Source of the DNA: a virus
Length of the DNA stretch: 64,000 nt
Virus record (IMG/VR): IMGVR_UViG_3300045988_168162
Location: 1-64,000 of that record
Strand: one strand, 5' to 3'
Part shown: positions 1 to 64,000 of the stretch, piece by piece
Layout: each line of letters starts with the position of its first letter
Position numbering within the stretch: the first letter of the stretch is position 1
Translations under genes and position numbers: made by a program
Notes under the pieces: model-generated
Seen by the model: only the letters and a program-made list of their open reading frames with translations
What the model was told of the DNA's origin: nothing
The model's database searches: none

Positions 1-16
1 TTTCAAAACTTCCATT

Positions 17-241
17 TTATTCTCCTTTAAGAGTGGCTTTGGTGGTGTCGGATGCGGAGTAGATGATGGATTTATCAAGGCAATCTACGACGCCGACAGT
101 TGGAACGTTCGTTATGGTGGGTCTGCCAACCGGGTTGTAAGGGTTATACATCCCATTATGGTTGACAGGATCTTCCTCAATGGTAGTTTTCTTGATGAGC
201 TTTCCGTTGGTGTCGTACTCCTCGATGATGGTTTTCTTCAT
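17..241 (-). CDS. hypothetical protein (74 aa)
   Basis: Minus-strand ORF directly abutting the next gene (241/242). No recognisable motif. Confidence 0.4.
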   Translation of the reverse strand: MKKTIIEEYDTNGKLIKKTTIEEDPVNHNGMYNPYNPVGRPTITNVPTVGVVDCLDKSIIYSASDTTKATLKGE

Positions 242-430
242 TTACTGCTCCTTATAATACAGTCCGCAGTGGCAGACGCCGGATTTCTGCTCACGAAACT
301 CTTTACACATACACTTAGTTTCCGGCGTATGGGTGAGACGGCAGGGGCAGTAGCCATCATTGGTCTTGATAGAATCACGGAACTCTTTTACCTCATCATC
401 CGTCCACGACGGGTTGGTTTTGATTCTCAT
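242..430 (-). CDS. ferredoxin:thioredoxin-reductase catalytic-chain-like Cys-rich protein (62 aa)
   Basis: Cys pattern CPC-x9-CMC-x10-CHC (GYCPCR..CMCKEF..VCHCGLY) resembles the FTR catalytic subunit CPC/CPC/CHC signature. 4-nt overlap with nrdG. Confidence 0.55.
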   Translation of the reverse strand: MRIKTNPSWTDDEVKEFRDSIKTNDGYCPCRLTHTPETKCMCKEFREQKSGVCHCGLYYKEQ

Positions 431-942
431 TTATACTCCTTCTTGAACAGGTAATTGGCAGGCTCGTACTGCGCGTTGTGATAGCCGCCTTGTACCTTTT
501 TATAGAACACCTGATTGGTGGTGGGACTATCCAGTCCGCCACATTCTTTGATGTATGGGCCAACCTTGACATAATCGAACAGGGACATGTTGGCGGCAAA
601 GTTTCTTTCTGGAATCAGCGCTACGAACTCGTCCAGTATACAGCCGGAATAAACACAGGTTTTGAGGTGATTCTCGTGGCAAAACTGTGCCAGTTGCATA
701 AGCTCCAAAATGTTCTGGTCGCCGCCCATAAAGCAGACGCAGGTGATAAGACCGTCATACTTTTGAATTAGCTTTGGCAGGTCTTGCGCTGCTGGACTGC
801 CGCTGTACTCCCACAGAAACTTGGAATGGCAGTCTGGACAGTGATGCTGGCAGCCGGTGATTTCCAGCACAAGGCTTGTCTCGCCGGGGACCTCCTGAAA
901 TGTAACATCATAGTGGCTGTACAAAAGCGGTTTATTTTGCAT
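427..942 (-). CDS. nrdG: anaerobic ribonucleotide reductase activating protein
   Basis: Radical-SAM-type cluster ITGCQHHCPDCHS in a ~170 aa protein immediately downstream of nrdD. Start placed at MQNKPLL (ATG 942); the longer track ORF would overlap nrdD by 90 nt. Confidence 0.85.
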   Translation of the reverse strand: MQNKPLLYSHYDVTFQEVPGETSLVLEITGCQHHCPDCHSKFLWEYSGSPAAQDLPKLIQKYDGLITCVCFMGGDQNILELMQLAQFCHENHLKTCVYSGCILDEFVALIPERNFAANMSLFDYVKVGPYIKECGGLDSPTTNQVFYKKVQGGYHNAQYEPANYLFKKEYK

Positions 943-2767
943 AATAGCGCTTCGCAGCCTCCTTCTGACGTGCCTCGGAGAAGCTGGAGACACGCTTAAG
1001 GTAACCGATGACACGGGTAGCATAGTCTAAATTCTCGCTGCCGCACTTTTGGCACTTGCGCAGATGATGCTTGGAGATATGGCCGCAGTCATTGCAGATG
1101 GTGTTAGGCACATTTACCGTCCAATAGGGGCAGCCGGTCTTGATCGCCACGTTGAGCAGGTTGTGGTACTGTTCCTTGGTGAGGTGCTCCTCCAGATTCA
1201 GGTGCAGAGCACTGCCGCCATCGAGATACTGGGTCATTTTAGAGCCATGGAGCATAAACTTATCCAGTGGCTTGGTAGTATCCTCGACCACATAGAAGTA
1301 GCTGTTGTAGCAGTCACGCGGGACGACAAAGCCATCCTGCTTATCCCACTTGGCATTCTTTACGCCGAGATTTTCAGCGGGGACGTACTCGGTATTGAAC
1401 ATCAAATCATCGGTCTTTGCGGCCTTGTTTTCGTCGTAGATGACCTTAAGCACGGAGTTGGTGAAGTTTACATAATTCTCATCGTCCGGCGAGATGGTGT
1501 AGCCCAGGAACTCGCAGCCCTCGACATAGCCATTGATGCCGATGGTAAGGAACTGTTTTTCCAGCGAGATATAGCCAGCATTATAGATTGGCAGCAGACC
1601 GGCCTTGAGTTCCTCTTTGAGGATTTCGTTCCATGCTTTGAGGTAGACGTGGATATCGCGTACCTGTTCACGGACAACCTCGCAGATGTCACGGTTTTCC
1701 TTTACGGCGGTCTGAATCAGGCGGTTCATATTGATGGTGATAACGCCCTTGGAGCCAGTAGACACGCCGCCAGCGCCCAGAGTATAGCTGAAGGTGTTAT
1801 CCTGCAGCTCGTTACGCAGGCGGCAGCAGGAAGCCAGAGAATCGACACTGCCCGAGCGGTAGATAAAGAAGCTGTGACCTTTGGCAAGCATCTCAGCGGC
1901 GAAATCTGCCCATTCCTTATCGACATAATCCGTACCGTCATCCAGCAGGTTCAAAGTCTCGACAGGGAAGGTAAGAATCTTCTTCAGGCGCTCCTGATTG
2001 AGCCAGTTCATAAAACGTTTCTGGAGCCAAGAGACAGACTCCCACTGCATTTCGGTGCCGTCAGGGAATACAAAATCCTCAAACATGCCATTGAAATAAG
2101 GTGCGTCAAAGTATGCACAGTTCCAGAAGATGGACTGGAAATTGCGGGCTGCTGCAGGCTGGTTGAGCGAATAGACGACCTGCTCAAAATGGTCGGTAAT
2201 TACCTTGTCAATGGTGCGCTTGCGTGTGGACATATCCACGACATCATCGGCATGCTGGTAGTAGTCATTGCCGTAGTCCTTACGGATGAAATAGTCCATG
2301 TAAGCGATAAATTCCGGCGTAGAAACAGCGCCAGCAAACTGGGATGCAATGGCAAAGCAGAGGTTGATGAACTCCCCGCAGAAGGAATCGAGATTATGCG
2401 GGGCACAGGAGCCGCCGCCGATGCTCTCCAGACCGTTGTATAGGAACGGGTACATGGTGATGCTGGTGCAGTAGGGGAGCAGCGGATTAGTTTCGTCATG
2501 GCGGTAGATGAAGTGGTGGTCGAGCTGGTAGATGTACTTGTCGGCGTATTCCTGCCCAGCCATCTCCTTAATCTTCTTCCACATGCGCAGGCGGTTGACA
2601 CCGATGCCGTCCTTTTTGTACAGCTCGCCGGTGAGCGTGGTTACATTCTTGCTCTCGACATTGGCGTTGGCATCCACCTTGCTGCCGGTTGCTGCGTTGG
2701 TAGACTCTGCATATTCTTTGATATAGTCCAGATAGGGCTGATATTTCTCGTACTGCTCGATAGCCAT
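932..2767 (-). CDS. nrdD: anaerobic (class III) ribonucleoside-triphosphate reductase
   Basis: 611 aa. C-terminal Zn ribbon CNDCGH..CQKCGS followed by glycyl-radical motif TRVIGYL. Paired with nrdG. Confidence 0.93.
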   Translation of the reverse strand: MAIEQYEKYQPYLDYIKEYAESTNAATGSKVDANANVESKNVTTLTGELYKKDGIGVNRLRMWKKIKEMAGQEYADKYIYQLDHHFIYRHDETNPLLPYCTSITMYPFLYNGLESIGGGSCAPHNLDSFCGEFINLCFAIASQFAGAVSTPEFIAYMDYFIRKDYGNDYYQHADDVVDMSTRKRTIDKVITDHFEQVVYSLNQPAAARNFQSIFWNCAYFDAPYFNGMFEDFVFPDGTEMQWESVSWLQKRFMNWLNQERLKKILTFPVETLNLLDDGTDYVDKEWADFAAEMLAKGHSFFIYRSGSVDSLASCCRLRNELQDNTFSYTLGAGGVSTGSKGVITINMNRLIQTAVKENRDICEVVREQVRDIHVYLKAWNEILKEELKAGLLPIYNAGYISLEKQFLTIGINGYVEGCEFLGYTISPDDENYVNFTNSVLKVIYDENKAAKTDDLMFNTEYVPAENLGVKNAKWDKQDGFVVPRDCYNSYFYVVEDTTKPLDKFMLHGSKMTQYLDGGSALHLNLEEHLTKEQYHNLLNVAIKTGCPYWTVNVPNTICNDCGHISKHHLRKCQKCGSENLDYATRVIGYLKRVSSFSEARQKEAAKRYYAK

Positions 2768-2970
2768 TACATACCTCCTACGATCTTCATTGCTTCCTTG
2801 AATCCATACTGTTTGTTGCCAATCTGGAGTACCGGCATCATATCCATGCCCATCTCCAGCATTTTGTTTTTGTCCGTAAACTCCGTATATTGGACGTTCT
2901 TTTCCTTGAGCTTATCGGCAAGGATGGTACAGCGCGGACAATGCGTTGTGTAGAGAATTACATTTTCCAT
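2767..2970 (-). CDS. glutaredoxin/NrdH-like redoxin (67 aa)
   Basis: N-terminal CPRC redox motif (LYTTHCPRCTIL), thioredoxin-fold size, start/stop overlap with nrdD. Confidence 0.75.
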   Translation of the reverse strand: MENVILYTTHCPRCTILADKLKEKNVQYTEFTDKNKMLEMGMDMMPVLQIGNKQYGFKEAMKIVGGM

Positions 2971-2976
2971 AAGCTA

Positions 2977-3303
2977 TTACTTCTCCTGCTTTTTAAGCGT
3001 GGCTGCCTTGACTTTGTCGTCGCTGATGGTGTAATTCACATCGTATGTGCTGACCGTAATCTCCTCGGCCTTCTGATCCTGCTTGATACGCTCAATTTTG
3101 CGGTTGAGATACCATGCGGCCTTTTCGAGGTCCTGCAGGGCGGAGTTACCGGCCTTAAGACCGGCACGGCAGATATACTTGACGGTGTTGCCGAGGTGGA
3201 AGCCAAGACCCCATGCCTCAATCACCTTGATGGTTTCGTATGTATCATCAGCGCCACCGTAGTAATCCGGGTGGTCAACTGCATTAGAAAGTGTTTTTGC
3301 CAT
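2977..3303 (-). CDS. DUF3310 (SaV-like) protein
   Basis: HPDYYGG .. IEAWGLGFHLGNTVKYICRAG .. DLEKAAWYL signature. Start at MAKTLS preceded by AAAGGAGG. Confidence 0.7.
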   Translation of the reverse strand: MAKTLSNAVDHPDYYGGADDTYETIKVIEAWGLGFHLGNTVKYICRAGLKAGNSALQDLEKAAWYLNRKIERIKQDQKAEEITVSTYDVNYTISDDKVKAATLKKQEK

Positions 3304-3314
3304 AAAGACCTCCT

Positions 3315-3809
3315 TTATGCGTATAGGAAACAACTGAGGACCCAACCGAAGAAGAGTCCGAACAGGGGTGGGATAAACTCGCTGGCAGCTGCCATAATGG
3401 CGAAGTACACGGAATCCGGCATGTTGTATTTATCGGCATCCGTAAAATCGCCGTCTACCATCTTGTGCAGATAATTAGCGCATGGGTCATTTAACTCGAT
3501 GCGGCCAAAATTCGTGCGCAGCATCTGGAACGCGAATACCAGGCAATAGCCCTGCAGCCAGGTGATGGTATGAAACCCGGCCAGCGAGACAAACCAGTTC
3601 CAATACTGGGCAATGACATAGCCCCACAGTGGGATGGACAGAATCATAATGCCGAGCCAGATAGCCTTATACTTAGCCCGGTGGCCGATTACTTTTACAT
3701 CATCCCGCAGTTTGACCTTGAGGGCTTCATACTCTAAGTAGAGTTTTGCGGTTTCCGGGTCCATGGTATCGGCAACATTGTCAATGTAAGATTGTTCTTC
3801 CGGGGTCAT
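3315..3809 (-). CDS. integral membrane protein (164 aa)
   Basis: Several hydrophobic helices (IWLGIMILSIPLWGYVIAQYW, GYCLVFAFQML, FIPPLFGLFFGWVLSCFLY). Confidence 0.5.
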   Translation of the reverse strand: MTPEEQSYIDNVADTMDPETAKLYLEYEALKVKLRDDVKVIGHRAKYKAIWLGIMILSIPLWGYVIAQYWNWFVSLAGFHTITWLQGYCLVFAFQMLRTNFGRIELNDPCANYLHKMVDGDFTDADKYNMPDSVYFAIMAAASEFIPPLFGLFFGWVLSCFLYA

Positions 3810-4426
3810 TCAATCACCTCGATATCGTTAAAGATTTCAGGATAGACGTCCTGCAGCTCGTGCAGGACGGGGATCATCAGTTCTCGGATAGCAGGGTGGG
3901 CATCCTTGGCGGTGCGCAGGCGCAGGACCTCATGCCACTCGCGCAGGTTCCAGGTACAGACGATCTCGGTTTTTAGGCACAAGGGCAGGACATCACGGGC
4001 TTGCTCCGGGGTGGCACCATTTTTCAGCATGTCCAAATAACACTGTTCCGCTTGCCAACAAGCATCTACCACATCTTTCATCACGATTCCTGTATAACCG
4101 TGGTTGATGATTGTAATTCCGTTATCGAATTTATCCTTGCTGTAATTGCAGTAGCGGGTGGACTCCTGCGCGTAGGAACCGATGCGATGACGGACGATCT
4201 CATTGGCGACACCGCGGTCTGTGATGAATTTGATAGACAGGCTGATATGTTCGATCATGGCATAGTGGTGGTTCTTACAGAGCATTGCGACCATTTTTGC
4301 ATCACTGCCCGGCTTGATGGCACCCTCGCTTTTATAACAGGTACGGGCGATCTGCTCGATACGCGGGAGCGTTACATCACGGTTGAGCGGTGTGATCCAC
4401 TCATGGGATTGCTGTACGATTTTCAA
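3806..4426 (-). CDS. thyX: flavin-dependent thymidylate synthase
   Basis: RHRIGSYAQESTRY matches the ThyX RHRxxSxxxxSxRY motif. TTG start overlapping the upstream stop. Confidence 0.9.
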   Translation of the reverse strand: MKIVQQSHEWITPLNRDVTLPRIEQIARTCYKSEGAIKPGSDAKMVAMLCKNHHYAMIEHISLSIKFITDRGVANEIVRHRIGSYAQESTRYCNYSKDKFDNGITIINHGYTGIVMKDVVDACWQAEQCYLDMLKNGATPEQARDVLPLCLKTEIVCTWNLREWHEVLRLRTAKDAHPAIRELMIPVLHELQDVYPEIFNDIEVIE

Positions 4427-4674
4427 TCTTCGATCTCCTCTTTTCTGGGTTTATAACAGGTACATGTCACTGGGTAGCTATACTGGTCGTATTCTAATGG
4501 GCAAGACTTAGTCGCTACGCGGAGGCCATTACCGTCAATGGCAATACAGTGTTCGCATGTAGTACACATGTCCGTTCCGGTTTTATCTCCCTTTTTATAG
4601 GTAAGCATCTCGAACAGGAGACGGCCTATAACAGCGCCAGAAAAGCATAGAGTCAAACTTAGAATCAGTTCCAT
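4423..4674 (-). CDS. small Cys-rich membrane-anchored protein
   Basis: N-terminal hydrophobic helix, then CTTCEHC .. C .. CTC cysteines. ATG 4674 lies 8 nt after AAGGAG. Confidence 0.45.
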   Translation of the reverse strand: MELILSLTLCFSGAVIGRLLFEMLTYKKGDKTGTDMCTTCEHCIAIDGNGLRVATKSCPLEYDQYSYPVTCTCYKPRKEEIED

Positions 4675-4676
4675 GC

Positions 4677-4877
4677 TCACTTCTCCTTGATATAGTTCTT
4701 ACATGGTTCCCGGCGGGCGAAAGCTTGGCGCTGGGCAGGGGATAGGTCATTATAATTAAAGGTGCGAACCGGCTTACAGTTGGCATCGTAGGCACGGCAC
4801 ATCACGTTGAGTTCTTCGCGTGACCGCTCCTTACGATTCAGTTCGCGGTGGTTTAGAAATGCCAAGTGAGGAATCAC
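4677..4877 (-). CDS. hypothetical protein (start uncertain, GTG 4877 or TTG 4865)
   Basis: ORF in the co-directional array. GGAGTGAT SD overlaps the upstream stop. Confidence 0.4.
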   Translation of the reverse strand: MIPHLAFLNHRELNRKERSREELNVMCRAYDANCKPVRTFNYNDLSPAQRQAFARREPCKNYIKEK

Positions 4878-5083
4878 TCCTTTATCTTTTGATAGACCGT
4901 ATAGGCGTGGTTTTTTAAATCGATAGGTAGAAAAATAAGGCGGCCAGCCAGAAGAACGAAGTATCCGATTTGCAGACTGGTGCAGACCTCGTAATCATGA
5001 CCGCACAGGAGGGCGATACCGGTATCGGGGTAGTTCTCGTTCATATGTACCATATCAATGGGCTTAGGTTTTCTTGGAAACAT
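4874..5083 (-). CDS. hypothetical protein (start uncertain)
   Basis: ORF from the track, trimmed to the internal ATG (MFPRKPKP) to limit overlap with the upstream gene. Confidence 0.3.
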   Translation of the reverse strand: MFPRKPKPIDMVHMNENYPDTGIALLCGHDYEVCTSLQIGYFVLLAGRLIFLPIDLKNHAYTVYQKIKE

Positions 5084-5288
5084 CCGGGGCGAAAACCTCC
5101 TTATCAAAATTTGGGTCTTTACTGGTCTTGGTCTTTTTCCAGGCTGTGCCATCCGGCATGAATAACGAAAATGAACCCGGCGGGTTGGTTTCTGTTACGA
5201 TAGCCAAGATCTCCTTGGTGCCGTTTGGCTTAGTATGGAAATATTGCAGGCAGACCCGCTGGCCTTTGGGCGGCTTAAACTCTTTCAT
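5064..5288 (-). CDS. hypothetical protein (74 aa)
   Basis: Start at MKEFKPP (ATG 5288) with GGAGAT SD, 2 nt after the upstream stop. The longer track ORF overlaps the upstream gene. Confidence 0.45.
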   Translation of the reverse strand: MKEFKPPKGQRVCLQYFHTKPNGTKEILAIVTETNPPGSFSLFMPDGTAWKKTKTSKDPNFDKEVFAPDVSKKT

Positions 5289-5290
5289 GG

Positions 5291-5803
5291 TCAGATCTCC
5301 TTGAGAGCCTCGATCATCTCGCGGTAGAGAACATCGTAGATGAGCCTGGCCGTGGTATCTGGATGACACATGAGGATTTGACTGTCATAGCGGGCCATCC
5401 AGGTGGTCATGCTGGCCGTCAGAGCGTTGGGTTTCATTTGACTGCGGTACTGGCCGGTGTAAGCTTTTTCCCAAGTAGCTTGTTCTACCAGCAGATAGAG
5501 TTTGGCATCTGCGGCCTGGGCACGCTCGAACTCACGCTTGAAGCGGTCGCGGCTGGTGGATAGATTGCCAGCCAATTCGGTCAAATTCTGTTTACGCTCA
5601 ATACAGGCTTTATCGGCCAGACTAAACGTGACACCGCTTGGTAGCTCGCACTGGGCGGAATAATCACCAAAATCCAGTTTCGTCTTAATAACCGGGCAGC
5701 CAAACTTACAGATACGAGCACGGTATTTCTCGGTATCATGCTCACGGCTGTCTACCAGGATGGTGAAGCTTTTGAGACAGTCTTTTACGGATTGTGAATC
5801 GAT
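5291..5803 (-). CDS. ERCC4/Mus81-Hef-type nuclease (170 aa), apparent ATC start
   Basis: ILVDSREH .. GDYS .. IERKQNLTELAGNL .. RFKRE is the ERCC4 nuclease core (DxRE, GDY, ERK). The frame is open up to 5803 with no ATG/GTG/TTG. AGGAGGTGATTTT precedes ATC at 5803. Confidence 0.6.
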   Translation of the reverse strand: MDSQSVKDCLKSFTILVDSREHDTEKYRARICKFGCPVIKTKLDFGDYSAQCELPSGVTFSLADKACIERKQNLTELAGNLSTSRDRFKREFERAQAADAKLYLLVEQATWEKAYTGQYRSQMKPNALTASMTTWMARYDSQILMCHPDTTARLIYDVLYREMIEALKEI

Positions 5804-5814
5804 AAAATCACCTC

Positions 5815-5973
5815 CTATCCAACCTGGTATAGTGCATAGGTCAGCACGCCAAGGGCGGCGATCTGAACGAGCGATGCAATGATGATGACTGCGTTGCGCT
5901 CAGTATGATGCTGCCAGATGAAGCTGCCAATGATCATGGCCAGGCCAATAATGACGCATAGATTACTAAAAAT
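5815..5973 (-). CDS. small membrane protein (52 aa), apparent ATT start
   Basis: Two hydrophobic helices (LCVIIGLAMIIGSFIW, VIIIASLVQIAALGVLTYALY). GGAGGTGATTCT precedes ATT at 5973. An internal ATG alternative at 5937 has no SD. Confidence 0.35.
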   Translation of the reverse strand: MFSNLCVIIGLAMIIGSFIWQHHTERNAVIIIASLVQIAALGVLTYALYQVG

Positions 5974-5986
5974 AGAATCACCTCCG

Positions 5987-6163
5987 TCAGATGAGGGACT
6001 GGAAGTTCTCCAGCTGGTAGGTCATGATGGACGACAAGAACAGCAGGTAGCTGAGTATGCCGATCTCTACATATTTATTGTCAGTCCGGAAGCTGATCAG
6101 CATGGCGATGGGAATGGAGAGCAGCTCTGCGAAAAATAGGATGATGTTGAAAATCTGGATCAC
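5987..6163 (-). CDS. small membrane protein (58 aa)
   Basis: Hydrophobic ORF. GTG start forms a GTGA overlap with the dnaE stop. Confidence 0.4.
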   Translation of the reverse strand: MIQIFNIILFFAELLSIPIAMLISFRTDNKYVEIGILSYLLFLSSIMTYQLENFQSLI

Positions 6164-9100
6164 CTCACATGGGAATATCTTGTAAGAAACTCGTTGAAGT
6201 CTGTTGTGGACTGCACCCACTGGTCGCCGTCCTTACTCCATTTACCCTCAGTATGAGTGTCGAGCACCTTGATGATCTCGCCTGGTTCGACAGGGTTATC
6301 GTCGAGGGTGCATGGACGGATCTTATAAGTGATGGTTTCGCCGGAGCAAAGCTGATAGAGGGTGATGTTCTTGTTTTTGTACTTGCCCTCGATAGCGGTG
6401 ACGTAGTGGTAGGTGGTGGCGAGGCGGGGGTTGGTGTATTGAAGGTAGCCGAGGTAGTCACTTTGCGCTTTTAGAATCTGCGTGACGCGAAGCTTTTCGT
6501 CCGGCATGTCGTTCCAGATTTCTTGCAATGCCGCATCGCAATCGAAATTCTTATAAGTTTTAAGCTTGTCTGTTGTCTCTGAATATTTCTTTATGTATTC
6601 GATATAGGGAGAATCAGTATCCTTTGGAAACTGTGTACGCCCATACAGCTGATTGCAGGCATCAATAAATTTAAGAATTTTGTTGCCGCCAGCAAATGGC
6701 GAGAAGTAATCCAGCAGAACAAGCGTTTCGATTTTGGCGGAATTCAGACTGCGAGTGTGCGACATTTCTTTCCAAAGAGAATAAAAATCGTTATACTTGC
6801 CGGTTTGATATAGCTTGTACAGATCATTGGCGCAGCCCTGACTTAGCCCCTTGATGGACAGCAGGGAAGGATCAATAGCGTGATTGGCTTTATCGGCAGT
6901 GAATTTACGATTATCATGCCCCCATTGGATTGGTCCCTCATGGATACCAAAGCCGCGAAGCATTTCGGATTTTAGGGAAGAGACTTTATCCTTTTTGCCC
7001 TTGTTAGAGAAATGCTGGAGACAGACCTCATAAAATTCATAGGGATAAGTAGCCTTTTGCCAGGCATTGTAAAGGGAATCATAGGCCATACAGCAGCTAT
7101 GGCTGGCATTGAAGGAATAGGCCGTGGCATCACTTATGATTTGCCAAATTTCACCAGAGACTTCTTCGGGAGTTTTACCGGACGTGCATTGACCTTTAAG
7201 CTTTTCGCACATTCCTGTGACAAACTGACTTTTTAGCGGGCGTACTTTTTCTGGATGTTTTTTCGCAATGTCTTTTATAATTCCATAGCAGCGGTCCATC
7301 GGGAATCCTGCAAAATTAAGAACAGACATAAGTTGTTCTTGGGTTAAAATGAAACTATAGGGGAACTCTTCCGTTTGCAAAATGGTATCCAAAGCCGGTA
7401 TTCCGTAAGAAAATGGCTCACGACTTTCAAATTTTGAGTACATAGACTTGAAGCCAGGACGAATAGCCGCGATAAAATTAGCAAGCTCGGAAACATTTTT
7501 TGGTTTATAGCGCAAGAGTTTTTGCGTTGTGGAAGCTCTCTCACATTGATTGACGCCGCAAGTTAAACCTTTAGAATAAATATTCCAGACGTCTGGATTA
7601 TCCTTGACCGCATCTGAAAGCTCATCTACCGTCAAAGGTTTCATTCCGATACGTTTAAAAACTGCATCTGTGAGGGCAACAGTATCAACGATCAGCCAGT
7701 CATTTTTAAGGAACTTGTATTTTTCTGCAACAGCACCATCAACAACAGTGGTGATATATTCCTTCTTGGTCGTTTCGCTCTTACATTTAATGAGGCCAAT
7801 TTGCCGCCGAATAGATCCCGCATAGAGCATATAGGCACAGGGGGCTTTGGATTTGGAAACGATCAATCCCCAATAAACTTCGCTTTTTTTGACGAGATCT
7901 TGGTATTCAGGATCAACATAATCATAGATGTTAATTTCATCTTTTTCGTCATCGTCAGCGTATTTCATGGCCAAGTCATATTTATCAATCTGGTCACTGA
8001 TTTTATTTGCAATTTCAAAATCCAGCTTTTTGGCACGGGCATACATTTTAAATGCTGCCTTCTTTTTCATGGTGCCAAAGGCGATCATGGGATAAGCGTG
8101 GTCTGCACCTAGAATTTCACGCTGGGCACGCTCAAATGGTTCCTGAGCATTGATGTTCTGGTCGATATCTGGAAGGCTATTCGTTTGAATAATTCGAGTT
8201 GTAGACAAGAATCGTTCTGGATATAGTTTGATTGGACTTTTAAAACGATCGACCTTACTGAATCCGCAGAGCGTATTGGTAAAATAACTCACGGCAGAAC
8301 CACGGCCAGTGTTGGTAATAATGCCGCCATACTCGATACCGCGCTTAACGATTTCATAGTCCATCAAAGGATAATCAACCATGCCGGTATCTTTGTAAGT
8401 GTAGACTTCCATTTTGACGCCGTCATAATAGCGCTGATAATCTTCCGGCGGAACATGCTGCATATACTCGCGGAATTTTTTGCTGATGAGTTTATTGTAG
8501 ATATGGAATTTTTCGTCTGGTGTTTTGTCCGGGTAGATGCTGGGAAGTTTACGGTTGGTCTCAAAAACCTCGCTTTGGTAATCCTCGAAATCACAGATCA
8601 AATCAGTATTTTTGATTGCCTTATCTACATCATCAGCAGAAATGATACCCTGTTCGGCAAAGCGTTTGCGGACTGTAACTTCATCTGGGTAGTCCATATA
8701 CCAGCCGTCCTCATCATCGTAATGAGTATTGCTGGCGGCAAGCAGCTCGTCACGTTCAATCGCCTGTTCAGGATAGATGTAATGGCTATCGAGTCCGACA
8801 ATCATCTGGATACCATATTTTTTAGACAGCTCCAGGATTCTGGCATTTAGCCGCTTTTGCTTATCCGTATTGTGTGCTTGGATTTCCAGCATGAAATTAT
8901 CTTTGAAATAGTTATGTAATTTGAGCACCAAATCATCGACATATTCAGGCTCGTATTGCCAGAACGCAACACAGGCGGAAGTTACAAAGACATCATTCTG
9001 CGGTAGAGAAAACAAAAGTTCTTCATCCAGACGGGGGCGGTAGTAGTAGCCATCCTCATTGGCCGTAGACAGAACGTCGTTGATACTCTCGCGGCCATTT

Positions 9101-9372
9101 TCGTTTTTGGCAAGTAATACGATATGGCAGTTCTGCTTATCTTTTTCGTGCCGGTCTTTGACCCAGTAGGCTTCGGTGCCAAAGATGAATTTAAGACCGT
9201 ACTTGATAGCGGTTTCGCGGCATTCGTGATATTTGCCTTGCCAGCCATGTTCAAGAGAACAGAGGATCTTCTGATTAAGTTCTACAGCGCGTTTGGCATA
9301 TTGCTCGTATGTTGCAGGTGAATCAGGAGTATAAATATTGGAACAGCAGGTGTGCTTATGGTAATTCTGAAT
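6160..9372 (-). CDS. dnaE: DNA polymerase III alpha subunit (1070 aa), apparent ATT start
   Basis: N-terminal PHP motif YHKHTCCSNIYTPDS and Pol III alpha size and architecture. In-frame ATT at 9372 follows GGAGGTGATACT. The upstream gene stop TGA sits inside that SD. Confidence 0.88.
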   Translation of the reverse strand: MQNYHKHTCCSNIYTPDSPATYEQYAKRAVELNQKILCSLEHGWQGKYHECRETAIKYGLKFIFGTEAYWVKDRHEKDKQNCHIVLLAKNENGRESINDVLSTANEDGYYYRPRLDEELLFSLPQNDVFVTSACVAFWQYEPEYVDDLVLKLHNYFKDNFMLEIQAHNTDKQKRLNARILELSKKYGIQMIVGLDSHYIYPEQAIERDELLAASNTHYDDEDGWYMDYPDEVTVRKRFAEQGIISADDVDKAIKNTDLICDFEDYQSEVFETNRKLPSIYPDKTPDEKFHIYNKLISKKFREYMQHVPPEDYQRYYDGVKMEVYTYKDTGMVDYPLMDYEIVKRGIEYGGIITNTGRGSAVSYFTNTLCGFSKVDRFKSPIKLYPERFLSTTRIIQTNSLPDIDQNINAQEPFERAQREILGADHAYPMIAFGTMKKKAAFKMYARAKKLDFEIANKISDQIDKYDLAMKYADDDEKDEINIYDYVDPEYQDLVKKSEVYWGLIVSKSKAPCAYMLYAGSIRRQIGLIKCKSETTKKEYITTVVDGAVAEKYKFLKNDWLIVDTVALTDAVFKRIGMKPLTVDELSDAVKDNPDVWNIYSKGLTCGVNQCERASTTQKLLRYKPKNVSELANFIAAIRPGFKSMYSKFESREPFSYGIPALDTILQTEEFPYSFILTQEQLMSVLNFAGFPMDRCYGIIKDIAKKHPEKVRPLKSQFVTGMCEKLKGQCTSGKTPEEVSGEIWQIISDATAYSFNASHSCCMAYDSLYNAWQKATYPYEFYEVCLQHFSNKGKKDKVSSLKSEMLRGFGIHEGPIQWGHDNRKFTADKANHAIDPSLLSIKGLSQGCANDLYKLYQTGKYNDFYSLWKEMSHTRSLNSAKIETLVLLDYFSPFAGGNKILKFIDACNQLYGRTQFPKDTDSPYIEYIKKYSETTDKLKTYKNFDCDAALQEIWNDMPDEKLRVTQILKAQSDYLGYLQYTNPRLATTYHYVTAIEGKYKNKNITLYQLCSGETITYKIRPCTLDDNPVEPGEIIKVLDTHTEGKWSKDGDQWVQSTTDFNEFLTRYSHVR

Positions 9373-9376
9373 AGTA

Positions 9377-9586
9377 TCACCTCCGTTTTTCGTAATATTT
9401 GGCGGCCTCAGTCCTTGTGCGCTGGACGATTTTATCTGTCTCTTTGACATCGCGGCCGGAAGCACATTTGACGCATTTGATACGCCAGTTGCTTTGACCG
9501 GTATAGTGGCGCTCGAAATGGCCGTAACCGACGGGGACAAATTTACCGCAGCAGTAGCAGTAACCTGGGAATTTATTACGGGCCAA
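9377..9586 (-). CDS. zinc-ribbon protein (69 aa)
   Basis: CYCCGK .. CVKCAS cysteine pairs, basic C-terminus, TTG start. Confidence 0.5.
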   Translation of the reverse strand: MARNKFPGYCYCCGKFVPVGYGHFERHYTGQSNWRIKCVKCASGRDVKETDKIVQRTRTEAAKYYEKRR

Positions 9587-9734
9587 TGGTAATCACATCC
9601 TTATCGTTTTTCTTGAAGTTCATCGCATCAGTTACTTCCTCTGCAATTTTGTCAAAGAACTGTTTGGCAAATTCATCGACAGTAACATTTCCGGTAAGAA
9701 TATCACATGGATTCAATATTTTATGCTTGTCCAT
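9576..9734 (-). CDS. hypothetical protein (52 aa, below track cutoff)
   Basis: ATG 9734 (MDKHKILNPCD..) is embedded in the last codons of the upstream gene. Fills an otherwise empty gap. Confidence 0.4.
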   Translation of the reverse strand: MDKHKILNPCDILTGNVTVDEFAKQFFDKIAEEVTDAMNFKKNDKDVITIGP

Positions 9735-9963
9735 AGAGTTCCTCGAAACTAACAGTCGGCTCTACTGTAGTTACTGGCATGTTCCGTGCAAGGAAGTAAT
9801 CGACAGCGTTTAGCGGCACGATATAAGGATCTCCGCCATTAAATTTTGGATACAGGTAGATATATTCAGGATCCAGTGTACCAGCAGCCATATAGCCGTA
9901 CTCTCTGCAGAAGCCTTGCAGTTTATCAATCAAGGCGTCCTTTTCAGCTTTTGAAAGTGTCAT
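9721..9963 (-). CDS. small protein with C-terminal PTVSFEELY tag
   Basis: Ends ..VEPTVSFEELYGQA. Start at MTLSKAE (ATG 9963) inside the tag codons of the upstream gene. Confidence 0.5.
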   Translation of the reverse strand: MTLSKAEKDALIDKLQGFCREYGYMAAGTLDPEYIYLYPKFNGGDPYIVPLNAVDYFLARNMPVTTVEPTVSFEELYGQA

Positions 9964-10240
9964 ACAATTCCTCAAAATCGATAGTTGGGGATTGCAAAGT
10001 TTCTGACTGCGCATAGTCGCTTATATCAGGCTGCACGAACCAGGCTGTCTCGCATTTATTACCAGAATTATCTTGAATAAAAACAGGGCCATACAATGGT
10101 AGGTCGTAATAACCACCGTATCGATCACAATACCAGTCCAGATAATGTTTGACTTCAATAAACCGTTTGGTCGTGTTAATAATGATTTTCTTTCTGAATA
10201 TGTTTTTATCCTGTTCTGCGGTACTATTATTCATGTTCAT
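9944..10240 (-). CDS. small protein with C-terminal PTIDFEELY tag
   Basis: Ends ..QSPTIDFEELYDTFKS. The start ATG lies inside the upstream tag codons. Confidence 0.5.
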   Translation of the reverse strand: MNMNNSTAEQDKNIFRKKIIINTTKRFIEVKHYLDWYCDRYGGYYDLPLYGPVFIQDNSGNKCETAWFVQPDISDYAQSETLQSPTIDFEELYDTFKS

Positions 10241-10436
10241 AGAGTTCCTCGAAACTAACGATGGGCTTAGTCGCCGGAATACTGACAGGTCTTACATCGC
10301 CGTCTTTTGTGTAAACTGGAACCCCTGCAAGCGAAAAAATGTACTTATCCGCCACGCTCATGAGACCGCTTTCTGGTGCGGTGATGTAATATCCGTTTGT
10401 ACATGATGTAGTACTTTTATTAAATATATAGGTCAT
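10227..10436 (-). CDS. small protein with C-terminal PIVSFEELY tag
   Basis: Ends ..TKPIVSFEELYEHE. Confidence 0.5.
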   Translation of the reverse strand: MTYIFNKSTTSCTNGYYITAPESGLMSVADKYIFSLAGVPVYTKDGDVRPVSIPATKPIVSFEELYEHE

Positions 10437-10768
10437 TTTGTTTCCCCGTATAAATCTTGGAAACTGACAGTTGGAACTATTGGCTCGATACTCACCGTAG
10501 ACTGGCCAGGCTTTTCATCCATATGCGCTGCAAACATTTCCATCATTGCTGCCAAAGATTTTCCGCATACTCTGCCGCCGTTAATCATTTTGGTATATTT
10601 AAGTTCCGTGTCATCAACTACAGAAATATGACTTCCATTTTTGAAGTAATAATCACGCGGCACAAGGTAGCCAGCATCAGCAAACCATCTATCGTATCCT
10701 GGGTAAGCCTTATCAAGAGCCTTGATAATGCTTTCGTATTTGGTTTCGGCTATATCATTCCATTCCAT
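10433..10768 (-). CDS. small protein with C-terminal PTVSFQDLY tag
   Basis: Ends ..IVPTVSFQDLYGETK. ATGA-type overlaps on both sides. Confidence 0.55.
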   Translation of the reverse strand: MEWNDIAETKYESIIKALDKAYPGYDRWFADAGYLVPRDYYFKNGSHISVVDDTELKYTKMINGGRVCGKSLAAMMEMFAAHMDEKPGQSTVSIEPIVPTVSFQDLYGETK

Positions 10769-11868
10769 TAGAACAGCTCCTCGTCATCGTCCGGCTTGGA
10801 TGTGTTTGCAGCCAGACGGTCGTTATAATCTTGGATGTAAGGGCAAGTTTTGCGGTGGCCGCACAAGTTATTGCAGAAAAAACTCGTGTTTTTGCCGATC
10901 TCACACGGCTCCCACGGATGCTCTTTGTCGTGTGGCAGGCTTTCGTACAGGTCAGCCGTTTTATTGATGTAATCGAGCGCTTCCTGTTTAAGCTCCTCGG
11001 TGTATGGATAATTGCGCACATAGGGCTTGATGGAAAACTGCTCACGAACGGCGGCTGGGAACTGGTCACCAAGAATATTCGTTTTGGAAAACTCCATCAA
11101 GGCCATCTCGATATCTGCTTCGTCCATGCCGGATTCGCGGCAGGCGGACTCGACAGCATCCTTGATCGTGGCATAGATCTTAGAGCGGTTGACGATGCGG
11201 GTGAGCGGGGTTTTGATTTTGCTGCGCTTGGTTGCGTACCAGTTGAAGTTGATGACCACATATTTAAGCATGATCCAGGCGGTGGACTTGACTTTGTAAC
11301 CGGCCTGTTCGAGAGCCATGCCATAGATCGTCAGCTGGCGCCCGTGTTCAAGGAGGTCTTTCTCGGCATAATTCGAGCTGGTTTTGTAATCCAGAACAGA
11401 GACTTCATTATCATTGCCCCATCTTAAAAGGTCAGCATAACCGCGGATCGCAAGTTTATCGTTGACTTGATAAATCAGTAGCTCTTCTGTTGTGAACTTA
11501 CCTTTTGGACGATAATAGGTTTTACAGAAATGACAAATATCTTCGATGTAACGCCGTCTGATTTCATCCGTGCCGCGAAAATCTTTGGGAAACTCAAGCC
11601 CAAGAGAATCCATCTCTGCAATACCTTTTTCAAAGCGCGGAAGCAATTCTACTTCTGTAATTTTGTCGTTCTCCAACAGTTCAAGGCTGTCATGGCAAAC
11701 AGTTCCTGCCCAGGAATAACAATTGTCGGCACCACGGTCATGGAGTATGTAAGTGCGCCAAGCGGAATATAAACAAGAATTGATGGTTGACATTTTGGAA
11801 TAACTGAGGAGTTCGACACCAGCATCTTTGAGCGCTTGGATTCTTTCGTCTGCACTACGTTGAGACAC
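10768..11868 (-). CDS. PD-(D/E)XK exonuclease, Cas4/RecB-like with C-terminal Cys cluster
   Basis: VLDYKTS nuclease motif, C-terminal CNNLCGHRKTCPY cysteines plus an N-terminal Cys. Acidic tail ..PDDDEELF. Confidence 0.7.
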   Translation of the reverse strand: MSQRSADERIQALKDAGVELLSYSKMSTINSCLYSAWRTYILHDRGADNCYSWAGTVCHDSLELLENDKITEVELLPRFEKGIAEMDSLGLEFPKDFRGTDEIRRRYIEDICHFCKTYYRPKGKFTTEELLIYQVNDKLAIRGYADLLRWGNDNEVSVLDYKTSSNYAEKDLLEHGRQLTIYGMALEQAGYKVKSTAWIMLKYVVINFNWYATKRSKIKTPLTRIVNRSKIYATIKDAVESACRESGMDEADIEMALMEFSKTNILGDQFPAAVREQFSIKPYVRNYPYTEELKQEALDYINKTADLYESLPHDKEHPWEPCEIGKNTSFFCNNLCGHRKTCPYIQDYNDRLAANTSKPDDDEELF

Positions 11869-11880
11869 TAAAAAACCTCC

Positions 11881-12660
11881 TTAATCTGTGATTTCAACAC
11901 TATAAGAAAGCATAGACAAGTAGCATTCTTTAATAATATTTCCTTTTAAATACTCATCCTCCGCCACTCGTTTTATAATGTCTTCTTTATAAGTTTTGTA
12001 AACTTTAAATGCTTGTTCCGGCGTGTTATATGTACCAAGATAATAATTATTCTTATGTAAAAATGGGTCGCTGCACATAGCCATATAGTTATCGTGGTTT
12101 TTAGTTACACCGATTGGCAAATTTCCTCTATTAAGGTCTTTTTTAACAAATAAAGTATTTACATTATTGGGAACCAAGCTACAATTTTTACCCGAATATA
12201 TTTTGTTGCCTTTTCCACCAATGATATCCTTATCGAGACACCAATGGTGTCCACTTTTCCATTTTTCATAATTGGGTTGAGAAGTAATCCATTTATAAAA
12301 ATCTGTAAAACAGACAAAATCATCCGCTACAAATGCATCACTATAAGTGTTGATGTATTTGGTTTTGTAATAATCTGAACACCTATACAGCATGTCCGCC
12401 CATACTTGATACTCCTTTTTGTGAGCATCTTTTGTATAGATACCACCAGGAATCCCTACGCCATAAACATTTGGACGCATTAGATTTTTTACTAAGCCCT
12501 TTTTTAAAGCGCCCAAAGTACATTCACGTATTGATGGATAATTGCCAAGAAACTCGACTTTGGTTTTTGTACGAGTCCCGCCAATTACCTTTGCAACTTC
12601 CCCATTTTTCATTGTGAATGTCTTACCAATATATTCTTCAAAAGGCTTTCTTTCAGCCAT
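11881..12660 (-). CDS. homing-endonuclease-like protein with AP2-type DNA-binding domain
   Basis: YQVWADMLYRC .. LDKDIIGGKGNKIYSGKNCSLVP .. LPIGVTKNHDNYMAMC .. LGTYNTPEQAFKVY. Related in layout to ORF 30438-31019. Lower GC than its neighbours by eye. Confidence 0.55.
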   Translation of the reverse strand: MAERKPFEEYIGKTFTMKNGEVAKVIGGTRTKTKVEFLGNYPSIRECTLGALKKGLVKNLMRPNVYGVGIPGGIYTKDAHKKEYQVWADMLYRCSDYYKTKYINTYSDAFVADDFVCFTDFYKWITSQPNYEKWKSGHHWCLDKDIIGGKGNKIYSGKNCSLVPNNVNTLFVKKDLNRGNLPIGVTKNHDNYMAMCSDPFLHKNNYYLGTYNTPEQAFKVYKTYKEDIIKRVAEDEYLKGNIIKECYLSMLSYSVEITD

Positions 12661-13678
12661 CTAACCACCTCACTTTCGTTTTCATTATTTCAATATAGGC
12701 TTCACGGCCGAGGTCTGCCGGGTTTGCCTTGCTGCCCTTGGGGATGATCTCGCCATCAGCGTCCCATACATAGCCGACCTTGTTTTTAAGGATCTGGTTA
12801 TTCTGGATGAGCTTTTTGGCTTCCTCGCGGACGGCTTCTTCCTCAAGACCTTCGTCCAGGGCAAGAATGACCCGCTTTGGCTGCATGGAATTGATCATGG
12901 CCGCCTGGGCTTTGGAGACATGGCAGCCGCACAGACCAAGTGCGAGGCCGCAGCCTATGGAGTGCATCTGCATGGGAGCCTTTTCACTCTCATACAAGAA
13001 CACGCTTCGGCGCTCGACAATGTGCTGGTAGTTATACTGCAAGCCGAAGAGTGTCTTACTGCGGGAACATGCAACGATAGGAAGCCAACGATCCTCGTGC
13101 GGGCAGTCAGGGTCATTACTGCGCCCCATAATGCCGCAGAGTTCGCCGTTAAAGTTTCGTTCCGGCACGGTAATACGATTGGATGTATCATCATAGCCGA
13201 CCTGGAACAGCTCCTGAGTCTTATAATCAATACCGCTGCGGAAAAACTGGGTGTTCAGCTTGCCGAGATAAGGTTCTAAGGCTTCCTCCGGGATAGAAGG
13301 AACGTCAAAATCGTTCTCATCATCCGGCATCAGAGCCAGATAAAAACCGTGAAACGGATATCTTGTTTTGATAGAGAGAGCACCTTCGTCCAGCCCTAAG
13401 ACCGTGGCAGCGAGCTTGAGGCTATCTGGGAAAGTGCAGTTTAACCGTTTCATGATCAGGGTAAAAATGTCGCCCCGGTCATTGGTAGAGAAGCAGTAGA
13501 AGCGCAGGGTCTCCACATCCAAGACCATAGAGGTAGGATTTTGGCCCTCGGAACGGGAGAAACGGAACTGGCGCTTGGTAGGATTGTAGGATATGGGAAA
13601 GTATTCAAGCGTTTCGAGAATGGTAAAGACCTTATCCTCGTCGCCTGCGATTTCCTGATGGAGAAGTGCCGCGTTCAT
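12653..13678 (-). CDS. DNA primase (Toprim, DnaG-like)
   Basis: Toprim core VFLYESEKAPMQMHS .. ILALDEGLEEEA. Adjacent to the helicase. Confidence 0.7.
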   Translation of the reverse strand: MNAALLHQEIAGDEDKVFTILETLEYFPISYNPTKRQFRFSRSEGQNPTSMVLDVETLRFYCFSTNDRGDIFTLIMKRLNCTFPDSLKLAATVLGLDEGALSIKTRYPFHGFYLALMPDDENDFDVPSIPEEALEPYLGKLNTQFFRSGIDYKTQELFQVGYDDTSNRITVPERNFNGELCGIMGRSNDPDCPHEDRWLPIVACSRSKTLFGLQYNYQHIVERRSVFLYESEKAPMQMHSIGCGLALGLCGCHVSKAQAAMINSMQPKRVILALDEGLEEEAVREEAKKLIQNNQILKNKVGYVWDADGEIIPKGSKANPADLGREAYIEIMKTKVRWLDG

Positions 13679-13693
13679 GTGGCAGCACCTCCT

Positions 13694-15121
13694 TTAACGC
13701 GCCAGGGCAATGTGGTCGTCCCGGATTTTGCAGTAACCGATTTCGCGCCAGCGGTTCCAGGTGAAATCAACTTCATAGAGGAACTGCTGATTATCCTCGT
13801 CGTTACGGGTTTTATCCAGAAAGGCGACTATGTACTTTTTGGTTTTATCGAGAGTAATCGGAGTGGTGAACTTTTCCCAGGTGCCATCGGCGTTTTTACC
13901 GCGGGTATAGGCGCGGCAGTCGTAACGCTCGCCGGTATATTCATCCTCCCAGAGAGGACGCATATAGAGCATCTCGGAAAAGACCTCTTTGATCTGTTTG
14001 GAGTTGGAGAGGCAGGTAGCATCCAGGAAGCGTTTATCCTTGGCATACAGGGCCAACTGGTAGGTACAGACAACGGCCACATTCTCCCGGCTGGCAGTCT
14101 GGAAGACTTTGCGGCTGGCCTGCAATAGCTGGCGGTACATCTCCATATTGGAATCATCATCCGATTTCATTGTGTCCCAGAGGAACAGCTGAAAATCGAG
14201 CTTGGAATATTTACGAATGGTTTTGCAGACGCGGGCGGTATCGTTATCAAACATTTTAACGAACTTGATATTGCCCTTATATTTCTGCTGCGTGATCTCA
14301 GCAGCCTTGGCAAGAATTTCATTTTGCTCTTGGCTGAAATTGCCGGTTTTAAGGCGCTTGCGGGTCAGCTTCCAGTAATTGAGATCATGCGTGAGTACAT
14401 GGACAAGCTGAAGCTGCTTATAGGCTTGGATCTGCATCTCGTTGGAGATAATGCAGCACTTGATGCCGGACTCGGCCATAGGAAGGATAAGGTTCTCGAA
14501 CACGAAGCTGGTTTTGCCGGTGCCGGAGAAGCCGCCGAACATAGTCAAATCGCCTTTGGGGATGCCCAGGGTAGCATAATTCATGCGCGGGCAGTTTTTG
14601 CCGTAAGGAAGCCCCTGGGATGTGCCCTTATTCAGCTCGGCAATGAACGAGTTATCGCAGTAGACATCCTCGACTTTCATATCCTTGGCAGTGCTGATGC
14701 TGATTTTATTGAGTTCCAGATCAAAGTAATCATAAACATCAGCGCTGGAGCGGTCATCGAACTTGGAGACATCGCTGAACGAATCAAAGAAGCTGCCGCA
14801 GAGATCAGAAAGCAGATTCAGCTTGACGATCTTATCGAAGTAGCCCTCGACATTATCGGGGTTGACGAGCTTGCGCATATCCTCGACATTTTTATAGCCT
14901 TTCAGCTCCAGGAATTTTGTGCGAAGCTCCGGCTTATCGTTGGTATACTCGTTGACCGTGACGTGATCGAAGGACTTATAACCGGCATCGTACATGGCGC
15001 GGCCGAGATTGAAGTAGAACTTGGCGTCCTTGGTTTTGATAGTTTCATCCTTGCCAGTATTCAGGCGGGCGTAATCATCATAGAGAAGCGGCTCGATCCA
15101 GAGACACATGACAAAGGGCAT
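13694..15121 (-). CDS. replicative DNA helicase (DnaB-like)
   Basis: Walker A GFSGTGKTSF within a RecA-fold C-terminal domain, about 475 aa, next to the primase. Confidence 0.8.
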   Translation of the reverse strand: MPFVMCLWIEPLLYDDYARLNTGKDETIKTKDAKFYFNLGRAMYDAGYKSFDHVTVNEYTNDKPELRTKFLELKGYKNVEDMRKLVNPDNVEGYFDKIVKLNLLSDLCGSFFDSFSDVSKFDDRSSADVYDYFDLELNKISISTAKDMKVEDVYCDNSFIAELNKGTSQGLPYGKNCPRMNYATLGIPKGDLTMFGGFSGTGKTSFVFENLILPMAESGIKCCIISNEMQIQAYKQLQLVHVLTHDLNYWKLTRKRLKTGNFSQEQNEILAKAAEITQQKYKGNIKFVKMFDNDTARVCKTIRKYSKLDFQLFLWDTMKSDDDSNMEMYRQLLQASRKVFQTASRENVAVVCTYQLALYAKDKRFLDATCLSNSKQIKEVFSEMLYMRPLWEDEYTGERYDCRAYTRGKNADGTWEKFTTPITLDKTKKYIVAFLDKTRNDEDNQQFLYEVDFTWNRWREIGYCKIRDDHIALAR

Positions 15122-15188
15122 CTCGACTTGCTCACGACCGGCATTGATTTTGGATAGGCATTTTTCTAACTCGATAGCACATCACCCC

Positions 15189-15737
15189 TTATTCATCATC
15201 GTCATCTTGGAAGAAAGACAGATCGCGGCTGGGTTTGGCGGCGTAGCCGACATCGGCAAAATTTGTGGTATCTTCGGCATTAAATTGCCTTTCTTGCCGC
15301 TGGATTCCCGCCTCGGCACTTTCGCGGCGCTTTTTGGCTTTATAGACATCGTTGATATGGTTTTTGACGACAGCCATAATGTAAGAAGCCCGATGATATT
15401 CACTGGAAAAAGATTTGGTGCGCATGGCATTCTCCAACTGTGGTTTACACTGCTCCAGCGTTTCGAGGATGGTTTCATTGCCATAAAACGAAAGCTGTTT
15501 GATGGAGCGTGTAATGCTGGTGGGGAATACCATTGACGGATCGAACGCCAGAATGTCGTGAATAATATCCATAATGCTTTTGTAAACCTCGGCATCATGG
15601 GTGCGCTGTTTATAGAGCGCCTCGGACTTATAGTAATGACCGTCGGGAGCTTTGAAGAAGGTAAGGCTTGTACCGCGCTCGCCAGTGACGAAGCACTTGA
15701 CGGGGCGGCCTTTTGGCGCAGGAGTTTGTTTTGCCAT
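15189..15737 (-). CDS. hypothetical protein (replication module; acidic C-terminus)
   Basis: Start at MAKQT. Ends ..LSFFQDDDDE. No clear motif. Confidence 0.45.
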   Translation of the reverse strand: MAKQTPAPKGRPVKCFVTGERGTSLTFFKAPDGHYYKSEALYKQRTHDAEVYKSIMDIIHDILAFDPSMVFPTSITRSIKQLSFYGNETILETLEQCKPQLENAMRTKSFSSEYHRASYIMAVVKNHINDVYKAKKRRESAEAGIQRQERQFNAEDTTNFADVGYAAKPSRDLSFFQDDDDE

Positions 15738-15749
15738 GCGCACCACACT

Positions 15750-16856
15750 TTACGCCGTAAACAGAGAAGCGATCTGCTTGAGGGTCTGGATAGGCAGGTC
15801 AGGATCAGAGAACTTGGCATAGCCTGCGCCGTTCAGCATCGTTTTGGCCTGGGACTTGAGATCTGCATCCGCAGTGGAGAAGCCAGCCTGAATGGTGGAG
15901 ATGAATTCGTCACGAGATTCTTCGTCAACCTCTGCCTGGCGTGCAACCTTATCACGGGAACGAGAAACATCGGCCTGCTTGTCCATCTCCGCCTGTTCCT
16001 TTTTGACGGTCTTTTCAAAATCAGCATCCGTCATCTTTTTGGTGGTACTGGAGGATTTGACGCCCTGTTTGAATGCCTCGATGAATTCTTTGGGGTCAAG
16101 ACCAATTGTGTCCGGTAAATCATTAAAGCGAGAGCCAGCATCAATGGTAGACGTACCGCGCAGATGGAACACACGCTTTTCGTCCGCAATCTTGCCGCCG
16201 TTGATATTGCGCTCTAGAGTACCGACAATGACCATCTGAGCATTATCAGCAATAGCGCTGTACGTGCGGTCCTGCATCAAATTCGTCAGCTGTTCGTATT
16301 TTTCGCCAGTCAGAGGATCAGTGCGCTCCTTGAACTTGGTATGAGTAAGAATGAAAACTGCAATACCTGCACGATACAGACGGGTAAGCTGATCCTGAAT
16401 CAGTTTCACGAGACGCTCAGGACCGCGATTATAACCGCCCCATGCTTCCAGCAGAGACTTGCAATTCTTGCCAGTTTCCTTACGACAAATACGCAGTGTT
16501 TCTGCGGCAGCGATATCATACAGAGTATCGAAAGTGTCGAAGCAAACGCCCTTGATGCCGTACTCCTTATTGTTATCGATCAGATCATCAATAATCTGAA
16601 CAAGGCCGCGGTGATCTGTCTCTTCGTCATACTCGGAATCCCATTCAAGAGCTTCTTCGACCTGCAGATTATCAAGTGCATGGAATCCAGATTCAGTGCC
16701 GCAGGAAATCAGAAGTCCCTTGGACGCATCACCCCATGCTTCGACAACGAAATTGCGCCACCATGTTGTTTTTCCGAATTTTCGCGGGGAAAGAATCAGA
16801 TACGGTGCCTGATAACTGCCAAAATCACATTTGACAGTGTTCATCTTAAATGCCAT
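15750..16856 (-). CDS. AAA_24/Sak4-like RecA-fold ATPase
   Basis: Walker A SPRKFGKTT, Walker B-like GVCFDTFD, ILTHTK sensor region. Position typical for a phage recombination ATPase. Confidence 0.65.
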   Translation of the reverse strand: MAFKMNTVKCDFGSYQAPYLILSPRKFGKTTWWRNFVVEAWGDASKGLLISCGTESGFHALDNLQVEEALEWDSEYDEETDHRGLVQIIDDLIDNNKEYGIKGVCFDTFDTLYDIAAAETLRICRKETGKNCKSLLEAWGGYNRGPERLVKLIQDQLTRLYRAGIAVFILTHTKFKERTDPLTGEKYEQLTNLMQDRTYSAIADNAQMVIVGTLERNINGGKIADEKRVFHLRGTSTIDAGSRFNDLPDTIGLDPKEFIEAFKQGVKSSSTTKKMTDADFEKTVKKEQAEMDKQADVSRSRDKVARQAEVDEESRDEFISTIQAGFSTADADLKSQAKTMLNGAGYAKFSDPDLPIQTLKQIASLFTA

Positions 16857-16871
16857 GTAAAAACTCCTTTA

Positions 16872-17978
16872 TTAGAAATATTCCTCTTCATCGGCAGCAG
16901 CTTTTGTTTCGGTGACCTCGAAAGGCAGGTCGTCCTTTGCCTTGGGCTTGGCAGCGTTCTTTTCCATGTCGTCGATAGATTCATCCTTGGTGGGGACATA
17001 AATCTCGTCCTCAAACTCGGAGATCTTATAGCCGGTATCAACAGGGCCATTGGCATAGGTTTCCTTGGCGTAAGGCTCATTGAAGCGCAGCTCGGAAATG
17101 CGGTCGCCAAAGATCTGGCCGCGGGGACGGAAATCATCGAGAGTCTTTTCGCCCAGCTCGATCAGCTTCTTTTGGAGCTTCGTCAACTGAGACTCGTCAA
17201 ATTCGACCTCTTGAGCGCCATTGACAATGCGGACATCCCACATCATGGTTTCAGGCGTCTTGGCCTTGGTGTCGATCAGTTCATTACGGCACTCGAACTG
17301 GCCCTTCTGCTTGGCATCGTCCATGTTAAAAGCATTCGTATTGAACACAACGGTCAGCGGCAGGTACTTGCAGGGATTCTCCTTGTCAATATACTGAGGA
17401 ACATAGCCGTTGACGTAGATCTTGCCGGTCTCTTTAAGATCGGACTTATCCACACAATCCTTCCAGTAGGTGAGCGGGACCATGATAGACAGCTTCTTTT
17501 TATCCTTATCGCGGCGCATCCAGACACCATCAATATTGAAATTACGGCGCAGGACGCCCTTGTTGTCATAGCGGACACTCATATTGCCGGTGACGCGGAT
17601 ATCCTGCTTATAATCGCGCAGTTCATCGGCCAGGTACTGAATAAAATCGTACTCGGTAATGAACTCCTTGATCTCGTCATCCTCGGTACCGACATTGGTG
17701 CGGAACTTGCGGTAACGGGCGACCTTTGCGACCACATCAGGGTCTTTGCGGTCAGCCCAGTCAACATCCATAGCCTGATTGTCAGAATTATAGGTATGGA
17801 TCGTGTCGCGGATAGAACCGTAAAGGCCGCAGAACTCCATATTCGTGCCGACCTTGACGCCGAAATTGAGGCGGACAGCCTTGGCACCGTACTGAGTGGT
17901 GCTTTCGGTCAGGAAATTCTTGCCGACAGACGGAGCGCCGGTAAATGTAAAACGGATGTTCGTATTCTGTTTTGCCAT
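16872..17978 (-). CDS. hypothetical protein with acidic-aromatic C-terminal tail (possible ssDNA-binding protein)
   Basis: Ends ..AAADEEEYF, like SSB / T7 gp2.5-type tails. Strong SD and conserved promoter-like motif upstream. Function inferred only. Confidence 0.4.
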   Translation of the reverse strand: MAKQNTNIRFTFTGAPSVGKNFLTESTTQYGAKAVRLNFGVKVGTNMEFCGLYGSIRDTIHTYNSDNQAMDVDWADRKDPDVVAKVARYRKFRTNVGTEDDEIKEFITEYDFIQYLADELRDYKQDIRVTGNMSVRYDNKGVLRRNFNIDGVWMRRDKDKKKLSIMVPLTYWKDCVDKSDLKETGKIYVNGYVPQYIDKENPCKYLPLTVVFNTNAFNMDDAKQKGQFECRNELIDTKAKTPETMMWDVRIVNGAQEVEFDESQLTKLQKKLIELGEKTLDDFRPRGQIFGDRISELRFNEPYAKETYANGPVDTGYKISEFEDEIYVPTKDESIDDMEKNAAKPKAKDDLPFEVTETKAAADEEEYF

Positions 17979-18000
17979 GTAAAAACTCCTTTAAATTAAA

Positions 18001-18030
18001 TTTACGTGCCGTTAATTGTTGGGCGAAAAA
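18001..18030 (-). promoter_or_regulatory. conserved promoter-like motif (TTCGCC-N16-GTAAAT with TTAACGGCAC spacer)
   Basis: Minus-sense TTCGCCCAACAATTAACGGCACGTAAAT lies about 30 nt upstream of ORF 16872-17978. The same core recurs at 35542, 61688 and 61779, and inverted at 37263. Confidence 0.5.
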
Positions 18031-18032
18031 AT

Positions 18033-18311
18033 TTATGAATACAACGGCGAATTGCCATCGCAATCATCAGTAAAAGCATCATCATCGCAGTCATCATCGC
18101 CATAAAGCAGGTCTTCATTAAACTGGACGATGGGGGAGACCTCGCACAAGCTGGCCATGGTCTCGGCAATCGTATCGACACAATCGTTGCAGATGGTCAT
18201 ATCGAACAGATCGCCATCATGCTTGGAACCATAGCCGAAGCGGAATTGAGTGCGCAGGCCATAACCTTCGAGATCAGGGAATACACGTTTGCACTTGTTG
18301 CAGATAAACAT
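18033..18311 (-). CDS. zinc-ribbon protein
   Basis: CNKCKR .. CNDCVD pairs, acidic C-terminus. Start at MFICNKC. Confidence 0.45.
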   Translation of the reverse strand: MFICNKCKRVFPDLEGYGLRTQFRFGYGSKHDGDLFDMTICNDCVDTIAETMASLCEVSPIVQFNEDLLYGDDDCDDDAFTDDCDGNSPLYS

Positions 18312-18333
18312 TTGAAATCCTCCTGAAAAAATA

Positions 18334-18567
18334 CTATTTGAGACGCAGCGCATTGCGTACTGCGAAAAGTTCTTCTGGCGTAGTTGTGATGATGCGGATT
18401 TTACGATTGTAGTCGAGGCTCATCAGGCTGAGCAGACTTTTGGCATTGGCCTGACTGCCGTTGGAATCTATGACCTGAACGTCGATACATTCCTGAGCGA
18501 CGGCCTGCAGGCGCTGACACTGGGCGAAGTAATCGATCTTGGTGATAAAATCATACTGGCCGCTCAT
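18334..18567 (-). CDS. HPr/Crh-like domain protein lacking His15
   Basis: VIDSNGSQANAKSLLSLMSL aligns with the HPr Ser46 region (G-K-x-x-x-A-K-S-l). No His at the N-terminal phosphorylation position. Confidence 0.45.
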   Translation of the reverse strand: MSGQYDFITKIDYFAQCQRLQAVAQECIDVQVIDSNGSQANAKSLLSLMSLDYNRKIRIITTTPEELFAVRNALRLK

Positions 18568-20810
18568 ACAGGTTCACCTCTCTCTGCAAAGAACTGCTTG
18601 CGCAGGGTGATGATGTCATAGCCGCGCTGCTGTTTGTAGTTGCGGAAGTTTTCATCCTGGTTATATTTTTCGCGCAGGAAGCCATAGAAAGCATTCTCGA
18701 CTGCGTCCGTAAGCTGGGCGGTATTTTGGATATAGCCCCAGCGGCGGACAGAATCTGCCACACTGCGCATATGCTTCCATTTGGAGTAGTAATCCGTTTT
18801 GAGCTTGGTCATGAAACCTGCTGCATCCTCGAACACGAAGCCCTCGATATATTCATTCCCATATTTATAGCCGGGCATGCTGGCTTTCGTGTAGAAGTCC
18901 AGGAACTCCTGCCAGGTGTTGAGCGTAGCTACATGCTCCTTGACGGCCAGGAAGAAATCTGCATCATTCTCGGCCAGTTCCTTATAGGGCGTTTTACTGA
19001 ATTTGATCTGATTCTTGACCTTGTCCAAAAGAACCAGATGCTGCGAATTGTACTCGATAATATGCGGATCTTTTACCGGGTCAATGACCTCGTACAGATA
19101 GGTGCTGTCAGAGTCACGCAGGGTCTCTTTGACGCGATTCCAGTTATAGGAATCCTTTTCATACCAGGTCTCGGTAAAGATGTGACGGAAATTCTCGGCA
19201 TAGTCGCCGCCGATGGAACCCTTGGAGCAGAAACGCAGGTCATCGTTGTCAGCATCGTAGCTGAGCAGACCCAGATAGCCGTTCTCTTTACGGTAAACTT
19301 CCACCGGGAATTTCAAATTGGCCTTGAGGTAATCCAGGCTCGTTGTAGCGTGGATGCGCCGCAGCTCATCAATGCGGAAGAACTTTTCATAGCCGCGAGC
19401 TACGATCTTATCCTTGGCTGTATCGATAAACAGGCCGCGGGCAAGAGTTGTGCGCTCGTTCCAGTGCGCATGTTTGAACGCCTGACTGGTGAAGTTGAAG
19501 GCGGAGATATTGCCGAATTTGGATTCCCGCACGTCCGGGTCTTTGCGAAGAGCCTCGACCAGATCAGCGACCGGCGTATCGTGTTTGATCTCCAGCGGCT
19601 TTTCCTCTGGCTTGCGGAATACAGTATTGGGCGTTTCGTGCTGGATGGTATTGCCAAAAGCAAGCTCCACACCGCGCAGGCAGCCGCCAAATTCAATATG
19701 TCCCTCCAGCAGACAACACTTGGAATTATCCGGTAGGATGGGGTAATCCTGGATGTTGCGGTGACCGAAGATATGGATGGTATCGGAATCATGCCAGGAA
19801 TCGATAATGCCCGGCAGGTCCTCGTATTTGCCGACACCGTGGACCATCTGATGCGTAGGAATTTTGATAAGGGCCAGCGGGTCTTTTGTATCAAACTTGG
19901 CAATACCTCCATGGCAAACGAAATAGTCCTGACCTTGGAAATTGAAATAGGCACACTGATGAAGGCGCTGATACAGACGGCTGACGGCCTTTTTATCAAT
20001 ACCGGCTGCGTCCAGTTCTTTGCGGGTGAACTGCTCAAAATCGCGGCTGTTGGCGTTTTGTTCATGCGACCATTTATAGAGCCAGCGCTCGTGGTTGCCT
20101 TCCAGCAGGATCACATTGGGTTTGTCCATGATGGAGAGAAGAAACTGAACGACCTGAACATTTTCAAGGCCGCGGTCAATATAATCGCCGCAGAAGATGT
20201 ACATTTTATCGTCCTGGATACCGCCGATATCGGACAGATACTGTTGCAGACATGTATTGCAGCCGTGAATATCGCCGATTACATGAACTGCCTTGTACTG
20301 ATCAAGGTTCGATTTCTTATAGGAAATTTCTGCAATGGCGTTATCCCGTGTAAGGACCTTGATGCCTGCCGGGATCTTTTGCGTGGCAAAACGGGCGTAC
20401 ATTTTATCAATGACGAATTCCGGCACCTGTTTCATGGGCAGACGGCTTGCATTGCGGCGCTTACATTCCGCAATAGGCAGATTCGTCATATCCACCACGT
20501 AGATGCGGTAGCGGTACTGTTTGGCGAGTGCCTTGTAGCGATTCATCTCAGATGTTTTGGAATTGGTGGCGTCAATGACCGTGAAGCAGCCGTTCTGCAT
20601 ACGGGTTTCGAGCATCTTGAACAGCGTTTCCCAGACGAGTTTATCCTGCTTTTGGCTGATCGTCAGGCTGCCATTTGTTGCCTGGATAGGAGAGGAACAC
20701 TGCATGCGGATTTCATCGGCACTGAGGGCGTACTGCTCCAGCCCATAATTTTTTATGTAGGTGGACTTGCCGCAGCCGGGAGCGCCGCGGAAGAGAAGAA
20801 GCGTTCTCAT
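18564..20810 (-). CDS. polynucleotide kinase-phosphatase-ligase (Pnkp-type RNA repair enzyme)
   Basis: N-terminal P-loop kinase GAPGCGKST. Central calcineurin-type phosphoesterase GDIHGC .. GDYIDRG .. GNHE. C-terminal ligase-like domain with YRKENGYLG (K-x-x-G). Confidence 0.8.
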   Translation of the reverse strand: MRTLLLFRGAPGCGKSTYIKNYGLEQYALSADEIRMQCSSPIQATNGSLTISQKQDKLVWETLFKMLETRMQNGCFTVIDATNSKTSEMNRYKALAKQYRYRIYVVDMTNLPIAECKRRNASRLPMKQVPEFVIDKMYARFATQKIPAGIKVLTRDNAIAEISYKKSNLDQYKAVHVIGDIHGCNTCLQQYLSDIGGIQDDKMYIFCGDYIDRGLENVQVVQFLLSIMDKPNVILLEGNHERWLYKWSHEQNANSRDFEQFTRKELDAAGIDKKAVSRLYQRLHQCAYFNFQGQDYFVCHGGIAKFDTKDPLALIKIPTHQMVHGVGKYEDLPGIIDSWHDSDTIHIFGHRNIQDYPILPDNSKCCLLEGHIEFGGCLRGVELAFGNTIQHETPNTVFRKPEEKPLEIKHDTPVADLVEALRKDPDVRESKFGNISAFNFTSQAFKHAHWNERTTLARGLFIDTAKDKIVARGYEKFFRIDELRRIHATTSLDYLKANLKFPVEVYRKENGYLGLLSYDADNDDLRFCSKGSIGGDYAENFRHIFTETWYEKDSYNWNRVKETLRDSDSTYLYEVIDPVKDPHIIEYNSQHLVLLDKVKNQIKFSKTPYKELAENDADFFLAVKEHVATLNTWQEFLDFYTKASMPGYKYGNEYIEGFVFEDAAGFMTKLKTDYYSKWKHMRSVADSVRRWGYIQNTAQLTDAVENAFYGFLREKYNQDENFRNYKQQRGYDIITLRKQFFAERGEPV

Positions 20811-20900
20811 TTATTCCACCTCGCAGTCATCTCTATAGCGTTTCTTTTTGACAAGACGAACTTTGTCGCCTTTTTTGAATCTGGTGGTTACCAATAAACA

Positions 20901-21266
20901 TCACTCCTTCAAATAAAAATCAGTTAAATCATCGACAAATTTGGCGAGGTAGCCGCAGCCGCGACCCGGGGAAGAACGGAATATCTTAGCCCCTTTGGGA
21001 ATATCAGGTTCATGAGAGAGCCACCAGACATTATCTATACGGCCACAGATGGTGCAGTAGTTGATTTTGGCGAACCAGAGAAACTCTTTGCCGCTGACGG
21101 GACTTTTATAATGATCCTCAGCATAGGCGATCTCGTAGGTATGCTTATGGTCAGTCTTACTGCGATGGGGCTTGCGCTTGCGGGTGGCTTTGATTTGCAC
21201 TTCGTCGAACTCGGATTCCATGACAGTGTTTTCATGCATGGTGTAGGGAGTATTAAGCGTTTTCAT
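20901..21266 (-). CDS. hypothetical protein (121 aa)
   Basis: ORF in the array. Single CTICG motif. Confidence 0.45.
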   Translation of the reverse strand: MKTLNTPYTMHENTVMESEFDEVQIKATRKRKPHRSKTDHKHTYEIAYAEDHYKSPVSGKEFLWFAKINYCTICGRIDNVWWLSHEPDIPKGAKIFRSSPGRGCGYLAKFVDDLTDFYLKE

Positions 21267-21296
21267 CTGATAGCGTCACCTCAATTGTTATATGAA

Positions 21297-21659
21297 TCAA
21301 TTGCCTTGTGTAACAGAGCCGGAGTCTGCATCTGGGTAATAAGTGAACCAGTCGCCGATTTCATAGGAATCATATACATCCTTAGAGACCTCAAAAGAAT
21401 TTGTTCTGCGCTCATCATCGACCATGCAGCTGATATAGAGAACATATTTATCATCCTCGTAAGAGGTATGAGGGATGTTTATAATGGTTACACGGCCGTT
21501 GATATACATACTCTGCGGAATGATATAGGTACTTGTATGAGCCGGTGTAAACTCTTTATCGTAAATCGTCCCTTCGGTAATAGGCTCTGCGCAGGCAGAC
21601 AGAAGCAGGGTACAGACCATAGCAATCGCCACAAAAGCAGACTTCCAGATTCGTTTCAT
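21297..21659 (-). CDS. lipoprotein
   Basis: Signal peptide with lipobox (VCTLLLSAC). Confidence 0.6.
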   Translation of the reverse strand: MKRIWKSAFVAIAMVCTLLLSACAEPITEGTIYDKEFTPAHTSTYIIPQSMYINGRVTIINIPHTSYEDDKYVLYISCMVDDERRTNSFEVSKDVYDSYEIGDWFTYYPDADSGSVTQGN

Positions 21660-21662
21660 AGT

Positions 21663-21779
21663 TCAATCATCCTTTTTATGAAGATGTGTTTTAATGCCGA
21701 TAGCGGCATCGGTGACAAGTCCCGCGATAAAACAGCCTACGAGCAGCGCTGCGAAAACAGGAATGGAGAGGATAATCAT
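21663..21779 (-). CDS. small single-pass membrane protein (38 aa)
   Basis: MIILSIPVFAALLVGCFIAGLV.. fills the gap between two genes. Below the track cutoff. Confidence 0.3.
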   Translation of the reverse strand: MIILSIPVFAALLVGCFIAGLVTDAAIGIKTHLHKKDD

Positions 21780-21787
21780 TTCATGCC

Positions 21788-23350
21788 TCAATTCTCGATC
21801 ATCTTGAACATGACATCGGTGCGGCGGTTAGCAATCTTACCTTCCTCGGTATTGGGGTCACCGATCATCTTGGTATTGCCATTACCGATGACAACGATGC
21901 GGCTGCCATCAATGCCCTGGCTGGTCAGGTAGTTGGCCACGGTCTGAGCGCGGGAGTAGGAGAGCTGCTTGCCGGCTTCGCTTTCCTCGCCGACCTGGTT
22001 GATGTTGCCCTCAATCTGGATAATAGCGCCGTCCAGAGTTTTGGCGATTTCAACAAATTCATTGAGGGTAGAGGCGGCTTCGGCCTGATCCAGGAACTTG
22101 GCGGTATCGGGTACGAAGTTGACAGTGCAGGATTTTGTCAGCATAGAAGAGTAGTCCACAGCGGCGGTTTTCTGTTCCTGGGTGACTTCGACCTTGTTCG
22201 TGACAGCGGTATTGGACTTGTACTTATCGGCCAGAGCTTCCAGATAGGTGGTATCGAAAATCGTATTGACAGCATCACGATCCACGGTTTCGCCCAGAGA
22301 CTCCCAGATGGTACACATATCGTTGTAGGTCTGATGGGCGGTATCAGTCAGGATATCCATGTTATCGGCCCAGTTGGCGAGCTTGGCATGGTCACAGTCG
22401 GCAGCGATAGAGGTATCATCCGCGGTAGAGTACATGGGCATGACCTTGCGAATAGAGTCAAAATCGGTCTTATAAATGCTCTCAGCCTGCAGGACACCAT
22501 CGATGAACTTGGAGACGGTGTCGGGGTGGGCGGCAGCCCAATCGGCATCAAAGACAATGCCGTCCATGATCAGAGTAGAGGATGCGGTGGTATCAAAGAC
22601 GATGACAGAATTGGTGGATTCCTCGGCCTGGGAGAGGTACGGTTCCCAGGTAGCGGCGACATCGATCTGACCGGCAAAGAAAGCCTTGGCGGCATCATCC
22701 GGGGTATCGAACATAATCAGGTTATCGAGGATCTTCTGCTGGTCGGCGGCGCTGAGGTCGGATTTCTGGACAAACCAGGTAACCAGGGTTTCGGCCTCGG
22801 AGAAAGAGGGGACTCCGATGCGGGCATTAGGCCAGGTGGAAATATCAGCAAAATTCGTGCTGGCAATGATACCGTCACCACCATAGGAATAGTTGGTATA
22901 GAACGGCATAATGACATTCTTACCGGCTTCCTTGAATTTCTGGCTGAGGAAAGCAACACGGTTGGTGGTGTAACCTGCGGCCTGCAAGTCGCCGGAGATC
23001 AGGGCGTTGGAGGACTGTGTGGCATCATTGATGATATTGATGTTGACCTTGATGCCGAGCTGGTCGAAGATAGAGCCGGGCTGAGTTGTCAGGCCCCCAC
23101 ATGCGTCTACCAGACTCTTCCAGCCTACCCACTCATCCAGAGACAGGTTGATGGTATCGTCATCGGTCTTAGCAGCGGCAGGCTTGGAGTCATTTTTGGT
23201 AGTGGTGCTGACAGCATTGGTGCTGGCGGCGTGGTTAGGGGCAAGATCATTTTCGATAATGCCAGATTTGAAAACGGCGAAAACGGCGATTGCCAGGACC
23301 AGAACCAGGCAAAGGATCTTAGCTGCAGGGGTCAAACGAAAGCGTTTCAT
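21788..23350 (-). CDS. ABC-transporter substrate-binding protein (NMT1/SsuA-like) fused to OmpA-like domain
   Basis: N-terminal anchor helix and an NMT1/SsuA-type binding region. C-terminal OmpA/MotB motif SYSRAQTVANYL .. NRRTDV. Confidence 0.65.
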   Translation of the reverse strand: MKRFRLTPAAKILCLVLVLAIAVFAVFKSGIIENDLAPNHAASTNAVSTTTKNDSKPAAAKTDDDTINLSLDEWVGWKSLVDACGGLTTQPGSIFDQLGIKVNINIINDATQSSNALISGDLQAAGYTTNRVAFLSQKFKEAGKNVIMPFYTNYSYGGDGIIASTNFADISTWPNARIGVPSFSEAETLVTWFVQKSDLSAADQQKILDNLIMFDTPDDAAKAFFAGQIDVAATWEPYLSQAEESTNSVIVFDTTASSTLIMDGIVFDADWAAAHPDTVSKFIDGVLQAESIYKTDFDSIRKVMPMYSTADDTSIAADCDHAKLANWADNMDILTDTAHQTYNDMCTIWESLGETVDRDAVNTIFDTTYLEALADKYKSNTAVTNKVEVTQEQKTAAVDYSSMLTKSCTVNFVPDTAKFLDQAEAASTLNEFVEIAKTLDGAIIQIEGNINQVGEESEAGKQLSYSRAQTVANYLTSQGIDGSRIVVIGNGNTKMIGDPNTEEGKIANRRTDVMFKMIEN

Positions 23351-23361
23351 TATGTATCTCC

Positions 23362-24171
23362 TTAGTGTTTTTCTTTCTGTTTAGGGGTGACAAATTCAAT
23401 AGTGGGACGTTTAGTGCTACTGGGGAGCGAAACTGGACTGCGCAGGGAATCGAGGAAATCATTAACAGCGTAGTCATCGCTCTTTTCATCGGCACGGGCG
23501 ATACGAGTATTGAGCTTGGCCTCATGCACAATGCGGGAGCCGGCAGCACGCTCAGAACCGGCCTTGACTTCTTCATCGATGGCACCGAGCAGGCGCTTGG
23601 AAGCTGAATCGCGGCGAAGTTCATCGAGATCATCATAGGCAGCCTCAACATCACGGTTGGTTTTGAGCTGTTCGACAACCAGATTCTTTTTGGCGCGGAT
23701 GTCTTTGAGTTCTTTCTCCCGCTGGGTGAAGATGTCCCGCGCCTGGGCCACAGCGGGGGTGAGCTGGTTGACGGTGTCGGCATACTGTTTGGCGACGAGA
23801 ATGGAATCCTGGCGTTTCTCGGCGTAGACACGGGCGGTGGCTTCATCGCCGCGAGACATAGCTGTGCGGGCTTTGGATTCATACTCCTGCACCTCGCGAT
23901 TGGCTTTATCCCGTGCTTTGATAGCGGTTTCCAGACGGCCTGTCATACGCTTGAGGGCATCGGAGGCTTTATTGTATTTATCCTCGGCTTCCTCGATGGC
24001 TTTGGAATAGATAGCCGCGGCGCCCTCGGGCGTTTTGGCTGTATCTTCGACAAAGAGGTTGAGAAAGCCGCCCAGCAGAACACCGAGTTTTTTGCGAAAC
24101 TCCAGGAAGAGGAGCAGGACAGCCGCCGCGCCGCCGACACCACAGAGGATCAGCAGATTACTGAGCGGCAT
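23362..24171 (-). CDS. PspA/IM30-like coiled-coil protein with N-terminal TM helix
   Basis: TM helix LILCGVGGAAAVLLLF, then a long heptad-rich region resembling PspA/LiaH (AIYSKAIEEAEDKYNKA .. RVYAEKRQ). Confidence 0.55.
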   Translation of the reverse strand: MPLSNLLILCGVGGAAAVLLLFLEFRKKLGVLLGGFLNLFVEDTAKTPEGAAAIYSKAIEEAEDKYNKASDALKRMTGRLETAIKARDKANREVQEYESKARTAMSRGDEATARVYAEKRQDSILVAKQYADTVNQLTPAVAQARDIFTQREKELKDIRAKKNLVVEQLKTNRDVEAAYDDLDELRRDSASKRLLGAIDEEVKAGSERAAGSRIVHEAKLNTRIARADEKSDDYAVNDFLDSLRSPVSLPSSTKRPTIEFVTPKQKEKH

Positions 24172-24721
24172 CAGGAGTCACCTCCGTGGCACCGATAAAT
24201 GCAAGGGTGGAATTGATCTTGGCGATTTCATCCTGAACCGCGGTGGAGAGCATATCGCCGTTCTGCACGAGCTGCTGGATAGCTTCTTTATTGGCCTGGA
24301 TCTTGGCTTCGTAATCTTTGATTTCCTCCAGCAGAGCAGTGCGCTTATTCTCGTAATCCTGCATGGTGGCGTTGAACGTATCAGAAAGCAAAGCTTTACG
24401 GCGGTCAGAATCATCCTGGATACTCTGAATAGAGATGCCAAGAGTGCCCAGCAGATTGACGATGATGGTCTTGGAAGTCTTTTCCGGAGTTTCCGGCGGG
24501 ATGGTGGCCAGCAGTTCGTTGACTTTATAGACCGAGGTAGAAGCATCGGTCAGGTCGTTAGCCGCGTAAATTTGTGGAATAATATCGTTTGCTGCAGCAT
24601 CCGGCGAAACAGTGGCCGGTTCTGCAGACGGGGCGACATCAAACGAGAAATTGAGATTGGGTTCTTCTTCCGGCTGGGTAGGGACAGATTCGACGAGACC
24701 TATTTTTTCAAAGAAATTCAT
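24158..24721 (-). CDS. hypothetical acidic coiled-coil protein
   Basis: ORF overlapping the PspA-like gene start by 14 nt. No motif. Confidence 0.45.
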   Translation of the reverse strand: MNFFEKIGLVESVPTQPEEEPNLNFSFDVAPSAEPATVSPDAAANDIIPQIYAANDLTDASTSVYKVNELLATIPPETPEKTSKTIIVNLLGTLGISIQSIQDDSDRRKALLSDTFNATMQDYENKRTALLEEIKDYEAKIQANKEAIQQLVQNGDMLSTAVQDEIAKINSTLAFIGATEVTPDAAQ

Positions 24722-24730
24722 AGTTCCTCC

Positions 24731-25303
24731 TTAAAATGTAAGAATTGTATCGCACATCAGCTTGGCTTCGACCTGACTGTGTGTTACTAAGAGAATTGTG
24801 TTTTGCAGCGCCTTATGCTGTCGAAGCACGAGTGCCTGCATGGCGGCGCGTGTGGATTCATCGAGAGCGGATAGTGGTTCGTCCATAAGTAAGATTTGCG
24901 GCTTTAGATAAAGGACGCGGGCAAGGCTGAGGCGCTGCTGTTCGCCGCCGGAAAGCTGGCGGGGGTAATCATTTTGATGAGAAAGAAGACCAACGGCGGC
25001 AAGCATTTCACGAGCAAGGGTTGGCTTTTGCGGTTTGTGCTGGATCTTATCGCAGATAAGAACGTTATCGAGACAAGTGAGCCAATCGAAATTTGTGTTG
25101 TGCTGGCACATCATAGTGACCGGGGCGCTTGCCTGGAAACTGCCAGAGAATGGTTGGATAACGCCGCACAAGGTTTTGAACAATGTAGTCTTGCCTTTGC
25201 CGGAGGGAGCCATGATGCCGGTGATAGAACCATCGAAGCTGCCGGATACAGGGCCGAGCAGAGGGGTATCATAGCCGACAGTGAGTTCATGCAGTGTGAG
25301 CAT
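24731..25303 (-). CDS. ABC transporter ATP-binding protein
   Basis: Walker A PSGKGKTT, signature LSGGEQQR, Walker B LLMDEPLSALD. Confidence 0.85.
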   Translation of the reverse strand: MLTLHELTVGYDTPLLGPVSGSFDGSITGIMAPSGKGKTTLFKTLCGVIQPFSGSFQASAPVTMMCQHNTNFDWLTCLDNVLICDKIQHKPQKPTLAREMLAAVGLLSHQNDYPRQLSGGEQQRLSLARVLYLKPQILLMDEPLSALDESTRAAMQALVLRQHKALQNTILLVTHSQVEAKLMCDTILTF

Positions 25304-26042
25304 CTTGGAACCTCCAGGAGAAAAAATGACGGATCAGTTTATTGGCCAGCCAGTCAAAGGCCATGCTGACAAGGATAATGGTGAGAATACCGGCAAAGGA
25401 AATGGCGGTGCGGCCGCGAGCGGTACTGGTATAGATGATATAGCCGATACCGTATTTGGCATTGATCTGTTCGCAGACGGCGATGTAAGTCCAGCCGATA
25501 CCATACATCATGGTGAAGGTTTGCAGGATACTGGGCAGGGTGCTGGGCAGCAGAACCATAGTAAGAATCTGGAAGCGATTCATGCCGAGAGTGCGGGCAG
25601 TAAGCATCAAATCCGGGCTGACTTCTTGAAAGGCGAGAACAACACTGGGCAGCATGTAGACGAAGGTTGCCAGAAACAGGAAACTGATCTTCATCTGTTC
25701 GCCGATACCAAACCACAAAATCAATAGCGGGTAAAAAGCTGTGATGGGCAGAAAACGCATGAGGTTGGTAATGGGTAAGATTATTGCCTTAGCCGTAGAC
25801 GAGTAAAAGACCAGCATGCCGAGGGGCAAACTGACTGCAGCGGCAAGCAGGCTGGCGGCTGTAATGCGCCAAAAAGAATAAACAAGACCGTAAACGAGCT
25901 GGCCGTTTGTAAGAAGGGAAACAAATTCATCCAGAACGCTGGCGGGGCTGGGCACAAACAGCGGAGAGACGGCCATGGAAGCGAGCTGCCAGAGAATAAG
26001 AACCAGGGCAAGCGGCAGAACGGTCTTGATTTTAGGTTTCAT
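25287..26042 (-). CDS. ABC transporter permease (SsuC/TauC-like)
   Basis: About 6 TM helices and an EAA-type loop (ARTLGMNRFQILTMVLLPSTLP). Overlaps the ATPase gene. Confidence 0.8.
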   Translation of the reverse strand: MKPKIKTVLPLALVLILWQLASMAVSPLFVPSPASVLDEFVSLLTNGQLVYGLVYSFWRITAASLLAAAVSLPLGMLVFYSSTAKAIILPITNLMRFLPITAFYPLLILWFGIGEQMKISFLFLATFVYMLPSVVLAFQEVSPDLMLTARTLGMNRFQILTMVLLPSTLPSILQTFTMMYGIGWTYIAVCEQINAKYGIGYIIYTSTARGRTAISFAGILTIILVSMAFDWLANKLIRHFFSWRFQDAHTA

Positions 26043-26226
26043 CGTCCACCTCGGTATCCAGTTTCTCTCGCTTTTGCTTTCTGCGATAATTGCGGGTAAG
26101 CGAGTCTTTTATCCATTTCTTACGCTTTGAATTTGCAATAAGACCATACCACCGACACTCTGCCAACTGCCACTCGAAATCCCATGCTTTGCCATCTCTA
26201 CATTTTTTATGTGCGGATTTTTTCAT
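26032..26226 (-). CDS. small basic protein
   Basis: Lys/Arg-rich 64 aa ORF overlapping the permease start. Confidence 0.4.
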   Translation of the reverse strand: MKKSAHKKCRDGKAWDFEWQLAECRWYGLIANSKRKKWIKDSLTRNYRRKQKREKLDTEVDDET

Positions 26227-26310
26227 TGCGATTTACCTCATATAATCTATTAAAAACAGGACATTTGCGCACAGTGCCCTGGGATTGGCTGAAAAATGGG
26301 TATAAGAAAT

Positions 26311-26354
26311 ACACCCTACCGAAAAAACCGGGTTTCGGCAGTGTGATAGGGTGT
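26311..26354 (-). terminator. stem-loop, probable intrinsic terminator
   Basis: ACACCCTA..TAGGGTGT outer stem enclosing CCGAAA..TTTCGG, followed in minus sense by a U-rich tract. Lies downstream of ORF 26374-26538. Confidence 0.45.
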
Positions 26355-26373
26355 ATAAGTTATGAGTTATTCG

Positions 26374-26538
26374 TTATCTTGTTGCGGCGGGGAATAGCTG
26401 CATCAATTCAGCCGGACGAATGGGGACACCACGAATGGTGGCCGCGCCGCCTTTCAGTTCGTAATCAATATGCAGCTTATTACAAACCTCGATAGCGATT
26501 TCGGTTGCGGACTTGCCTGTGTTTAGAAAATCATCCAT
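26374..26538 (-). CDS. hypothetical protein (54 aa)
   Basis: Start at MDDFLNTG (ATG 26538) with AGGTGATACAC SD that contains the upstream stop. Confidence 0.4.
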   Translation of the reverse strand: MDDFLNTGKSATEIAIEVCNKLHIDYELKGGAATIRGVPIRPAELMQLFPAATR

Positions 26539-26543
26539 GTGTA

Positions 26544-27080
26544 TCACCTGTTCAAATCTATATCCAGGGCGAGACATTCATCCATCCAGGTGACGATATC
26601 GCGGTTGAATACCTCGCGGGCATAATCATCGGGATAGGTAAGGCGAAACCAATCCTGCTTAGCCCGGATCTGCTGCTTGATCCCGGACGTATCATAGCCG
26701 GAATATTTCTCAGCCAAGATCAAGAAGCGCGGGATATTCCAGCCCCAGATATACTCGTTGTAGGGGATAGGGAAGAAGCTATCATCGTCAGAGACTGGGA
26801 ACGGCTTTACGCCCTTATAGCGAATAAACAGAAAATCATCCTTGAACATATGATTGGTAAACAGGTTGGGACGATAACATAGTTCCTCGATCCCTTTAGC
26901 GCAGAGAAAGCCGTCCTTATAGCCGTAATATGATCCTCTCAGATACCATGGCGGCATATCATGAACTGTCAGCTTGGTCTTGTAGCGGCCATTGCTGTAC
27001 AAAACGGATTCGTCCGCTGGTGCTGGTGTTGCAAGACTATACTTACCGCAGGAGTAATAGTTGGCGTGCAGACGGCTCAT
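26544..27080 (-). CDS. hypothetical protein (178 aa)
   Basis: ORF in the array. No motif recognised. Confidence 0.5.
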   Translation of the reverse strand: MSRLHANYYSCGKYSLATPAPADESVLYSNGRYKTKLTVHDMPPWYLRGSYYGYKDGFLCAKGIEELCYRPNLFTNHMFKDDFLFIRYKGVKPFPVSDDDSFFPIPYNEYIWGWNIPRFLILAEKYSGYDTSGIKQQIRAKQDWFRLTYPDDYAREVFNRDIVTWMDECLALDIDLNR

Positions 27081-27460
27081 TCTGCGTCCAGAGCGGCCAG
27101 CTGCGCCTGAATCTCTGCCTCCGACATATCATAGAGTGCCTGATTCTGTTTCTTGGCGAGGACTTCGAGCAACTGCTGGCGGCGTTCGGCATTCTCGCGG
27201 GCGGTCTGGGCCTTAGCCTTATCCGCCAGCTTGACGGAGACGATATGCTTGACGATCTCGATCTTGTTGGAAAGTTCATTCTGCTCGGTGGTCTTGGTGC
27301 CAAGCAGGGATTCCTCGCCGGTGGTCTTGAATTCTTTATTAAGGGTCTTGAAGATACTGTCAAGGTTCTGAACGTTCAGATCCCACAGATCCTCGGTGCT
27401 GATCCAGCCCTTGAAGGGGAAACGGTACTTATTGCGGGTTGCGATTTCAAACAGTTCCAT
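27077..27460 (-). CDS. hypothetical protein (127 aa)
   Basis: ORF with an ATGA-type overlap to the next gene. Confidence 0.5.
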   Translation of the reverse strand: MELFEIATRNKYRFPFKGWISTEDLWDLNVQNLDSIFKTLNKEFKTTGEESLLGTKTTEQNELSNKIEIVKHIVSVKLADKAKAQTARENAERRQQLLEVLAKKQNQALYDMSEAEIQAQLAALDAE

Positions 27461-27482
27461 AGTGTTTACCTCTTTCTGTGAT

Positions 27483-29537
27483 TTAAATTACGACCTTGAG
27501 CACGCGCTCGGTCTGACCTTTTACTTTGACGACAAAGGAATCGTGGCGGGTGGCGGAGAAGCCAACGCCGGAGAGCTGGTCGTCGACAGGCTGCACGGAC
27601 ATCTGAGAGCCGAGGGCTTCAAAGACGCGCTTGTGGGTCAGCAGCTCCTGCTTGATAAATTCATTGTAGAAGCCATTGAGCTTGTCCGGGTTCTGACAGC
27701 CCTTGAGCATGAAGAAATAGTGGCGATTGCCGATACCGGTCTGTTCGTCCCAATAGTTGGGGGAGTACATGGCAACGCTGACGGGGACAAACTGATTCGT
27801 GCTGATGTTCCAAATATTGCGGCTGGAGATATTGCTTTTGAGTTCGTCCTTGATGGTGAACTTGCCGTCCTTGAGAGTGACGGTGGCCACGGGGACATTC
27901 GTGCCGGTAGAAATCGGGTGGCGGTATTCATACTGATGGACCTCACCGTTGGCTTCGATCTCAGCGATAAAGCCGTTGTTTCCTGTGCGGCTGGCAAAGC
28001 AGTGGACATAGAATTTATAATCACCATCGGCCATCTTCTGCAGCATGGGCCAGGTGATATTTTCAACGGCAGGAACATTCTTGCTGGGGTGCGTAATATC
28101 AACATCCAGATTGCCGCCGGTAGAACTGAAGTGATTGCCATACCAGATATGATCAACAGGGGTACTGCAGTGTGCATCTTCATCCGAACGGTCCCAGTTA
28201 TCAGGTTCATCGTTCCACTGGATAGAGAAGCGGAGAACGCCATCGACCTTGCCGCCTGCACGCTTGACATTCTCGCGGATATCGGAATCAGCCAGATTGC
28301 CCGTGTAGGCCCATGCGAAAGCGTTATCCCATTTGAACATCGTTTTGGCGCCGTGATTGACAGGGGCGGTCAGCGAGACCATGTTCTTGGAAAAGCGGTT
28401 TTCCATGAACAACTCCAGCTCCCTGGCGATGGGCAGGACATCCGAGATGAATTTATCAATACCAATCTCCTCTACATGGGAGAATCGTTTTGGATCAATG
28501 GCAACCTGCTGTTCCATAGCGGCAAATGGGTCTGCGGCTGCACCGTTCATACGCATGACGGCATCGCGGTTGGCAAAGAGAATATTGTTGACGCTGATAT
28601 CATCGAGACGGGCAAAGCGGCGGGGCAGGGAATCCATATAACCGAGTTCCGTGACGGTTTTCTTGGCATCCTCAAGCATTCGTTTTGTGAAGATAGCCTT
28701 GGGACGCTTATAGTTGGCAGGGGCGACCACGCGCTCATAAGCAGTTACAGCAGCGTTGAGATCCTTGCCGTCTGACAAGTCAATAAGCAGTGTGCCGATG
28801 CTGGTATTGCGGATGCGTGCGAGAGCTGGGTTCATTTTGATGACATCGACCCAAGATTGCAGCTCTTTCTGCCCTGCGGTCATAGCGTTGTACTTCTCCT
28901 GATAGGAGGCAAGCTGTTCCAGCTGGGACTTCCACTCGGCACCACGGTAGAGGCTGTTCTGTGCAATGAGTTCCAGTACGGTCTGCGTAGCGTCGAGCGT
29001 CAGTTCACTCATGGAGCGCAGGAATACATTGCGGTCATCCCGGATACGGGCAGTTTCCGCGTTGATGTCGCGGGTGGTGTAAGCGCAGCGCGGTGTATTG
29101 ACGAAGAAATGATTCCATGTCAGAACCTTGTTGCTGTTTTCATCCCGCTCATAGCTGCTGGCGGTGCCGACGGTAGGCTCATGAGTCAGAAAAACATCCT
29201 TGATAGGCTTAGACTTGACATAGACGGAGAGGGCATCGACAACAGGCTGATAACATTCCGGCGAGGTGGTGTCAAAGTCCCAGATGGTTTCGATTCGGTT
29301 ATCACGAATAGCGACCACACCGCCCATCGTTTTAATGAAATGACGGCAGTAGGAGCAGTCAAATTCACGCCGGACACGATAAACGGGGTTTGTACCGGCA
29401 GGGAAGGAATCGAGATAAAGGTTCCAAAGTACATCCGGGTCGAAATCGACACGGTAAAGGGCGGCGGCGTCCTTGGTCATGGAATCAAAATGAGCCATGA
29501 ATTTGTGGTGAAATGAGTGGAATGACATGATAGCCAT
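27483..29537 (-). CDS. large hypothetical protein (684 aa)
   Basis: Long uninterrupted ORF with an SD. Single CSYCRHF motif. No family recognised. Confidence 0.6.
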   Translation of the reverse strand: MAIMSFHSFHHKFMAHFDSMTKDAAALYRVDFDPDVLWNLYLDSFPAGTNPVYRVRREFDCSYCRHFIKTMGGVVAIRDNRIETIWDFDTTSPECYQPVVDALSVYVKSKPIKDVFLTHEPTVGTASSYERDENSNKVLTWNHFFVNTPRCAYTTRDINAETARIRDDRNVFLRSMSELTLDATQTVLELIAQNSLYRGAEWKSQLEQLASYQEKYNAMTAGQKELQSWVDVIKMNPALARIRNTSIGTLLIDLSDGKDLNAAVTAYERVVAPANYKRPKAIFTKRMLEDAKKTVTELGYMDSLPRRFARLDDISVNNILFANRDAVMRMNGAAADPFAAMEQQVAIDPKRFSHVEEIGIDKFISDVLPIARELELFMENRFSKNMVSLTAPVNHGAKTMFKWDNAFAWAYTGNLADSDIRENVKRAGGKVDGVLRFSIQWNDEPDNWDRSDEDAHCSTPVDHIWYGNHFSSTGGNLDVDITHPSKNVPAVENITWPMLQKMADGDYKFYVHCFASRTGNNGFIAEIEANGEVHQYEYRHPISTGTNVPVATVTLKDGKFTIKDELKSNISSRNIWNISTNQFVPVSVAMYSPNYWDEQTGIGNRHYFFMLKGCQNPDKLNGFYNEFIKQELLTHKRVFEALGSQMSVQPVDDQLSGVGFSATRHDSFVVKVKGQTERVLKVVI

Positions 29538-29709
29538 AAGCGGTCTCCTTTTAAAAATGTTTAATGTAACAATTGTTTTGTGCGAGGACTAAATCATCTC
29601 GTGTCTCCTGTTAAAACTCTTGGGTGGTAAACGCGCTTGGGTTGCATGTCTGATACGATGCGTATACGGCCGAGGGCGGCAGACAGTTGGTGGATTGCCT
29701 TTGGACACC

Positions 29710-30075
29710 TCACAGAACACGCGGATAGTAGCGCCGGTTGTGTTGGGCTTTATCGATCTTGCGGAGCTTGCCGACCAGCTCGGACAGTTCGCGGACGGCT
29801 TTTACATTATCAACGTCCTGCAGATAGTCTTTGATGGGCTGCATCCGCTCGATTTCATCCTTCATCATACGGCGAGTGGCGCGACACTCCTTGAGCTGCT
29901 TGGCCAGCTTGACCATTTCGACAGCGTCCAGAGATTCAAGCTCAAGCCTATGTAATAAATCCTGGGTAATGAGGTCTTGCTCTTTGACACCGGCCACGTT
30001 GACCTGATAGCGCATATCAAGATTTTGAAACAGCTGAACGGTTTGGGACAGGGAATCTGCTGCGGACGAGTCCAA
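29710..30075 (-). CDS. hypothetical coiled-coil protein
   Basis: ORF preceded by AAAGGAGTGAT. Confidence 0.45.
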   Translation of the reverse strand: MDSSAADSLSQTVQLFQNLDMRYQVNVAGVKEQDLITQDLLHRLELESLDAVEMVKLAKQLKECRATRRMMKDEIERMQPIKDYLQDVDNVKAVRELSELVGKLRKIDKAQHNRRYYPRVL

Positions 30076-30164
30076 GATAAATCACTCCTTTAAAATTATT
30101 TTTTTTTGATTGGCGCACAAAAGCGAGCTGCCCATCCCTGAGCGAGCTTTTTAGGTTTGCATTT

Positions 30165-30241
30165 GGTAACAAATTCATTAACTCGGATATGACCTGAGTT
30201 CGTTTTGCCGGGCTTAGATGGTTCCCCACAAAGGGTGACAC
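30165..30241 (-). ncRNA. copy A of a conserved structured-RNA module (4 copies in the window)
   Basis: GGTAACAAATTC + hairpin with invariant CGGATATGACCTG core and covarying outer stem + second hairpin + GGGTGACAC. Lies about 80 nt from tRNA-Thr. Strand inferred, not proven. Confidence 0.5.
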
Positions 30242-30321
30242 ATCGTGGCTGCCGACCACTATGTACTACGCCATTTGCTGTCTGCCGAAGCGGACGGAGA
30301 AATATGGATGACGAATCATCC

Positions 30322-30396
30322 TGGTGCTGGATGCAGGCTACGATCCCGCCTTGCCGGAGTACAAAACCGGGGTTCTACCAAATGAACTAATCCAGC
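30322..30396 (-). tRNA. tRNA-Thr (UGU)
   Basis: Cloverleaf read by eye: acceptor GCTGGAT/ATCCAGC, D arm GTTC/GAAC, anticodon loop TTTGTAC, encoded CCA. T-loop is ATCGTAG (non-canonical). Confidence 0.7.
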
Positions 30397-30403
30397 ATAT
30401 AAA

Positions 30404-30423
30404 CCTCAGATTTGCCGCTGAGG
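30404..30423 (-). terminator. intrinsic terminator after ORF 30438-31019
   Basis: CCTCAG-N8-CTGAGG hairpin followed in minus sense by TTTAT. Confidence 0.5.
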
Positions 30424-30437
30424 AGCCGGTATGTAAA

Positions 30438-31019
30438 TTAAGAGCGTTTATCGAGAACTTTCTCGTCCATGTAAGCATCGATCATTCGTTGCGTTTCTTC
30501 ATACGTGTGCTCACGGGCGTAACGGTTTACGTAGTTGATGCCGACACCCATGATCCTGGCAGCCTCGCGCCCAGTGACAGGAATCCTGTAATAATGTGTG
30601 GTGGATTTATGCTTTGAGTTGAGCCGCGTTGGAATCCAACGGCAATTCTCTGGGCAGTAATCCTTAGAAGAATCAATACGGTCAATGGACAGACCGGGTT
30701 TATACCCGTTTTGTAAAGACCAGAAAATAAATTCATCCGGGTGATAGAGCCATTCATCACAAATTCGGATGCCTTTTGCGCCATAGAATTTATAATCAGA
30801 TGCAGAAGTATCGTAACATCGGTCTTTCATTTTTAAGAAAGTTTTGGTAAGATGAGAATTTGAGACAGATGCTTTGGCAGCATGAATCGTAGGAAATCCA
30901 AAACGATCATAATGCGGGCATGTGTCATTTTTTAAATAATGAAAGTCACCAATAGACCGAATTGTTTTTGTGCCGCAGTAGACGCACTCGCCAACATAAA
31001 GTGTCCGATTGTTTTGCAC
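30438..31019 (-). CDS. homing-endonuclease-like protein (HNH/AP2-related family)
   Basis: MKDRCYD..YKFYGAKGIRICDEW .. F..W .. GYKPGLSIDRIDSSKDYCPENCRWIP, a pattern common in free-standing phage endonucleases. C-terminal HTH-like GREAARIMGVGINYV. Confidence 0.6.
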   Translation of the reverse strand: MQNNRTLYVGECVYCGTKTIRSIGDFHYLKNDTCPHYDRFGFPTIHAAKASVSNSHLTKTFLKMKDRCYDTSASDYKFYGAKGIRICDEWLYHPDEFIFWSLQNGYKPGLSIDRIDSSKDYCPENCRWIPTRLNSKHKSTTHYYRIPVTGREAARIMGVGINYVNRYAREHTYEETQRMIDAYMDEKVLDKRS

Positions 31020-31119
31020 AGATTTATCTATGATTTTGTAAGGACCACAGCGCTCGCCAATATGATTTGTTTTTATTGGAAATCACCTCTTTGAAAAGAA
31101 GACCGAATAGCATTTTAAG

Positions 31120-31193
31120 TGTTCCCGGTGGAAGTCGAATCCACAAATAACAGAACCTAAATCTGCCGCGTCTGCCAATTGAGCCACGGGAAC
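31120..31193 (-). tRNA. tRNA-like gene, anticodon UAG (Leu) but short variable arm and weak D stem
   Basis: Acceptor GTTCCCG/CGGGAAC, anticodon arm GCAGA-TTTAGGT-TCTGT, good T arm GTGGA-TTCGACT-TCCAC, A73. The D stem has only 2 clean pairs. Confidence 0.4.
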
Positions 31194-31469
31194 ATGGCAG
31201 GCTTCCCGCATAGATTATCGAATCACTATCGTCACCGTCATGACCTTCACCATACCATCTTTGCACCGACAACTAGCATTGGCACTAAGCATGTAGGAAG
31301 TGATTTGTTTTCAGCGGACATTGTCATTCTGGGTGAGGCTATCCCATGCGCTCTCACATCGTTCGGGCGCTACCCGACCTCTGGATAAACCAGGCTGGCT
31401 CGAACAGTCACAAACGGGGTCAAAGCCCGTTGCTCTTACCATTAGGGGCGAAAGCTCATTATAAATTGA

Positions 31470-33008
31470 TTATACGAATAAAATACCCGTATTTTTTGCA
31501 ACAAACCTGCACTTTCCTGCTGCAATTTTATTTGTATTTGTATCATAGTACGTTGTTGCTTTTCCATTTCGAGAAGATACAATCCCTTGCATTATATGAA
31601 TTTGCTTTTTGACAAGAAAAATACTTCCTGGATAATTACGGTTCGGATTCCTGTATGTTTGATGATGTTTTTCAACTTTTAGTTTGCAAACAGTATTTTG
31701 ATTTTTTTTACGAAATTCTTCCAAACTATCTACAACCTGTTCAACAGCCTTATGCCGATTAAATGCTACTTTTTTACCATTGAACGTATATATGCGACTC
31801 ATGTTTGCATTATTTAACGCCCTCCTATCGTGACGACGGAACTGTTTAAGTTCATACGGTGCACGACTGTTGATTGTACTATCACAAACATCGTTAGGCA
31901 AAACAGAACAGGCAATGCAATAGGCATCGAGCCAGTGGTCTTTGCTTATACCGTGTGCTGCACGGTAATCGTAGGTGCTTTTTCCCGTTGTTACGAAAAA
32001 GTGCTTTTGAAAAAGAGAACTTAATTCTTTCGTCAGTGCCGGAATGATTTGATTCAATACACTCAAAGCACCATATTTTTTATTGAGTCCTGTTTTCTTT
32101 TTGGCGAGTTTTTCTTGCCATGCAGTATCCTTATGTACGAGGTTATGATGCTTTGCGCATAAGCCAACGATATTGGCAATTGTGTTGCTGCCATTTTTAT
32201 GTTGCGGTACTACATGATGGTAATGTTCAATAGGTTTCTTACAAAACAAGCAGTGCTGTTCCTGCATTTCAGAAACAGCGCTCTCAAGATCCCCTTTTTG
32301 ATAGAGTGGACCCTGTTGGTACTGCCACTTCTTGATAACGGGATTATCAAGCTGCATGAAAGCAAATTTGTTAACCTCAAGCACAACATCACTGATGGGA
32401 AGGAATTTTTGAATTTTCTTAACCAAGTTGATGTGTGTTTTGAGCAACTGATTTGCAGTAGGCGTAAGCCAGCCTTCCGGTCTTGTGCGATTGTTGAACT
32501 TTGCTTCTTTGTTCTTGATGCCAATGCAAAGGACTTCTTTCTCGCAACCCGGAAGATGGCGCTTAATGACGCCAATTTCTTTTGCACGCTTGCTGACGCT
32601 GCCATTTTGGGCAGTGTCTTGCTTCACGCACTTTTTAGAAATAGTGCCATTGGCTTTTGCTCTCCGCTGACGACGGCATCGTCTACCATTGGTACGTCTT
32701 GCACGGCGGGAATCCTTACGCTTTTTCATCAATTTCGGAATTTCCTTGTTACGGGTTTCCAGATGTGCGGTAAAGACTGCCGTGCCGTCCGTTTTAACAA
32801 CAGCAACACCGATATTGGTTCTGCCGGGGTCGATGCCCAAGTAAAGCGGTTGCACCACATCGTCAGTTTCATACAACAGTTGAATGGTAAACGGCTTTGT
32901 TCTTACGGCTCGTGCTTTCTGCTCTTTAAGAAGATGGCGTACATGCCCACAGCGAGTCGTAGGCATTAAAGGTTTACCGTCTTTATTAAGCACATATACA
33001 GTGGACAT
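31470..33008 (-). CDS. iscB: IscB RNA-guided nuclease (512 aa)
   Basis: PLMP motif (DGKPLMPT), RuvC-I LGIDPGRTNIG, Arg-rich bridge helix RRARRTNGRRCRRQRR, HNH (CLFCKK..HHVVP..N..LCAKHHNLVH), RuvC-III DHWLDAYC. ATG 33008 follows AAAGGAGG. Confidence 0.85.
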   Translation of the reverse strand: MSTVYVLNKDGKPLMPTTRCGHVRHLLKEQKARAVRTKPFTIQLLYETDDVVQPLYLGIDPGRTNIGVAVVKTDGTAVFTAHLETRNKEIPKLMKKRKDSRRARRTNGRRCRRQRRAKANGTISKKCVKQDTAQNGSVSKRAKEIGVIKRHLPGCEKEVLCIGIKNKEAKFNNRTRPEGWLTPTANQLLKTHINLVKKIQKFLPISDVVLEVNKFAFMQLDNPVIKKWQYQQGPLYQKGDLESAVSEMQEQHCLFCKKPIEHYHHVVPQHKNGSNTIANIVGLCAKHHNLVHKDTAWQEKLAKKKTGLNKKYGALSVLNQIIPALTKELSSLFQKHFFVTTGKSTYDYRAAHGISKDHWLDAYCIACSVLPNDVCDSTINSRAPYELKQFRRHDRRALNNANMSRIYTFNGKKVAFNRHKAVEQVVDSLEEFRKKNQNTVCKLKVEKHHQTYRNPNRNYPGSIFLVKKQIHIMQGIVSSRNGKATTYYDTNTNKIAAGKCRFVAKNTGILFV

Positions 33009-33240
33009 ATACGCCACCTCCTTTACGATAAGTCTCCCCTGCCGAAGCGGGAGGTTATGTTTCCCTTGGCTAGGTAGCAGCTTAGTAGTGTTGCAAGCTG
33101 GGAAAACCTGCAAGTACATCTGCTATCTTGATGTACAAAAGTACATCTGCCTGTGATATTGAAGGAACTTAGTGGAATGATATTATTTTATTAAAGTTCT
33201 TCAATACCCTACGACGATGTGCCGTTTCGGAAACCCGGAT
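33009..33240 (-). ncRNA. candidate IscB omega-RNA (HEARO-like) scaffold
   Basis: 232-nt non-coding leader immediately 5' of iscB with several hairpins (GATGTAC-TTTT-GTACATC; TAGCAG..CTGCTA; CTCCCGC-TTCG-GCAGGGGAG). The position matches known IscB omega-RNAs. Boundaries unknown. Confidence 0.45.
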
Positions 33241-33317
33241 GGAACTGGAGGGCCTCGAACCCAAAATCATAATCCCAGTTATGAGCTGGACGCACTAACC
33301 ATTTGTGCTACAGTTCC
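33240..33317 (-). tRNA. tRNA-Met/Ile2-type (CAU)
   Basis: Acceptor GGAACTG/CAGTTCC, D arm GCAC/GTGC, anticodon loop CTCATAA. The T stem is weak (3 clean pairs) and the variable region is 9 nt. Confidence 0.55.
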
Positions 33318-33409
33318 TTATAAAATGGTTCCGTTTTTATCCTTAACGGTTTCCGTAACAGATAAGTAAGAATGAAACAAATATAGAAGGAGGGGGATAC
33401 CAGCCCCCA

Positions 33410-33485
33410 TGGTCGAATAGGCGAAACTCGAATTCGCGGCCTCTTGCTCCCAGGGCAAGCGTTCTACCAGCTGAACTACTACTCG
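33410..33485 (-). tRNA. tRNA-Pro (UGG)
   Basis: All four stems are clean (CGAGTAG/CTATTCG, GTTC/GAAC, CTTGC/GCAAG, GCGAA/TTCGC), encoded CCA. The anticodon loop CCTGGGA has C at position 33. Confidence 0.8.
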
Positions 33486-34030
33486 ATAATAAGAGAGAAC
33501 CTACCCCTGGATGACTCGAACGTCCGTTTTCAGCCTGCGCTGCTGTCCTTGCCTATTAGACGAAGCGGCAAGCTCTCTCTGAATTGGATTGAAAGTGTTT
33601 TCTTCTTGGCTCCCATTTCTATAGCCAGGATTCCGATAGTGGCGAACTATCCTAGGTGTTGGTTTATCTGCTAATGTTTACAGACTCTATAGCAGACCAC
33701 ATGCGAGTGGTGAAACCTTTGGCACCTGCCGGTTATCTGCAGGCACACGCTTTCAATCTTGGCGGGGCACTATCCCCAGCCTGTTGGTGGGACCTGGACC
33801 TTGCGGCCAGCCCCCGAGTTGTGCGAGACCTAGATCTGAGCGAGGCGAATCCTGCCTTTGCCGTTTGGCATCTCGCGGTAACGGAACCTGAATTCATGCG
33901 GATTTCACTGGGCGATATCTAATAAATAGACACCGAAACCGTTCATCATCCGAAGCAGCTGGATTCCGTTTTGCCCTGATTCCGGCTTTCGGCAGGTGAT
34001 CGGCCTGCTATAGAACCAGGGCAATGGTGC
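33486..34030 (-). ncRNA. long structured non-coding region between tRNA-Pro and RNA module B
   Basis: No credible ORF. Many local and long-range helices, e.g. 33971-33978/34017-34024 (8 bp), a GNRA-capped hairpin at 33794-33810, and a tRNA T-arm-like GGACG-TTCGAGT-CATCC at 33509-33525. Confidence 0.4.
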
Positions 34031-34319
34031 GGAATGAATCTTGACCAGACAGCCCGCGATTGGTATGTATAATGCAATGGGTGTGGCGCATGGTCTGGGT
34101 GACAAATTTGAACACTCGGATATGACCTGAGTGTGGCGCGTGTTGCAAGGGAATTCTCGTGCCTGGAGGCAGCTGCACATTTCGATTATACTGACAAAGT
34201 AGTGGCATAATCCACTGGACAACCTGGGCCGTGACTGTCATTAACCCTTGGCAGAAACCAGGTATTACTTTCGCGAGAATCCTGTGGCGCTGCTGTGCGC
34301 TGTTGGTAAGATTCATTCC
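34031..34319 (-). ncRNA. copy B of the conserved structured-RNA module, closed by a 12-bp helix
   Basis: GGAATGAATCTT (34031-34042) pairs with AAGATTCATTCC (34308-34319). The conserved module GGGTGACAAATTTGAACACTCGGATATGACCTGAGTG lies at 34097-34133. Abuts tRNA-Gly. Confidence 0.5.
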
Positions 34320-34321
34320 GT

Positions 34322-34396
34322 TGGAGCGGCTGAGGGGCGTCGAACCCCCGTCCCCAGCTTGGAAGGCTGGTATACTGGCCGTTGTACGACAGCCGC
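34322..34396 (-). tRNA. tRNA-Gly (UCC)
   Basis: Acceptor GCGGCTG/CAGCCGC, anticodon arm CCAGC-CTTCCAA-GCTGG, T arm GGGGG-TTCGACG-CCCCT, encoded CCA. Confidence 0.85.
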
Positions 34397-34576
34397 ATAA
34401 TAGGGCGGATTATTTTTACATGCTACCGCCTTCGCATGTTGCCCATATACCAGCCTTGAGGACAGCGAACTGTCGCACAGCCGGACATATGACCTTGTAC
34501 CAAGGATTTTTAAGAAACGTTGAGCGTGTGAACCGTAATCATTAAGCGTTGACGAAAAATAAACTTTGAATCTTGA

Positions 34577-34604
34577 GCGTTAAGCTGTTAGCGTTGAGCT
34601 GTTA
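34577..34604. repeat. tandem 14-mer GCGTT(A/G)AGCTGTTA x2, with related AGCGTTGA/GAGCGTG half-sites from 34519
   Basis: Direct reading of 34519-34606 in a 440-nt non-coding gap. Confidence 0.6.
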
Positions 34605-34838
34605 GCTTTCCCATCAATTGTCTTCGTTGGGCTGCGGGCTTCACAAGTATCCGCAGCACGATCAATAATGACAACGAAGACCGTCTTTTCAGCAATCATA
34701 ATTTTAATGATATGGCAGAGTTCCAGATTTCAGTTTCAACTCAGTCCTGAACCCCAAGGGGACGGAGCGGCTGTGATTTATCGCTTTCGATATACAGGCA
34801 AGATCTATTTAATAACGAGTGTTAAGCTCGGAAGGATA

Positions 34839-35501
34839 TCAGTATTCGATGGTGATGGTTGTGGTGGCGTTGGAGACCGAGAGGGCAGCATCCAGATCGT
34901 TCTGGAAGGTGGTTACCATAGTCTCCAGCTCCTCGATGCGGGACGAGATCGTCTGCTTGTTCTGCTTCAGGCCATCGAAAACCTCGTAGGTATTGGCCTT
35001 GACGTAGGCTTCGCGGGCAGCTTCGACCTCTTTGGGATCGGCCGCCTTGGCCGCCTTATCGCCGCCGTACAGAGATGCGATATAGGAATCCGTGCGCTTA
35101 TCCAGCGTGGCGTTTTCATCCTCGACTTCCGATACGGCGTTGCTGTACTGGTAGCGCAGCTGGTTGAGCAGGTCTTTATACGGCTGGTAGCCAACCTGTT
35201 TCATAACGATAGCCTCGGCCACGGTCATGGTTTTATCGCCGACCTGGATCTTGGTGGTGGCGTTGGATACGGGGATGGCCATTTTAATGGCGTTGCGGCG
35301 ATGGATCAGCTCACTGATTTTATCGTAGGCGGAGACTGCCTTTGCGGTGAACTCTTCTGTGGGCTGACCGAGCAGCTTTTTGGCATTCATCTTGGCGCTC
35401 ATGCAGAAGTTGGCTTCACCAATGGCCTTGCCGATGCGCTTATCAATGGTTTTGAGCTCGACAAGGGCGCGGTGGATGGTCATGGTTTCGGTAGTGGACA
35501 T
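34839..35501 (-). CDS. hypothetical protein (220 aa), probably highly expressed
   Basis: Strong SD (AAGGAGGTCC) and a conserved promoter-like motif upstream. Coiled-coil-rich. No family recognised. Confidence 0.55.
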   Translation of the reverse strand: MSTTETMTIHRALVELKTIDKRIGKAIGEANFCMSAKMNAKKLLGQPTEEFTAKAVSAYDKISELIHRRNAIKMAIPVSNATTKIQVGDKTMTVAEAIVMKQVGYQPYKDLLNQLRYQYSNAVSEVEDENATLDKRTDSYIASLYGGDKAAKAADPKEVEAAREAYVKANTYEVFDGLKQNKQTISSRIEELETMVTTFQNDLDAALSVSNATTTITIEY

Positions 35502-35541
35502 GGGAAGGACCTCCTTGAAGTTTGAAATTTTATGGTTTATG

Positions 35542-35567
35542 TTTATGTGCCGTTAATTCTTGACGGC
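35542..35567 (-). promoter_or_regulatory. conserved promoter-like motif (TTAACGGCAC core)
   Basis: Minus-sense GCCGTCAAGAATTAACGGCACATAAA lies about 40 nt upstream of ORF 34839-35501. Confidence 0.5.
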
Positions 35568-35575
35568 TTAAATAT

Positions 35576-35606
35576 CCCGGCCTGTATGACCGGGGTATTT
35601 TTTATT
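35576..35606. terminator. hairpin CCCGG-N9-CCGGG with T-run, possible bidirectional terminator
   Basis: Sits immediately 3' of ORF 35602-36693. The U-tract is stronger on the plus strand. Confidence 0.4.
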
Positions 35607-36693
35607 GGTCGCTGATTTCACACCAACGATAATAATTGATAGTGCAAAGGCGTTTATTGCAAGTGGAAACGTAGGAATCTGCAATTGCTTTTGCCTCTTC
35701 AGGCGGAAGATTCTCTTTTTTTAAACGATAGAATATCCCGCTTAACATGATGGTTTCAGGGGTAAGTGTTTTGCTGCGGAACGGAGAATCCGACGGCAAT
35801 CTTTCCTGATGGGGTTTCATATTGCGGCTAAACGTATGCAGATATTCAAGACGTGTGCCATTTTTAGCTTTGTTCTCTGCACGATCCGACTTGATATTAC
35901 TTCTTGCTTTTACGACACGGCGAAGAATGTAGTCGGTTTCATCGTCGCAATATCTTAACACAGTGGGAGTATAAGTGCCATCGTTACGCGGAGATTTATA
36001 GAGACCGTTACAAGTATCTGACACAATGGCCAGTTTTATTGTGCGTAAGAAATCTGCATCCGTGATACTGATGCTATGACCATTATACTGGATATACGCG
36101 GGGCTGTTTTCTGTCTTATCGTGAAAATCCTTATGAGTCATATTCTCGATTTCATTACGTGAGAAACCGATCCACAGTAAGACAAGGCTGGCAGCCAGGT
36201 GAATATACGTATCATTGGGGAATACCGCGAAACAGAAATCTTTAAATTCCTGCTCAGAAAAGAACATGGAATGACGATAATCTTCATCTGACTGAAATAC
36301 CAACTTATTGCCGATTACTGGCTTTTTGGTAGCATTGCCATCGCGGAGCATTTTTGTTCTGAAATAGATATCTTGTAGTGGATGCTGATTGCAGACAGCG
36401 TTAGGCACATAACCGGAAGAAGAGAGCCAATCAAGATACTGACGCATGGAGTTAATATAATAAATCAAGGAACGGTATTTCTCTGAATTTGTTTCTTTTA
36501 CAATAGCAGAATAGGAAAAATATTGTTCCAGACATTGCTCGACCTGGGAAGGTGTGAGATCTTGAAATGGGCACTGGACCTGCTTTTCAAAAAGAGCAAT
36601 TACTTTATTGATATATTTTTTAGTTGCGATGGTGGTGGTCTTATTATATTGATCGATATAGGAAATATGCGCGGAATCGTTTTGAGTTGCCAT
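35602..36693 (-). CDS. tyrosine recombinase/integrase-like protein (degenerate)
   Basis: SAM-like N-terminal region. Box I-like LLWIGFSRNEIENMTHKDF (candidate Arg). LHTFSRN and GIFYRL near the C-terminus. Confidence 0.45.
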   Translation of the reverse strand: MATQNDSAHISYIDQYNKTTTIATKKYINKVIALFEKQVQCPFQDLTPSQVEQCLEQYFSYSAIVKETNSEKYRSLIYYINSMRQYLDWLSSSGYVPNAVCNQHPLQDIYFRTKMLRDGNATKKPVIGNKLVFQSDEDYRHSMFFSEQEFKDFCFAVFPNDTYIHLAASLVLLWIGFSRNEIENMTHKDFHDKTENSPAYIQYNGHSISITDADFLRTIKLAIVSDTCNGLYKSPRNDGTYTPTVLRYCDDETDYILRRVVKARSNIKSDRAENKAKNGTRLEYLHTFSRNMKPHQERLPSDSPFRSKTLTPETIMLSGIFYRLKKENLPPEEAKAIADSYVSTCNKRLCTINYYRWCEISDQ

Positions 36694-36751
36694 AGTAGGC
36701 CCACCTTTCTATAGTATTATTTTACACTATGTAGGTGGGCTTTTCAAGCCC

Positions 36752-37177
36752 TTAGCAGGGAATCGCTACTTGCTCAGACTGTGGAGCCGGCATATTAGAA
36801 ATGATCATGAAAGGATTTTGTGCGAGGATAGCCGGGATGACACGCTGCCAATTTTCGTTTGTGAAATAGCCAATCGGCTCAGACAATTGAGAATGCAGCA
36901 GCACATCGCGGCTTTCCACGACCAGGGTGGAATCATAGATAAGGCCATCCACTTCTGCCGCGGCAAAATCTACGTGAGCAGGATTGCGGCGGCCAAAGCG
37001 CTTTGTTGTGAAAGGAATCACCTCGCACTGGCCGGAGAAGCGGTTGTAGCGATTGTTGCTGATGACCAGATAGGGGTGAAGACCAACATACTTGTGAGTC
37101 GGGCTGGGGGTGCCCTGTTCGACGTACCCCAGCCGGATCTCTCCCAATTTAGGGATCGAAGTGCCGGGTGTAAACAT
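36752..37177 (-). CDS. MazF/PemK-family endoribonuclease toxin-like protein
   Basis: GEIRLGYV .. HPYLVISNNRYNRFSGQCEVIPFTTK .. GLIYDSTLVVESRDVL pattern of the PemK/MazF fold. Confidence 0.65.
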   Translation of the reverse strand: MFTPGTSIPKLGEIRLGYVEQGTPSPTHKYVGLHPYLVISNNRYNRFSGQCEVIPFTTKRFGRRNPAHVDFAAAEVDGLIYDSTLVVESRDVLLHSQLSEPIGYFTNENWQRVIPAILAQNPFMIISNMPAPQSEQVAIPC

Positions 37178-37262
37178 AGGTTTAAATTCCTCCTTAAAGG
37201 ATATTCAGTAGGATTTTGGGTGCTTGCTTTGTTTTTTCTTACTGTAGCTATAGTATAGCATA

Positions 37263-37283
37263 GTTTTAACGGCACGTCAATAG
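37263..37283 (+). promoter_or_regulatory. inverted copy of the TTAACGGCAC promoter-like motif
   Basis: GTTTTAACGGCACGTCAATAG read on the plus strand, in the MazF / ORF 37299 intergenic gap. Confidence 0.3.
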
Positions 37284-37298
37284 CTTTTTGAAAAAAAT

Positions 37299-37604
37299 TT
37301 ATGCCATGGTAATGCGGAACGCCATGCCATGGGACAGCACTTGAAGTGCCACGCAAGAGGGGGTGGAGCCAAGCTCATATTCAACCTTAACAGCAGGGCC
37401 CTCGATACAAAAAGAAGCGGTATCGTTTACAAGATCCAACTGTTTTACGGTTCCGCCTGATTTATAAAGGGAAAGAGAAGCGCTGTTAAAACGGATCGTC
37501 AGGCCAGTTCGTCCATCAGGGCTATAATGATGTACGCTGATCGCATTGTACTGGCGAAAGATACTGGCAAGCTCCTGAAGCGTGATGGTTTTAGATTGCG
37601 GCAT
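37299..37604 (-). CDS. hypothetical protein (101 aa)
   Basis: Start at MPQSKTITL. Located upstream of the MazF-like gene (121-nt gap). Confidence 0.4.
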   Translation of the reverse strand: MPQSKTITLQELASIFRQYNAISVHHYSPDGRTGLTIRFNSASLSLYKSGGTVKQLDLVNDTASFCIEGPAVKVEYELGSTPSCVALQVLSHGMAFRITMA

Positions 37605-37840
37605 GAAATTTCTCCTCCTCTTTGCCTGGATGTCCGAATTATAGGACACACTATATTGTATAATACTGTTATGTAAAGAAAGCACCCGCTGCCAGGCCCC
37701 TCATCCTGGCAACAACCGGCAACAACGATACAACCAACTGTTGTGTTTTGAATCTAGTATACACCAATCATTTCCAGATTGCAATAGGGAACCGGTAGCA
37801 ATTGGTTGCTCCTACTGAGATTTGAACGGAGGCATGTAGT

Positions 37841-38056
37841 ATGGTAAATGTTGGAAGCAAAATCAAATTATGGCGGACAAACCGCGGAATCAACCAGAAA
37901 CAGATGGCTGCCTTGACCGGGTTTAGTTTGCGGGCGCTGCAAGGATGGGAAAGAGGGGAGACATCACCCAGCCTGGACGCCGTAGTAGCACTGGCACTGG
38001 CTATGAACGTTACGGCGGATTGGTTGCTTGGGCTGGACGAAGATCAGAAGTCCTGA
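37841..38056 (+). CDS. XRE-family HTH transcriptional regulator
   Basis: HTH_3 pattern RGINQKQMAALTGFSLRALQGWERGETSPS. The only convincing plus-strand gene. Confidence 0.75.
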   Translation: MVNVGSKIKLWRTNRGINQKQMAALTGFSLRALQGWERGETSPSLDAVVALALAMNVTADWLLGLDEDQKS

Positions 38057-38310
38057 AGTGCGGAGATCATTTCGCGCAGATCGTCGACCATGTTGGCAAG
38101 GTCATCCTTTTGTTCTTCCAGCGTGCCGATTCCTTCTTCCATTTCGATACCGCGGTCAGACTGCTGCAAAGATTCCGGCATGTTATCAAAGGCTTCGGAT
38201 TCATCATCATAGATTTGTTCGAGCAGGATCTGCTGTTCTTCGAGTGCGTCAGCAATAGTGCCTAGCCGTTTTGCGACGGACTTGAGCTGCTTACGACGAT
38301 CGTTATTCAT
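38044..38310 (-). CDS. hypothetical acidic protein (88 aa)
   Basis: ORF convergent with the XRE gene, overlapping it by 13 nt. Confidence 0.5.
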   Translation of the reverse strand: MNNDRRKQLKSVAKRLGTIADALEEQQILLEQIYDDESEAFDNMPESLQQSDRGIEMEEGIGTLEEQKDDLANMVDDLREMISALQDF

Positions 38311-38325
38311 AATAGACCTTCCTTA

Positions 38326-39792
38326 TTATAATAGGGGAGCATTGTGCTCCTGCATAAAAAGTTCTGCGTTTCGGCGCAGGAGACAGGGATCATTTTGGAA
38401 CTTGCCATCTACCACGCATTGCAGAAGATGGTTAAAGCATTGGCCGAACAAAGGGCCAGGACGATAGCCCATCTCCATAAGATCATGACCATTGATGTGC
38501 AGGTCCTGGATGGAGAGCTTGCGCCCCTCGAAAATTGCGATAGCGAGATACAGGTATGTGATTTCGGCCTTGCGCATAGCGTTCATAGTGCCAAACTTGG
38601 TATAATCGACACCGTGGGCGTAGAGATCAGCAAAACGGACAGCCATAAGCAGCTGGGCATTGACAGGACCAAGAGCGGCCAGCAGACGATTGGCACAGCG
38701 GACGGTGGGTTCAAATTGGCGGTCGTGGTTTTTGATGAGCAGGACGATCCGTTCCCGTTCCGCGTTAGAAAACTTGAGGCGGCGAAGAATGTCATCGGCA
38801 AGTTCGGCACTTTTTTCAGCATGGCCGTAAAAGTGGCCGGTGCCGCCATCATCGACCGTATAGCATACTGGTTTGGCAATATCATGCAAAAGCATCGTTA
38901 TGCAGAGCTCGAACCAGTGAGCGTGGATAGCAGCGGTAAACTCGGGGAGTTTTTGGGTGACGCTCTTCAGTTCCACGACAGACTTTAGAATATGATCTTG
39001 CACGGTGTAGATATGATAGGGACTGTGCTGCTGAAAATCACGACTGAGATAAAGTTCCGGGATAATTTCTTCCAGTACGTCGATATAATCGAAAAGAAGC
39101 AGACTGAAATCATCGTGCTCATAGCTGGAGGTGAAGATTTTGCGGAGTTCGGACTGTACACGTTCGGCGGAAAGACCGACAAGCATCTGAACATTCGCAT
39201 GAATTGCTGCTTCGGTTTGTACATCGATCGTCAAATCATAGCTGACGGCAAAGCGCAGGGCACGTAAGATACGCAGAGGGTCCTCCTGGAAGCGTTTGTT
39301 AGGGTCACCAACGCATTTGATGAAATTGCTGCACATATCCGCATAGCCTTTAAAGGGGTCGACGATCCCAATCGTGTAAGTGCCTTCTTGGGATGCATCA
39401 TCATTCGGTAAAATTCTGCCAGCGATGGCATTCATGGTGAAATCACGGCGGGCAAGATCTTCTGTGATATCATCGACAAACTCGACCGTATCAGGATGGC
39501 GGTGGTCTTTGTAAATGCCGTCTTTACGCATGGTTGTGACTTCGTACTGGCCGTCCGGCATGATAACTGTAACAGTGCCATGCTTGATGCCGGTATCAAT
39601 GGTAGGAGAGAAGAGAGATTTTACCGTGGTTGGGTCGGCCTGGGTGACAACATCATAATCGTGCGGTGTTTTATCGAATAGAATGTCCCGCATACAGCCA
39701 CCAACAAGGTAGGTTTTATAACCGGCACCTTCTAACTGGAGGACAAGGGTAACAAGATCATGCGGCAGGGGGATACCTTGTAGTACAGGCAT
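38326..39792 (-). CDS. cca: tRNA nucleotidyltransferase (CCA-adding enzyme) with HD-like region
   Basis: Head-domain motif LVGGCMRDILFDKTPHDYDV, RRDFTMNA, and a later LLHDIAKP HD-type motif. Confidence 0.8.
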   Translation of the reverse strand: MPVLQGIPLPHDLVTLVLQLEGAGYKTYLVGGCMRDILFDKTPHDYDVVTQADPTTVKSLFSPTIDTGIKHGTVTVIMPDGQYEVTTMRKDGIYKDHRHPDTVEFVDDITEDLARRDFTMNAIAGRILPNDDASQEGTYTIGIVDPFKGYADMCSNFIKCVGDPNKRFQEDPLRILRALRFAVSYDLTIDVQTEAAIHANVQMLVGLSAERVQSELRKIFTSSYEHDDFSLLLFDYIDVLEEIIPELYLSRDFQQHSPYHIYTVQDHILKSVVELKSVTQKLPEFTAAIHAHWFELCITMLLHDIAKPVCYTVDDGGTGHFYGHAEKSAELADDILRRLKFSNAERERIVLLIKNHDRQFEPTVRCANRLLAALGPVNAQLLMAVRFADLYAHGVDYTKFGTMNAMRKAEITYLYLAIAIFEGRKLSIQDLHINGHDLMEMGYRPGPLFGQCFNHLLQCVVDGKFQNDPCLLRRNAELFMQEHNAPLL

Positions 39793-40798
39793 GGTAGTTT
39801 ACCTCCATAACGAGTTCTTCTACCCGTTTATAATCCGAGGTTTTGGGGAGCATGGTGTTGGCTTTGTCATATTGCAGGCGCTTTTCATACTGATCGATGA
39901 GATCGAAAAACTCCTGGTAGTAAGTGCCGTCCGGCTTTTGGAACTTACCGGCGCGGATCTCCAAGAGGAAATCGCGGTCGTTTTCGCGGTAGGTGTTGAT
40001 CTCGCCTTTTTCAAGAATATCAAAGCACATGAGATAAAGCCAGACCAGGTGCATGGCGTGCTTATTCAGATGCAGATCATCCTTTTTGCTGTTGCGCTTT
40101 CCGAGCTTGGCGTACTGGCCGATGACCGTGCCGAGATCAGAATTCATTTCCTTAAAGCTGCGGAGTGGATAATGTTTAAGGTCGCAGTCAATGAAGATTT
40201 CTGTCTCCATGCCCTCTGTTACGCCTTTGTCAATATATAGGTGAACGGAATCACCAGGGATATCGGCGTGCTGCAAACGGAAGTTTTCAAAGACAGATTT
40301 GCAGGTGCCTAGAATATGGCGCTCTTTTTCATCCTGGTGATAGTGGTCATGTGCCAGGGCATTTTGCAGGCGGCGCAGCTGCTGATTGGCATAACCGCCA
40401 AAAGCGTGGACGGCCGTTTGAGAGAGAAATAGTTTTTTATTTTCAATAAGCATCTGGCCCGCCGGAGTGATGTAAAAATACTGGTCCGGTTTATTGCCGA
40501 GAAGTTCGATCGTGTTGGGATTACAAGAGAGCAGTAGACTGACGAGCTTATTGAAACCGAAGATCGTAGTGTCGGTGCCAGTATCAACACGCTGCTCAAA
40601 ATTAGAGAAACCGAGAATATCCTGCGGGGAGTTCATGGCACAGCCGCGGACATCCACATCCGAACCTTCGACATTGGTGCCATAGGCGTGACTGCCGCCG
40701 AGCGTTAGGAACATAATGTTTTCGCCCAGGTGCGGATCGGTGCGCAAGAAATCATAAGCAGGGGACAAGATCAGGTCATCGAATTCGTTTTGTGTCAT
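39758..40798 (-). CDS. pol-beta-fold nucleotidyltransferase (RlaP-like)
   Basis: GGSHAYGTNVEGSDVDVRG is a minimal G-S .. DxD nucleotidyltransferase motif. Confidence 0.6.
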   Translation of the reverse strand: MTQNEFDDLILSPAYDFLRTDPHLGENIMFLTLGGSHAYGTNVEGSDVDVRGCAMNSPQDILGFSNFEQRVDTGTDTTIFGFNKLVSLLLSCNPNTIELLGNKPDQYFYITPAGQMLIENKKLFLSQTAVHAFGGYANQQLRRLQNALAHDHYHQDEKERHILGTCKSVFENFRLQHADIPGDSVHLYIDKGVTEGMETEIFIDCDLKHYPLRSFKEMNSDLGTVIGQYAKLGKRNSKKDDLHLNKHAMHLVWLYLMCFDILEKGEINTYRENDRDFLLEIRAGKFQKPDGTYYQEFFDLIDQYEKRLQYDKANTMLPKTSDYKRVEELVMEVNYHACTTRYPPAA

Positions 40799-40810
40799 AG
40801 GACCTCCTTA

Positions 40811-41446
40811 TCAATCGAGTAATGCTTTGTCGATGGTTTGGAAATTGGCGCGGTGGATATAGAGCGCACGGCCGTCGATCATGAGTTTGGTTGTCTTGGG
40901 CAGATTTTGACAGACTTCCCAATAGACATTCTCGCCGCTGTAAGCGCAGATGGGATCACCGAGCTGGCTTTGGATAACGACAACAACGGGCTTACCGAAA
41001 GCGTTTTTATAAGAATTGACGGTTTTAGCAATAATAGGGTTCTCACCCAGACTGCCATCGGTCGTGCTGTGAATATCCTGAACCTGAAAGTCAACATCAG
41101 GCTCCAAGCCTTCCTCGGCAAAAATAACGGTGGAGCCGCAGTTATTGATCTGTTTACCATCTACCGTAATGGTAACGACGGACGACATCGTTTTTGTAAC
41201 GCCCCAGCCGCCATCACTGGTGTAGGTGTATTCCTTAACGACGTTGGCGTTCATATCAATTTTTGAACCGGCGACATCCATGAATTCTTCGCCGTCATTG
41301 GTATAGAACTGGCAATTATATGTATGGCCTGTGATGCTGCCATTCATATCATGGACGCCGCTTTCTACGTTGGCGCAGGAAGAGAGGGATGCCGCCAGGA
41401 CGATGACGAGTGCAAGCGATGTGATATGGTGTATTGTCTTTTTCAT
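40811..41446 (-). CDS. lipoprotein
   Basis: Signal peptide with lipobox (LAASLSSC). Confidence 0.6.
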   Translation of the reverse strand: MKKTIHHITSLALVIVLAASLSSCANVESGVHDMNGSITGHTYNCQFYTNDGEEFMDVAGSKIDMNANVVKEYTYTSDGGWGVTKTMSSVVTITVDGKQINNCGSTVIFAEEGLEPDVDFQVQDIHSTTDGSLGENPIIAKTVNSYKNAFGKPVVVVIQSQLGDPICAYSGENVYWEVCQNLPKTTKLMIDGRALYIHRANFQTIDKALLD

Positions 41447-41457
41447 TGTGGGCCTCC

Positions 41458-42423
41458 TTACTGATTGGCGAGAGCGATCAGGGAGTTGCCGCAGGTGATG
41501 CGGTCGGCGTCCTCTTCTTTACTGGGAACAAACACGATGACGTCCCAACCGTCTTTGACGAGTGGCTGCTCGAACTTTTCGTAAACATCAAAATCGGTAA
41601 CGATTTCATAACCTTCGCTGACGGCCTCGACCGTTTCGTGGATGGGGGTGATCTTGACAATACACTTTTCTTTATCGAAGTATTTATTCATCAGATCCAC
41701 ATCGAGATTGTTCTGGGACGTGACAGCGAAGTTAAGGGTGTATTTACGTTTTTTAGGGGCGGGCAATTCTTTGATAATGTTGCTGATCTCCTGCAAAGAA
41801 AGGGAATGGCCGCGGAACATTTCATTGCGGGCGGCTTCATCCAATGTGTTGATGGAGAACTGCAGGCCGAAGCCATCCTCGCCGCCATAAACAGCGCCGG
41901 TACTGACCCATTGGTGCAGGAACTCTTTCAGGTTTTTATTTGCCTTTGGCATCATGGTAGAAACAACAGGATGATAGGTATCGAATTTGATATCGGAATT
42001 ACGGTCTTGCAGCATCCGTGCAATGAGCCTGGCGGACGTGATGACGTTGGGATTGAAAGTCGGTTCACCCATACGGGCGTAGTGAACATTCAATCTGGCG
42101 CCGTTATGGATACCTGACAGAGAGATGGCGGACATGATCTCGGACAAAAGCTCGGCCGTGGTGGCATTACCGTGGAACCCGAGCTTAGGGCAATCGCAGA
42201 AATTACAATTCATCGGGCAGCCCTTCTGACTGGAGACTGTGACGACCAGTTTTTCTTTGATATTCACCGGCTTATGCTCGACTTTTTCGATACGTTTGGT
42301 GTAGCCGAGAAAATCGGCTTTGATATTGTTTTCTTTGCCATAATCACCGACATAGAGATACTCAAGGCAAAGATCTGTATCGGAAATGATTTTGCCGGTG
42401 TGGGTTTGTGTAATCGTTCTCAT
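41458..42423 (-). CDS. RlmN/Cfr-like radical-SAM RNA methyltransferase
   Basis: VTVSSQKGCPMNCNFCDCPKLGFHGN matches the RlmN/Cfr CxxxCxxC region. Conserved C-terminal Cys (RITCGNS). Confidence 0.65.
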   Translation of the reverse strand: MRTITQTHTGKIISDTDLCLEYLYVGDYGKENNIKADFLGYTKRIEKVEHKPVNIKEKLVVTVSSQKGCPMNCNFCDCPKLGFHGNATTAELLSEIMSAISLSGIHNGARLNVHYARMGEPTFNPNVITSARLIARMLQDRNSDIKFDTYHPVVSTMMPKANKNLKEFLHQWVSTGAVYGGEDGFGLQFSINTLDEAARNEMFRGHSLSLQEISNIIKELPAPKKRKYTLNFAVTSQNNLDVDLMNKYFDKEKCIVKITPIHETVEAVSEGYEIVTDFDVYEKFEQPLVKDGWDVIVFVPSKEEDADRITCGNSLIALANQ

Positions 42424-42435
42424 TTTAAAACCTCC

Positions 42436-42813
42436 TTATCTGCGCCGCCGTTTCATCTCAGCAAGCCGTCCATACTCGCAGGAATACCGGAAATCCCAGC
42501 CGCTGATATGGTTGAGGTATCCCTCTGATACGGGAACACCTTCGTCCTCGTAAACATGCTGCCACCAGATCTTTTTGCGTTGCTCCGGCCACATGCCATC
42601 GGTGCCAAGCTGGTTGTACCACTCGCCGCGCTGGTTGTTGTAAGTGCCAGACCATTTGCGACGCACAGCACGAACCTGAGCAGAAACATCATTATCGGTC
42701 TCGCTGGGAATGCCGTAGCCTCCGGTGGAGTTGCTGCGATTCTCCGCGCCCATCATGGCGGCAGAGCCAAACAGGCCAGCGACACCTAACAGAAAAGCAG
42801 TTGCACCTAACAT
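42436..42813 (-). CDS. secreted/membrane-anchored protein, Trp-rich
   Basis: Start at MLGATAFLLGVAGLF after AGGAGTGATCTT. Basic C-terminus. Confidence 0.45.
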   Translation of the reverse strand: MLGATAFLLGVAGLFGSAAMMGAENRSNSTGGYGIPSETDNDVSAQVRAVRRKWSGTYNNQRGEWYNQLGTDGMWPEQRKKIWWQHVYEDEGVPVSEGYLNHISGWDFRYSCEYGRLAEMKRRRR

Positions 42814-42826
42814 AAGATCACTCCTA

Positions 42827-43036
42827 TTAAATTTTTTTAGCACGACAGCGCATGATTTGGATGGCTTGTACGCTGCGGTTTAGTTTTGCGGACAGTTCGC
42901 GGTCTGGAATGGTATGGGAAAGAACCTGTGTGATTTCATGTGCGGTCCAGCCGCGGGGCTCGTACCCTTGGGTTTGCCGGTAATTATTGCGGCGATAGGT
43001 ATTTTTGGCTTCGTTATCTAATGTACTTCTTATGAT
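42827..43036 (-). CDS. Myb/SANT-like HTH protein (69 aa), apparent ATC/ATA start
   Basis: RGWTAHEITQVLSH..DRELSAKLNRSVQAIQIMR resembles a Myb-type helix-turn-helix. The frame opens right after TGA TGA and holds no ATG/GTG/TTG before the domain. Confidence 0.4.
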   Translation of the reverse strand: MIRSTLDNEAKNTYRRNNYRQTQGYEPRGWTAHEITQVLSHTIPDRELSAKLNRSVQAIQIMRCRAKKI

Positions 43037-43039
43037 TCA

Positions 43040-43432
43040 TCATATCCTTTCAGGCACAGGCTGCATGGTATCAATCAGATCATCCAGATCCATATTGACA
43101 ATGGCTGCGAACATATTGGCAGCTGCAATGCCGCTGTTGTGTCCCACATCCATTACGGCTGCGTAACCGGTATTAGCCACAGAGCGTCCCAAGGTTTCAT
43201 CGGTAACAGAATCCTCGTACATGGTTTCGGAAATACGAAAGCCAAGTTCCTCTTGCAGTTCTGGAATACGAGCAATAACGGCCAGCTTTTGCGCAGTGCT
43301 CTGATTGGTAAACGGAACAAGTTCATGGTCACAGTCGATACAGTTTGGCCGCTGATAAAGACCTGTACCAACATAGATCTGCTTACGGCCACAGTCAGGA
43401 CAGGTAAGCACATACCACGGGGTGTCGTTCAT
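43040..43432 (-). CDS. zinc-ribbon protein (130 aa)
   Basis: CPDCGRK .. CIDCDHE. Start at MNDTPWY with AAAGGA SD. The longer track ORF overlaps the upstream gene. Confidence 0.5.
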   Translation of the reverse strand: MNDTPWYVLTCPDCGRKQIYVGTGLYQRPNCIDCDHELVPFTNQSTAQKLAVIARIPELQEELGFRISETMYEDSVTDETLGRSVANTGYAAVMDVGHNSGIAAANMFAAIVNMDLDDLIDTMQPVPERI

Positions 43433-43445
43433 AAGGATCATCCTT

Positions 43446-43787
43446 TCATTCCTTGATAATAAGAGCGCAGCTGCCGATGCGGTTGATGAAATCCTCGCCG
43501 TAGGTTTTATACAGCTCTTCAAAATCAGGGGTGTAGATGACATCATCGACATCGTGGAAATACTGGGCGAGCAGCTCGGCCATATCAACATCGGTAAGAC
43601 CGTAAAACTCATTGGTGAGGAACAGCTGGCCCAAGAGATTGCCGACTTCTTCAAACGGCGGGCCAAACTTGTCCAGCGAAATGTAATCGATATACTCGCC
43701 GTCGGAATCATAGAATTTGAGACGATCAGATTCCTCGGCGTTATTGGCGGACAGGAACTGGTTAGAAAATGAAAGAGATACGGACAT
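43446..43787 (-). CDS. hypothetical acidic protein
   Basis: ORF in a tight array. Confidence 0.45.
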   Translation of the reverse strand: MSVSLSFSNQFLSANNAEESDRLKFYDSDGEYIDYISLDKFGPPFEEVGNLLGQLFLTNEFYGLTDVDMAELLAQYFHDVDDVIYTPDFEELYKTYGEDFINRIGSCALIIKE

Positions 43788-43789
43788 AA

Positions 43790-43954
43790 TTATTCCTCCT
43801 GTACAGGATGCAGGTCAATATGCCAGCCGTCATCTTCTTTGGTGCAGATGACACGGTCGATCAGTTGGCCGCCAACCGTCATAGCGATGGTCTCGCCCTT
43901 ACTTGGCAGACCATTGACGAGTTGTTTGAAATCTTTAAATGTAAAGGGAATCAT
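43790..43954 (-). CDS. hypothetical protein (54 aa, below track cutoff)
   Basis: MIPFTFKDFKQLV.. fills the gap. Its stop abuts the next start. Confidence 0.35.
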   Translation of the reverse strand: MIPFTFKDFKQLVNGLPSKGETIAMTVGGQLIDRVICTKEDDGWHIDLHPVQEE

Positions 43955-43956
43955 GG

Positions 43957-44292
43957 TTAGTCCTCAACTTTTACTTCTTCAACGCGGAACTCAGCAAAGG
44001 CATACAGGCCGCCAATTTCATTTCGATTCGGATCTGTGACCGTCATGCGGCTCCAATGGTAATCATCCGTCGGATCATCGGTTTCCTGATAATCAAACTT
44101 GAGCTGGCTGTTTTTGACTTCACAGTTTTGACGATACGAGTACATTTCCATTTCACCATAAGCAATAGCAGAATCGCGGTCAGGAAAGAAATGCACGTCT
44201 GTATTGATCTCGACAAGGTCGGCCATATCTGTAATCCAACCAGGGGTGTAGCTGTCAACACAGTGGTTGAGCGTTAATGTATAATACATCAC
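43957..44292 (-). CDS. hypothetical acidic protein
   Basis: ORF in a tight array. Confidence 0.45.
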   Translation of the reverse strand: MMYYTLTLNHCVDSYTPGWITDMADLVEINTDVHFFPDRDSAIAYGEMEMYSYRQNCEVKNSQLKFDYQETDDPTDDYHWSRMTVTDPNRNEIGGLYAFAEFRVEEVKVED

Positions 44293-44303
44293 AACATCTC
44301 CTT

Positions 44304-44891
44304 TTAATTAAGGCATCCATAGAGCGGGTTCTTATCGCCGTACCAATAGGCATCATCGGTGAAGACGGAGGTTTCTTCTTTGTCGTCCCAATCAATGATG
44401 TCATCGGCATTGATGCATGGATAGGTCCCGCCATCAATGGTGACTGTTTCATTTTCGAGCTGGGCATCCTCGCCGGGGCAGCCTGCGCAGCCGATGTTGA
44501 ATACACGGTGTGTGAAAAGATCGACTTTGCAGGGGGAATCGAAATAGGAGCCGTCGTCCCAGTTGGAGGTAAAGGTGGCGTCCACGATCTGGGAGCTAGT
44601 GGTAAACAGGGGTTCATCTAGCGGCTTATGGTTGAACAGCTTGCTAAAGACATTGTTGTACTGCTCGTCCTTGAAGTGTTCGCCGTCATCAGTTTCTTGT
44701 GGATATTCAAATTCACCCTGAAATTCAGCCTGGTCGCCAATTTCATCGAAAATGGCAATGATGCCCTGCAGCATATTGTCGAGATCGCCGTTATGATATG
44801 TATCGAAAAACTTGTCCGTCAGTTCAACCAGAAGCATTTTTTGCTGGTAGAAAGATACTGGATCAAGGTTCAGATTTACAGTAGTATTCAT
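44304..44891 (-). CDS. hypothetical acidic protein
   Basis: Start at MNTTVNL after AAAGAGGTGAACCAT. Confidence 0.45.
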   Translation of the reverse strand: MNTTVNLNLDPVSFYQQKMLLVELTDKFFDTYHNGDLDNMLQGIIAIFDEIGDQAEFQGEFEYPQETDDGEHFKDEQYNNVFSKLFNHKPLDEPLFTTSSQIVDATFTSNWDDGSYFDSPCKVDLFTHRVFNIGCAGCPGEDAQLENETVTIDGGTYPCINADDIIDWDDKEETSVFTDDAYWYGDKNPLYGCLN

Positions 44892-44967
44892 ATGGTTCAC
44901 CTCTTTTACTCCAGCGTGATCTTGACTTGACATTGGTTGTAATTCTTTGACATGGTGCAGAGCCTCC

Positions 44968-45600
44968 TTATTTAAGCGTTTCGTTTACGAAAAAGATGTT
45001 GTTATGTTCGTAGCATTTATGACATGTCAGGCAGTTGCGGGCACCGCAGTTGATTTCGACATTGTGCTGTTTGCTGTACGCCTTATCGTAGACGGTGAAT
45101 ACCTTATCGATCCAGCTGTAGTTGGAGAAATCCTGCGAGACCTGATTGAGGTGGTCGGAGCTGTATACGCAAATCAGATTGTCCGGCTTGCCAAGCTCCT
45201 TAATGGCCTTATCCATGAAAGCTGCGTTCTTCGTCCAGAGAGCGATCGTACACCACGGATTCGCCCTGGCAATGCGGATGTAGTTCTTGGCGTGGGTCAC
45301 ATTGACAAGGTCGCCATGGCTTTCAAACCGGGCAATGCGGCTATTCAGGACGGGCAGCTCGTAAACCTCAAGGTCATGACTGGAAAGGATCTTGGTGTTT
45401 CCTGCATAGCGGTTTCGTGCGGCGGGATAGATGGCCAGACCACGCTTGGCATAGCAGTGTGAGCATACGCTGGTTTCATCCTTGGCACGCTGCTCACAAA
45501 TGGGATTGCAGAGCATACTGGTGGTGATGGTCGGAATGCCATTCATTTTGCCTTGCGGGTGAGAGATAAAAATCTGTTCTATGACACGATCATTTTTCAT
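44968..45600 (-). CDS. Cys-rich hypothetical protein (210 aa)
   Basis: CNPICEQRAKDETSVCSHCY plus a C-terminal CGARNCLTCHKC. Start at MKNDRV after AAAGGA. Confidence 0.5.
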   Translation of the reverse strand: MKNDRVIEQIFISHPQGKMNGIPTITTSMLCNPICEQRAKDETSVCSHCYAKRGLAIYPAARNRYAGNTKILSSHDLEVYELPVLNSRIARFESHGDLVNVTHAKNYIRIARANPWCTIALWTKNAAFMDKAIKELGKPDNLICVYSSDHLNQVSQDFSNYSWIDKVFTVYDKAYSKQHNVEINCGARNCLTCHKCYEHNNIFFVNETLK

Positions 45601-45749
45601 TTTATGTATCCTTTCTTGGCAGCGCACAAGAGCGGATACAATATTCAATTTTTATATCTCACCCTTGGTGGCTGGTATTACAGCATCAGCGCGACGAAAA
45701 GTGGTTGTTTTGTTTCAATCAGGGCAAGGAGATCCATTATGATTCCTCC

Positions 45750-45950
45750 TCACTCATCCATCGGGATGGCATCCGTCACCTCATAGTGGCCGTTTCGCAT
45801 GGAATAGCCAATGTTACTGGCAACATCAGCGCTCATGTTTGCATCACCATTATTCAATGCCTGACTTACCTTTTCGATGGCATCATCAGCGCTCTCAGCA
45901 TCAATGTAGACAGTCGTGGAAACAGAAATGACAACTTTGTAGGTATTCAT
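45750..45950 (-). CDS. hypothetical protein (66 aa)
   Basis: ORF in a tight array with a 4-nt overlap to the upstream gene. Confidence 0.4.
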   Translation of the reverse strand: MNTYKVVISVSTTVYIDAESADDAIEKVSQALNNGDANMSADVASNIGYSMRNGHYEVTDAIPMDE

Positions 45951-46186
45951 AATACACTCTCCTTGAAAAAGCCCCAGTTTGTCATAGTCGATTCGATACG
46001 GTCGGAAAGATCGCCATAATCACAGCCGTAGATGTTTGTATCACTGCAGGATGCATCACCGATGGCATCCATGTCGCGGTCGGGATTGTCGATCTTGACA
46101 CCCTTTTCATCGAGAAAGTCTTCGAAGATGTCAATGATCTGGCCGATAAATTCGAGCTTATCGCTGTTTGTCATATGATATATCAC
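45947..46186 (-). CDS. hypothetical acidic protein (79 aa)
   Basis: ORF in a tight array. Confidence 0.4.
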   Translation of the reverse strand: MIYHMTNSDKLEFIGQIIDIFEDFLDEKGVKIDNPDRDMDAIGDASCSDTNIYGCDYGDLSDRIESTMTNWGFFKESVL

Positions 46187-46248
46187 TCCTTTGTGTAACC
46201 GGTGGCGGTGATTTCATTTTTAAAGTTGATCATTTTCAGAACCTCTTA

Positions 46249-46437
46249 TCAGTCATTCATATATTGGAAGTCGTGAATAATACCGAGCTTGTTTAGAAGA
46301 TCGATTAGGCCATCATGGACCCCTTCAATATAACCAGTATCATAACCAGGGTCAGAAATTTCAAGATTGTCGTCATTGTCTTTGATAAGAGCGGCAACAA
46401 CATTGCGGATTTGTGACGACGTATAGGAATTTTCCAT
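46249..46437 (-). CDS. hypothetical acidic protein (62 aa)
   Basis: ORF in a tight array. Confidence 0.4.
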   Translation of the reverse strand: MENSYTSSQIRNVVAALIKDNDDNLEISDPGYDTGYIEGVHDGLIDLLNKLGIIHDFQYMND

Positions 46438-46455
46438 TTGCAGAACCCCTCCGTT

Positions 46456-46632
46456 TTATTCAACTTCTACCATTTCGAGCAGATCATATGCACTGGAGCC
46501 GTCATCGGTTTCATCGTCAAGGCGCTGAAGCAGCTCTTTCATTGCATCATTTTTATCTTCTGCTGTGACAAGGTAGGTATCGCTAAATTTGCGTTTATTG
46601 TTGTAAACACGACAATCATACAGATGTCTCAT
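46456..46632 (-). CDS. hypothetical protein (58 aa, below track cutoff)
   Basis: MRHLYDCRVYNNKRKF.. fills the gap, with a 4-nt overlap to the upstream stop. Confidence 0.35.
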   Translation of the reverse strand: MRHLYDCRVYNNKRKFSDTYLVTAEDKNDAMKELLQRLDDETDDGSSAYDLLEMVEVE

Positions 46633-46823
46633 ACTTCGTCATGCTCCTTTGCGACAAGTTTCTGCAGCTTTTCATACAGTTTGCTGCAGGCATTAGCTCG
46701 CTGCTTTGCCAACTTGGCCTCTCCGCCTTCAAGTGTGCTTGCATATTCCTCGAAGTTTTCGCGGTTGGCTTCCAAGGCATCAATAATGGTCCAGAGTTGA
46801 TTATCAGTTAAAGTGATTTTCAT
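46629..46823 (-). CDS. hypothetical protein (64 aa)
   Basis: Start at MKITLTD after GGAGGTGTAACC. Confidence 0.45.
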   Translation of the reverse strand: MKITLTDNQLWTIIDALEANRENFEEYASTLEGGEAKLAKQRANACSKLYEKLQKLVAKEHDEV

Positions 46824-46836
46824 GGTTACACCTCCG

Positions 46837-47055
46837 TCAATGCCAGTCGTGGGAATTAAATTCTTCGATTGCACGGTCAAGCTCGTCACAATCATTTGAA
46901 ATGCGTTTTTGATCGTCCAACCACTTAGGAGGAACAACCATATCTTTCCTTTCATTTCTTGTGATTTGTTCTTCTGCAAAACACAGTGATTCGTTTGCGC
47001 GTTCCCGCTCATCAGAAAGAGCCTTATAAATTCGTTGTAAGGTTTTAAAGGTCAT
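46837..47055 (-). CDS. hypothetical protein (72 aa)
   Basis: Start at MTFKTLQ after GAGGTGCGGT. Confidence 0.45.
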   Translation of the reverse strand: MTFKTLQRIYKALSDERERANESLCFAEEQITRNERKDMVVPPKWLDDQKRISNDCDELDRAIEEFNSHDWH

Positions 47056-47082
47056 ACCGCACCTCAATCGAAGCTTTGTTTT

Positions 47083-47355
47083 TTATTCGTCCGTTAAAAT
47101 GATATCTTCGCCAACGACCAGCGAGAGCGGATGAGAATTATAATGATCTGTGATACCCCAGCAGTTATAATACTCGTTATCTTCATCCAGACCAACGCCC
47201 TCATTTACATCATCCAAAATATCTTGCGTAGTTGGAAGTTCGGTTTCGTCGGCAGTATCAATGCCAGCATCCAAAACCTCTTTTCGCTTGGCAGCGCACT
47301 CTGCAATAAAGCGTTTGACAGTCCGATAACCATTGACAGTAAAAACGTATCGCAT
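47083..47355 (-). CDS. hypothetical acidic protein (90 aa)
   Basis: ORF in a tight array. Confidence 0.45.
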   Translation of the reverse strand: MRYVFTVNGYRTVKRFIAECAAKRKEVLDAGIDTADETELPTTQDILDDVNEGVGLDEDNEYYNCWGITDHYNSHPLSLVVGEDIILTDE

Positions 47356-47367
47356 GTTGTACCTCCG

Positions 47368-47754
47368 TCATTGACAAATTTCCCAGCCTTCATCCCACAG
47401 ATAACGTTCTCTAAGCTCACACCAAATCTGTCTTGAAATATCCTTGATCTCTTGATGTACACAGATGTGTTTCCAAATTTCTTTGGTTTCCTCGACTGTG
47501 CGTGGTTCGTAGATGTTGTTGAGCCACTTTGCAATGGTTTCGTTGGTACCATCTGGAAATATAAAGCGCGGTTTGTTTGTGTCATCGGAAATGTAGGACC
47601 CAAACCACCGGTTGAGGGTGCCTTTCGGCGCGGCTTTTTCGCGCTGTTTCAGATCCTTTGTTTTGACACCACCAAAGACGGCGGCGACTGCGCAGACTTC
47701 CTCGTCAAAGCGCGGATAGCTGGCGCTACCGGCATATTCATAACTCATGCCCAT
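47368..47754 (-). CDS. hypothetical protein (128 aa)
   Basis: Start at MGMSYEY after AAAGGGA. Confidence 0.45.
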   Translation of the reverse strand: MGMSYEYAGSASYPRFDEEVCAVAAVFGGVKTKDLKQREKAAPKGTLNRWFGSYISDDTNKPRFIFPDGTNETIAKWLNNIYEPRTVEETKEIWKHICVHQEIKDISRQIWCELRERYLWDEGWEICQ

Positions 47755-47814
47755 AATAGGTTCCCTTTCATCAAACATAAACTTTATTGATTCGCGATTA
47801 ACGTAGTATCGTTG

Positions 47815-48270
47815 TTATTCCTTTTCTACAACTTCTATAATTTTATAAAAGTCTCCATATTCCTTAAAGATACGTTCCTGCTCTGCAGATGCGGCCTCAA
47901 AATCAAACCTTTTTGCAGCAGCAAGGCAAGCTGTATCTGCGCATTCGTCCAAAGAAATATAAAGTGGAACACGGGATGTACGGATGCTTCGCTTAAGAAC
48001 ATATTGAGGTTCATCGATGCTAATACTGAATACAGACCATGTTGTAACATCATTTGCTGGCGTATTTTTTTCTAGTGTGATTTTTAATGTCTGATGGTCA
48101 CTTCTCATACAACAATTGATACCATTTTTAAGGCTATTGTCGAATTCTTTGTTGGCGTCACGAACTGCTGCTTGAAAGCACTCAACATCACTATCAAATG
48201 GGCCAACCACAGTAATATCTGGATCAAAAGAATATGTACACAAGTAATACCATTTACACATAAGTTTCAC
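47815..48270 (-). CDS. hypothetical protein (151 aa)
   Basis: ORF in the array. AT-richer than its neighbours by eye. Confidence 0.45.
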   Translation of the reverse strand: MKLMCKWYYLCTYSFDPDITVVGPFDSDVECFQAAVRDANKEFDNSLKNGINCCMRSDHQTLKITLEKNTPANDVTTWSVFSISIDEPQYVLKRSIRTSRVPLYISLDECADTACLAAAKRFDFEAASAEQERIFKEYGDFYKIIEVVEKE

Positions 48271-48299
48271 CTCATCTTTTCACAAAAATAGAAAACCTA

Positions 48300-48698
48300 T
48301 CAGTCGTAGAAATCTCTCACGATAGTTTCGCACCATTCATCATTCGGGATGCCGTCATCGGCGCTGTCGATGAAAGAGTTGGCAATCGTCTCCGCATCGC
48401 CTTCATCCATGGCACGCTTGATACGATCTTCGATTTCATCTGTAGACCATTCATCATCGTATCTGTATTTGTTTTGGAAGTATTCACGGATGTAATACTT
48501 GGCTTCTTCAGTAGCACGTCGCATGAGTTCATTTTCATGCTCATCTACAACGATAGAATCAAGGTTTGTGAGGACAAGTTCAAAAGATTCAATGCGACCG
48601 AGTTCGTACATTGAAAGAAACTTGTCACCGAGCATCACATAATTGTCCATTTTCTTTTTGCTGGTAGCCAGTAATTCTTCTAAGTTTTTCTTAGTCAT
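48300..48698 (-). CDS. hypothetical acidic protein (132 aa)
   Basis: ORF in the array. Confidence 0.45.
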   Translation of the reverse strand: MTKKNLEELLATSKKKMDNYVMLGDKFLSMYELGRIESFELVLTNLDSIVVDEHENELMRRATEEAKYYIREYFQNKYRYDDEWSTDEIEDRIKRAMDEGDAETIANSFIDSADDGIPNDEWCETIVRDFYD

Positions 48699-48728
48699 AA
48701 ATGTTACCTCAATTCATAAAACGATTTC

Positions 48729-48947
48729 TTAGCGAATGGGGATATTCTTTCTGAGAGAAAAAACGTAAGCAAACTTAGGGTCAAGATCAAAAACGTGGTC
48801 TGTGCGGAACACTTCTTCGGCGTTGTTTTGCAAAACTCGTTTTGCTTTTTCACTGGCTTCCTGTTTGGAGTTGGCGGCAAGAATAACTTCTTCACCATAA
48901 ATTCTTGCGCCGTCATCCATAACACCAACAACTTTGTACCAATTCAT
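48729..48947 (-). CDS. hypothetical protein (72 aa)
   Basis: ORF in the array. Confidence 0.4.
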   Translation of the reverse strand: MNWYKVVGVMDDGARIYGEEVILAANSKQEASEKAKRVLQNNAEEVFRTDHVFDLDPKFAYVFSLRKNIPIR

Positions 48948-48961
48948 GTTGTCACCTTAAC

Positions 48962-49294
48962 TTACTTTTTTACAGCATTCGATAAATGTTCACACAGGGA
49001 ATTAAGCTTCTCGGCCATTTCGTCCGCGTCACGAAGCAAGGTGCGGATACCAGGTGCCTCACGCATATCGACGCAGAAGAGAGCGTGTTCTTCGGGATCG
49101 AAATCTTCAGCGTATTCGTACAGGCTATGTAAAATTTCATCATCGTTGCTGCCATAAAGATAGACAAGGAAATCCTCACCGGCGGGAGACCATGTTTCAA
49201 GTTCAAGACCAATGGGATTTGTATCGTTATCAAAATCGACACTATAGAGCCAACCTTTTTCTTGGATGGCATTAAGTAGAGTATTAGAAAACAT
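48962..49294 (-). CDS. hypothetical acidic protein (110 aa)
   Basis: ORF in the array. Confidence 0.45.
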   Translation of the reverse strand: MFSNTLLNAIQEKGWLYSVDFDNDTNPIGLELETWSPAGEDFLVYLYGSNDDEILHSLYEYAEDFDPEEHALFCVDMREAPGIRTLLRDADEMAEKLNSLCEHLSNAVKK

Positions 49295-49371
49295 TATGCT
49301 CTCCTTTGTTGGTTAAAAATGAATTCTTTTGTACATTGGGCGCCGAGGATATGTATGTGCCACGAGATATT

Positions 49372-49686
49372 TCATTTTACATTCACCTTTAACAGATAAT
49401 TGATGGTGTCTGTTAGATTCTGTACGGAATTGATGCCGTAACCGTAGACACATTCGATTATTGTGTCAGAGCTTCCCTGCACGAGTTCACAGTAGTGTTC
49501 CCACTGGAATGTGCCGTCGTCTTTCATGCAAAGTTCAAAGGAAATGTCGAGCAGGACATCCGGCGTATCGGTGACGAATACCATGGTTCTAGTATCAAAC
49601 CCGGCAGGCATTTCACCTTGGCCGTCCCAGTTTGTGGGATTCATTTCATGCAGAAATGCTTTTGCGATTTCATCAGGCTTCATCAT
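49372..49686 (-). CDS. hypothetical protein (104 aa)
   Basis: Start at MMKPDEI after GGGAGGGA. Confidence 0.45.
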   Translation of the reverse strand: MMKPDEIAKAFLHEMNPTNWDGQGEMPAGFDTRTMVFVTDTPDVLLDISFELCMKDDGTFQWEHYCELVQGSSDTIIECVYGYGINSVQNLTDTINYLLKVNVK

Positions 49687-49706
49687 GCGATTCGTCCCTC
49701 CCAACC

Positions 49707-50105
49707 TTACTGTGAAAGCATATAGCCGCGCTGAAAGTCTACGCAGCGATTCCAGTCCATGACTTCAGAGATGGAATTATCGCCGACTTCATTTTCAAAG
49801 GCACACTCGGCAATGAGCTGGCAATAGTCTGCGACCGACATATCCTTGCCATAAGACTCGACCATAGCCTGGACGGAATCATAGAAGCCGCAGATGGCAG
49901 TCTCGATCTTATCAAGATCCATGGAGCCGACATTGACCGTGGAGTTTGTGACGCAGTAGTCTGAGTCTTCGCGCGGGAGCATATCCATCAACTGGAGTTG
50001 GACAAACTCGTACTCGGTATCCGTGATTTTACGGCAATACTGGGCGCAGGAATCATCGGTAAGGAACCATGGGCCTACGGTGGCGGGCAGAGAGCAGACA
50101 GACAT
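49707..50105 (-). CDS. hypothetical acidic protein (132 aa)
   Basis: ORF in the array. Confidence 0.45.
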   Translation of the reverse strand: MSVCSLPATVGPWFLTDDSCAQYCRKITDTEYEFVQLQLMDMLPREDSDYCVTNSTVNVGSMDLDKIETAICGFYDSVQAMVESYGKDMSVADYCQLIAECAFENEVGDNSISEVMDWNRCVDFQRGYMLSQ

Positions 50106-50107
50106 GG

Positions 50108-50455
50108 TTAATCCTCCAGCGTTTCATCGACAATTTTGTATTTTATAGAGGACGGAAGACCATCGTACTGCGGATGATCAAAGAAAAGATAGGAGAGGAC
50201 ATCTTCCATGATGTATTTCATATTGCCGTTGTTGATATGCTCCATCTCTTTTTCGGAGCACATGTAGGTATCACTATCGCCAGAGATAAAACCACAGTCA
50301 TCTTCAGCATGACCAACAAATTCATCGACAGCGCAATTGATATAACCGGCATAGCCTTCCTCGATATCTTCGGGCAGAAGGTTATCGCCGGTGCCGGGAG
50401 TCAGAGTGACGATATAATTCTTACCGGCATCTTCATCTTTTACATAAACAAGCAT
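50108..50455 (-). CDS. hypothetical acidic protein (115 aa)
   Basis: ORF in the array. Confidence 0.45.
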   Translation of the reverse strand: MLVYVKDEDAGKNYIVTLTPGTGDNLLPEDIEEGYAGYINCAVDEFVGHAEDDCGFISGDSDTYMCSEKEMEHINNGNMKYIMEDVLSYLFFDHPQYDGLPSSIKYKIVDETLED

Positions 50456-50485
50456 TGAGAAACTTCCTTTCTTGAAAAAAATAAA

Positions 50486-50800
50486 TCAGACCATACTGTA
50501 CAGGTCTGCGAATGTAAGAATGGGGTGGACTGCTTCGGCCTGTACCGTGCCGGTAGCACAATCAATTTCTGCTATATCCACCATCATAAGGTGTCCATCC
50601 CAGGTTCTAATCATATATGTTTCACTATAGAGGGAGTTGGCACAATCCATAATAGTAGCCAGGTGGCCATAACGATGTTTATTAGAGCTGAAAGCCCAGA
50701 CTTCACCAATTTTGATATCGCCATGATTATCTTCGCCAAATTCCTTTGCTAGATCATCCCAGCTGCGGAGCTTGACGGTGTCATCGATGTTGTAGGTCAT
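50486..50800 (-). CDS. SH3-like-domain paralog with C-terminal tag (..HPILTFADLYSMV)
   Basis: N-terminal DDTVKLRSWDDLAKEFG module shared with the five upstream paralogs, plus the shared C-terminal motif. Confidence 0.55.
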   Translation of the reverse strand: MTYNIDDTVKLRSWDDLAKEFGEDNHGDIKIGEVWAFSSNKHRYGHLATIMDCANSLYSETYMIRTWDGHLMMVDIAEIDCATGTVQAEAVHPILTFADLYSMV

Positions 50801-50814
50801 AAAATCACCTGCCT

Positions 50815-51393
50815 TTACGGTGTAACAGAAAAGAGATCGTCGAACGAAATGGTGGGGGCGATGATAGTTGCGGAATCCTTAATGACGCAATCAATGCAGT
50901 ATTTGGTGAACTCAAAATATTGGAATGAAAATTCAGGCTCGGGCATATCCTCGACGATAATTCCTTCAATTCTTTCATCACCCTGCTTATAGGTTTTGAT
51001 TTCTTTGATCGTAAGCGGAACATCGACGAAGAATTTAGAAAAATCACCGCTAAGGCAGGTCGGGTTGTCATTCTCGGGGCCCAGGCCGTTCATATTAAAA
51101 TCGGCCTGCATATCAGCCCAGGAGCGAAGCTGAATCCTATCGCCGGGGTAATAGGCTGGTTCCGGCTCGAGCATTTCATCGCCCCAGCTCCAATAACTTA
51201 AATCAGACAAGAAATCTATATAATAACTACATTCATATACACACGTGATTTTGCCCCAGCGGCCGCAATATTCACGCATAGTATCGGTAAATGTCAAGGG
51301 AACCAGAATGTTTCCATATACGTCCATACCATATTCAGCTTCCATATCGTCCCACTGGCGGATACGGACCCAATCGCCTACTTTATGCTGCAT
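50815..51393 (-). CDS. two-module paralog with C-terminal tag (..APTISFDDLFSVTP)
   Basis: GDWVRIRQWDDMEAEYG and a second GDRIQLRSWADMQADF module. Conserved junction AATGTGAGGTGATTTTGT-ATG. Confidence 0.55.
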   Translation of the reverse strand: MQHKVGDWVRIRQWDDMEAEYGMDVYGNILVPLTFTDTMREYCGRWGKITCVYECSYYIDFLSDLSYWSWGDEMLEPEPAYYPGDRIQLRSWADMQADFNMNGLGPENDNPTCLSGDFSKFFVDVPLTIKEIKTYKQGDERIEGIIVEDMPEPEFSFQYFEFTKYCIDCVIKDSATIIAPTISFDDLFSVTP

Positions 51394-51404
51394 ACAAAAT
51401 CACC

Positions 51405-51977
51405 TCACATTGCGGCATCAGAGAAAAGATCGGAAAAAGACAGCGTGGGGACGACTTGCGGTAAAGAGGTTGGCACAGCGTGGCAAAACTCATAGCCAGA
51501 AAAAACATACATTTCGAGGTGTGTGTTCTCTTTACAGAATATATGATAGTGATAAATACCTGCACCTCTGTGCGTTATATCCTTGATCGTGGCAAGGACA
51601 GGATTTTGAAACCTGGATTCAAATTCAGGCTTCGTAAAAAATGTCGGATTTATACTTTTGTCGACCCCATTCATATCGAAATCACGATCCAGTGCGTCCA
51701 TACTGCTGACGATGACCTGATCTCCTACCTGGTAGGGCTCATTTGGTTCCAGCATAGCATCTTTCCAGTACCAATTATTATCGACACCTTTAAAGGAGAT
51801 CCGACAAGCATTGCCCCATATGTCTGTTATTTTGCCCCAGCGGCCGCAGAGCTTTTGCATTTTGGGAGCAAAACAAAATTCATCAACCAGAAGGCAATCA
51901 TGATCATCCTTACGGTATTCTTGACAAAGGTCATCCCATTGGCGAACACGCACCCAGTCACCAATTTTATATTTCAC
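51405..51977 (-). CDS. two-module paralog with C-terminal tag (..VVPTLSFSDLFSDAAM)
   Basis: GDWVRVRQWDDLCQEY and GDQVIVSSMDALDRDF modules. GTG start after GAGGTGATTTTGCC. Confidence 0.55.
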   Translation of the reverse strand: MKYKIGDWVRVRQWDDLCQEYRKDDHDCLLVDEFCFAPKMQKLCGRWGKITDIWGNACRISFKGVDNNWYWKDAMLEPNEPYQVGDQVIVSSMDALDRDFDMNGVDKSINPTFFTKPEFESRFQNPVLATIKDITHRGAGIYHYHIFCKENTHLEMYVFSGYEFCHAVPTSLPQVVPTLSFSDLFSDAAM

Positions 51978-51989
51978 GGCAAAATCACC

Positions 51990-52322
51990 TCACATTGCAA
52001 AAAGTTCTTCAAAGGAGACTGTAGGTTCGACCTGGTCGGAAACAGGATCTAACATATCATCGTTAAAACCCCATAGCATGTAAGATATATCATCGGGAGA
52101 TAAAACATTGCCGTTATCATCCTGTAAATTGTAGCGATTACCAGACCTGCTTACCGTAAAAACCTGGCCGCAATACTTACGCATAGCTGGGTTAAAATAC
52201 AAACCGTTTACATTTGGCCCTGCCATGCTCGGTATCTTTTCATACTGCATAGCCCACTTAGAAACCAGCTCGTCCCAATCCTTGACGCGGACACAATCGC
52301 CGGGTTTGAATTTGTTTTTCAT
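51990..52322 (-). CDS. single-module paralog with C-terminal tag (..VEPTVSFEELFAM)
   Basis: GDCVRVKDWDELVSKW module, YCGQVFTV core, tag. Confidence 0.55.
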   Translation of the reverse strand: MKNKFKPGDCVRVKDWDELVSKWAMQYEKIPSMAGPNVNGLYFNPAMRKYCGQVFTVSRSGNRYNLQDDNGNVLSPDDISYMLWGFNDDMLDPVSDQVEPTVSFEELFAM

Positions 52323-52669
52323 TGCAGTGCCCCTTTGGCAAAAAGTTTTTCAAAAGACAAGGCGGGCTCGATCGCCATAGTAGGGACATCCTCGGCAGGC
52401 TCCAGCATTTTTTCACTGAATGACCATGTTATTTTGAAATCACGAGAGCGAAGAATATCCCCGGCATCGTCTACAAGATTGAAATAATCTCCGCTGTATT
52501 TGCAAATTGTATAAACATGACCGCAATACGGGATCATGCGGGAGTTAAATAAAAGACCGTCGATACGAAATCCGTCTACGACGGGCACCATATCTTTGGC
52601 ATTCTCGCTGATGGCTGTGAGTGCTTCCAAGCTTTTGACACGGACGCGGTCGCCGATACGATAGGGCAT
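52319..52669 (-). CDS. single-module paralog with C-terminal tag (..IEPALSFEKLFAKGALQ)
   Basis: GDRVRVKSLEALTAIS module, YCGHVYTI core, tag. Confidence 0.55.
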   Translation of the reverse strand: MPYRIGDRVRVKSLEALTAISENAKDMVPVVDGFRIDGLLFNSRMIPYCGHVYTICKYSGDYFNLVDDAGDILRSRDFKITWSFSEKMLEPAEDVPTMAIEPALSFEKLFAKGALQ

Positions 52670-52672
52670 GTA

Positions 52673-53296
52673 TCATTCATCCTTTCCAAAAAGTTCTTCA
52701 AAAGAAACAGTGGGCTGTGTGATGATGGACTGGACAAATTTGCTGCAGTAATAAAGCGTGCTGAGGGGAAATTTCCAGGTAGTATCATTCTCGTCCTGCA
52801 GATTGGCAGCAGTAGTGTCGCCATTGCGATCATAACTTATATGAACGATCTGATACTTTTTAAGGCACATCTTTTTCATGCTTCTGGTGATAAAGATGTT
52901 ATTGACCATACAGTCAGGATCAACCAATGTGGCAGGGGGATTTGCCTGGGCAATGATTTCATTCCAGGGACGCACCCAGACGCTGCTGCCTACTGTTACA
53001 GGAACCTCAGAAGCAGGAACGGCTTCGTACAAAAGAGTATCAGAGAAGATCATCTGACCGCCATCTTTGTAGCGGACAACCATGCACGTCATAGGATCAA
53101 TAAGATCATAACGGATGAGGCATGTCCTTGCATGTATCTGCCCAACACGCATAAGACGGCCGCAGTAAGCAGCTTTTTCCTTATTGAAGCTGATACCGTC
53201 CCTTGTATAAAACGCCTCATCGTTACTACGGCCATTTTCCGCGAGGATCGTTTCAAGGCTGCGGACGATGACCCAATCTCCTGCTTTATAACTCAT
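52673..53296 (-). CDS. two-module paralog with C-terminal tag (..TQPTVSFEELFGKDE)
   Basis: Start at MSYKAGDWVIVRS (ATG 53296). Second module SSVWVRPWNEI. Tag present. Confidence 0.55.
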   Translation of the reverse strand: MSYKAGDWVIVRSLETILAENGRSNDEAFYTRDGISFNKEKAAYCGRLMRVGQIHARTCLIRYDLIDPMTCMVVRYKDGGQMIFSDTLLYEAVPASEVPVTVGSSVWVRPWNEIIAQANPPATLVDPDCMVNNIFITRSMKKMCLKKYQIVHISYDRNGDTTAANLQDENDTTWKFPLSTLYYCSKFVQSIITQPTVSFEELFGKDE

Positions 53297-53912
53297 ACAG
53301 CTCCCTCGCTTTTTCTTCCGGAATGATTTCGGCATGGCTGCTGCCAAAGAAAGCCTCAAACATTTCATCGTCGTGATCGGTATGGAAGCCGCTGCAGCTA
53401 TCATGGTATTCCCAGGAACCCGTGTCAGTATCATAGACATAAACATCATAGACGTAGCTGGGACCGGTGAGATAATCATCGTAAGCCCGGATCTCATCCC
53501 GAATCAGCTTCTGTGCAGTCTGCTGCCAGTTTTCATCCGTGCCGAACTGGTCGATCACATTCTGTTTGGTGCAGATGGCGTAACCAATCTGACCGGAATC
53601 CCACTGATCATGATAGGGCAGCACACTGATGGAAATACCGCTGTGCGCATACAGGAACAACGGCAGAGCCACGAACTCCTGACCGATTTCACGGCGGGAA
53701 TCCAGTTCCGTGCGCGGATCATCGCAGGTGATATCGCCCCAGAAATAGCGGTTCTTGGTGGTGACAAGTTCGATCGTGCCGTAATCTTCGTGCGGGTTGA
53801 CGGGGTCGGTATCGTAGCTGGCGGTGACAAAATACAGTTCCCCATCCTTGGTAAGAACATAAATACCATCCATGGTCTGGGTCGTTTTGACCTCGATCGT
53901 AAGAGCGGACAT
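53286..53912 (-). CDS. hypothetical protein (208 aa)
   Basis: Start at MSALTIEV (ATGA-type overlap with the upstream stop). Conserved-looking core YAHSGISISV..WDSGQIGYA. No family assigned. Confidence 0.5.
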   Translation of the reverse strand: MSALTIEVKTTQTMDGIYVLTKDGELYFVTASYDTDPVNPHEDYGTIELVTTKNRYFWGDITCDDPRTELDSRREIGQEFVALPLFLYAHSGISISVLPYHDQWDSGQIGYAICTKQNVIDQFGTDENWQQTAQKLIRDEIRAYDDYLTGPSYVYDVYVYDTDTGSWEYHDSCSGFHTDHDDEMFEAFFGSSHAEIIPEEKARELYEL

Positions 53913-55336
53913 CAGGCTTCCTCCTTTTGGGAGCACTTTGTGACCACGGCATCGGCTGCGAAAACAAACCGGTCGGTCAGAGAATCGCTGTTGATGAAGA
54001 GCTCGCGGCGCAGATTGGCCTTGACGCCGAATTTTTCTTGAAAGGCAGTGAATAACGCGGGCCAATTCGGTTTCATCTCGTCATAGATCAGGTGATAGCT
54101 GGCGGCGCTGTGTGCGGTGCGGTCGTTGGTGACATCGACAACAGACTTGACTGCCGCATCAATACGGCTGCCGTTGTTCGGGTTGGCGGTGGTGGAACGC
54201 AGCCATTTGATCTTGGGCTTGGCGGAAGCTTTCTGCTCCGGCGTTTCCTGCTTAGGGGCTTCATTCCCAAAGCTGTTGGCATCAAACTCGGCCAGACCGT
54301 TTTTATCGTACTTGACCTTGGGGTTATCCTTGACGCAGTGGAGAATGGAATCGTTATAGAAATCCTCCAGCACCGTATCAAAGATCTCGCGCCACTGGCG
54401 GTTGTCCTCGATGGCGGTCATGGTGCTGAAGTTGCCGCCCGTGCGGGGATGCTTGTTCATGTAATCGCGGCGGAGCTGCCATTTGACAAAGCCATACGTC
54501 CTGGTCATTTTGTCGTAAATCAGATTGACGACTTCGCGGGAATCATCATATTTGCCGGGCTGATTGGCAAGGATCTTACGGACAGTGTCATATACTTCGC
54601 CCTTCCACTCGCTGGTGGTAGCGCGGTGCTTGGTCGGCTTGACATGGGGAATCTTGCACTGGGCGCTCTCCGCCTTTTCGTTGGCAGCAGCGGTGAACTC
54701 GGCATCAACAGCGGCGTCATCCGTGGATTGTGACTCGGCGACAGGTTCGTTCTTGGCAGTGAGCATGCGCTGGTTCTGCTCCAGGATATGGTTGGCCAGC
54801 AGGGACATGGTGTTCATCATGGCAGCCATGGCGGTGCGGGAATCCTTCTGATCCTCGATAAAAGACTGGACAAGCGTGTTGGTAGTCTCCTGAGACTTGA
54901 CCAGCGTATCAAACATCAATTTGAAGGTATCATTGCTGACGGCAGTCTGCTGGTCAGGGGCGGCGAGAACGGAGTTGCCGTTATAGAGGGACTCCATCAC
55001 ATTCCAGACAAAGTCCATGAACTTATCGGCTTTATCTTGGCGGGAGAAGCGGCAGATCTCCATGGTGCCACGAAGAGTGTAGACAAAAGTCTCATGATCT
55101 CGACCATCAGCCCCCCTCAAAGTGAGGTAGGCTGACAGGGGATTCAATCTGTCTGCATTTCTCGAATGGATCTGCTGAATAGCGTCATTAGGCTTTGCGT
55201 ATTCAAGGGCAGTCCCAATCTGATTGCGGGTCATATAGAATTCGTTGTCGTTGCCCTGCCAGAAATCACAGGTCAGAGTGCCAAAAGGCTTCTGGGTGGC
55301 GAGGGTGAGAGAAGTAGTTGCGGTAGGCATAATCAT
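53912..55336 (-). CDS. Bro-N/antirepressor-like domain protein (474 aa)
   Basis: N-terminal FGTLTCDFWQGNDNEFYMTRNQIGTALEY resembles the Bro-N/ORF6N module. Start at MIMPTAT after AAAGGAAA. Confidence 0.5.
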   Translation of the reverse strand: MIMPTATTSLTLATQKPFGTLTCDFWQGNDNEFYMTRNQIGTALEYAKPNDAIQQIHSRNADRLNPLSAYLTLRGADGRDHETFVYTLRGTMEICRFSRQDKADKFMDFVWNVMESLYNGNSVLAAPDQQTAVSNDTFKLMFDTLVKSQETTNTLVQSFIEDQKDSRTAMAAMMNTMSLLANHILEQNQRMLTAKNEPVAESQSTDDAAVDAEFTAAANEKAESAQCKIPHVKPTKHRATTSEWKGEVYDTVRKILANQPGKYDDSREVVNLIYDKMTRTYGFVKWQLRRDYMNKHPRTGGNFSTMTAIEDNRQWREIFDTVLEDFYNDSILHCVKDNPKVKYDKNGLAEFDANSFGNEAPKQETPEQKASAKPKIKWLRSTTANPNNGSRIDAAVKSVVDVTNDRTAHSAASYHLIYDEMKPNWPALFTAFQEKFGVKANLRRELFINSDSLTDRFVFAADAVVTKCSQKEEA

Positions 55337-55362
55337 TTTCCTTTCTTTGAAACAGATTTCTT

Positions 55363-55653
55363 TTAGTATTCGTCCGGGAAGAGGACCGTGGTTACGGAAC
55401 GGTCCCACTCGGTGATGATCCAGATGCGCCAATCGGGATGATCGGCGGGGTTATAGACGCTGAACAGGCGATCATTGCCAGAGGTAAGAGCTTCATTATT
55501 GAGCTGGGCATCCTCGGCACAGCAATCACCCCAGTCAGCGTTTTCGTGGCGGGTGATACACTGATACACATAGGTAAAGAAATTACGGTCATCATTCATC
55601 TTGGCGGCGATTTCATCCGTGACTACAAGAGAGCCAAGCTTGAATTTACTCAT
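55363..55653 (-). CDS. conserved plasmid/phage small protein (96 aa)
   Basis: ADWGDCCAEDAQLNNEAL .. RIWIITEWDRSVTTVLFPDEY. I recognise this pattern as a recurrent mobile-element family of unknown function. Confidence 0.5.
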   Translation of the reverse strand: MSKFKLGSLVVTDEIAAKMNDDRNFFTYVYQCITRHENADWGDCCAEDAQLNNEALTSGNDRLFSVYNPADHPDWRIWIITEWDRSVTTVLFPDEY

Positions 55654-55817
55654 ACAGAAGCACTTCCTTTCGGGTTGGCCGCGAAGAACTCATCCTCGGG
55701 GCAGAAGGGGCAATACCAGGAACCGCCGCGGTAGAAAGCGCCGGGTGTGTCCGGCAGACATTCGTAACAGACGGTGCCGTCTACAAAAGCAAGGGTGTAG
55801 GTGATGGATTTCATCAT
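55650..55817 (-). CDS. zinc-ribbon mini-protein (55 aa, below track cutoff)
   Basis: MMKSITYTLAFVDGTVCYEC..WYCPFCPEDE. ATGA overlap with the next gene. AAAGGAAA SD. Confidence 0.4.
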   Translation of the reverse strand: MMKSITYTLAFVDGTVCYECLPDTPGAFYRGGSWYCPFCPEDEFFAANPKGSASV

Positions 55818-55845
55818 TGAATATCATTTCCTTTCTGTGTGGTTT

Positions 55846-56190
55846 TGTGTGATGTAAGCTGATAAGGTGGCTGCCTGGACCAGGAGGTGGTCCCAACTCG
55901 TTATTCAGAAGCTGCTGCTCAATTTTAGGAAGTCCTGGTACGATTTTCTGGGTACGAAGCACTGTTGATTGGACGTGTAAGTGAGCTAATCGCTATGGAC
56001 TCTGACGCTTTTGCCAGTCGTTAGTTGGCAGTAAACTCTGAATCTTCGCTGAAGAATCACTAGGATCGCGATGGCCATCGGCGACTCGCCGATCGTGGTG
56101 GGTGGACTGGGTAACAAATTCATACTCTCGGATATGACCTGAGAGTTTTTGCCTTGAACTACAAAGCAAAAGTAAACCTTACATAACACA
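55846..56190 (-). ncRNA. copy C of the structured-RNA element (345 nt) downstream of the RT gene
   Basis: Closed by a 13-bp inverted repeat with one mismatch (56178-56190 vs 55846-55858). Conserved module at 56109-56146. Same 5' layout as copy D. Confidence 0.55.
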
Positions 56191-56208
56191 GTTTATAGAA
56201 TGTAAAAA

Positions 56209-56382
56209 CATTTCTGCGGCATTACCGAGCGCTCCAGATGGGGGTCTGAAGCGCCGGCAAGAAAGGAAGAAAAAATGAACAAGGGCTGCATGGAATCACC
56301 ACAAACCATGCGCCCGGTGGCCGGACGAACAACCGAAAGAAAGGAAGAAACGGCTGAAGCGCCCGGTAACACCGCAGAAACG
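56209..56382 (-). other. structured spacer between the RT stop and RNA copy C
   Basis: About 24-nt imperfect inverted repeat (56209-56232 vs 56359-56382). It encloses two direct copies each of AAGAAAGGAAGAAA (56259, 56337) and CTGAAGCGCC (56246, 56354). Confidence 0.45.
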
Positions 56383-56398
56383 GCGGGGGAAAACTGAA

Positions 56399-57589
56399 TC
56401 AAGCTGCTTTGGGCTTGAGATCGTCAGAGATACAGGTGAGAAGATCGGCACCATATCTGGCGTTGTACTTTTGGATGACACCGGCAATGGTGGCGGGTTC
56501 TACACTAAGGTAGTAGCTGATATTGCCGCGGAACTTTTGGAGATCCTCTTCGTCCCATTTTTTGCCGTTGCGGCGGTCTTTGAAATAGGTTTCGATGGTA
56601 GCTTTAAGGATTTTGTGGTTTCGATAACCAACGGTAATATCGCCATCCTTATTGAGCATCAGACCGAGCATCCAGTTACGACCGGCGCGGGTGCCGAAGT
56701 GGGTCTTTTCGGTATTCAAGGTAAAGGGAGCATCGAGTTCATGAAGCATGGCGATCAGTTCCCGCTCGACCTTGCGGTAGTTGAAGAAGACCCGGCAGGA
56801 GATATGAATATCATCGGCATAGCGGGTGTAACAGATGCGGTCTGTGATGGGCGTGCCATCTGGGTTGACTTTGCCGCTTTGGAACTGGTTGAGCAGGCGG
56901 GCAAACTTATGGTCGAAGGGAATCATCATGACATTGGTGATGAAAGGGGAGAACGGGGTGCCCTGTGGCAGGCCGTTATTGAGAAACGCCAGGCTTAAAG
57001 CGCGGCGAAGCTCCCTGCGGCCGGTGGGGTCTGCCAGGATCAGGTTGAAGGGATAGATCTCTTCCATCTGTTTGAAGACAAAGTGCGGTGTGGTGGATGG
57101 GAAAAAGCCGTGGAAATCATAATGGCAGAAGTACCAGCTGCGGAACCGCTGATGCTTGATAACGGCATCCTTGGTGGAGCGGCCATTGACATAGGCAAAA
57201 GCGCAGGTGTGGTGGTCGGCAAACATCCAGCCGGACATCATATCCTTGAGCTGAGCCAATGCCTTTTTGAGTTCCGGGTGCGGGGCATCAATGGGACGCA
57301 TCTTGCCGCCGGTCTTTTTCGGGATCTCGAAATGATCGTAGAGTTCCCATTTGTTGGGGTAATCGATCAGATCCTTATAGCAGGTATTGAACATCTTGAG
57401 CTGGCTGATCATGGCGTCCAGGCAAGTGATTTTCATAATGCGCTCAGGAACTTTGTCGCATACAACGGTGCGGGTGGAGCCGTGACCGCCGGAACGTAAG
57501 GAATCCAGCGGAATATCGACACCGAGCATAAGTTCCTCGAACGTGATTTGACGAACGGTTTCGGGGGTATTGTAAGTTATGTATACCAT
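56399..57589 (-). CDS. reverse transcriptase, retron/Abi-like type (396 aa)
   Basis: FEIPKKTGGKMRPIDAP (RT1-2), NGLPQGTPFSPFITN (RT4), YTRYADDIHIS (YADD box in a retron-like context). Start at MVYITYN (ATG 57589). The longer track ORF runs into structured non-coding RNA. Confidence 0.85.
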   Translation of the reverse strand: MVYITYNTPETVRQITFEELMLGVDIPLDSLRSGGHGSTRTVVCDKVPERIMKITCLDAMISQLKMFNTCYKDLIDYPNKWELYDHFEIPKKTGGKMRPIDAPHPELKKALAQLKDMMSGWMFADHHTCAFAYVNGRSTKDAVIKHQRFRSWYFCHYDFHGFFPSTTPHFVFKQMEEIYPFNLILADPTGRRELRRALSLAFLNNGLPQGTPFSPFITNVMMIPFDHKFARLLNQFQSGKVNPDGTPITDRICYTRYADDIHISCRVFFNYRKVERELIAMLHELDAPFTLNTEKTHFGTRAGRNWMLGLMLNKDGDITVGYRNHKILKATIETYFKDRRNGKKWDEEDLQKFRGNISYYLSVEPATIAGVIQKYNARYGADLLTCISDDLKPKAA

Positions 57590-57607
57590 AGTGGTGTACC
57601 TCGATTG

Positions 57608-57944
57608 TGTTTGTGATCTTGAAGGAATGATGCTGATCTTGCGAAGCTGATCAGCTTCCTGGATTAGCTCCATACAGTGGTGGAATTGGCTTAAAACTCC
57701 AATCAGACAACTGACTGATGTCCAATCTGCGGCTGCCAAGTCTATTACATGACCAATCGACATCGATTGCCCGCTAAGTTAGCTTAAAATGCCCTTGATG
57801 TGAGCGGCGGAACTCGGCGATTCTTGTGGCACCCCCAGATGCGCCTGGCGCGTGCCTGCCCGGTCTGGGTAACAAATTCGTACTCTCGGATATGACCTGA
57901 GAGTCGTTGCGATTTACAAAATGCAACGGTAAACATCACAAACA
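57608..57944 (-). ncRNA. copy D of the structured-RNA element (337 nt) immediately upstream of the RT (retron msr-msd-like position)
   Basis: Closed by a perfect 10-bp inverted repeat (57935-57944 vs 57608-57617) that ends 19 nt before the RT ATG. Conserved module at 57867-57904. TATAAT box at about 57968. Confidence 0.55.
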
Positions 57945-57993
57945 AATTTAAATTACAAAGTGTATTATACGGACGATATATTACATAGTGATA

Positions 57994-58677
57994 TTACATG
58001 GCCGTGATAGCTCCTTCCGTGTCGAGATTGAAAGGCGCAACCAGGATCAAATCCTTGATCTTGCCATCCGTGACAAACTTTTGGAAGTTGATAACGGTCA
58101 TGGTGGCAGCCATGCGAACCGTGGGCGCTACACCAAGGACCTCGCCACAGGCGGAACGGGGCACCTCAGCGGTCGCTTCCTCGTGGGTGAAGTTCATACT
58201 GTCGAGCAGTGCTTTCTTGGCCTGCGGGTCACGCCAGTCGGCTGCATAAAGCTGGGCATCAAACAATGCCGTGCGGACATCAAACATCGCCTTGATATTG
58301 GCGTTGTACTGATTGCGCTTGACAATGTCGCGCCGGATCGCAATATCATCCACGGCCAGGAACACATAGCCTGCCAGCGGCTCACCATGCCAGCCATCGG
58401 GTTTGACCTTGACGGTTTCATTACAGGTCAGATTGATATTACCAAGAATATCTCGCAAGGCATCGACCTTTTTCATGCCGACATGGTCATCGAAGAACAT
58501 CTGGTTGACGAGGTTTTTCTCCTCGACCTTGTCCATATCCCAAAGGGTGAACTTGGTGAGACCGTAGCGGGCCAGCAGCTCGGCGATGGTAGAACCGACA
58601 GAACCGCAGCCAATAATGTGAATGGGAGCGGTGATCTTGGCGGGGTCGAAAACCTCGCGGCTCTTATTTAAATTCAT
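57994..58677 (-). CDS. ThiF/MoeB/E1-like adenylyltransferase (227 aa)
   Basis: Rossmann IIGCGSVGS plus DMDKVEEKNLVNQ. Start at MNLNKSRE after AGGAGGTCCCCG. Confidence 0.75.
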   Translation of the reverse strand: MNLNKSREVFDPAKITAPIHIIGCGSVGSTIAELLARYGLTKFTLWDMDKVEEKNLVNQMFFDDHVGMKKVDALRDILGNINLTCNETVKVKPDGWHGEPLAGYVFLAVDDIAIRRDIVKRNQYNANIKAMFDVRTALFDAQLYAADWRDPQAKKALLDSMNFTHEEATAEVPRSACGEVLGVAPTVRMAATMTVINFQKFVTDGKIKDLILVAPFNLDTEGAITAM

Positions 58678-59296
58678 CGGGGACCTCCTGACCGTAGGTG
58701 TACCAATCGTACTGCTTATAGTGGTTGTACTGGTTGAAATAGATGGGCGGCTGAACGACCGGCAGCGATTCGACCTTGACCATGGTTTTGACTTCATCCA
58801 GGAAGGACGGGTCAAAAGTATCGTAGGTAAGAAGAACTTCGTCCTGTTCACGAATCGTGCCATGATCGTAGATGTGGGCTGTGTAGTAGAGATCCTTGTT
58901 CCAGATCATGAAGATATAGAACTGGTTATCCGGGATGTGGCGTTCCTCCTGGCTTTGGATATCCGTACCGGAGGGGTGCGTGTCCATATAGACGTGGCTG
59001 TGACCGTGGTAGTGCAGGTCATCAAAGTTGGGATGCTCAAAGTACCAGCGGCCATATTCCTCCTGATCGACCACCACCGTAGCAGCGGTGACCGTTTGCG
59101 GATAGACCGTGATATCATAGACCTCCCAGCCATCCTGGATGGGGCGGGTAAGACCATGCCAGCCGATTTCGGTGTTATACTCGTTCAGCAGAGCGAGCTG
59201 TTTGTTCCAGGCATTGGCCGTGAAGTGGATATGAATGGGTTTCTTTGCGGGTGCCTTGACGGCGGGGGCCTTTTCATTCGGGCTCGTTTTGGACAT
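58664..59296 (-). CDS. JAB/MPN (JAMM) metalloprotease-like protein
   Basis: EIGWHG .. HSHVYMDTHPSGTD matches E..HxH-x7-S-xx-D. Overlaps the E1-like gene by 14 nt. Confidence 0.75.
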   Translation of the reverse strand: MSKTSPNEKAPAVKAPAKKPIHIHFTANAWNKQLALLNEYNTEIGWHGLTRPIQDGWEVYDITVYPQTVTAATVVVDQEEYGRWYFEHPNFDDLHYHGHSHVYMDTHPSGTDIQSQEERHIPDNQFYIFMIWNKDLYYTAHIYDHGTIREQDEVLLTYDTFDPSFLDEVKTMVKVESLPVVQPPIYFNQYNHYKQYDWYTYGQEVPDEFK

Positions 59297-59299
59297 GGC

Positions 59300-60673
59300 T
59301 TACGCCTCCTTTCCGTTCATTTCATCACAGACGATCTGCATGGCTTCCTTGAATGTGATATCGGTGCCATCTTGCGTGCGGATGACCTTGCCACTGCCGA
59401 GAACCAGCTGCTGCGTAACACGACCCATGGCCCAAGTCTCAGACAGGGACACATTGGATGCGCTTTGCTGCGTGATAGCCAGGGCAGCGATATAATCATG
59501 GTTGCGCTCGGCATCTGCAAGATCGCCTGCATAGCCGCCCAGGCAGGTGGCAAAAGCGATATGCGGGTTATTGATATAGTCCGCAGCAATAGGCTCCATG
59601 GGATCATCGGCTTCCACAGCGTGGACAGCGGCATCTCTGTTGATGATGTAAGTGGCGGCCATCTTGATCGTGAACCGATGATCAACAAAGACAGCGCGGT
59701 AGAACGCGGTCATCTGATCGTTATCATACGGGTTATCGATTTCATGGGAGCCGCGGCCGATGCTGGAATAACCATCGAGAACGTCAGGGTAGTTCAGCAC
59801 ATAAGAATCGACCATGTCCTCATCATAACAGGAGAGGGTGGTGAGCACCGTGTACTGGATATAACCACTGCCGATGCCGATATGATCGATACGGAATCCG
59901 CCGCTGCGCAGGTAATCATAGATTTCCTGGCGAAGCTGATTCGTGTCGGTTTTGCGAAGGTAGGCAATCTTTGCGTTGTACTCTGCAATGAGACGAAGAT
60001 GATCGGAGATGCGGCGCTGGTAGCTCTTGATCTCTTGTTCGGCTTCCTCGATATTGCGGGAGGCGGAGCGGATCTGATCAGCCTGTGCGTTGACGGTGAT
60101 CTCCTGGGCGGCAGAACGATACTCGATCATATCGTAAGCGTACTTAGCGATAAAGGAAGCCGTGGCGTCCCAGAAATCTTTGCGCGATGCTGCGTTATCT
60201 TTTTGACTGATCTTGTAGACCAGCTGAAGCAGCGCGTATTCATCGGGCTGAAGCTTCTGTTCACCCTCGAACAGCCAGGGCAGGAGCATGGGGATGGCAC
60301 TAATCACACGAAGCCAGATCGCATGGCGTGGACGTACCGCCTGGTCAACATTCACGACGGCCCTGCGCTTATCGGGCAGGATAAAGACCTTGCTGTGCTC
60401 CGGGGCGATATAGTTTTCAAGCCGGGTCACACTGGTAAGGTTACTGGTAACAGGGAACGGAACCGTCCTGAGATAAAGGAACTCCGCATCCGTATCACCG
60501 TTATGGCCGTTTTCAAGATGAAGCGTTTCCGTTCTGGGGGCAACCACACACATCCAGACGGCCTGGAGGACGAGCAGATCATCACCGCTGACGGCGTAAT
60601 ACTGGTCACTGGTGAACCGCCCCTGCATGGAGCTTTCAAACGCTTTCGAGAGGATTCTTTCGTTGATTTCCAA
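59300..60673 (-). CDS. hypothetical protein of the E1/JAB cassette (457 aa)
   Basis: Central coiled coil. C-terminal NNPHIAFATCLGG loosely recalls an E2 HPN..C active-site loop (speculative). Confidence 0.5.
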   Translation of the reverse strand: MEINERILSKAFESSMQGRFTSDQYYAVSGDDLLVLQAVWMCVVAPRTETLHLENGHNGDTDAEFLYLRTVPFPVTSNLTSVTRLENYIAPEHSKVFILPDKRRAVVNVDQAVRPRHAIWLRVISAIPMLLPWLFEGEQKLQPDEYALLQLVYKISQKDNAASRKDFWDATASFIAKYAYDMIEYRSAAQEITVNAQADQIRSASRNIEEAEQEIKSYQRRISDHLRLIAEYNAKIAYLRKTDTNQLRQEIYDYLRSGGFRIDHIGIGSGYIQYTVLTTLSCYDEDMVDSYVLNYPDVLDGYSSIGRGSHEIDNPYDNDQMTAFYRAVFVDHRFTIKMAATYIINRDAAVHAVEADDPMEPIAADYINNPHIAFATCLGGYAGDLADAERNHDYIAALAITQQSASNVSLSETWAMGRVTQQLVLGSGKVIRTQDGTDITFKEAMQIVCDEMNGKEA

Positions 60674-60705
60674 AACGGAAACACTCCTTTCTTTAAGCAG
60701 CGGAC

Positions 60706-60978
60706 TTAGCCGCGGCAGGCGTTATCCTGCTTGGGGATGTTGAGCATGTAGAAGCTGGTGGCGGTGTTGATCTTCTCGAAATTATCGGCGAACCAGCGGA
60801 TGGGCTTGTCCAGGTTTTCCTCGCCCAGAGCGATGCCGTTGAAATTCGTCTGGCCGACATGGTAGTCAACGCCGAACTGATCCAGCAGCTGACGGGGCGT
60901 GGTGGTGTCCACAGAGATGGGGGCGGACTCGTGACGATCGAAAGAAGTGCCGACTTTAACCTTGATGATGCTTTCCAT
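60706..60978 (-). CDS. small protein ending in Gly (90 aa), possible beta-grasp/ubiquitin-like partner
   Basis: Start at MESIIKVKVG after AAAGGAGA. Terminal residues ..NACRG. Ubl size and position in the cassette. Fold not verifiable here. Confidence 0.4.
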   Translation of the reverse strand: MESIIKVKVGTSFDRHESAPISVDTTTPRQLLDQFGVDYHVGQTNFNGIALGEENLDKPIRWFADNFEKINTATSFYMLNIPKQDNACRG

Positions 60979-61062
60979 AAAACTTGTCTCCTTTGAAATA
61001 TACATTTATTTTGTGATTTTATACAGTGTTTGTATGCGGGCTTTGGATGTAAAAGAGGGGGA

Positions 61063-61482
61063 TCAGCCCTCTGCGGTGGTGTCCTCGGCGTTGGCTTCAC
61101 CGGTCAGTTCCCGGATGAAGGCGGCCTTGCGATCCTTTTCATTCTGGACAGCGGTGGTGGCGGTGGCCTCGATCTCGTCCAGCTTGGCCTTGGCAGCGCC
61201 GACCTTATCAAAGATCTCGTTCAGCTGCTCATCTGCGGGCTTATTGGTGTCCAGCGTGTAGGTCAGGACGGCCTTGCCATCGCGGGTCTTGTTGGCGAAA
61301 ACGATGCCGTACTGGCTGATGCTGCCCATGGTGCCGCCGGTTTTGACAACGAACTGGACGTCGCCGTCCTTATCCTTGATGGCCAGGGCGTCGGGATTCT
61401 GCTTCTCCAGCAGTTTGATGTCGTCCAGCGACAGGGTGGAGATGAGGTCGAAAGTGGTTGCGTTCAGGGTGATCTTAGACAT
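61063..61482 (-). CDS. hypothetical protein (139 aa), first gene of the E1/JAB cassette
   Basis: ORF with Ala/Lys/Glu-rich C-terminal half. Confidence 0.5.
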   Translation of the reverse strand: MSKITLNATTFDLISTLSLDDIKLLEKQNPDALAIKDKDGDVQFVVKTGGTMGSISQYGIVFANKTRDGKAVLTYTLDTNKPADEQLNEIFDKVGAAKAKLDEIEATATTAVQNEKDRKAAFIRELTGEANAEDTTAEG

Positions 61483-61547
61483 AGTAGTTACTCCTTTGAA
61501 TTTGTTTTGTACGTTAGTACGTTATTGTGTGGATGGCGGATATATCA

Positions 61548-61664
61548 TCAAGACCTTGCGGCCTCGATTTCGTGGTAGGCTTCACGGATGGAATCCGCAG
61601 AGCAAAAGAACTGGCGGTCAAGATAGACTTCATAATGACCGCGGCGGTAATGGATGGTGAACAT
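61548..61664 (-). CDS. mini-ORF (38 aa)
   Basis: MFTIHYRRGHYEVYLDRQFF.. with a GGAGTG SD, directly downstream of the promoter-like motif. Confidence 0.3.
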   Translation of the reverse strand: MFTIHYRRGHYEVYLDRQFFCSADSIREAYHEIEAARS

Positions 61665-61687
61665 AGGCATCACTCCTTTCTGTTGCA

Positions 61688-61716
61688 TTTATGTACCGTT
61701 AAATGTAGGGCGAAAA
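61688..61716 (-). promoter_or_regulatory. conserved promoter-like motif
   Basis: Minus-sense TTCGCCCTACATTTAACGGTACATAAAT. Confidence 0.5.
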
Positions 61717-61778
61717 TTTGGACCTGCTGCGCAATGCAGGTGAGAACACCGACTGCGAGCAGGATCAGACTTGGCTAT

Positions 61779-61806
61779 TCATGCGCCGTTAAATCTTGCC
61801 TAAAGG
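61779..61806 (-). promoter_or_regulatory. conserved promoter-like motif (second tandem copy)
   Basis: Minus-sense TTTAGGCAAGATTTAACGGCGCATGAAT. Confidence 0.4.
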
Positions 61807-61997
61807 ATACCACCGCACCATCGTTTTGTCAAGTGGGGTGGCAAAAGATTGCTTCTTGGTGCGCAAAATATGTGCGGTCTTGCGAAACGGCAGGGTTGGA
61901 CACGAGGCAAAACTACGAAATCCAAAATCGCCTAAGTAGGGGGTAAAGTTGCAGAAAGTGTTAAAGTATATTAGCAGTAATGACATTCGTAAAGTTA

Positions 61998-62076
61998 CTC
62001 CGTAATCCAGTCCTCTCCGAAATCCAGGTCCTTCGAGAACAAGTTCTCTGCGAACCAGTCTTTCTACGAGTCCAGT
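61998..62076. repeat. four iteron-like units C(T/G)(C/A)CG(N)AA(N)CCAGT(C)
   Basis: CTCCGTAATCCAGTC, CTCCGAAATCCAGGTC, CTGCGAACCAGTC and CTACGAGTCCAGT, spaced 16-33 nt apart. Confidence 0.55.
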
Positions 62077-62099
62077 ATTACTACATAACTTTACTCATG

Positions 62100-62560
62100 T
62101 CTTTGCGGCATTGTTCGGGTTTCGTCCTTGTTCGTGTTTGTTCAGGGTTTCGATTTTGTTCTGGTCTCGCAGGGGTCCAGGCTCTAAGAGGTGTCATCGT
62201 ACATAGTGTTCGTCCTTTTCTTGTCATGGTTTACAGGGTGTCATGGGCTTGGTTGTGCCCTTGTTTACGGAAATCGGTCTGAGAGGGCTTGTGCGGGGCT
62301 TGCTTGGTTCGGGAATATAAGCTGTCGGATTTGGTAAAGAACAGCTTGTAAGGCTTGCTAGGTGTCTTGTAGCGTGTCCTTACCAAAATCATGCTCGTGC
62401 TATAAGTGGTTCCGGGCTTCTCAGATCGTCTGTGGGGCGGCTGTGCGGCCTTGTACGGGGGTCACTTGGCTTGGCAGGGTAACTTACTTATGTAAAGGTA
62501 CAGGCTCGCAGAGAGGCTTATTGGCGGGCGTTACATGGTCGGTGCGGAAACGGCATTGGT
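62100..62560. repeat. GT-skewed repeat field (TTGTTC x4, GGTGTCAT x2, GGCTTG x7 or more)
   Basis: No credible ORF on either strand. Short direct repeats read directly. The plus strand is strongly G+T rich. Confidence 0.55.
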
Positions 62561-62617
62561 CTTTTACTATGTAATTTGTAATTGTCGTTTTGCATGTATA
62601 TACACATTTTATGTATA

Positions 62618-62833
62618 TCAGCTGGCAAGGTGGTAGCTGCCGTGCGGGTCGATAAATTCGCTAACATAGAACATCTGCCCGGCATGGAAGAAGAAATCGC
62701 CCCCGCCCTTAGTGCGGCACAGGTGATGGATCTTGTGCTCAGTCAGGCGGCCATTGCGCCAAACGGTCAGCAGGATTCGTTCGTGGTCGCGGCTATGCTG
62801 GATGCGGTAGGTGGTGGAGCCGAGTTTAAGCAT
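62618..62833 (-). CDS. hypothetical protein (71 aa)
   Basis: Start at MLKLGST after AAAGGAGG. Confidence 0.45.
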   Translation of the reverse strand: MLKLGSTTYRIQHSRDHERILLTVWRNGRLTEHKIHHLCRTKGGGDFFFHAGQMFYVSEFIDPHGSYHLAS

Positions 62834-62865
62834 CTGCGATGGCCTCCTTTCAGGCAAGCAAATCA

Positions 62866-63069
62866 TCATTTAGAAATCAATTCAAAGGGCAAATTTTCAG
62901 CGGCCTGGACGCCGTAGGTGAAGCGCAGACCGTTGTGCAGGTTCTGAAATACGAAACGGGACGGAATTAAATCTCCACGCCAAATATCGCTGTTATCCTG
63001 ATAGCCGACGATCTTATAGTGGGTTCGTTTACCTTGGATGCGGACGATCATGCCGGGTTCAAGTTTCAT
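62866..63069 (-). CDS. hypothetical protein (67 aa)
   Basis: Start at MKLEPGM. The longer track ORF overlaps the upstream gene. Confidence 0.4.
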   Translation of the reverse strand: MKLEPGMIVRIQGKRTHYKIVGYQDNSDIWRGDLIPSRFVFQNLHNGLRFTYGVQAAENLPFELISK

Positions 63070-63349
63070 CGTTGACATCATCTCCTTCATCCTCGTCATC
63101 TTTGTCATCCTCGCCGTCATTGTAGCGCTCAAGGGCTTTCCAGTTTTTGAAGCCGAGCAGCTGGGCAATATAGTCATCCTCAAACCAGAACAGGTCGTTG
63201 ATTGCGGTGTCGGTCGGGTTTTCGCCCAGGACTTCCGGTAGCAGGCCATCCAGCCGGTCAAGCTGGTCGGTGGTCAAGTGGTCGATGCGTCCTTTAGCGC
63301 CGGACCAGAATTCAAACTGGCGCAGGGGCTTCTCTACGGTATAGGTCAT
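63059..63349 (-). CDS. hypothetical protein with poly-acidic tail
   Basis: Ends ..DGEDDKDDEDEGDDVNDET. Confidence 0.45.
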   Translation of the reverse strand: MTYTVEKPLRQFEFWSGAKGRIDHLTTDQLDRLDGLLPEVLGENPTDTAINDLFWFEDDYIAQLLGFKNWKALERYNDGEDDKDDEDEGDDVNDET

Positions 63350-63729
63350 GGTGTTCGTTCTCCCCTCTGTGATGTTTTGTCCAATAGGGAACGGCTTTGG
63401 TGGCCGCAGGCATACTCGATCATAACATCGGGGTTACTGCTGTGGCCGTGTGCCCAATCGACCTGGATAAGACCGCGGGTCTCACCGCAAACGGGGCATT
63501 TCATATCGGTCAGGTCATTGTAATACGGTTCGATCTGCACCCAGCCATCCGGGTTGCCGAGAATGACCTGCTCGATGAGGAACTTTTCGACCTCGGATTC
63601 CAGGTAGGGACGGGTTTGGTTGAACAATTTCAATTCCGGGTCATGGCTGAAGCTGCGATTGACATACCGGAACTCAGTGCCAGCCTTAATGCCGGGCAGG
63701 TCTTTGAGCGTGGTAACTTTGTAGATCAT
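63346..63729 (-). CDS. hypothetical protein with Zn-binding-like CPVCG .. H..H motif
   Basis: ORF in the array. KCPVCGETRG .. WAHGHS .. YACGH. Confidence 0.45.
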   Translation of the reverse strand: MIYKVTTLKDLPGIKAGTEFRYVNRSFSHDPELKLFNQTRPYLESEVEKFLIEQVILGNPDGWVQIEPYYNDLTDMKCPVCGETRGLIQVDWAHGHSSNPDVMIEYACGHQSRSLLDKTSQRGERTP

Positions 63730-63778
63730 CTTCTGGCGGAGCCTTCTTTCTCTGACGGAGTCTTAGCTGGCGGCGTCA

Positions 63779-63958
63779 TTATTCATGAGACAGATCGTGC
63801 CAGTACATGACGGCAACCGTGACAAGTGCGGCAACGACCAGAGGGAACACGACCCAGCCGGGCAGGGTAGCGGCCAGCCACAGAATCATGATGAACAGGG
63901 CAAGGACGGCCAGGGTTGCGAGGATGCAGGCCAGGTGGAAAAGCGGTTTGGATTTCAT
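63779..63958 (-). CDS. small two-helix membrane protein (59 aa)
   Basis: Start at MKSKPLF after AAGGAG. Hydrophobic throughout. Confidence 0.4.
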   Translation of the reverse strand: MKSKPLFHLACILATLAVLALFIMILWLAATLPGWVVFPLVVAALVTVAVMYWHDLSHE

Positions 63959-64000
63959 TTCGTGTTCACTCCTTGATTGCTTTATCATAAATTTATTGAT

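Follow-up and report, generated by a model that had tools for sequence, protein, structure and literature searches.

Ten small proteins encoded on the minus strand of a gut phage, a relative of Bacillus phage SPbeta, share a short C-terminal peptide tag that is real and far beyond chance. The window, that is, the whole stretch of DNA analyzed here, comprises 64,000 nucleotides (positions 1 to 64,000 of the IMG/VR record IMGVR_UViG_3300045988_168162), and the tagged genes lie in two groups, four at 9.7-10.8 kb (cluster 1) and six at 50.5-53.5 kb (cluster 2). The reading that we prefer, with a probability of roughly 55%, is that the tag is a clade-specific linear motif docking unrelated small proteins to one common partner, with added roles at the DNA and RNA levels. 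We infer that the tag binds a partner, that this partner is a single one, and what kind of partner it is likely to be.

The four C-termini quoted by the sequence-only reading were all located at 9721-10768 on the minus strand (VEPTVSFEELYGQA, QSPTIDFEELYDTFKS, TKPIVSFEELYEHE and IVPTVSFQDLYGETK), and the six further genes that it had announced are found on the same strand at 50486-53497 (...HPILTFADLYSMV, ...APTISFDDLFSVTP, ...VPTLSFSDLFSDAAM, ...EPTVSFEELFAM, ...EPALSFEKLFAKGALQ and ...QPTVSFEELFGKDE). The ten window genes follow the pattern P-x-[VIL]-[STD]-F-x-[EDK]-L-[YF] with 2-6 terminal residues behind it, as exemplified by the peptide TTVEPTVSFEELYGQA; when tags from relatives are included, 2-10 residues trail the final F/Y. 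The regular expression P.[VIL][STD]F.[EDK]L[YF] matches 10 of the 558 six-frame ORF segments in the window, all on the minus strand and no more than 20 residues from the stop, in comparison with a mean of 0.0045 matches and a maximum of one in 2000 residue shuffles of the same ORFs. A nascent-chain arrest peptide was ruled out because the distance from motif to stop varies from 2 to 10 residues.

The same variability bears on a shared degron or adaptor signal, through which a host or phage protease would clear the whole accessory set at once, for instance when the infection programme switches. Bacteria commonly use C-terminal degrons, the ssrA tag being one example, and an exposed, low-confidence C-terminal tail on many small proteins makes synchronous removal plausible. 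However, the best-known C-terminal degrons are recognized at the extreme terminus, whereas the motif is followed by 2-10 variable residues; its nine conserved positions, including the acidic pair, exceed typical degron needs, and no protease or adaptor gene was seen adjoining either cluster. We therefore regard the degron explanation as rather improbable.

Cluster 1 is located inside the replication operon, between a PD-(D/E)XK exonuclease (10768..11868, minus strand), which is the fixed upstream border of the array, and the DnaE-type polymerase (6160-9540), which together with a 69-aa zinc-ribbon-like protein (9377..9586, minus strand) forms the fixed downstream border. Its genes, all on the minus strand, overlap or abut and leave no intergenic space. 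Cassette A (c1_4, 111 aa, 10433..10768) has the tag core PTVSFQDLY at 10448-10474 and the tail GETK; the following gene starts on an ATG that shares bases with the stop of cassette A (ATGA), and the cassette A tag codons CAA GAT TTA TAC contain neither a Shine-Dalgarno sequence (SD) nor an ATG. Cassette B (c1_3, 69 aa, 10227..10436; core PIVSFEELY at 10239-10265, tail EHE) holds within its tag codons the GAGGA and the ATG of cassette D (c1_2, 98 aa, 9944..10240; core PTIDFEELY at 9962-9988, tail DTFKS). The tag of cassette D holds in turn the SD and ATG of cassette E (c1_1, ~80 aa from the ATG at 9963, 9721..9963; core PTVSFEELY at 9733-9759, tail GQA), and that of cassette E the SD and ATG of the following gene. 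For the gene at 9721 the tag stands as originally described, and the start needs revision: it is probably ATG 9963 (MTLSKAEKD...), not ATG 10014, and this probable start sits within the tag of the upstream gene. A tagless 52-aa remnant of cassette F (9576..9734) is 85% identical to intact F over residues 1-48; the related contig L002 retains the intact 126-aa tagged protein (...CKPSVSFEELYKKDVTTIGP), from which the remnant differs by an internal deletion.

The bodies that carry these tags are unrelated, as had been judged by eye. BLASTP of the four window bodies of cluster 1 gave no pair below E=0.6, and hhalign probabilities did not exceed 22%. In related gut-metagenome contigs, 131 distinct tagged products were grouped into nine body families, among which hhalign with shallow profiles found no significant profile-profile similarity (best 22%). 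The possibility that all bodies are hidden paralogues was ruled out within the limits of such shallow profiles, the values being 22% for D/F, 9% for A/H and 7% for C/G. A Pfam and PHROGs search with the ten tagged proteins and four bodies from relatives returned only weak matches to SH3_15 and phrog_7488. The earlier proposal of a short linear motif on different domains thus agrees with what we observe, namely a peptide-level motif attached to unrelated bodies.

Comparison of the arrays in the window and its relatives reveals extensive cassette turnover, with the compositions A-B-D-E-F, A-C-D-E-F, A-B-C-D-E, A-C-E, H-G-D-E and H-B-G-D. Several proteins of the relatives have chimeric tails: body E with the tail KKDVTTIGP of cassette F, body C with the tail of D, and body A with the tail of B; in cluster 2, the c2_E body is followed by the c2_D tail AM in contig L072. 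Since these chimeras join the body of one cassette to the post-tag tail of another, the breakpoints of cassette loss and replacement lie inside the tags. The tags of cassettes B and E share a 41-nt direct repeat with 85% identity. As judged from these junctions, the tag DNA is also a recombination joint for the deletion and replacement of cassettes, a role overlooked by the sequence-only reading. Individual tags are not essential, since cassette D of L002, which has a stop immediately upstream of the tag, and cassette F of the window have both lost theirs.

These observations raise the alternative that what is conserved is, in essence, a DNA/RNA element combining an SD with a start codon and a cassette-joining recombination repeat, the peptide being a passive by-product of read-through. 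The caveat of partly nucleotide-level conservation that accompanied the original proposal holds for c1_1, c1_2 and c1_3, where TT[CT] GAG GAA [CT]T[CG] TAT G supplies both GAGGA and the next ATG. Three of the four cluster-1 tags are thus dual-purpose, two tags share the 85% identical 41-nt repeat, the breakpoints of cassette loss and replacement fall in tags, and the cluster-1 Tyr (TAT-G) suits the requirement for an ATG. In contrast, the c1_4 tag lacks an SD and an ATG, and none of the six cluster-2 tags overlaps any SD or start codon; in this cluster, as seen for c2_B, the SD of the next gene is located past the stop. Codon choice also differs by cluster, with Ser encoded by TCN instead of AGT and Phe in place of Tyr in cluster 2. 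Only 32 of the 216 codon pairs between clusters 1 and 2 are identical, against 97 synonymous and 87 non-synonymous differences. Finally, P, F and L are invariant in the ten window tags despite 56-80% codon divergence (differences in 29, 25 and 36 of 45 pairs, respectively). This explanation of the tag is consequently unlikely. In cluster 1 the nucleotides do have a role of their own, which supplements that of the peptide without replacing it.

Comparison across relatives leads to the same view. The scan of related genomes with the motif, which had been set beforehand, shows that the amino acids are kept while codons, linker and trailing residues vary. Among 20 orthologues of cassette A, P-T-[VI]-S-F-x-D-L-Y is invariant, and the trailing residues differ in both sequence and length. 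More generally, orthologues at 59-95% identity retain the tag core, with indels of 3-4 residues and substitutions in the linker and variable trailing residues (GETK, GGQCDVD, MSTQ, RSTQ). The tag Ser is encoded by AGT, TCC, TCG and TCT in the window, and the relatives add AGC and TCA, so that all six codons are used. The remaining positions vary conservatively (V/I/L, S/T/D, F/Y, mostly E/D). The more divergent contig L030 has three tandem paralogues ending in PTVSFEDLFKE, PSLSFEDLLTR and PVLSFDDMMCL. The comparison of synonymous and non-synonymous variation places the conservation at the peptide level and not in the SD/ATG nucleotides alone. On this codon-level evidence the tag is under protein-level selection.

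The six genes of cluster 2, all on the minus strand, are mutual paralogues (BLASTP E-values from 1e-30 to 1e-3). They comprise c2_A (104 aa, 50486..50800; SH3-like body, tag PILTFADLY, tail SMV), c2_B (192 aa, 50815..51393; two SH3-like repeats, tag PTISFDDLF, tail SVTP), c2_C (190 aa, 51405..51977; two SH3-like repeats, tag PTLSFSDLF, tail SDAAM), c2_D (110 aa, 51990..52322; tag PTVSFEELF, tail AM), c2_E (116 aa, 52319..52669; tag PALSFEKLF, tail AKGALQ) and c2_F (~207 aa from MSYKAGDW, 52673..53296; two SH3-like repeats, tag PTVSFEELF, tail GKDE). The sequence-only reading was correct about their shared tag and overlooked that the six bodies are one SH3-like paralogous family. c2_C matches Pfam SH3_15 with E=1.9e-4, below the family cut-off. 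The AF2 model of c2_D (pLDDT 72.9 overall, 55 for residues 101-110) has weak Foldseek matches to the Mind bomb MZM-REP domain, or Mib repeat (E=5.5e-3 to 7.6e-3, TM 0.46-0.47), including 4xi6 (E=5.5e-3, probability 1.0, TM 0.47) and 4xi7, which is a Jagged1 peptide complex, and it also matches the SPbeta protein YorP (2heq). These weak but consistent model matches suggest that the cluster-2 bodies belong to an SH3-like, Mib-repeat/YorP-like family. In the same model a short helix at 104-107 covers the four residues FEEL, within the low-confidence tail. The two-domain paralogues have the tag after the last domain only, and it is thus a separate module; the idea that it forms part of the SH3-like fold was ruled out, as the N-terminal repeat copies lack it.

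The fold matches suggest another candidate function, in which the SH3-like domains of cluster 2 would be receptors for the cluster-1 tags and for each other, giving a multivalent network or scaffold. The best matches of the c2_D model are peptide-binding Mind bomb domains and YorP, the proline of the tag is invariant, and each of the six paralogues combines one or two domains with a tag of its own. We nevertheless find this quite unlikely: the fold match is weak, the AF2 monomer leaves its own tail undocked from the domain (tail pLDDT 55), and there are thousands of domain relatives without any such tag, a profile of the domain retrieving 2704 representatives with the tag restricted to the near clade.

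The distribution of the tag is consistent with a clade-specific device. Relatives with an SSB 45-61% identical to that of the window phage have the same replication genes and no tagged genes between exonuclease and DnaE, which shows that replication does not require the tag system. Tagged genes are likewise absent from this interval in the intermediate relatives L027-L029, and MT835469 (176 kb, DnaE 41.7% identical) has no tags. Degenerate-pattern matches in ~12 unrelated contigs were dismissed as chance, the peptide being internal to large proteins. Blastn of 3 kb against known phages and tblastn of c2_C against phages gave no match, and our survey of the literature found neither a described equivalent of the tag nor a function for YorP.

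The replication genes around cluster 1 have short conserved C-terminal motifs of their own, as seen in the SSB, the exonuclease and the Sak4-like and YorH-like neighbors. The exonuclease ends in ...DDDEELF-COOH, a tail kept as DD[DE][DE][DE]LF in relatives. The phage SSB (368 aa, 16872..17978, minus strand) is built of several OB folds and ends in a disordered, acidic tail ...DDLPF...EEEYF, and its family consensus ends in DxDDLF with an invariant terminal F. Its AF2 model (pLDDT 85.7, residues 333-368 disordered) matches Thermus and Deinococcus SSB in Foldseek (E=3.5e-6); this identification as a multi-OB SSB ruled out that the 368-aa protein is a hidden sliding clamp. Pfam and PHROGs searches of the scanned window proteins, and of the replication modules of the relatives, revealed neither a sliding clamp nor a clamp loader. 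The DnaE C-terminus, STTDFNEFLTRYSHVR, contains the tag-like TTDFNEFL. It was rejected as an eleventh tag, with DNTTIVTFVTKYTHVR (TTIVTFV) at this position in L028 and no counterpart in Geobacillus E3 and MT835469. Since this C-terminus is not conserved, the polymerase is not demonstrably tag-sharing, unlike that of T4. The phage DnaE polymerase also contains no QxxLF motif.

This genomic setting also bears on a possible targeting peptide that would load the bearers into the capsid for co-injection, or send them to some other compartment or into an export pathway. The design recalls encapsulin systems, in which unrelated cargo likewise bears a short C-terminal tag, and the bearers here are small and accessory. 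However, both clusters lie among replication or early-type genes on the same strand, away from the structural genes, and translational coupling ties cluster 1 to the exonuclease-DnaE operon. Nor does the motif resemble known cargo-loading peptides, and no secretion signal or membrane segment was seen, which makes such targeting very improbable.

Under the preferred docking reading, the tag combines a short extended segment (P-x-h-S) with a single amphipathic helical turn after it (F-acidic-acidic-L-F/Y), and a variable linker joins it to the unrelated folded bodies of small accessory proteins. Its most likely job would be to dock all bearers onto one common candidate partner, for which our best guess is a replication-associated hub, of the phage or of its Bacillota host, that recognizes acidic-hydrophobic tails. 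The 20-40 nt that encode the tag do more in cluster 1: i) they hold the Shine-Dalgarno sequence and start codon (ATG) of the gene that follows, providing translational coupling, and ii) they supply the repeated homology for in-frame deletion, insertion and replacement of cassettes. Given such in-frame exchange at repeated tag homology, the array behaves as a set of plug-and-play tagged effectors. A stronger version, in which one element acts as a peptide addressing a single hub, as RNA providing the ribosome-binding site and start, and as DNA permitting in-frame cassette exchange, is tentative, and we hold it to be doubtful. If true, it would represent a recombinase-free, coding-sequence counterpart of the integron, by which a phage population could quickly change the set of proteins that it sends to one target in the host or replisome.

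To our knowledge, nearly all small early genes of large phages lack an assigned function. A shared address tag would imply that about ten proteins in one genome, and at least nine families in the clade, have a common site of action, so that one pull-down with one peptide could reveal the target of a whole set of uncharacterized proteins. If docking is confirmed, this would be a rare documented case in a bacterial virus of a short linear motif distributed across unrelated folds. A single sequence stretch would be selected simultaneously as peptide, translation signal and recombination joint, offering a simple mechanism for the modular turnover of accessory genes in gut phages.

Several known systems resemble the tag in part. 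Encapsulin cargo-loading peptides and ssrA-type degrons are likewise short C-terminal address tags that bring unrelated proteins to a common destination; the tag differs from them in sequence, in the lack of a shell or protease context, and in its position away from the extreme terminus. The SSB tip (D-D-D-[IL]-P-F-COOH) and the acidic tails of T7 gp2.5 and gp4, which end in F, present acidic residues with Leu/Phe on a disordered tail that recruits many partners. The phage's own SSB (...EEEYF) and exonuclease (...DDDEELF) end in this way, and the tag contains EELF or DDLF. SSB tips require the free carboxylate of the last Phe, whereas every tag has 2-10 residues after the F/Y; the tag has an additional P-x-h-S-F half, and its bearers are not OB-fold proteins. 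Its acidic residues are only two (EE, DD or ED), and one of them is replaced by A, S, K or Q in c2_A, c2_C, c2_E and c1_4. The PIP box (QxxhxxFF) and the beta-clamp motif (QL[SD]LF) have a comparable hydrophobic triad at i, i+3 and i+4 (F-x-x-L-[FY] in the tag), are often terminal and occur on many clients of one hub; however, no tag has a Q at the required position, and only the h-x-x-h-aromatic spacing fits.

The closest resemblance is to the clamp-binding tails of phage T4, although this rests on a six-residue pattern and could be coincidence. The tails of T4 polymerase gp43, gp55 and gp33 plug into the gp45 sliding clamp. As read from NC_000866, they end in ...KASLDFLFG (gp43), ...SPSLDFLYEAND (gp55) and ...NTLDFLL (gp33). 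Both they and the tag are hydrophobic-acidic peptides carried by otherwise unrelated proteins, and they resemble the tag in the order S-hydrophobic-acidic-x-L-[FY] and in lying close to or at the C-terminus, where 0-4 residues trail the motif in T4. Comparison of [ST]-L-D-F-L-[FYL] with the tag's [STD]-F-x-[EDK]-L-[YF] leaves S, an acidic residue, L and the final F/Y in common; in the tag, F-x-E replaces L-D-F, so that Phe and one acidic residue are placed differently, and 2-10 residues follow. In gp55 (SPSLDFLYEAND) there is even a proline, two residues upstream. In T4, the linker ahead of these tails varies and can be dispensed with, and one tail can freely take the place of another (PMC2988020). 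The tag linker is similar in having indels and substitutions just ahead of the invariant core, and the tail has low pLDDT. The two systems differ in that no gp45-type clamp or loader was found among the window proteins scanned, the DnaE-type polymerase has no tag, and the T4 bearers are polymerase and transcription factors whereas the tag bearers are nine families without assigned function.

At the DNA level, the arrays recall the PeSL cassettes of T4-type phages, in which a promoter/terminator stem-loop repeat flanks variable genes (PMC2839356, PMC4122927), and also integrons. As in these systems, variable genes without assigned function are flanked by a short conserved repeat, at which close relatives differ by insertions, deletions and replacements. 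In contrast to them, the repeat is coding sequence with SD/ATG and not an intergenic early promoter with stem-loop terminator or an attC site; unlike in integrons, there is no integrase, and the exchange preserves both the reading frame and translational coupling.

Four small minus-strand genes at 9721-10768 (cluster 1: c1_1 to c1_4, with the protein bodies E, D, B and A) have exactly the C-termini that the sequence-only reading gave for them, and the same ending is found on six further minus-strand genes at 50486-53497 (cluster 2: c2_A to c2_F). In these ten genes the tag follows the consensus P-[TIA]-[VIL]-[STD]-F-x-[EDK]-L-[YF], then 2-6 residues and the stop. The tag regular expression matches 10 of the 558 six-frame ORF segments of the window, and none of the matches lies more than 20 residues from the stop; when the residues of the ORFs are shuffled, the mean is 0.0045 matches per shuffle. 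A string YTPDFEELY (motif at 43509-43523), 20 residues before the C-terminus of a ~113-aa protein (about 43449-43790, minus strand) and kept in the related contig L014 (YTPDFEELYEIYSEDY), is non-terminal and lacks the P-x-h-S part. The initial caution that the tag codons also encode translation signals holds for c1_1, c1_2 and c1_3, in which the stretch TT[CT] GAG GAA [CT]T[CG] TAT G holds both GAGGA and the following gene's ATG. Because such an ATG lies in the tag codons of the gene ahead, the gene at 9721 probably begins at the ATG at 9963 (MTLSKAEKD).

The tag is conserved as protein sequence. When the ten tags are aligned by codon, P, F and L are invariant, and their codons differ in 29, 25 and 36 of the 45 pairs, respectively; the Ser codons within the window are AGT, TCC, TCG and TCT, all six are found once relatives are added, and the remaining positions show conservative changes only. 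The tag of c1_4 is written CAA GAT TTA TAC, with neither SD nor ATG inside, and the cluster-2 genes have the following gene's SD (GGTGAT) downstream of the stop codon. EPTVSFxELF is invariant in 13 orthologues of c2_D (64-95% identity), which have 3-4 residue indels in the linker directly upstream of the core, and PT[VI]SFxDLY is retained by 20 orthologues of c1_4 (59-91% identity), which differ in the sequence and length of the residues past the tag. Three tandem paralogues in the more divergent contig L030 end in PTVSFEDLFKE, PSLSFEDLLTR and PVLSFDDMMCL. The relatives thus keep more than the SD and ATG nucleotides, since codons vary under fixed residues, cluster 2 and c1_4 are SD-free in the tag, and orthologues keep the core. 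The reading of the tag as a pure DNA or RNA module is contradicted by cluster 2 and the codon data.

A role at the nucleotide level is seen in the cassette arrays, which have fixed borders, namely the PD-(D/E)XK exonuclease gene upstream and a zinc-ribbon gene and DnaE downstream. Their content differs from genome to genome, being A-B-D-E-F (F as a remnant) in the window and A-C-D-E-F, A-B-C-D-E, A-C-E, H-G-D-E, H-B-G-D and A-D-E-F (F as a remnant) in relatives. Past the tag, translation runs out of frame into the start of the next gene, so that the trailing residues identify the neighbour; judged by such tails, chimeric products show exchange breakpoints inside the tags. In these, body E carries KKDVTTIGP, the tail that belongs to F; body C carries DTFKR, from D; body A carries EHE, from B; and, in cluster 2, body c2_E carries AM, from c2_D. 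The tags of c1_1 and c1_3 have a 41-nt repeat in common (85% identity). The 52-aa gene at 9576-9734 (minus strand) is what remains of the 126-aa tagged cassette F after an internal deletion and has no tag, and cassette D of the related contig L002 has a stop immediately ahead of the tag. Because of the chimeric tails, the repeat and the cassette remnants, the nucleotide-level role is real: translational coupling and in-frame cassette exchange, on top of selection on the peptide.

The four cluster-1 bodies, which had been described as unrelated, are indeed similar neither to each other nor to cluster 2; the six cluster-2 genes are mutual paralogues (BLASTP 1e-30 to 1e-3). Each cluster-2 protein has one or two SH3-like domains, as supported by a weak Pfam SH3_15 match and by Foldseek matches of the c2_D AF2 model, built like the body profiles on a shallow alignment, to the Mind bomb Mib repeat and B. 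subtilis SPbeta YorP. The fold does not include the tag, which is a separate addition to it, because in two-domain members it follows the last domain only, and because among the 2704 representatives of the domain profile only the near clade is tagged. In the AF2 model the tail is of low confidence and has a four-residue helix on F-E-E-L. An attractive alternative is that the tag would bind these SH3-like domains themselves, as Mib repeats bind peptides; in the model, however, there is no docking. A search with a degenerate DNA pattern for PTVSFEEL[YF] recovered the tag from three contigs of IMG/VR and about 35 from gut metagenomes, all of this clade, and elsewhere roughly a dozen internal chance matches. 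All loci pooled yield 131 different tagged products. They belong to nine body families (SH3-like and A to H), none of which has a Pfam or PHROG assignment; profile-profile probabilities between families reach at most 22% (D versus F, shallow profiles).

The phage to which the window belongs is large (about 138 kb), of siphovirus type and was sampled from the human gut. It has a replication module similar to SPbeta's, which comprises SSB, a Sak4-like AAA_24 protein, a YorH-like protein, DnaB-type helicase, primase, exonuclease and DnaE-type polymerase. By DnaE the closest named relatives are Geobacillus virus E3 and Tsamsa-like Bacillus phages (about 38% identity), and an SSB homologue is present in one Bacillota genome. 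The tag system is narrow in its distribution: no tag was found in the 176 kb of MT835469 (DnaE 41.7% identical), nor between exonuclease and DnaE in relatives whose SSB is 45-61% identical. A capsid-loading or export signal is a rival reading for which the genomic context is wrong.

The module also has mobile endonuclease traffic. A 259-aa protein between primase and exonuclease (11881-12660, minus strand), missing from the relatives L020-L024, matches PHROG families annotated as HNH endonuclease; the relative L001 has a 296-aa insertion ahead of DnaE (its positions 12536-13426), and L021 (positions 10885-15395) and L022 have DnaE in two parts, of 428 and 666 aa, which in L021 are separated by a 318-aa gene. 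Elsewhere in the window, a 549-aa ORF (31470-33119, minus strand) with RRXRR (E=4.6e-49) and HNH domains in an IscB-like architecture lies within a cluster of six tRNA genes (Thr, Leu, Gln, Met, Pro, Gly; 30322-34396, minus strand), and an Rfam DUF3800-XI RNA match is found at 33765-33814. An RNA-repair set at 18564-20810, 38326-39792 and 39758-40798 (minus strand) includes a fused kinase-phosphatase-RNA ligase (AAA_33, Metallophos and RNA_lig_T4_1), a CCA-adding/poly(A) polymerase-family enzyme with an HD domain and an RlaP-family nucleotidyltransferase; together with the phage tRNAs it suggests a possible countermeasure to host tRNA-cleaving defences. A reverse transcriptase (56399-57763, minus strand; RVT_1, E=5.9e-16) adjoins a Bro-N protein (53912-55432). 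Two genes are unusual cargo, one for a member of the PspA/IM30 family (E=1.4e-12) and one for a protein resembling ABC-transporter permeases (BPD_transp_1, E=1.4e-17), in a minus-strand stretch of 23362-24171, 24731-25303 (the adjacent gene) and 25287-26042.

Short C-terminal motifs are in wide use among the minus-strand replication genes. SSB (16872-17978) ends in ...DDLPF...EEEYF (...DELF in relatives; family consensus DxDDLF), the exonuclease (10768-11868) in ...DDDEELF, the Sak4-like ATPase (15750-16856) in ...QIASLFTA and the YorH-like protein (15189-15746) in ...RDLSFFQDDDDE, which in the related contig L027 reads RDISDFLFDDEQE, near SLDFLF of T4. All four motifs are kept in distant tag-less relatives, which points to a probable tail-mediated interaction network in this replisome. 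The longest ORF of this region, 552 aa on the plus strand at 16341-17999 and antisense to the SSB and Sak4-like genes, is spurious by relatives' gene calls and family matches.

The tag has a conserved core of nine residues, in which F-x-x-L-[FY] makes an amphipathic turn; the linker is variable, the trailing residues are free, and the bodies are many and unrelated. A docking motif has this anatomy. This anatomy, the likeness to T4 tails and the use of C-terminal motifs in the same module argue for a clade-specific docking peptide that would gather a changing set of accessory proteins at one partner. We put the probability that the peptide is functional at about 0.8; a single common partner is slightly favoured. 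The likeliest partner would be a replication-associated hub, itself a tentative and rather doubtful assignment. A shared degron is a rival explanation, against which stands the position of the tag away from the extreme terminus. The tag has the EELF/DDLF string in common with the SSB and exonuclease tips of the same phage, but is non-terminal. If the docking reading is correct, one peptide could reveal the target that about ten uncharacterised proteins in each genome share.

The closest known case is phage T4, in whose genome the tails read ...KASLDFLFG (gp43), ...SPSLDFLYEAND (gp55) and ...NTLDFLL (gp33). These hydrophobic-acidic tails bind the gp45 clamp and can be freely exchanged for one another; the linker that precedes them is divergent and dispensable (PMC2988020). 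The likeness comprises six residues, S-hydrophobic-acidic-x-L-[FY], and placement. Membership in the T4 clamp-binding family is not supported, because neither a clamp nor a clamp loader turned up in the 64-kb window (of about 138 kb) or in the replication modules of relatives and because, unlike in T4, the polymerase has no conserved tag; the sole clamp-size protein (16872-17978) is the SSB, which has several OB folds and a disordered acidic tail. Both kinds of element are known already, as C-terminal docking tails (the T4 clamp-binding motif, SSB tips, PIP boxes) and as repeat-mediated cassette shuffling in PeSLs (PMC2839356, PMC4122927). New here are the fusion of docking tail and cassette-shuffling repeat in one element, the use of one tag across nine or more protein families that have no known function, and a tag sequence specific to the clade.

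Follow-up and report, generated by a model that had tools for sequence, protein, structure and literature searches.

A covarying hairpin module in a large phage, most likely the reverse transcriptase handle of retron-type RNA units, two of which lie within a tRNA cluster

A retron comprises one reverse transcriptase (RT) and one adjacent non-coding RNA (ncRNA), and is found in bacterial defence islands. To our knowledge, known retron ncRNAs all adjoin their RT, and a limited literature search brought up no phage retron described as having multiple or dispersed ncRNA genes. Where the literature treats phage tRNAs and retrons together, its subject is a separate one, the rescue of hosts from retron effectors by phage tRNAs. 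For Retron-Eco7 the layout of the RNA is known: the branching G and, opposite it, G127 mark the end of the a1:a2 stem, and the stem-loops SL1 and SL2 follow, the latter being 22 nt long and bound by the thumb of the RT (PMC12673091). A 10-nt linker, L1, then leads to 6 nt that stay paired to the 3′ end of the cDNA, and the contacts between RT, SL2 and linker determine where reverse transcription stops (PMC12673091).

We analysed the first 64 kb, here called the window, of a phage genome that is complete at 146,780 bp and carries direct terminal repeats. A sequence-only reading of the window had described a structured-RNA module in four copies, and this recurrence was confirmed: the text GGTAACAAATTC / GGGTRACAAATTY begins at 30165, 34097, 56109 and 57867 (copies A, B, C and D), and the 13-mer CGGATATGACCTG has four exact matches in the window (30184, 34117, 56129 and 57887), all on the plus strand and the only ones in the whole genome. 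The 16-mer TCGGATATGACCTGAG, which contains the 13-mer, likewise finds only those four sites in all 146,780 bp when up to two mismatches are allowed, with no match at the same tolerance on the opposite strand of the whole genome. On the plus strand each copy runs from the GGTAACAAATTC block through a short spacer to complementary stems, which are ACTC/GAGT in copy A, ACACTC/GAGTGT in copy B and ACTCTC/GAGAGT in copies C and D. The flanking stems do change in the compensatory manner that had been claimed, being complementary within each copy whilst differing in sequence between copies, and the second hairpin that had been said to covary is real, reading TTTTGC/GCAAAA in copy C and CGTTGC/GCAACG in copy D. 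BLAST comparisons among 800-nt pieces around the copies found similarity confined to the ~40-nt module.

The check that had been proposed, a covariance model, was built (R1) and in this genome recovers the four copies at E values of ~1e-16 or lower (61.9 bits and 1.4e-16 for copy A), the next best match having E = 0.007. Rfam offered no family to explain them. At the gathering threshold, across the whole window, only tRNAs and a DUF3800-XI RNA passed and nothing fell at the module, and at E ≤ 10 no match overlapped it in the regions of copy A and copies C/D, a result that holds for the families searched, among which the inclusion of the retron msr model is unconfirmed. In a megablast of 27–37 kb against the GenBank phage collection, the sole match was tRNA-Leu.

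Although the module had been quoted as plus-strand text, the sense strand of the RNA is most likely the minus strand, because this strand encodes every one of the six tRNAs as well as the region's long ORFs, and the G·U pairs of several helices would become A·C on the plus strand (the second of two UUCG-capped hairpins near copy A is an exception). Read in this direction, the module is a hairpin of 21–23 nt, HP1, with a 5–6-bp stem that closes with a C-G pair before a 1-nt bulge, then GG/CC and the hexaloop UCAUAU. HP1 runs into the conserved ACGAAUUUGU linker: three variable bases are followed by AAUUUGUUACC(C), the conserved tail of ~16 nt being GAAUUUGUUACC as a whole. A scan of IMG/VR with the pattern GGTCATATCC-N9-AATTTGT returned many copies in phage contigs of ~90–150 kb, together with chance matches within coding sequence, and ten distinct, unambiguously alignable copies from this and related phages were aligned. 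AAUUUGU is invariant in all ten, always 8 nt past the loop-closing G. Standard pairs occupy 98.8% of the cells of this ten-sequence alignment, against 22–52% in slid controls; five of the eight HP1 pairs show double-sided compensatory changes across phages; and the covariation score is 0.478, compared with 0.006–0.167 when the 3′ partners are slid by one to three columns. By this comparison HP1 is under structural selection, in support of the functional RNA fold that had been proposed. The ‘invariant centre’ of the earlier description needs to be redrawn: the 13-mer is indeed identical in the four copies, but part of it is stem (the GG/CC around the hexaloop), and the loop-closing pair alternates between C-G and U-A among copies, so that the stem reaches into the supposed centre. 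An invariant loop and linker combined with covarying stems is the pattern of an RNA ligand site.

A candidate ligand is encoded in the same genome. The protein between copies D and C is a retron-type RT, with matches to Pfam RVT_1 and to the PADLOC models RT_II-A (3.9e-45) and RT_I-A (2.3e-35). All of its best PDB matches are retron RTs, including Ec83, Ec78, St85 and Ec86, and the retrons that it matches best are Eco7 (Ec78, type I-A), Ec83/Eco8 and St85/Sen2 (type II-A). The longest ORF, of 454 aa, starts at 57763, and its first ~58 codons cross the variable part of unit D (57590–57763; units are defined below); conservation among near-identical phages resumes ~60 nt before the ATG at 57589, which has a GAGG ribosome-binding site. 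We therefore place the real start of the RT at 57589, giving 396 aa; automatic gene calls will over-extend it through unit D. Immediately upstream of unit D and the RT there is a ThiF/E1-like gene (57994–58863, minus strand; Pfam ThiF, 2.8e-20; PADLOC E1-E2 models).

The dimensions of the module compare closely with those of Retron-Eco7, with 21–23 nt for HP1 against 22 nt for SL2, and a tail of ~16 nt against the 10 nt of L1 plus 6 nt of heteroduplex. By analogy of layout and sizes, and not as a claim of homology between the RNAs, we read the module as an RT handle, most likely equivalent to SL2, L1 and the stop site. What had been taken for a free-standing structured module would then be the handle of retron-type ncRNA units tied to the RT of the same genome (Table 1).

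Table 1. Units, RT and neighbouring features in the window (minus-strand RNA sequences)
Feature	Position	Strand	Description
121-aa gene, phrog_2717	29710..30075	-	TTG start at 30075; Shine-Dalgarno (SD) 30091-30085
A-run	30107-30099	-	between a2 and SD
Unit A	30273-30111 (~163 nt)	-	complete short unit enclosing copy A
a2 of unit A, UGCGCCA	30111..30117	-	3′ strand of closing helix; fold, relatives' substitution
Candidate opposing G	30118	-	directly 5′ of a2; parallel to Eco7 G127
HP3	30151-30119	-	stem AAAAGC/GCUUUU, loop UCGCU...GCUC; end of template-like segment
Short template-like (msd-like) segment	30119..30163	-	spacer and HP3; sequence, fold
Conserved tail, AAUGAAUUUGUUACCA	30164..30179	-	linker and predicted cDNA stop / heteroduplex site
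HP1, AACUC-A-GG-UCAUAU-CC-GAGUU	30180..30200	-	SL2-like; R1 match, covariation
5′ domain, 65 nt	30201..30265	-	hairpin CAUAGUGG/CCACGAUG and CCCGGCAAAA stretch
Candidate branching G	30266	-	first unpaired nt inside a1, then UACAUAG; branch itself predicted
a1 of unit A, UGGCGUA	30267..30273	-	5′ strand of closing helix; pairs with 30117-30111 in unconstrained minimum free energy (MFE) fold
UUCG-capped hairpin, GUCCGC-UUCG-GCAGAC	30280..30295	-	one C·A mismatch on minus strand
Hairpin GGAUGA-UUCG-UCAUCC	30306..30321	-	directly 3′ of tRNA CCA; then AUAUUUCUCC
tRNA-Thr (UGU), encoded CCA	30322..30396	-	ARAGORN; Rfam tRNA 47.2 bits; likely upstream partner in same transcript
Unit B, type 2	34030..34320	-	HP1 34112-34134; variable 5′ domain, short 3′ part
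Unit C, type 1	55846..56190	-	a1, G, GUUUAC, HP2, HP1 (56124-56146), tail, ~240-nt variable part, AUCAG, a2
Unit C closing helix	a1 56190-56178, a2 55858-55846	-	UGUGUUAUGUAAG / CUUACAUCACACA
Retron-type RT, 396 aa	56399..57589	-	PADLOC, PDB, Pfam; between copies D and C
Unit D, type 1	57609..57943	-	directly upstream of RT; HP1 57882-57904
Unit D closing helix	a1 57943-57935, a2 57617-57609	-	GUUUGUGAU / AUCACAAAC

The units fall into two classes. Those beside the RT (type 1, units C and D) follow the order a1, G, HP2, HP1, linker, a variable part of ~240 nt, G, a2, ribosome-binding site and gene, with G-UUUAC after a1 and (A)UCAG or UCAAG before a2, so that an unpaired G faces an unpaired G. 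Only HP2 lies ahead of HP1 in this class, and the long 3′ part is hypervariable: when three near-identical phages were aligned, the stretch after the module in units C and D was replaced or heavily changed between almost identical flanks. Each of the RT-side units ends 19–35 nt ahead of a gene start, the distance from the a2 of unit D to the RT start being 19 nt, and directly after unit C there is a small ORF (~55650–55830, minus strand; MMKSITYTLAFVDGTVCYECLPD...WYCPFCPEDE...) with two CxxC pairs that is zinc-ribbon-like. Type 2 (units A and B) has a long, lineage-variable 5′ domain and a conserved short 3′ part of 45–50 nt; in unit B, the a1 of which begins 1 nt past the CCA of tRNA-Gly, the difference among close relatives sits 5′ of HP1. 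Unconstrained MFE folding forms both a1:a2 and HP1 in all four units. In units A, C and D a G lies directly inside the closing helix on either strand; for unit B the G/G pair comes from a hand reading of the MFE dot-bracket after extending the helix. A blastn-short search of the template-like and 5′ domains of units A–D against the whole phage genome gave no significant second site, and thus no obvious internal target.

Copy A had been described as lacking the long 3′ part and the closing helix of copies C and D. It is indeed without the second hairpin of the C/D type, the GUUUAC box, the AUCAG start motif of the RT-side units and the long variable part, but it possesses a 7-bp closing helix of its own, and since a1:a2 forms along with HP1 in the unconstrained MFE structure of the region, copy A is not open-ended. 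From the sequence comparison it is a complete, shorter unit of the second architecture, common to copy B and to counterparts elsewhere, and not a truncation. The folding energy of the 246-nt copy A region gives z = −2.3 against shuffles (3/200). At 7 bp the closing helix is much weaker than the 10–16 bp of units B–D, and an automated search for long inverted repeats did not return it among the ranked hits; the top automated match for copy A, with the SD and start of the next gene, contains several mismatches and was set aside as chance.

In the three closest phages there are four substitutions in the 163 nt of unit A. Two are in loops, one changes A-U to G·U, and one (G30116A, in two close relatives) turns a U·G pair of a1:a2 into U-A; two of the four, one in a loop and the A-U to G·U change, lie in the 5′ domain. 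The substitution level of unit A (0.6–2.5%) resembles that of the flanking genes (1.6–4.4%), and copy A thus does not share the hypervariability of units C and D. The same level, being no lower than in neighbouring genes, would also fit a decaying relic, a degenerate duplicate of a C-like unit in the tRNA cluster with no present function, and so would the weak closing helix and the 5′ domain, where the CCCGGCAAAA stretch matches the 3′ half of the second hairpin of copy C, only that half (GGCAAAA) being left beside HP1. We consider this origin rather improbable, given that the 13-nt core is identical to that of the other three copies, that all four substitutions preserve the structure, and that the related phages described below have a counterpart with fully compensated helices and lack the handle exactly where the RT is missing.

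This phage, G001–G005, G011, G013 and G015 have R1 copies on the RT side as well as on the tRNA side. The presence of the RT was verified for this phage and G001–G005, whose RTs are 62–63% identical to the one described here, and in that lineage three copies surround the RT with more ~20 kb away in the tRNA cluster. Four complete genomes (G007–G010) have neither an RT nor an R1 match. The phage G006, with an RT that is 48% identical, has no R1 match either; at the equivalent place it carries a different handle, CCGGUAUUACCGA followed by GAAAUUUUGAU. Its hairpin, TCCGGTATTACCGA, is followed by GAAATTTTGAT, and four such units stand beside the RT (84126, 85671, 86013 and 86340; L106, G006:83000–87500), one upstream and three in tandem downstream; the tRNA region of G006 has no such handle units. 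This looks like a second example of co-variation between RT and handle, and among the phages examined the handle is confined to those with an RT of its own lineage.

The counterpart of copy A in the lineage with the 62–63% identical RTs follows a tRNA (tRNA-Ile in G001) and comprises a1 (CCCGGCAAA), G, a 47-nt domain, HP1 (stem CUUCC/GGAAG, loop UCAUAC), (U)GAAUUU and, at the 3′ end, HP3 (CAAGUUC/GAACUUG, the loop ends reading UCGCU...GCUC as in copy A), G and a2 (UUUGCCGGG), closed by a helix of 9–10 bp. Between these two lineages all three helices differ in sequence and yet pair. The counterpart of unit B sits exactly between tRNA-Gly and tRNA-Thr and is closed by AACAGAAUAA... / ...UUAUUCUGUU. 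All four copies of the present phage have A as the bulged base of HP1, and every printed copy of the other lineage has C, on the tRNA and RT sides alike. Such a lineage-specific base suggests that all copies track one partner, probably a protein; concerted evolution by gene conversion could be an alternative source of the shared base.

Between the tRNA (tRNA-Ile in G001) and the copy-A counterpart, these related phages have an extra unit, A′ (L085 ~1640–1790; G001 ~28535–28685, minus strand; also in G002–G005, G011, G013 and G015), where this window has the two UUCG hairpins instead. Its order is AAUCAUCCC, UGGUAAAAC, HP1 (GCACUC-C-GG-UCAUAU-CC-GAGCGC), ~45 nt, GGGAUGAUU and a U-run, and it keeps the handle hairpin without the GAAUUUGU linker.

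Relatives of the present phage that are without unit A show where it has been gained or lost: in these, G007–G010 among them, tRNA-Thr joins a homologue of the 121-aa gene (62% identical) after 52 nt, a junction that marks the ~215-nt block of hairpins and unit A as a discrete indel. Next to the copy-A counterpart the downstream gene varies, with at least three different starts, whilst the tRNA upstream is kept, which argues against a gene-specific leader; the 121-aa gene is probably not tied to unit A in function. These arrangements bear on the idea of a cis element on either strand, one that would serve as leader or attenuator to the 121-aa gene, end the tRNA operon as its terminator, act as a promoter or bind a protein as DNA. 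It would account for the a2 of units A, C and D ending 19–35 nt before a ribosome-binding site and start codon, and for the T-rich text that follows the plus-strand HP1 of copies A and C, copy C being listed as terminator-like. However, the 121-aa gene exists without unit A, and at least three other genes are found downstream of copy-A counterparts; on the plus strand, HP1 of copies B and D lacks a following T-run, and the text 5′ of copy D is hypervariable and promoter-less. Together with the ligand-site pattern of invariant loop and linker on covarying stems, this makes a cis element very unlikely. Sigma-70 promoter and terminator scans of both strands gave the module no consistent role, the one promoter-like site on the plus strand being near copy B only. 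Sigma-54 and phage-promoter readings were rejected, as the spacing does not fit and the stems covary, and so was an intrinsic terminator: HP1 on the minus strand has the linker in place of a U-run, and on the plus strand the T-rich text is found only at copies A and C.

The start of unit A is 48 nt from the CCA of tRNA-Thr. Two UUCG-capped hairpins had been reported in this interval, and both exist, although the UUCG appears only on the minus strand, where the second has its mismatch. The first, which a consensus scan lists as terminator-like (a 6-bp stem with three G-C pairs), may be a weak terminator-like or processing hairpin and could terminate the tRNA transcript ahead of unit A. No sigma-70-type promoter was found on the minus strand between the tRNAs and units A and B, so read-through from the tRNA operon followed by processing would be the simplest source of both units, and unit A is probably co-transcribed with tRNA-Thr.

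Other RNA and endonuclease genes are found in the same cluster. An RRXRR + HNH protein of 549 aa (31470–33119, minus strand), an IscB-like domain pair, is encoded between tRNA-Met and tRNA-Gln; a DUF3800-XI RNA (33765–33814, minus strand; Rfam 44.3 bits against a gathering threshold of 37.8) lies ~220 nt downstream of unit B; and an HNH endonuclease gene (30438–31019) occupies the site on the upstream side of tRNA-Thr that in relatives holds a RAGATH-33 RNA (123 bits; L098 1123–1249, also L095/L096). A match to HEARO, the IscB omega-RNA, stands beside tRNA-Thr in a further related phage (85.6 bits; L075 611–870), whilst in this window no HEARO match passed the threshold. The tRNA cluster is in effect a swap-shop in which RNA genes and homing endonucleases replace one another. 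HEARO, RAGATH-33 and DUF3800-XI share with unit A the niche of indel-prone cassettes between tRNA genes; they differ in that no such model matches unit A and in that the handle co-occurs with the RT and not with HNH genes.

Measured against the classical definition of a retron, unit A conforms only in part. A retron-type RT is encoded in the same element, and unit A has closing repeats a1 and a2 (7 bp) with a G inside a1 facing a G before a2 (G30266/G30118), an arrangement also present in units C, D and B and in the copy-A counterpart. An ncRNA immediately upstream of the RT, as in a classical retron, is found in unit D but not in copy A, which is ~26 kb away. The series of terminal inverted repeats, G opposite G, a last msr-like stem-loop of ~22 nt, a linker of ~16 nt and a template is that of clade-1/2 msr-msd RNAs. 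Handle and linker are conserved, with covarying stems, are matched to the RT by lineage and resemble SL2 and L1 of Eco7 in size; their recognition by the RT is predicted.

The repeat, the covarying fold, the closing helices with their G/G ends, an RT of retron type and the handle's co-occurrence with it lead us to infer, with middling confidence, a trans-acting retron-type ncRNA in unit A; it is probably co-transcribed with tRNA-Thr and would template a cDNA of ~50 nt. It would be made within the tRNA-Thr transcript and then trimmed out, and its ends would pair as a1:a2, with one unpaired G remaining on either side where the helix stops. The RT of the phage, encoded 26 kb away, would bind HP1 and the GAAUUUGUUACC linker in trans, prime at G30266 after a1 and copy the short 3′ segment with HP3 from 30119 upward, until reverse transcription stopped in the linker to leave a cDNA of ~50 nt joined to the RNA. 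Several features weigh against this scheme: the 7-bp closing helix is not conserved in sequence with the other lineage, the comparison being one of two lineages; the 26 kb to the RT is unlike known retron ncRNAs; copy A is without GUUUAC and AUCAG; and neither the unit B counterpart nor A′ of the other lineage has a clean G/G end.

Some of the same features would suit a unit A that binds the RT, or the RT–msDNA complex, through HP1 and linker but is not copied, acting as a decoy, a titrator or a carrier delivering its lineage-specific 5′ domain to the RT complex. In type 2 units the variable part is that 5′ domain and not the template-like 3′ part, which together with the missing GUUUAC and AUCAG motifs, the closing helix of just 7 bp and the retention of HP1 without the GAAUUUGU linker in A′ would be natural for such a binder. 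A pure binding site, however, has no reason to keep a G/G-flanked closing helix and HP3, and both are kept in two lineages, so that we regard an uncopied binder as unlikely.

If unit A is instead a copied, trans-acting ncRNA, the system to which it belongs would depart from known retrons in several respects. One RT accompanies four ncRNA units (six in related phages) of two architectures, and units A and B lie 22–26 kb from it, within the tRNA cluster. The RT has ~80 extra N-terminal residues compared with known retron RTs; a ThiF/E1-like gene and no known retron effector is adjacent; and in place of a bacterial defence island, the setting is a 147-kb phage with terminal repeats. A phage RT linked to hypervariable sequence, as in units C and D, is also a trait of diversity-generating retroelements (DGRs). 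A DGR was rejected, since the RT is retron-type, there is no TR/VR pair, copy A is not hypervariable, and relatives differ in units C and D at other bases as well as at adenines (judged by eye, uncounted).

Taken together, it is a tentative possibility that this large gut phage runs a multi-template retron, in which one RT would serve four to six dispersed ncRNA genes of two classes: long units with hypervariable templates beside the RT, and short units with conserved templates and lineage-specific 5′ domains, sited within the tRNA operon and set free by tRNA processing. Were this so, the supply of copy A would be coupled to the expression of the phage tRNAs, for example in counter-defence or superinfection exclusion. 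One phage RT would be served by several RNAs, two of them far off among tRNA genes; action in trans and production via tRNA processing would then be open to retron RNAs, and annotation restricted to the neighbourhoods of RTs would miss them. The comparison also defines a compact element for predicted RT recognition, a bulged hairpin of 21–23 nt with a 16-nt linker, whose natural variants co-vary with RT lineage and may serve retron engineering. For abundant gut phages, it raises the question of what role several phage-made msDNAs would play.

Follow-up and report, generated by a model that had tools for sequence, protein, structure and literature searches.

The window analysed here (positions 1-64,000 of the IMG/VR record IMGVR_UViG_3300045988_168162; all coordinates are window positions) carries, in the tRNA-Met/tRNA-Gln spacer of a 147-kb phage, what we read with moderate confidence as a 1.74-kb OMEGA element of the OgeuIscB clade that would home on the uninterrupted site of sibling phages. 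Most likely, the window copy can no longer transpose and would act as an RNA-guided homing nuclease. The phage that hosts it was found in the human gut and measures 146,780 bp. The main features of the locus are the following:

31382..31458, minus strand: tRNA-Gln (TTG) at the right junction, called by ARAGORN and degraded in its 5' half
31459..31469, minus strand: right junction, 11 nt (TCAATTTATAA) separating the iscB stop from tRNA-Gln
31470..33008, minus strand: iscB coding sequence, 512 aa, intact, with a TAA stop at 31470-31472
33006..33209, minus strand: omega RNA scaffold, 204 nt, delimited by a homology boundary and running into the iscB start codon
33210..33225, minus strand: candidate 16-nt guide (ACGGCACAUCGUCGUA), directly 5' of the scaffold, in flanking phage DNA (tRNA-Met trailer)
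33240..33317, minus strand: tRNA-Met (CAT), called by ARAGORN and by Rfam (47.9 bits), the upstream neighbour

The IscB protein and its omega RNA

An initial sequence-only reading had described an intact IscB with all hallmarks, and the searches bear this out. The window protein scored 227.7 bits against the NCBIfam equivalog NF040563 'guided_IscB' (cut-off 175), and it matched Pfam RRXRR (4.5e-49) and Pfam HNH (21.5 bits for a cut-off of 21.4). In a phmmer search against the PDB, residues 1-509 aligned to residues 1-491 of OgeuIscB (7utn, 7xht) with 574 bits and an E value of 3e-171. Residue alignment to OgeuIscB, whose catalytic residues are E193 and H247 (PMC9640706), showed that GIDPG (RuvC-I Asp), VVLEVN (RuvC-II Glu) and DHWLDAY (RuvC-III) were kept, as were the HNH motif HYHH..N..N..HH, the PLMP motif and the Arg-rich bridge helix. 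The window iscB is under purifying selection (dN/dS 0.06-0.09 against its relatives), and its product departs from the family at 7 of 298 highly conserved columns, the family median being 2 and the maximum 15. We predict that it is an RNA-guided nuclease dependent on a target-adjacent motif (TAM). A longer frame from the ATG at 33119 was rejected as a start because all relatives begin at the ATG behind AAAGGAGG. On the opposite strand, a 256-aa ORF (32199-32969, plus strand) had no match in a family search, so we take it to result incidentally from the sense frame.

The hairpin-rich leader of 231-232 nt upstream of iscB had been proposed to encode an omega RNA. As a matter of fact, it folds at -74.7 kcal/mol (z = -3.35), a value equalled by none of 200 shuffles. 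The 204-nt scaffold (33209-33006) is kept in about 60 distinct loci; homology starts sharply at 33209, and in many loci the flanks are unrelated. Besides a 7-bp stem-loop and a pseudoknot hairpin, the scaffold contains these elements:

33208-33155, minus strand: guide-adaptor hairpin
33100..33104, minus strand: 5' strand of the pseudoknot, UUCCC, in the loop UUUUCCCAG (33106-33098)
33061..33065, minus strand: 3' strand of the pseudoknot, GGGAA, within the conserved AGCCAAGGGAAAC, pairing with UUCCC at 33100..33104
about 33053-33034, minus strand: terminal UUCG hairpin
33021-33017, minus strand: Shine-Dalgarno GGAGG, after the terminal hairpin

The pseudoknot reads UUUCCC/GGGAAA or, in a diverged subclass, UAACCC/GGGUUA, which is a compensatory change. 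Joint alignment of the three scaffold subclasses gave a poor RNAalifold consensus because their middle domains are not collinear; folded separately, the subclasses gave consensus folds with compensatory pairs. Two more compensatory changes separated the window from L220, a sister copy at the same site. Six pairs are broken in the window scaffold, four of them in the distal guide-adaptor hairpin, a stretch whose counterpart in the OgeuIscB RNA, U15-U29, is unresolved in the solved structure (PMC9640706). The sharp left boundary, the compensatory pairs, the pseudoknot and the agreement with the solved OgeuIscB RNA argue that 33209-33006 is a genuine omega RNA scaffold, intact and under constraint. 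Its transcription would probably come by read-through from tRNA-Met, and a promoter scan between tRNA-Met and the scaffold gave no good promoter.

The sequence-only reading had also proposed a scan with the Rfam HEARO covariance model, a missing match counting against the RNA. There was indeed no match to HEARO (RF02033; gathering score 83 bits) within 31000-34500, either at gathering or at E<=10. The model, however, also failed on homologous scaffolds in five related loci, complete elements included, and it does detect other HEARO RNAs at such loci (L029, 3970-4216, 72 bits). Since it misses the whole clade, its silence is no refutation here. Like the HEARO RNA, the window scaffold is the partner RNA of an IscB-type HNH nuclease and occupies the same genomic position; unlike it, neither this scaffold nor those of its clade elsewhere are found by the model.

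A truncated copy and its guide

Six tRNAs on the same strand form a genuine tRNA island around iscB, in agreement with the position first assigned to it. The absence of a nearby TnpA, also noted from the start, extends to the whole phage: no Y1 TnpA (PF01797) was found in its 146,780 bp, nor in four other complete phages carrying members of the family. The window's phage likewise contains no second IscB copy.

The left end of the element lies exactly at 33209|33210. At the right, the window copy lacks the 3' tail of about 40-52 nt that carries the right inverted repeat in complete elements, and comparison with these and with L096, where the site is empty, showed that the second target copy is absent as well. 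About 95 nt of spacer have gone along with the right end. The breakpoint can be placed between 31469 and about 31441, a stretch that resembles both the 3' tail of a relative and the 5' half of tRNA-Gln. The window tRNA-Gln reached only 17.2 bits with the Rfam tRNA model, and over its first 18 nt or so it departs from that of L096, which is a good tRNA-Gln. None of the nine occupied copies examined had the right repeat or the duplicate, the window keeping the left end only. We searched IMG/VR for an ancestral copy still complete at this site, with right end and duplicate, and found no further occupied copy. The sole metagenome candidate was discarded as an unrelated chance match.

As the scaffold starts at 33209, the 16-nt guide corresponds to 33225-33210. 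It had been expected to abut tRNA-Met, and this has to be corrected, for it lies 14 nt from the tRNA 3' end (33240). The empty-site homologue that the sequence-only reading proposed to look for was found in the closest phages, L095 and L096, with flanks 96-97% identical to those of the window, no iscB and an uninterrupted tRNA-Met/tRNA-Gln spacer. They read ..ACGGCATACCGTCGTA|GCAGAC.., and the window reads ..ACGGCACATCGTCGTA|GGGTATTG.. at the same place. The exact empty target is present on six IMG/VR contigs. In seven of nine occupied copies (6/8 of those aligned together, plus L220), the 16 nt before the scaffold are ACGGCATACCGTCGTA, an exact match to the empty site of the relatives. The guide is polymorphic at 33219 and 33217, the natural variants being ACGGCAUACCGUCGUA in the majority and ACGGCACAUCGUCGUA in the window.

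In the empty site, the match to the majority guide is followed by GCAG, which fits NNRR; the longer GCAGAC agrees with NNRR but departs from NWRRNA, the stricter motif reported for OgeuIscB. In the phage itself, GGGT follows the site encoding the guide and does not conform to NNRR; no other match to the guide with up to two mismatches was found in the phage's own genome. The window guide differs from all known empty sites by two mismatches, at the TAM-proximal positions 8 and 10. OgeuIscB no longer cuts when mismatches fall at positions 1-14 (PMC9640706), so the window variant may be inert against the known targets and probably would not cut the known empty sites. The window 16-mer had 13 exact matches in IMG/VR; none of the contigs concerned belonged to the related phages retrieved, and a rough estimate puts this number no higher than expected by chance.

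Probable spread among sibling phages and alternative readings

Independent human-gut samples yielded at least 20 contigs with the identical IscB protein. Over 1,740 nt, the element showed no differences, while the backgrounds differed by 1.4-5.8% (beyond about 33600 and below about 30250); the contigs had been retrieved by exact protein identity, which biases towards zero non-synonymous changes and not towards zero synonymous ones. Alternatively, an identical sequence in mosaic backgrounds could reflect ordinary recombination between phages around a conserved block of tRNAs. Two diverged variants (98% identical in amino acids) have the same truncated junction and intact frames, and their approximately 55 nucleotide differences, compensatory RNA changes included, translate into 9 amino-acid changes. 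Our verdict is that the element in the window is a recent acquisition.

Because the guide equals the uninterrupted site of the sister phages in most copies, the element probably spreads from phage to phage like a homing gene. The omega RNA would be read through from the tRNA array and, together with IscB, would cut a co-infecting sibling at its uninterrupted site. Repair off the IscB-carrying genome would then copy the element and adjacent DNA into the sibling, and the transfer would amount to homing or to marker exclusion, as for free-standing homing endonucleases. The window copy, having no right end, would not transpose and would thus depend on the homing route. Of the two options originally offered, a non-autonomous OMEGA element or a domesticated nuclease, the lack of its own transposase stands, and long-term domestication is unlikely since the nearest relatives lack iscB. 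The suggestion that the nuclease targets competing elements or host loci is plausible in its first half, with the siblings' uninterrupted site as the target; neither IMG/VR nor the phage's own genome offered another.

A possibility was that the element is a stranded selfish passenger, which transposed in, lost its right end and is now decaying, functionless for itself and for the phage, its ORF still intact because the event was recent. Several observations fit such decay: the right inverted repeat and the target duplication are gone, six pair-breaking scaffold changes are specific to the window lineage, the guide is two mismatches off every known empty site, the adjoining tRNA-Gln is damaged and the nearest relatives have no element. 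We nevertheless consider it unlikely. The two 98% variants retain the truncated junction with open frames, and the scarcity of amino-acid changes among their nucleotide differences, as well as the compensatory changes in the RNA, speak against loss of function. So do the unchanged element on contigs from separate samples and diverged backgrounds and the perfectly matching guide kept in most copies.

Much less probable still is a domesticated phage weapon, that is, an IscB that the phage keeps for cutting a locus in the host or a competing, unrelated element, its guide being fixed for that purpose. Loss of a transposon end would fix the gene in place, the gene sits in an accessory island and is co-directional with the tRNAs, and the window guide is not the empty site, all of which would suit such a role. 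Yet presence/absence polymorphism among phages 96-97% identical argues against a fixed function, and the guide of most copies is no more than ancestral flank sequence. Moreover, the IMG/VR matches of the window 16-mer stay at roughly chance level outside the related phages, and the phage has no second guide site of its own. Finally, an ordinary non-autonomous IS200/IS605 (ISC) element moved in trans by a host Y1 TnpA would agree with the textbook context of IscB and with the absence of a transposase in cis, but we give it hardly any credence, and it is already contradicted at the family level, given that Y1 elements have neither inverted repeats nor target duplications, that the complete relatives have both, and that Y1_Tnp is absent from five complete phage genomes carrying the elements.

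Family architecture and known systems

Complete relatives were found only in phage records and are 1.8-kb units with terminal inverted repeats (TIRs) of about 24 bp, in which 16-23 of 24 positions match. A target duplication (TSD) matching at 7-8 of 8 positions was present in half of the distinct site configurations (16/32), and occupied/empty pairs, with a single 8-mer in the empty site, proved these 8-bp duplications. The duplicated sequences vary, the insertion sites are A/T-rich and, in the TIR/TSD logic of the family, R occupies positions 3 and 4 after the duplication. The LE/RE hairpins and the TnpA acting in trans implied by the sequence-only reading therefore do not describe this family, and in the window the right end is absent altogether. 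Judged from its ends, the architecture is not that of IS200/IS605, and the family would move by a mode not described for IscB.

Searches of the five phage genomes for rve, IS240, ISL3, Transposase_mut, IS1595 and DDE_Tnp_1 gave no match, and no other units sharing the family's ends were found in them. These ends presumably resemble those of the IS6/IS26 family. Across 401 genomes from the order to which Faecalicatena absiana belongs, a degenerate end pattern returned only noise, comparable to a reversed-pattern control. More distant OgeuIscB-like loci (L217 and L218) have possible inverted repeats, but as single copies they do not allow the ends to be delimited.

A small relative of Cas9, IscB is presumed to be its ancestor, and efforts are under way to engineer OgeuIscB into a compact genome editor. 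To our knowledge, all descriptions of the natural biology of IscB come from bacterial IS200/IS605 elements. The inverted repeats, the 8-bp duplications and the apparent restriction to phages suggest a second mode of mobility for IscB, to which the rarer TnpBs linked to DDE transposases and the Fanzors of eukaryotes would be parallels. We tentatively propose, as a view somewhat short of even odds, that the IscB clade containing OgeuIscB consists of naturally phage-borne, 1.8-kb inverted-repeat transposons with 8-bp duplications, mechanistically unrelated to IS200/IS605, whose flank-derived guides aim at the element-free sites of siblings and which are moved by some other enzyme or conceivably by IscB itself; the window copy would be the next step, having lost an end and surviving only as an RNA-guided homing endonuclease gene in a tRNA island. 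If confirmed, this would change the picture of the origin of the best-known IscB and raise the question of which enzyme moves the family's elements. The locus brings together a guide, a target and recipients that are all natural. Since what separates occupied from empty phage alleles is the element, and since the guide is identical to the empty site, RNA-guided homing from phage to phage can be tested directly.

The ISC/IS200-IS605 IscB elements have no inverted repeats and no target duplication, and they insert at fixed 4-5-nt motifs via Y1 TnpA (Kapitonov et al. 2016, PMC4810608). The window element resembles them in being non-autonomous, in having one gene preceded by the omega RNA, in drawing its guide from the flank and in its presumed role of cutting the element-free site; its family differs from them by its inverted repeats and by 8-bp duplications at varied A/T-rich sites. 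TnpB genes occur inside DDE-transposase elements with symmetrical ends, and 'solo' copies without a transposase exist too (Altae-Tran et al. 2023, PMC10691335). The window's family shares with these the placement of an OMEGA nuclease in a transposon with inverted terminal repeats, but its nuclease is IscB, and the five phage genomes gave no partner transposase. The literature searched contained no report of IscB in inverted-repeat or DDE-type elements.

T4 SegB, cited in PMC13565253, is a free-standing homing endonuclease of the phage tRNA region. Like SegB, the window nuclease is encoded in a phage tRNA cluster and would make its cut in the equivalent region of a related phage, leading to preferential inheritance along with neighbouring markers. 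Unlike SegB, it would recognise its target by a guide RNA and a TAM instead of by protein, as deduced from sequence alone.

Among the closest known systems is OgeuIscB, from a human-gut metagenome (7utn, 7xht, 8csz; Kato et al. 2022), which the window protein matches end to end. By its published description, the OgeuIscB scaffold measures 206 nt (PMC9640706); that of the window, of 204 nt, likewise ends at the start codon and shares the guide-adaptor hairpin, the 7-bp stem-loop, the CCC:GGG pseudoknot and the terminal hairpins. The window pseudoknot UUCCC:GGGAA is the counterpart of C93-C96:G155-G158 (PMC9640706). The differences from OgeuIscB are a partial unpairing of the distal guide-adaptor hairpin, 19 aa inserted into the REC-linker region of the protein, and Ser at both positions aligned to the TAM-reading E460/G461.

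The IscB protein and its omega-RNA scaffold

The window forms the opening 64 kb of an IMG/VR virus record (146,780 bp, direct terminal repeats, rated 100% complete). It carries six tRNA genes at 30.3–34.4 kb, all on the minus strand. The single long minus-strand frame between tRNA-Met and tRNA-Gln is iscB. Its surroundings are as follows.

33240–33317, minus strand: tRNA-Met, upstream neighbour of the element
33225–33210, minus strand: candidate 16-nt guide ACGGCACAUCGUCGUA, directly 5' of the scaffold start at 33209
31382–31458, minus strand: weak tRNA-Gln (Rfam 17.2 bits) with a degraded 5' half, right-hand neighbour

The ATG at 33008, preceded by AAAGGAGG, was taken as the true iscB start because it is common to every relative. 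By every sequence test the 512-aa product is an IscB. It matched Pfam RRXRR (4.5e-49) and HNH, scored 227.7 bits against the NCBIfam equivalog 'guided_IscB' (cut-off 175), and aligned end to end (574 bits) with OgeuIscB, the human-gut protein with a solved omega-RNA complex (7utn, 7xht). In that alignment the PLMP motif, GIDPG, VVLEVN, HYHH and DHWLDAY were all present; the window protein differs by 19 inserted residues within the REC-linker region. Relative to its relatives, iscB showed a dN/dS of 0.06–0.09. Across 298 highly conserved columns the protein deviated at 7, a number inside the family range (median 2, maximum 15). An antisense 256-aa ORF within iscB (window 32199–32969, plus strand), open in relatives too (L010 6040–6810), had no match in a family search; constraint on the sense frame probably keeps it open as a by-product.

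The 250 nt 5' of iscB folded better than 200 of 200 shuffles (z = −3.35), and the comparative evidence for an omega RNA is stronger than this statistic. IMG/VR contains 151 stretches encoding relatives at 70–88% identity. Similarity to the window began sharply at 33209 (GGGTATTGAAG...), the flanks beyond being unrelated. Consensus folds of two subclasses comprised a long guide-side hairpin, a 7-bp stem-loop, a UUUUCCCAG-loop hairpin and a UUCG-capped hairpin, then the ribosome-binding site, with several pairs altered on both sides. The UUUUCCCAG loop pairs with a downstream AAGGGAAA, and a third subclass replaces these strands with UAACCC and GGGUUA, a clean compensatory change. The window scaffold has the same layout as the 206-nt OgeuIscB scaffold, that is, a guide-adaptor hairpin, stem-loop 2, a pseudoknot (C93–C96:G155–G158) and terminal hairpins (PMC9640706). 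Six of its pairs are broken, four of them distally in the first hairpin, where the matching OgeuIscB stretch (U15–U29) is disordered in the solved complex (PMC9640706). Together, conserved scaffold, compensatory pairs, pseudoknot covariation and shared layout bear out the sequence-only reading of the hairpin-rich leader as an omega RNA. The Rfam HEARO scan proposed as its check gave no match at 31000–34500 in the window, even at E≤10. However, this model likewise failed on the homologous scaffold of five complete relatives, yet detected other HEARO RNAs in those loci, so its silence is not evidence against an omega RNA.

Insertion site, guide and truncated right end

Phage relatives were fetched with the neighbouring 684-aa gene as query. 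The two closest, L095 and L096 (96–97% identical), lack iscB; their match to the window ends at 33209 and 33437, respectively, and resumes from 30403 in both. L096 reads tRNA-Met ...CCGAAACGGCATACCGTCGTA / GCAGACAATCCC... (118-nt spacer) ...TTTTTATAG / tRNA-Gln, and the window reads ...CCGAAACGGCACATCGTCGTA / GGGTATTGAAG... iscB ...TAA TCAATTTATAA / tRNA-Gln. The left junction is therefore exact, and the empty-site homologue that had been called for is known, with an uninterrupted spacer in L096. The guide was placed at 33225–33210 because the scaffold begins at 33209; it does not abut tRNA-Met, as had been supposed, but lies 14 nt from it. On six IMG/VR contigs the empty target occurs without a mismatch and GCAG comes next, a fit in sequence to the OgeuIscB target-adjacent motif (TAM) NNRR (PMC9640706). 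The window's own guide-encoding site is followed by GGGT, which by NNRR would not be a TAM, and its phage genome held no other guide match closer than three mismatches.

At least 20 contigs, drawn from independent samples of the human gut, encode the identical IscB protein. Contigs were gathered by exact protein identity, and seven were aligned to the window: the 1,740-nt element showed zero differences, and divergence was 1.4–5.8% beyond ~33600 and below ~30250. From tRNA-Met to the stop codon, the sole polymorphism fell at guide positions 33219 and 33217. The guide ACGGCATACCGTCGTA, a perfect empty-site match, is carried by six of eight copies (window plus seven) and by the sister copy L220; a two-mismatch variant is found in the window and in L194, an occupied copy at the same site. 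Since mismatches at TAM-proximal positions 1–14 abolish cutting by OgeuIscB (PMC9640706), the window's variant may be blunt against the empty site.

Of its two ends, the window's copy retains only the left. Eleven nucleotides separate the iscB stop codon from the degraded tRNA-Gln; no right repeat and no duplicate of CCGTCGTA is present, and ~95 nt of spacer are lost. The adjoining tRNA-Gln is weak in its acceptor stem and D-arm; the L096 copy is well formed, so the damage may date from the insertion or from a later deletion. The truncated junction is common to all nine occupied copies, including L220, a 98%-identical variant whose differences from the window, clustered in 33130–32400, amount to ~55 nucleotide changes with 9 amino-acid changes among them, plus two compensatory RNA changes. 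This divergence behind one junction, with few amino-acid and with compensatory changes, indicates that the truncated element persisted under constraint.

The window element is very probably a recently acquired OgeuIscB-clade OMEGA element, no longer able to transpose. We lean, with less assurance, towards the full reading that adds a homing mechanism, which we infer. The omega RNA would be transcribed by read-through from the tRNA array, proposed because a promoter scan gave no good candidate for its own promoter. In a co-infecting sibling phage, IscB would cut the empty site, which would then be repaired by copying in the element; the process would resemble that of free-standing homing endonucleases found in phage tRNA regions (PMC13565253). 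A stranded, decaying passenger, to be weighed with the lost right end and mismatched guide on one side and the constrained persistence on the other, is a less likely account, if a serious one. A domesticated weapon with a target other than those identified seems improbable, beside a guide that matches the empty site in most copies.

Architecture of complete relatives

Complete inverted-repeat IscB units, 1.79–1.81 kb long, were found in the following phage loci.

L020, 5786–7592
L029, 5784–7592
L064, 1361–3168
L081, 5786–7592
About 30 further loci

These units extend ~45–52 nt beyond the iscB stop codon and end in the reverse complement of their first ~24 nt (e.g. GGGTATTTGCAAAAATAGGTGGTT...AATCACCTAATTTTGCAAATACCC). 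A direct 7–8/8 flank duplication was present at 16 of 32 distinct site configurations; the remainder is attributable to exchange of flanks among copies or to small deletions at the junction. Occupied L081 reads ...aataaataag / element / taaataagtaaagg and empty L035 reads ...aataaataagtaaagg, with 293 of 300 bases identical on each side, and L064 and L080 gave the same pattern. Such allele pairs prove an 8-bp target-site duplication. After the duplicate, a purine stands at position 3 in 16/16 sites and at position 4 in 14/16, so that in the empty site a flank-derived guide would meet a sequence resembling a TAM. In one relative (L070 6001–6570), iscB is stopped after 189 codons; decayed family copies therefore exist.

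In the searchable literature, inverted repeats and duplications are both said to be lacking from ISC/IscB and IS200/IS605 elements (PMC4810608), inverted-repeat DDE-linked elements are reported for TnpB only (PMC10691335), and we found no report of this architecture for IscB. In contrast, the complete units have both features and, as judged from their ends, are not IS200/IS605-like; a normal IS200/IS605 element in the window is scarcely credible. The sole gene in the elements is iscB. The absence of TnpA noted earlier held: seven transposase families had no match in the genomes of the window's phage and four other carriers (one to three copies each; CheckV 94–100% complete), nor did these five hold other units with these ends. 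A scan by exact 8-residue words, covering 185,579 prokaryotic species with one genome apiece, turned up no close full-length IscB relative. Relatives in a large protein collection numbered 1,472 at E≤1e-50; almost all were metagenomic, on contigs of up to ~300 kb.

Neighbouring elements and RNAs

The tRNA island is highly mosaic (window 30300–34400 compared with L095–L106). Among close relatives, tRNA-Ser/Leu(taa)/Leu(caa) are exchanged for tRNA-Gln/Leu(tag), and differing tRNA-Met bodies precede one conserved 35-nt trailer, the predicted IscB target. Two further features lie in the window.

33765–33814, minus strand: Rfam DUF3800-XI RNA (44.3 bits, gathering score 37.8), between tRNA-Pro and tRNA-Gly
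30438–31019, minus strand (L096 ~7740–8330): 193-aa ORF whose C-terminal part includes the stretch ...CPENCRWIP..N..H

We take this stretch to be an HNH-type signature. The ORF had no Pfam match at E≤0.01 and changes place within the island from one close relative to another; it is possibly a homing endonuclease of the free-standing kind.

In a group of 140–147-kb phages, two unrelated IscB systems stand in tandem: the inverted-repeat element has a second IscB element, of the classical type (L029 3970–5554; HEARO RNA of 72 bits and a 420-aa IscB with RRXRR and HNH domains), upstream of it at a distance of ~230 nt. At L010 5542–5795, a HEARO-like RNA scoring 41.6 bits, short of the gathering score, adjoins the element's left end without its own IscB gene and may be a remnant of an older element. 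HDV-like ribozyme matches (RF02682, gathering score 44) occur at L002 849–919 (42.2 bits) and L071 734–801 (33.2 bits), both in phage loci bearing IscB elements.
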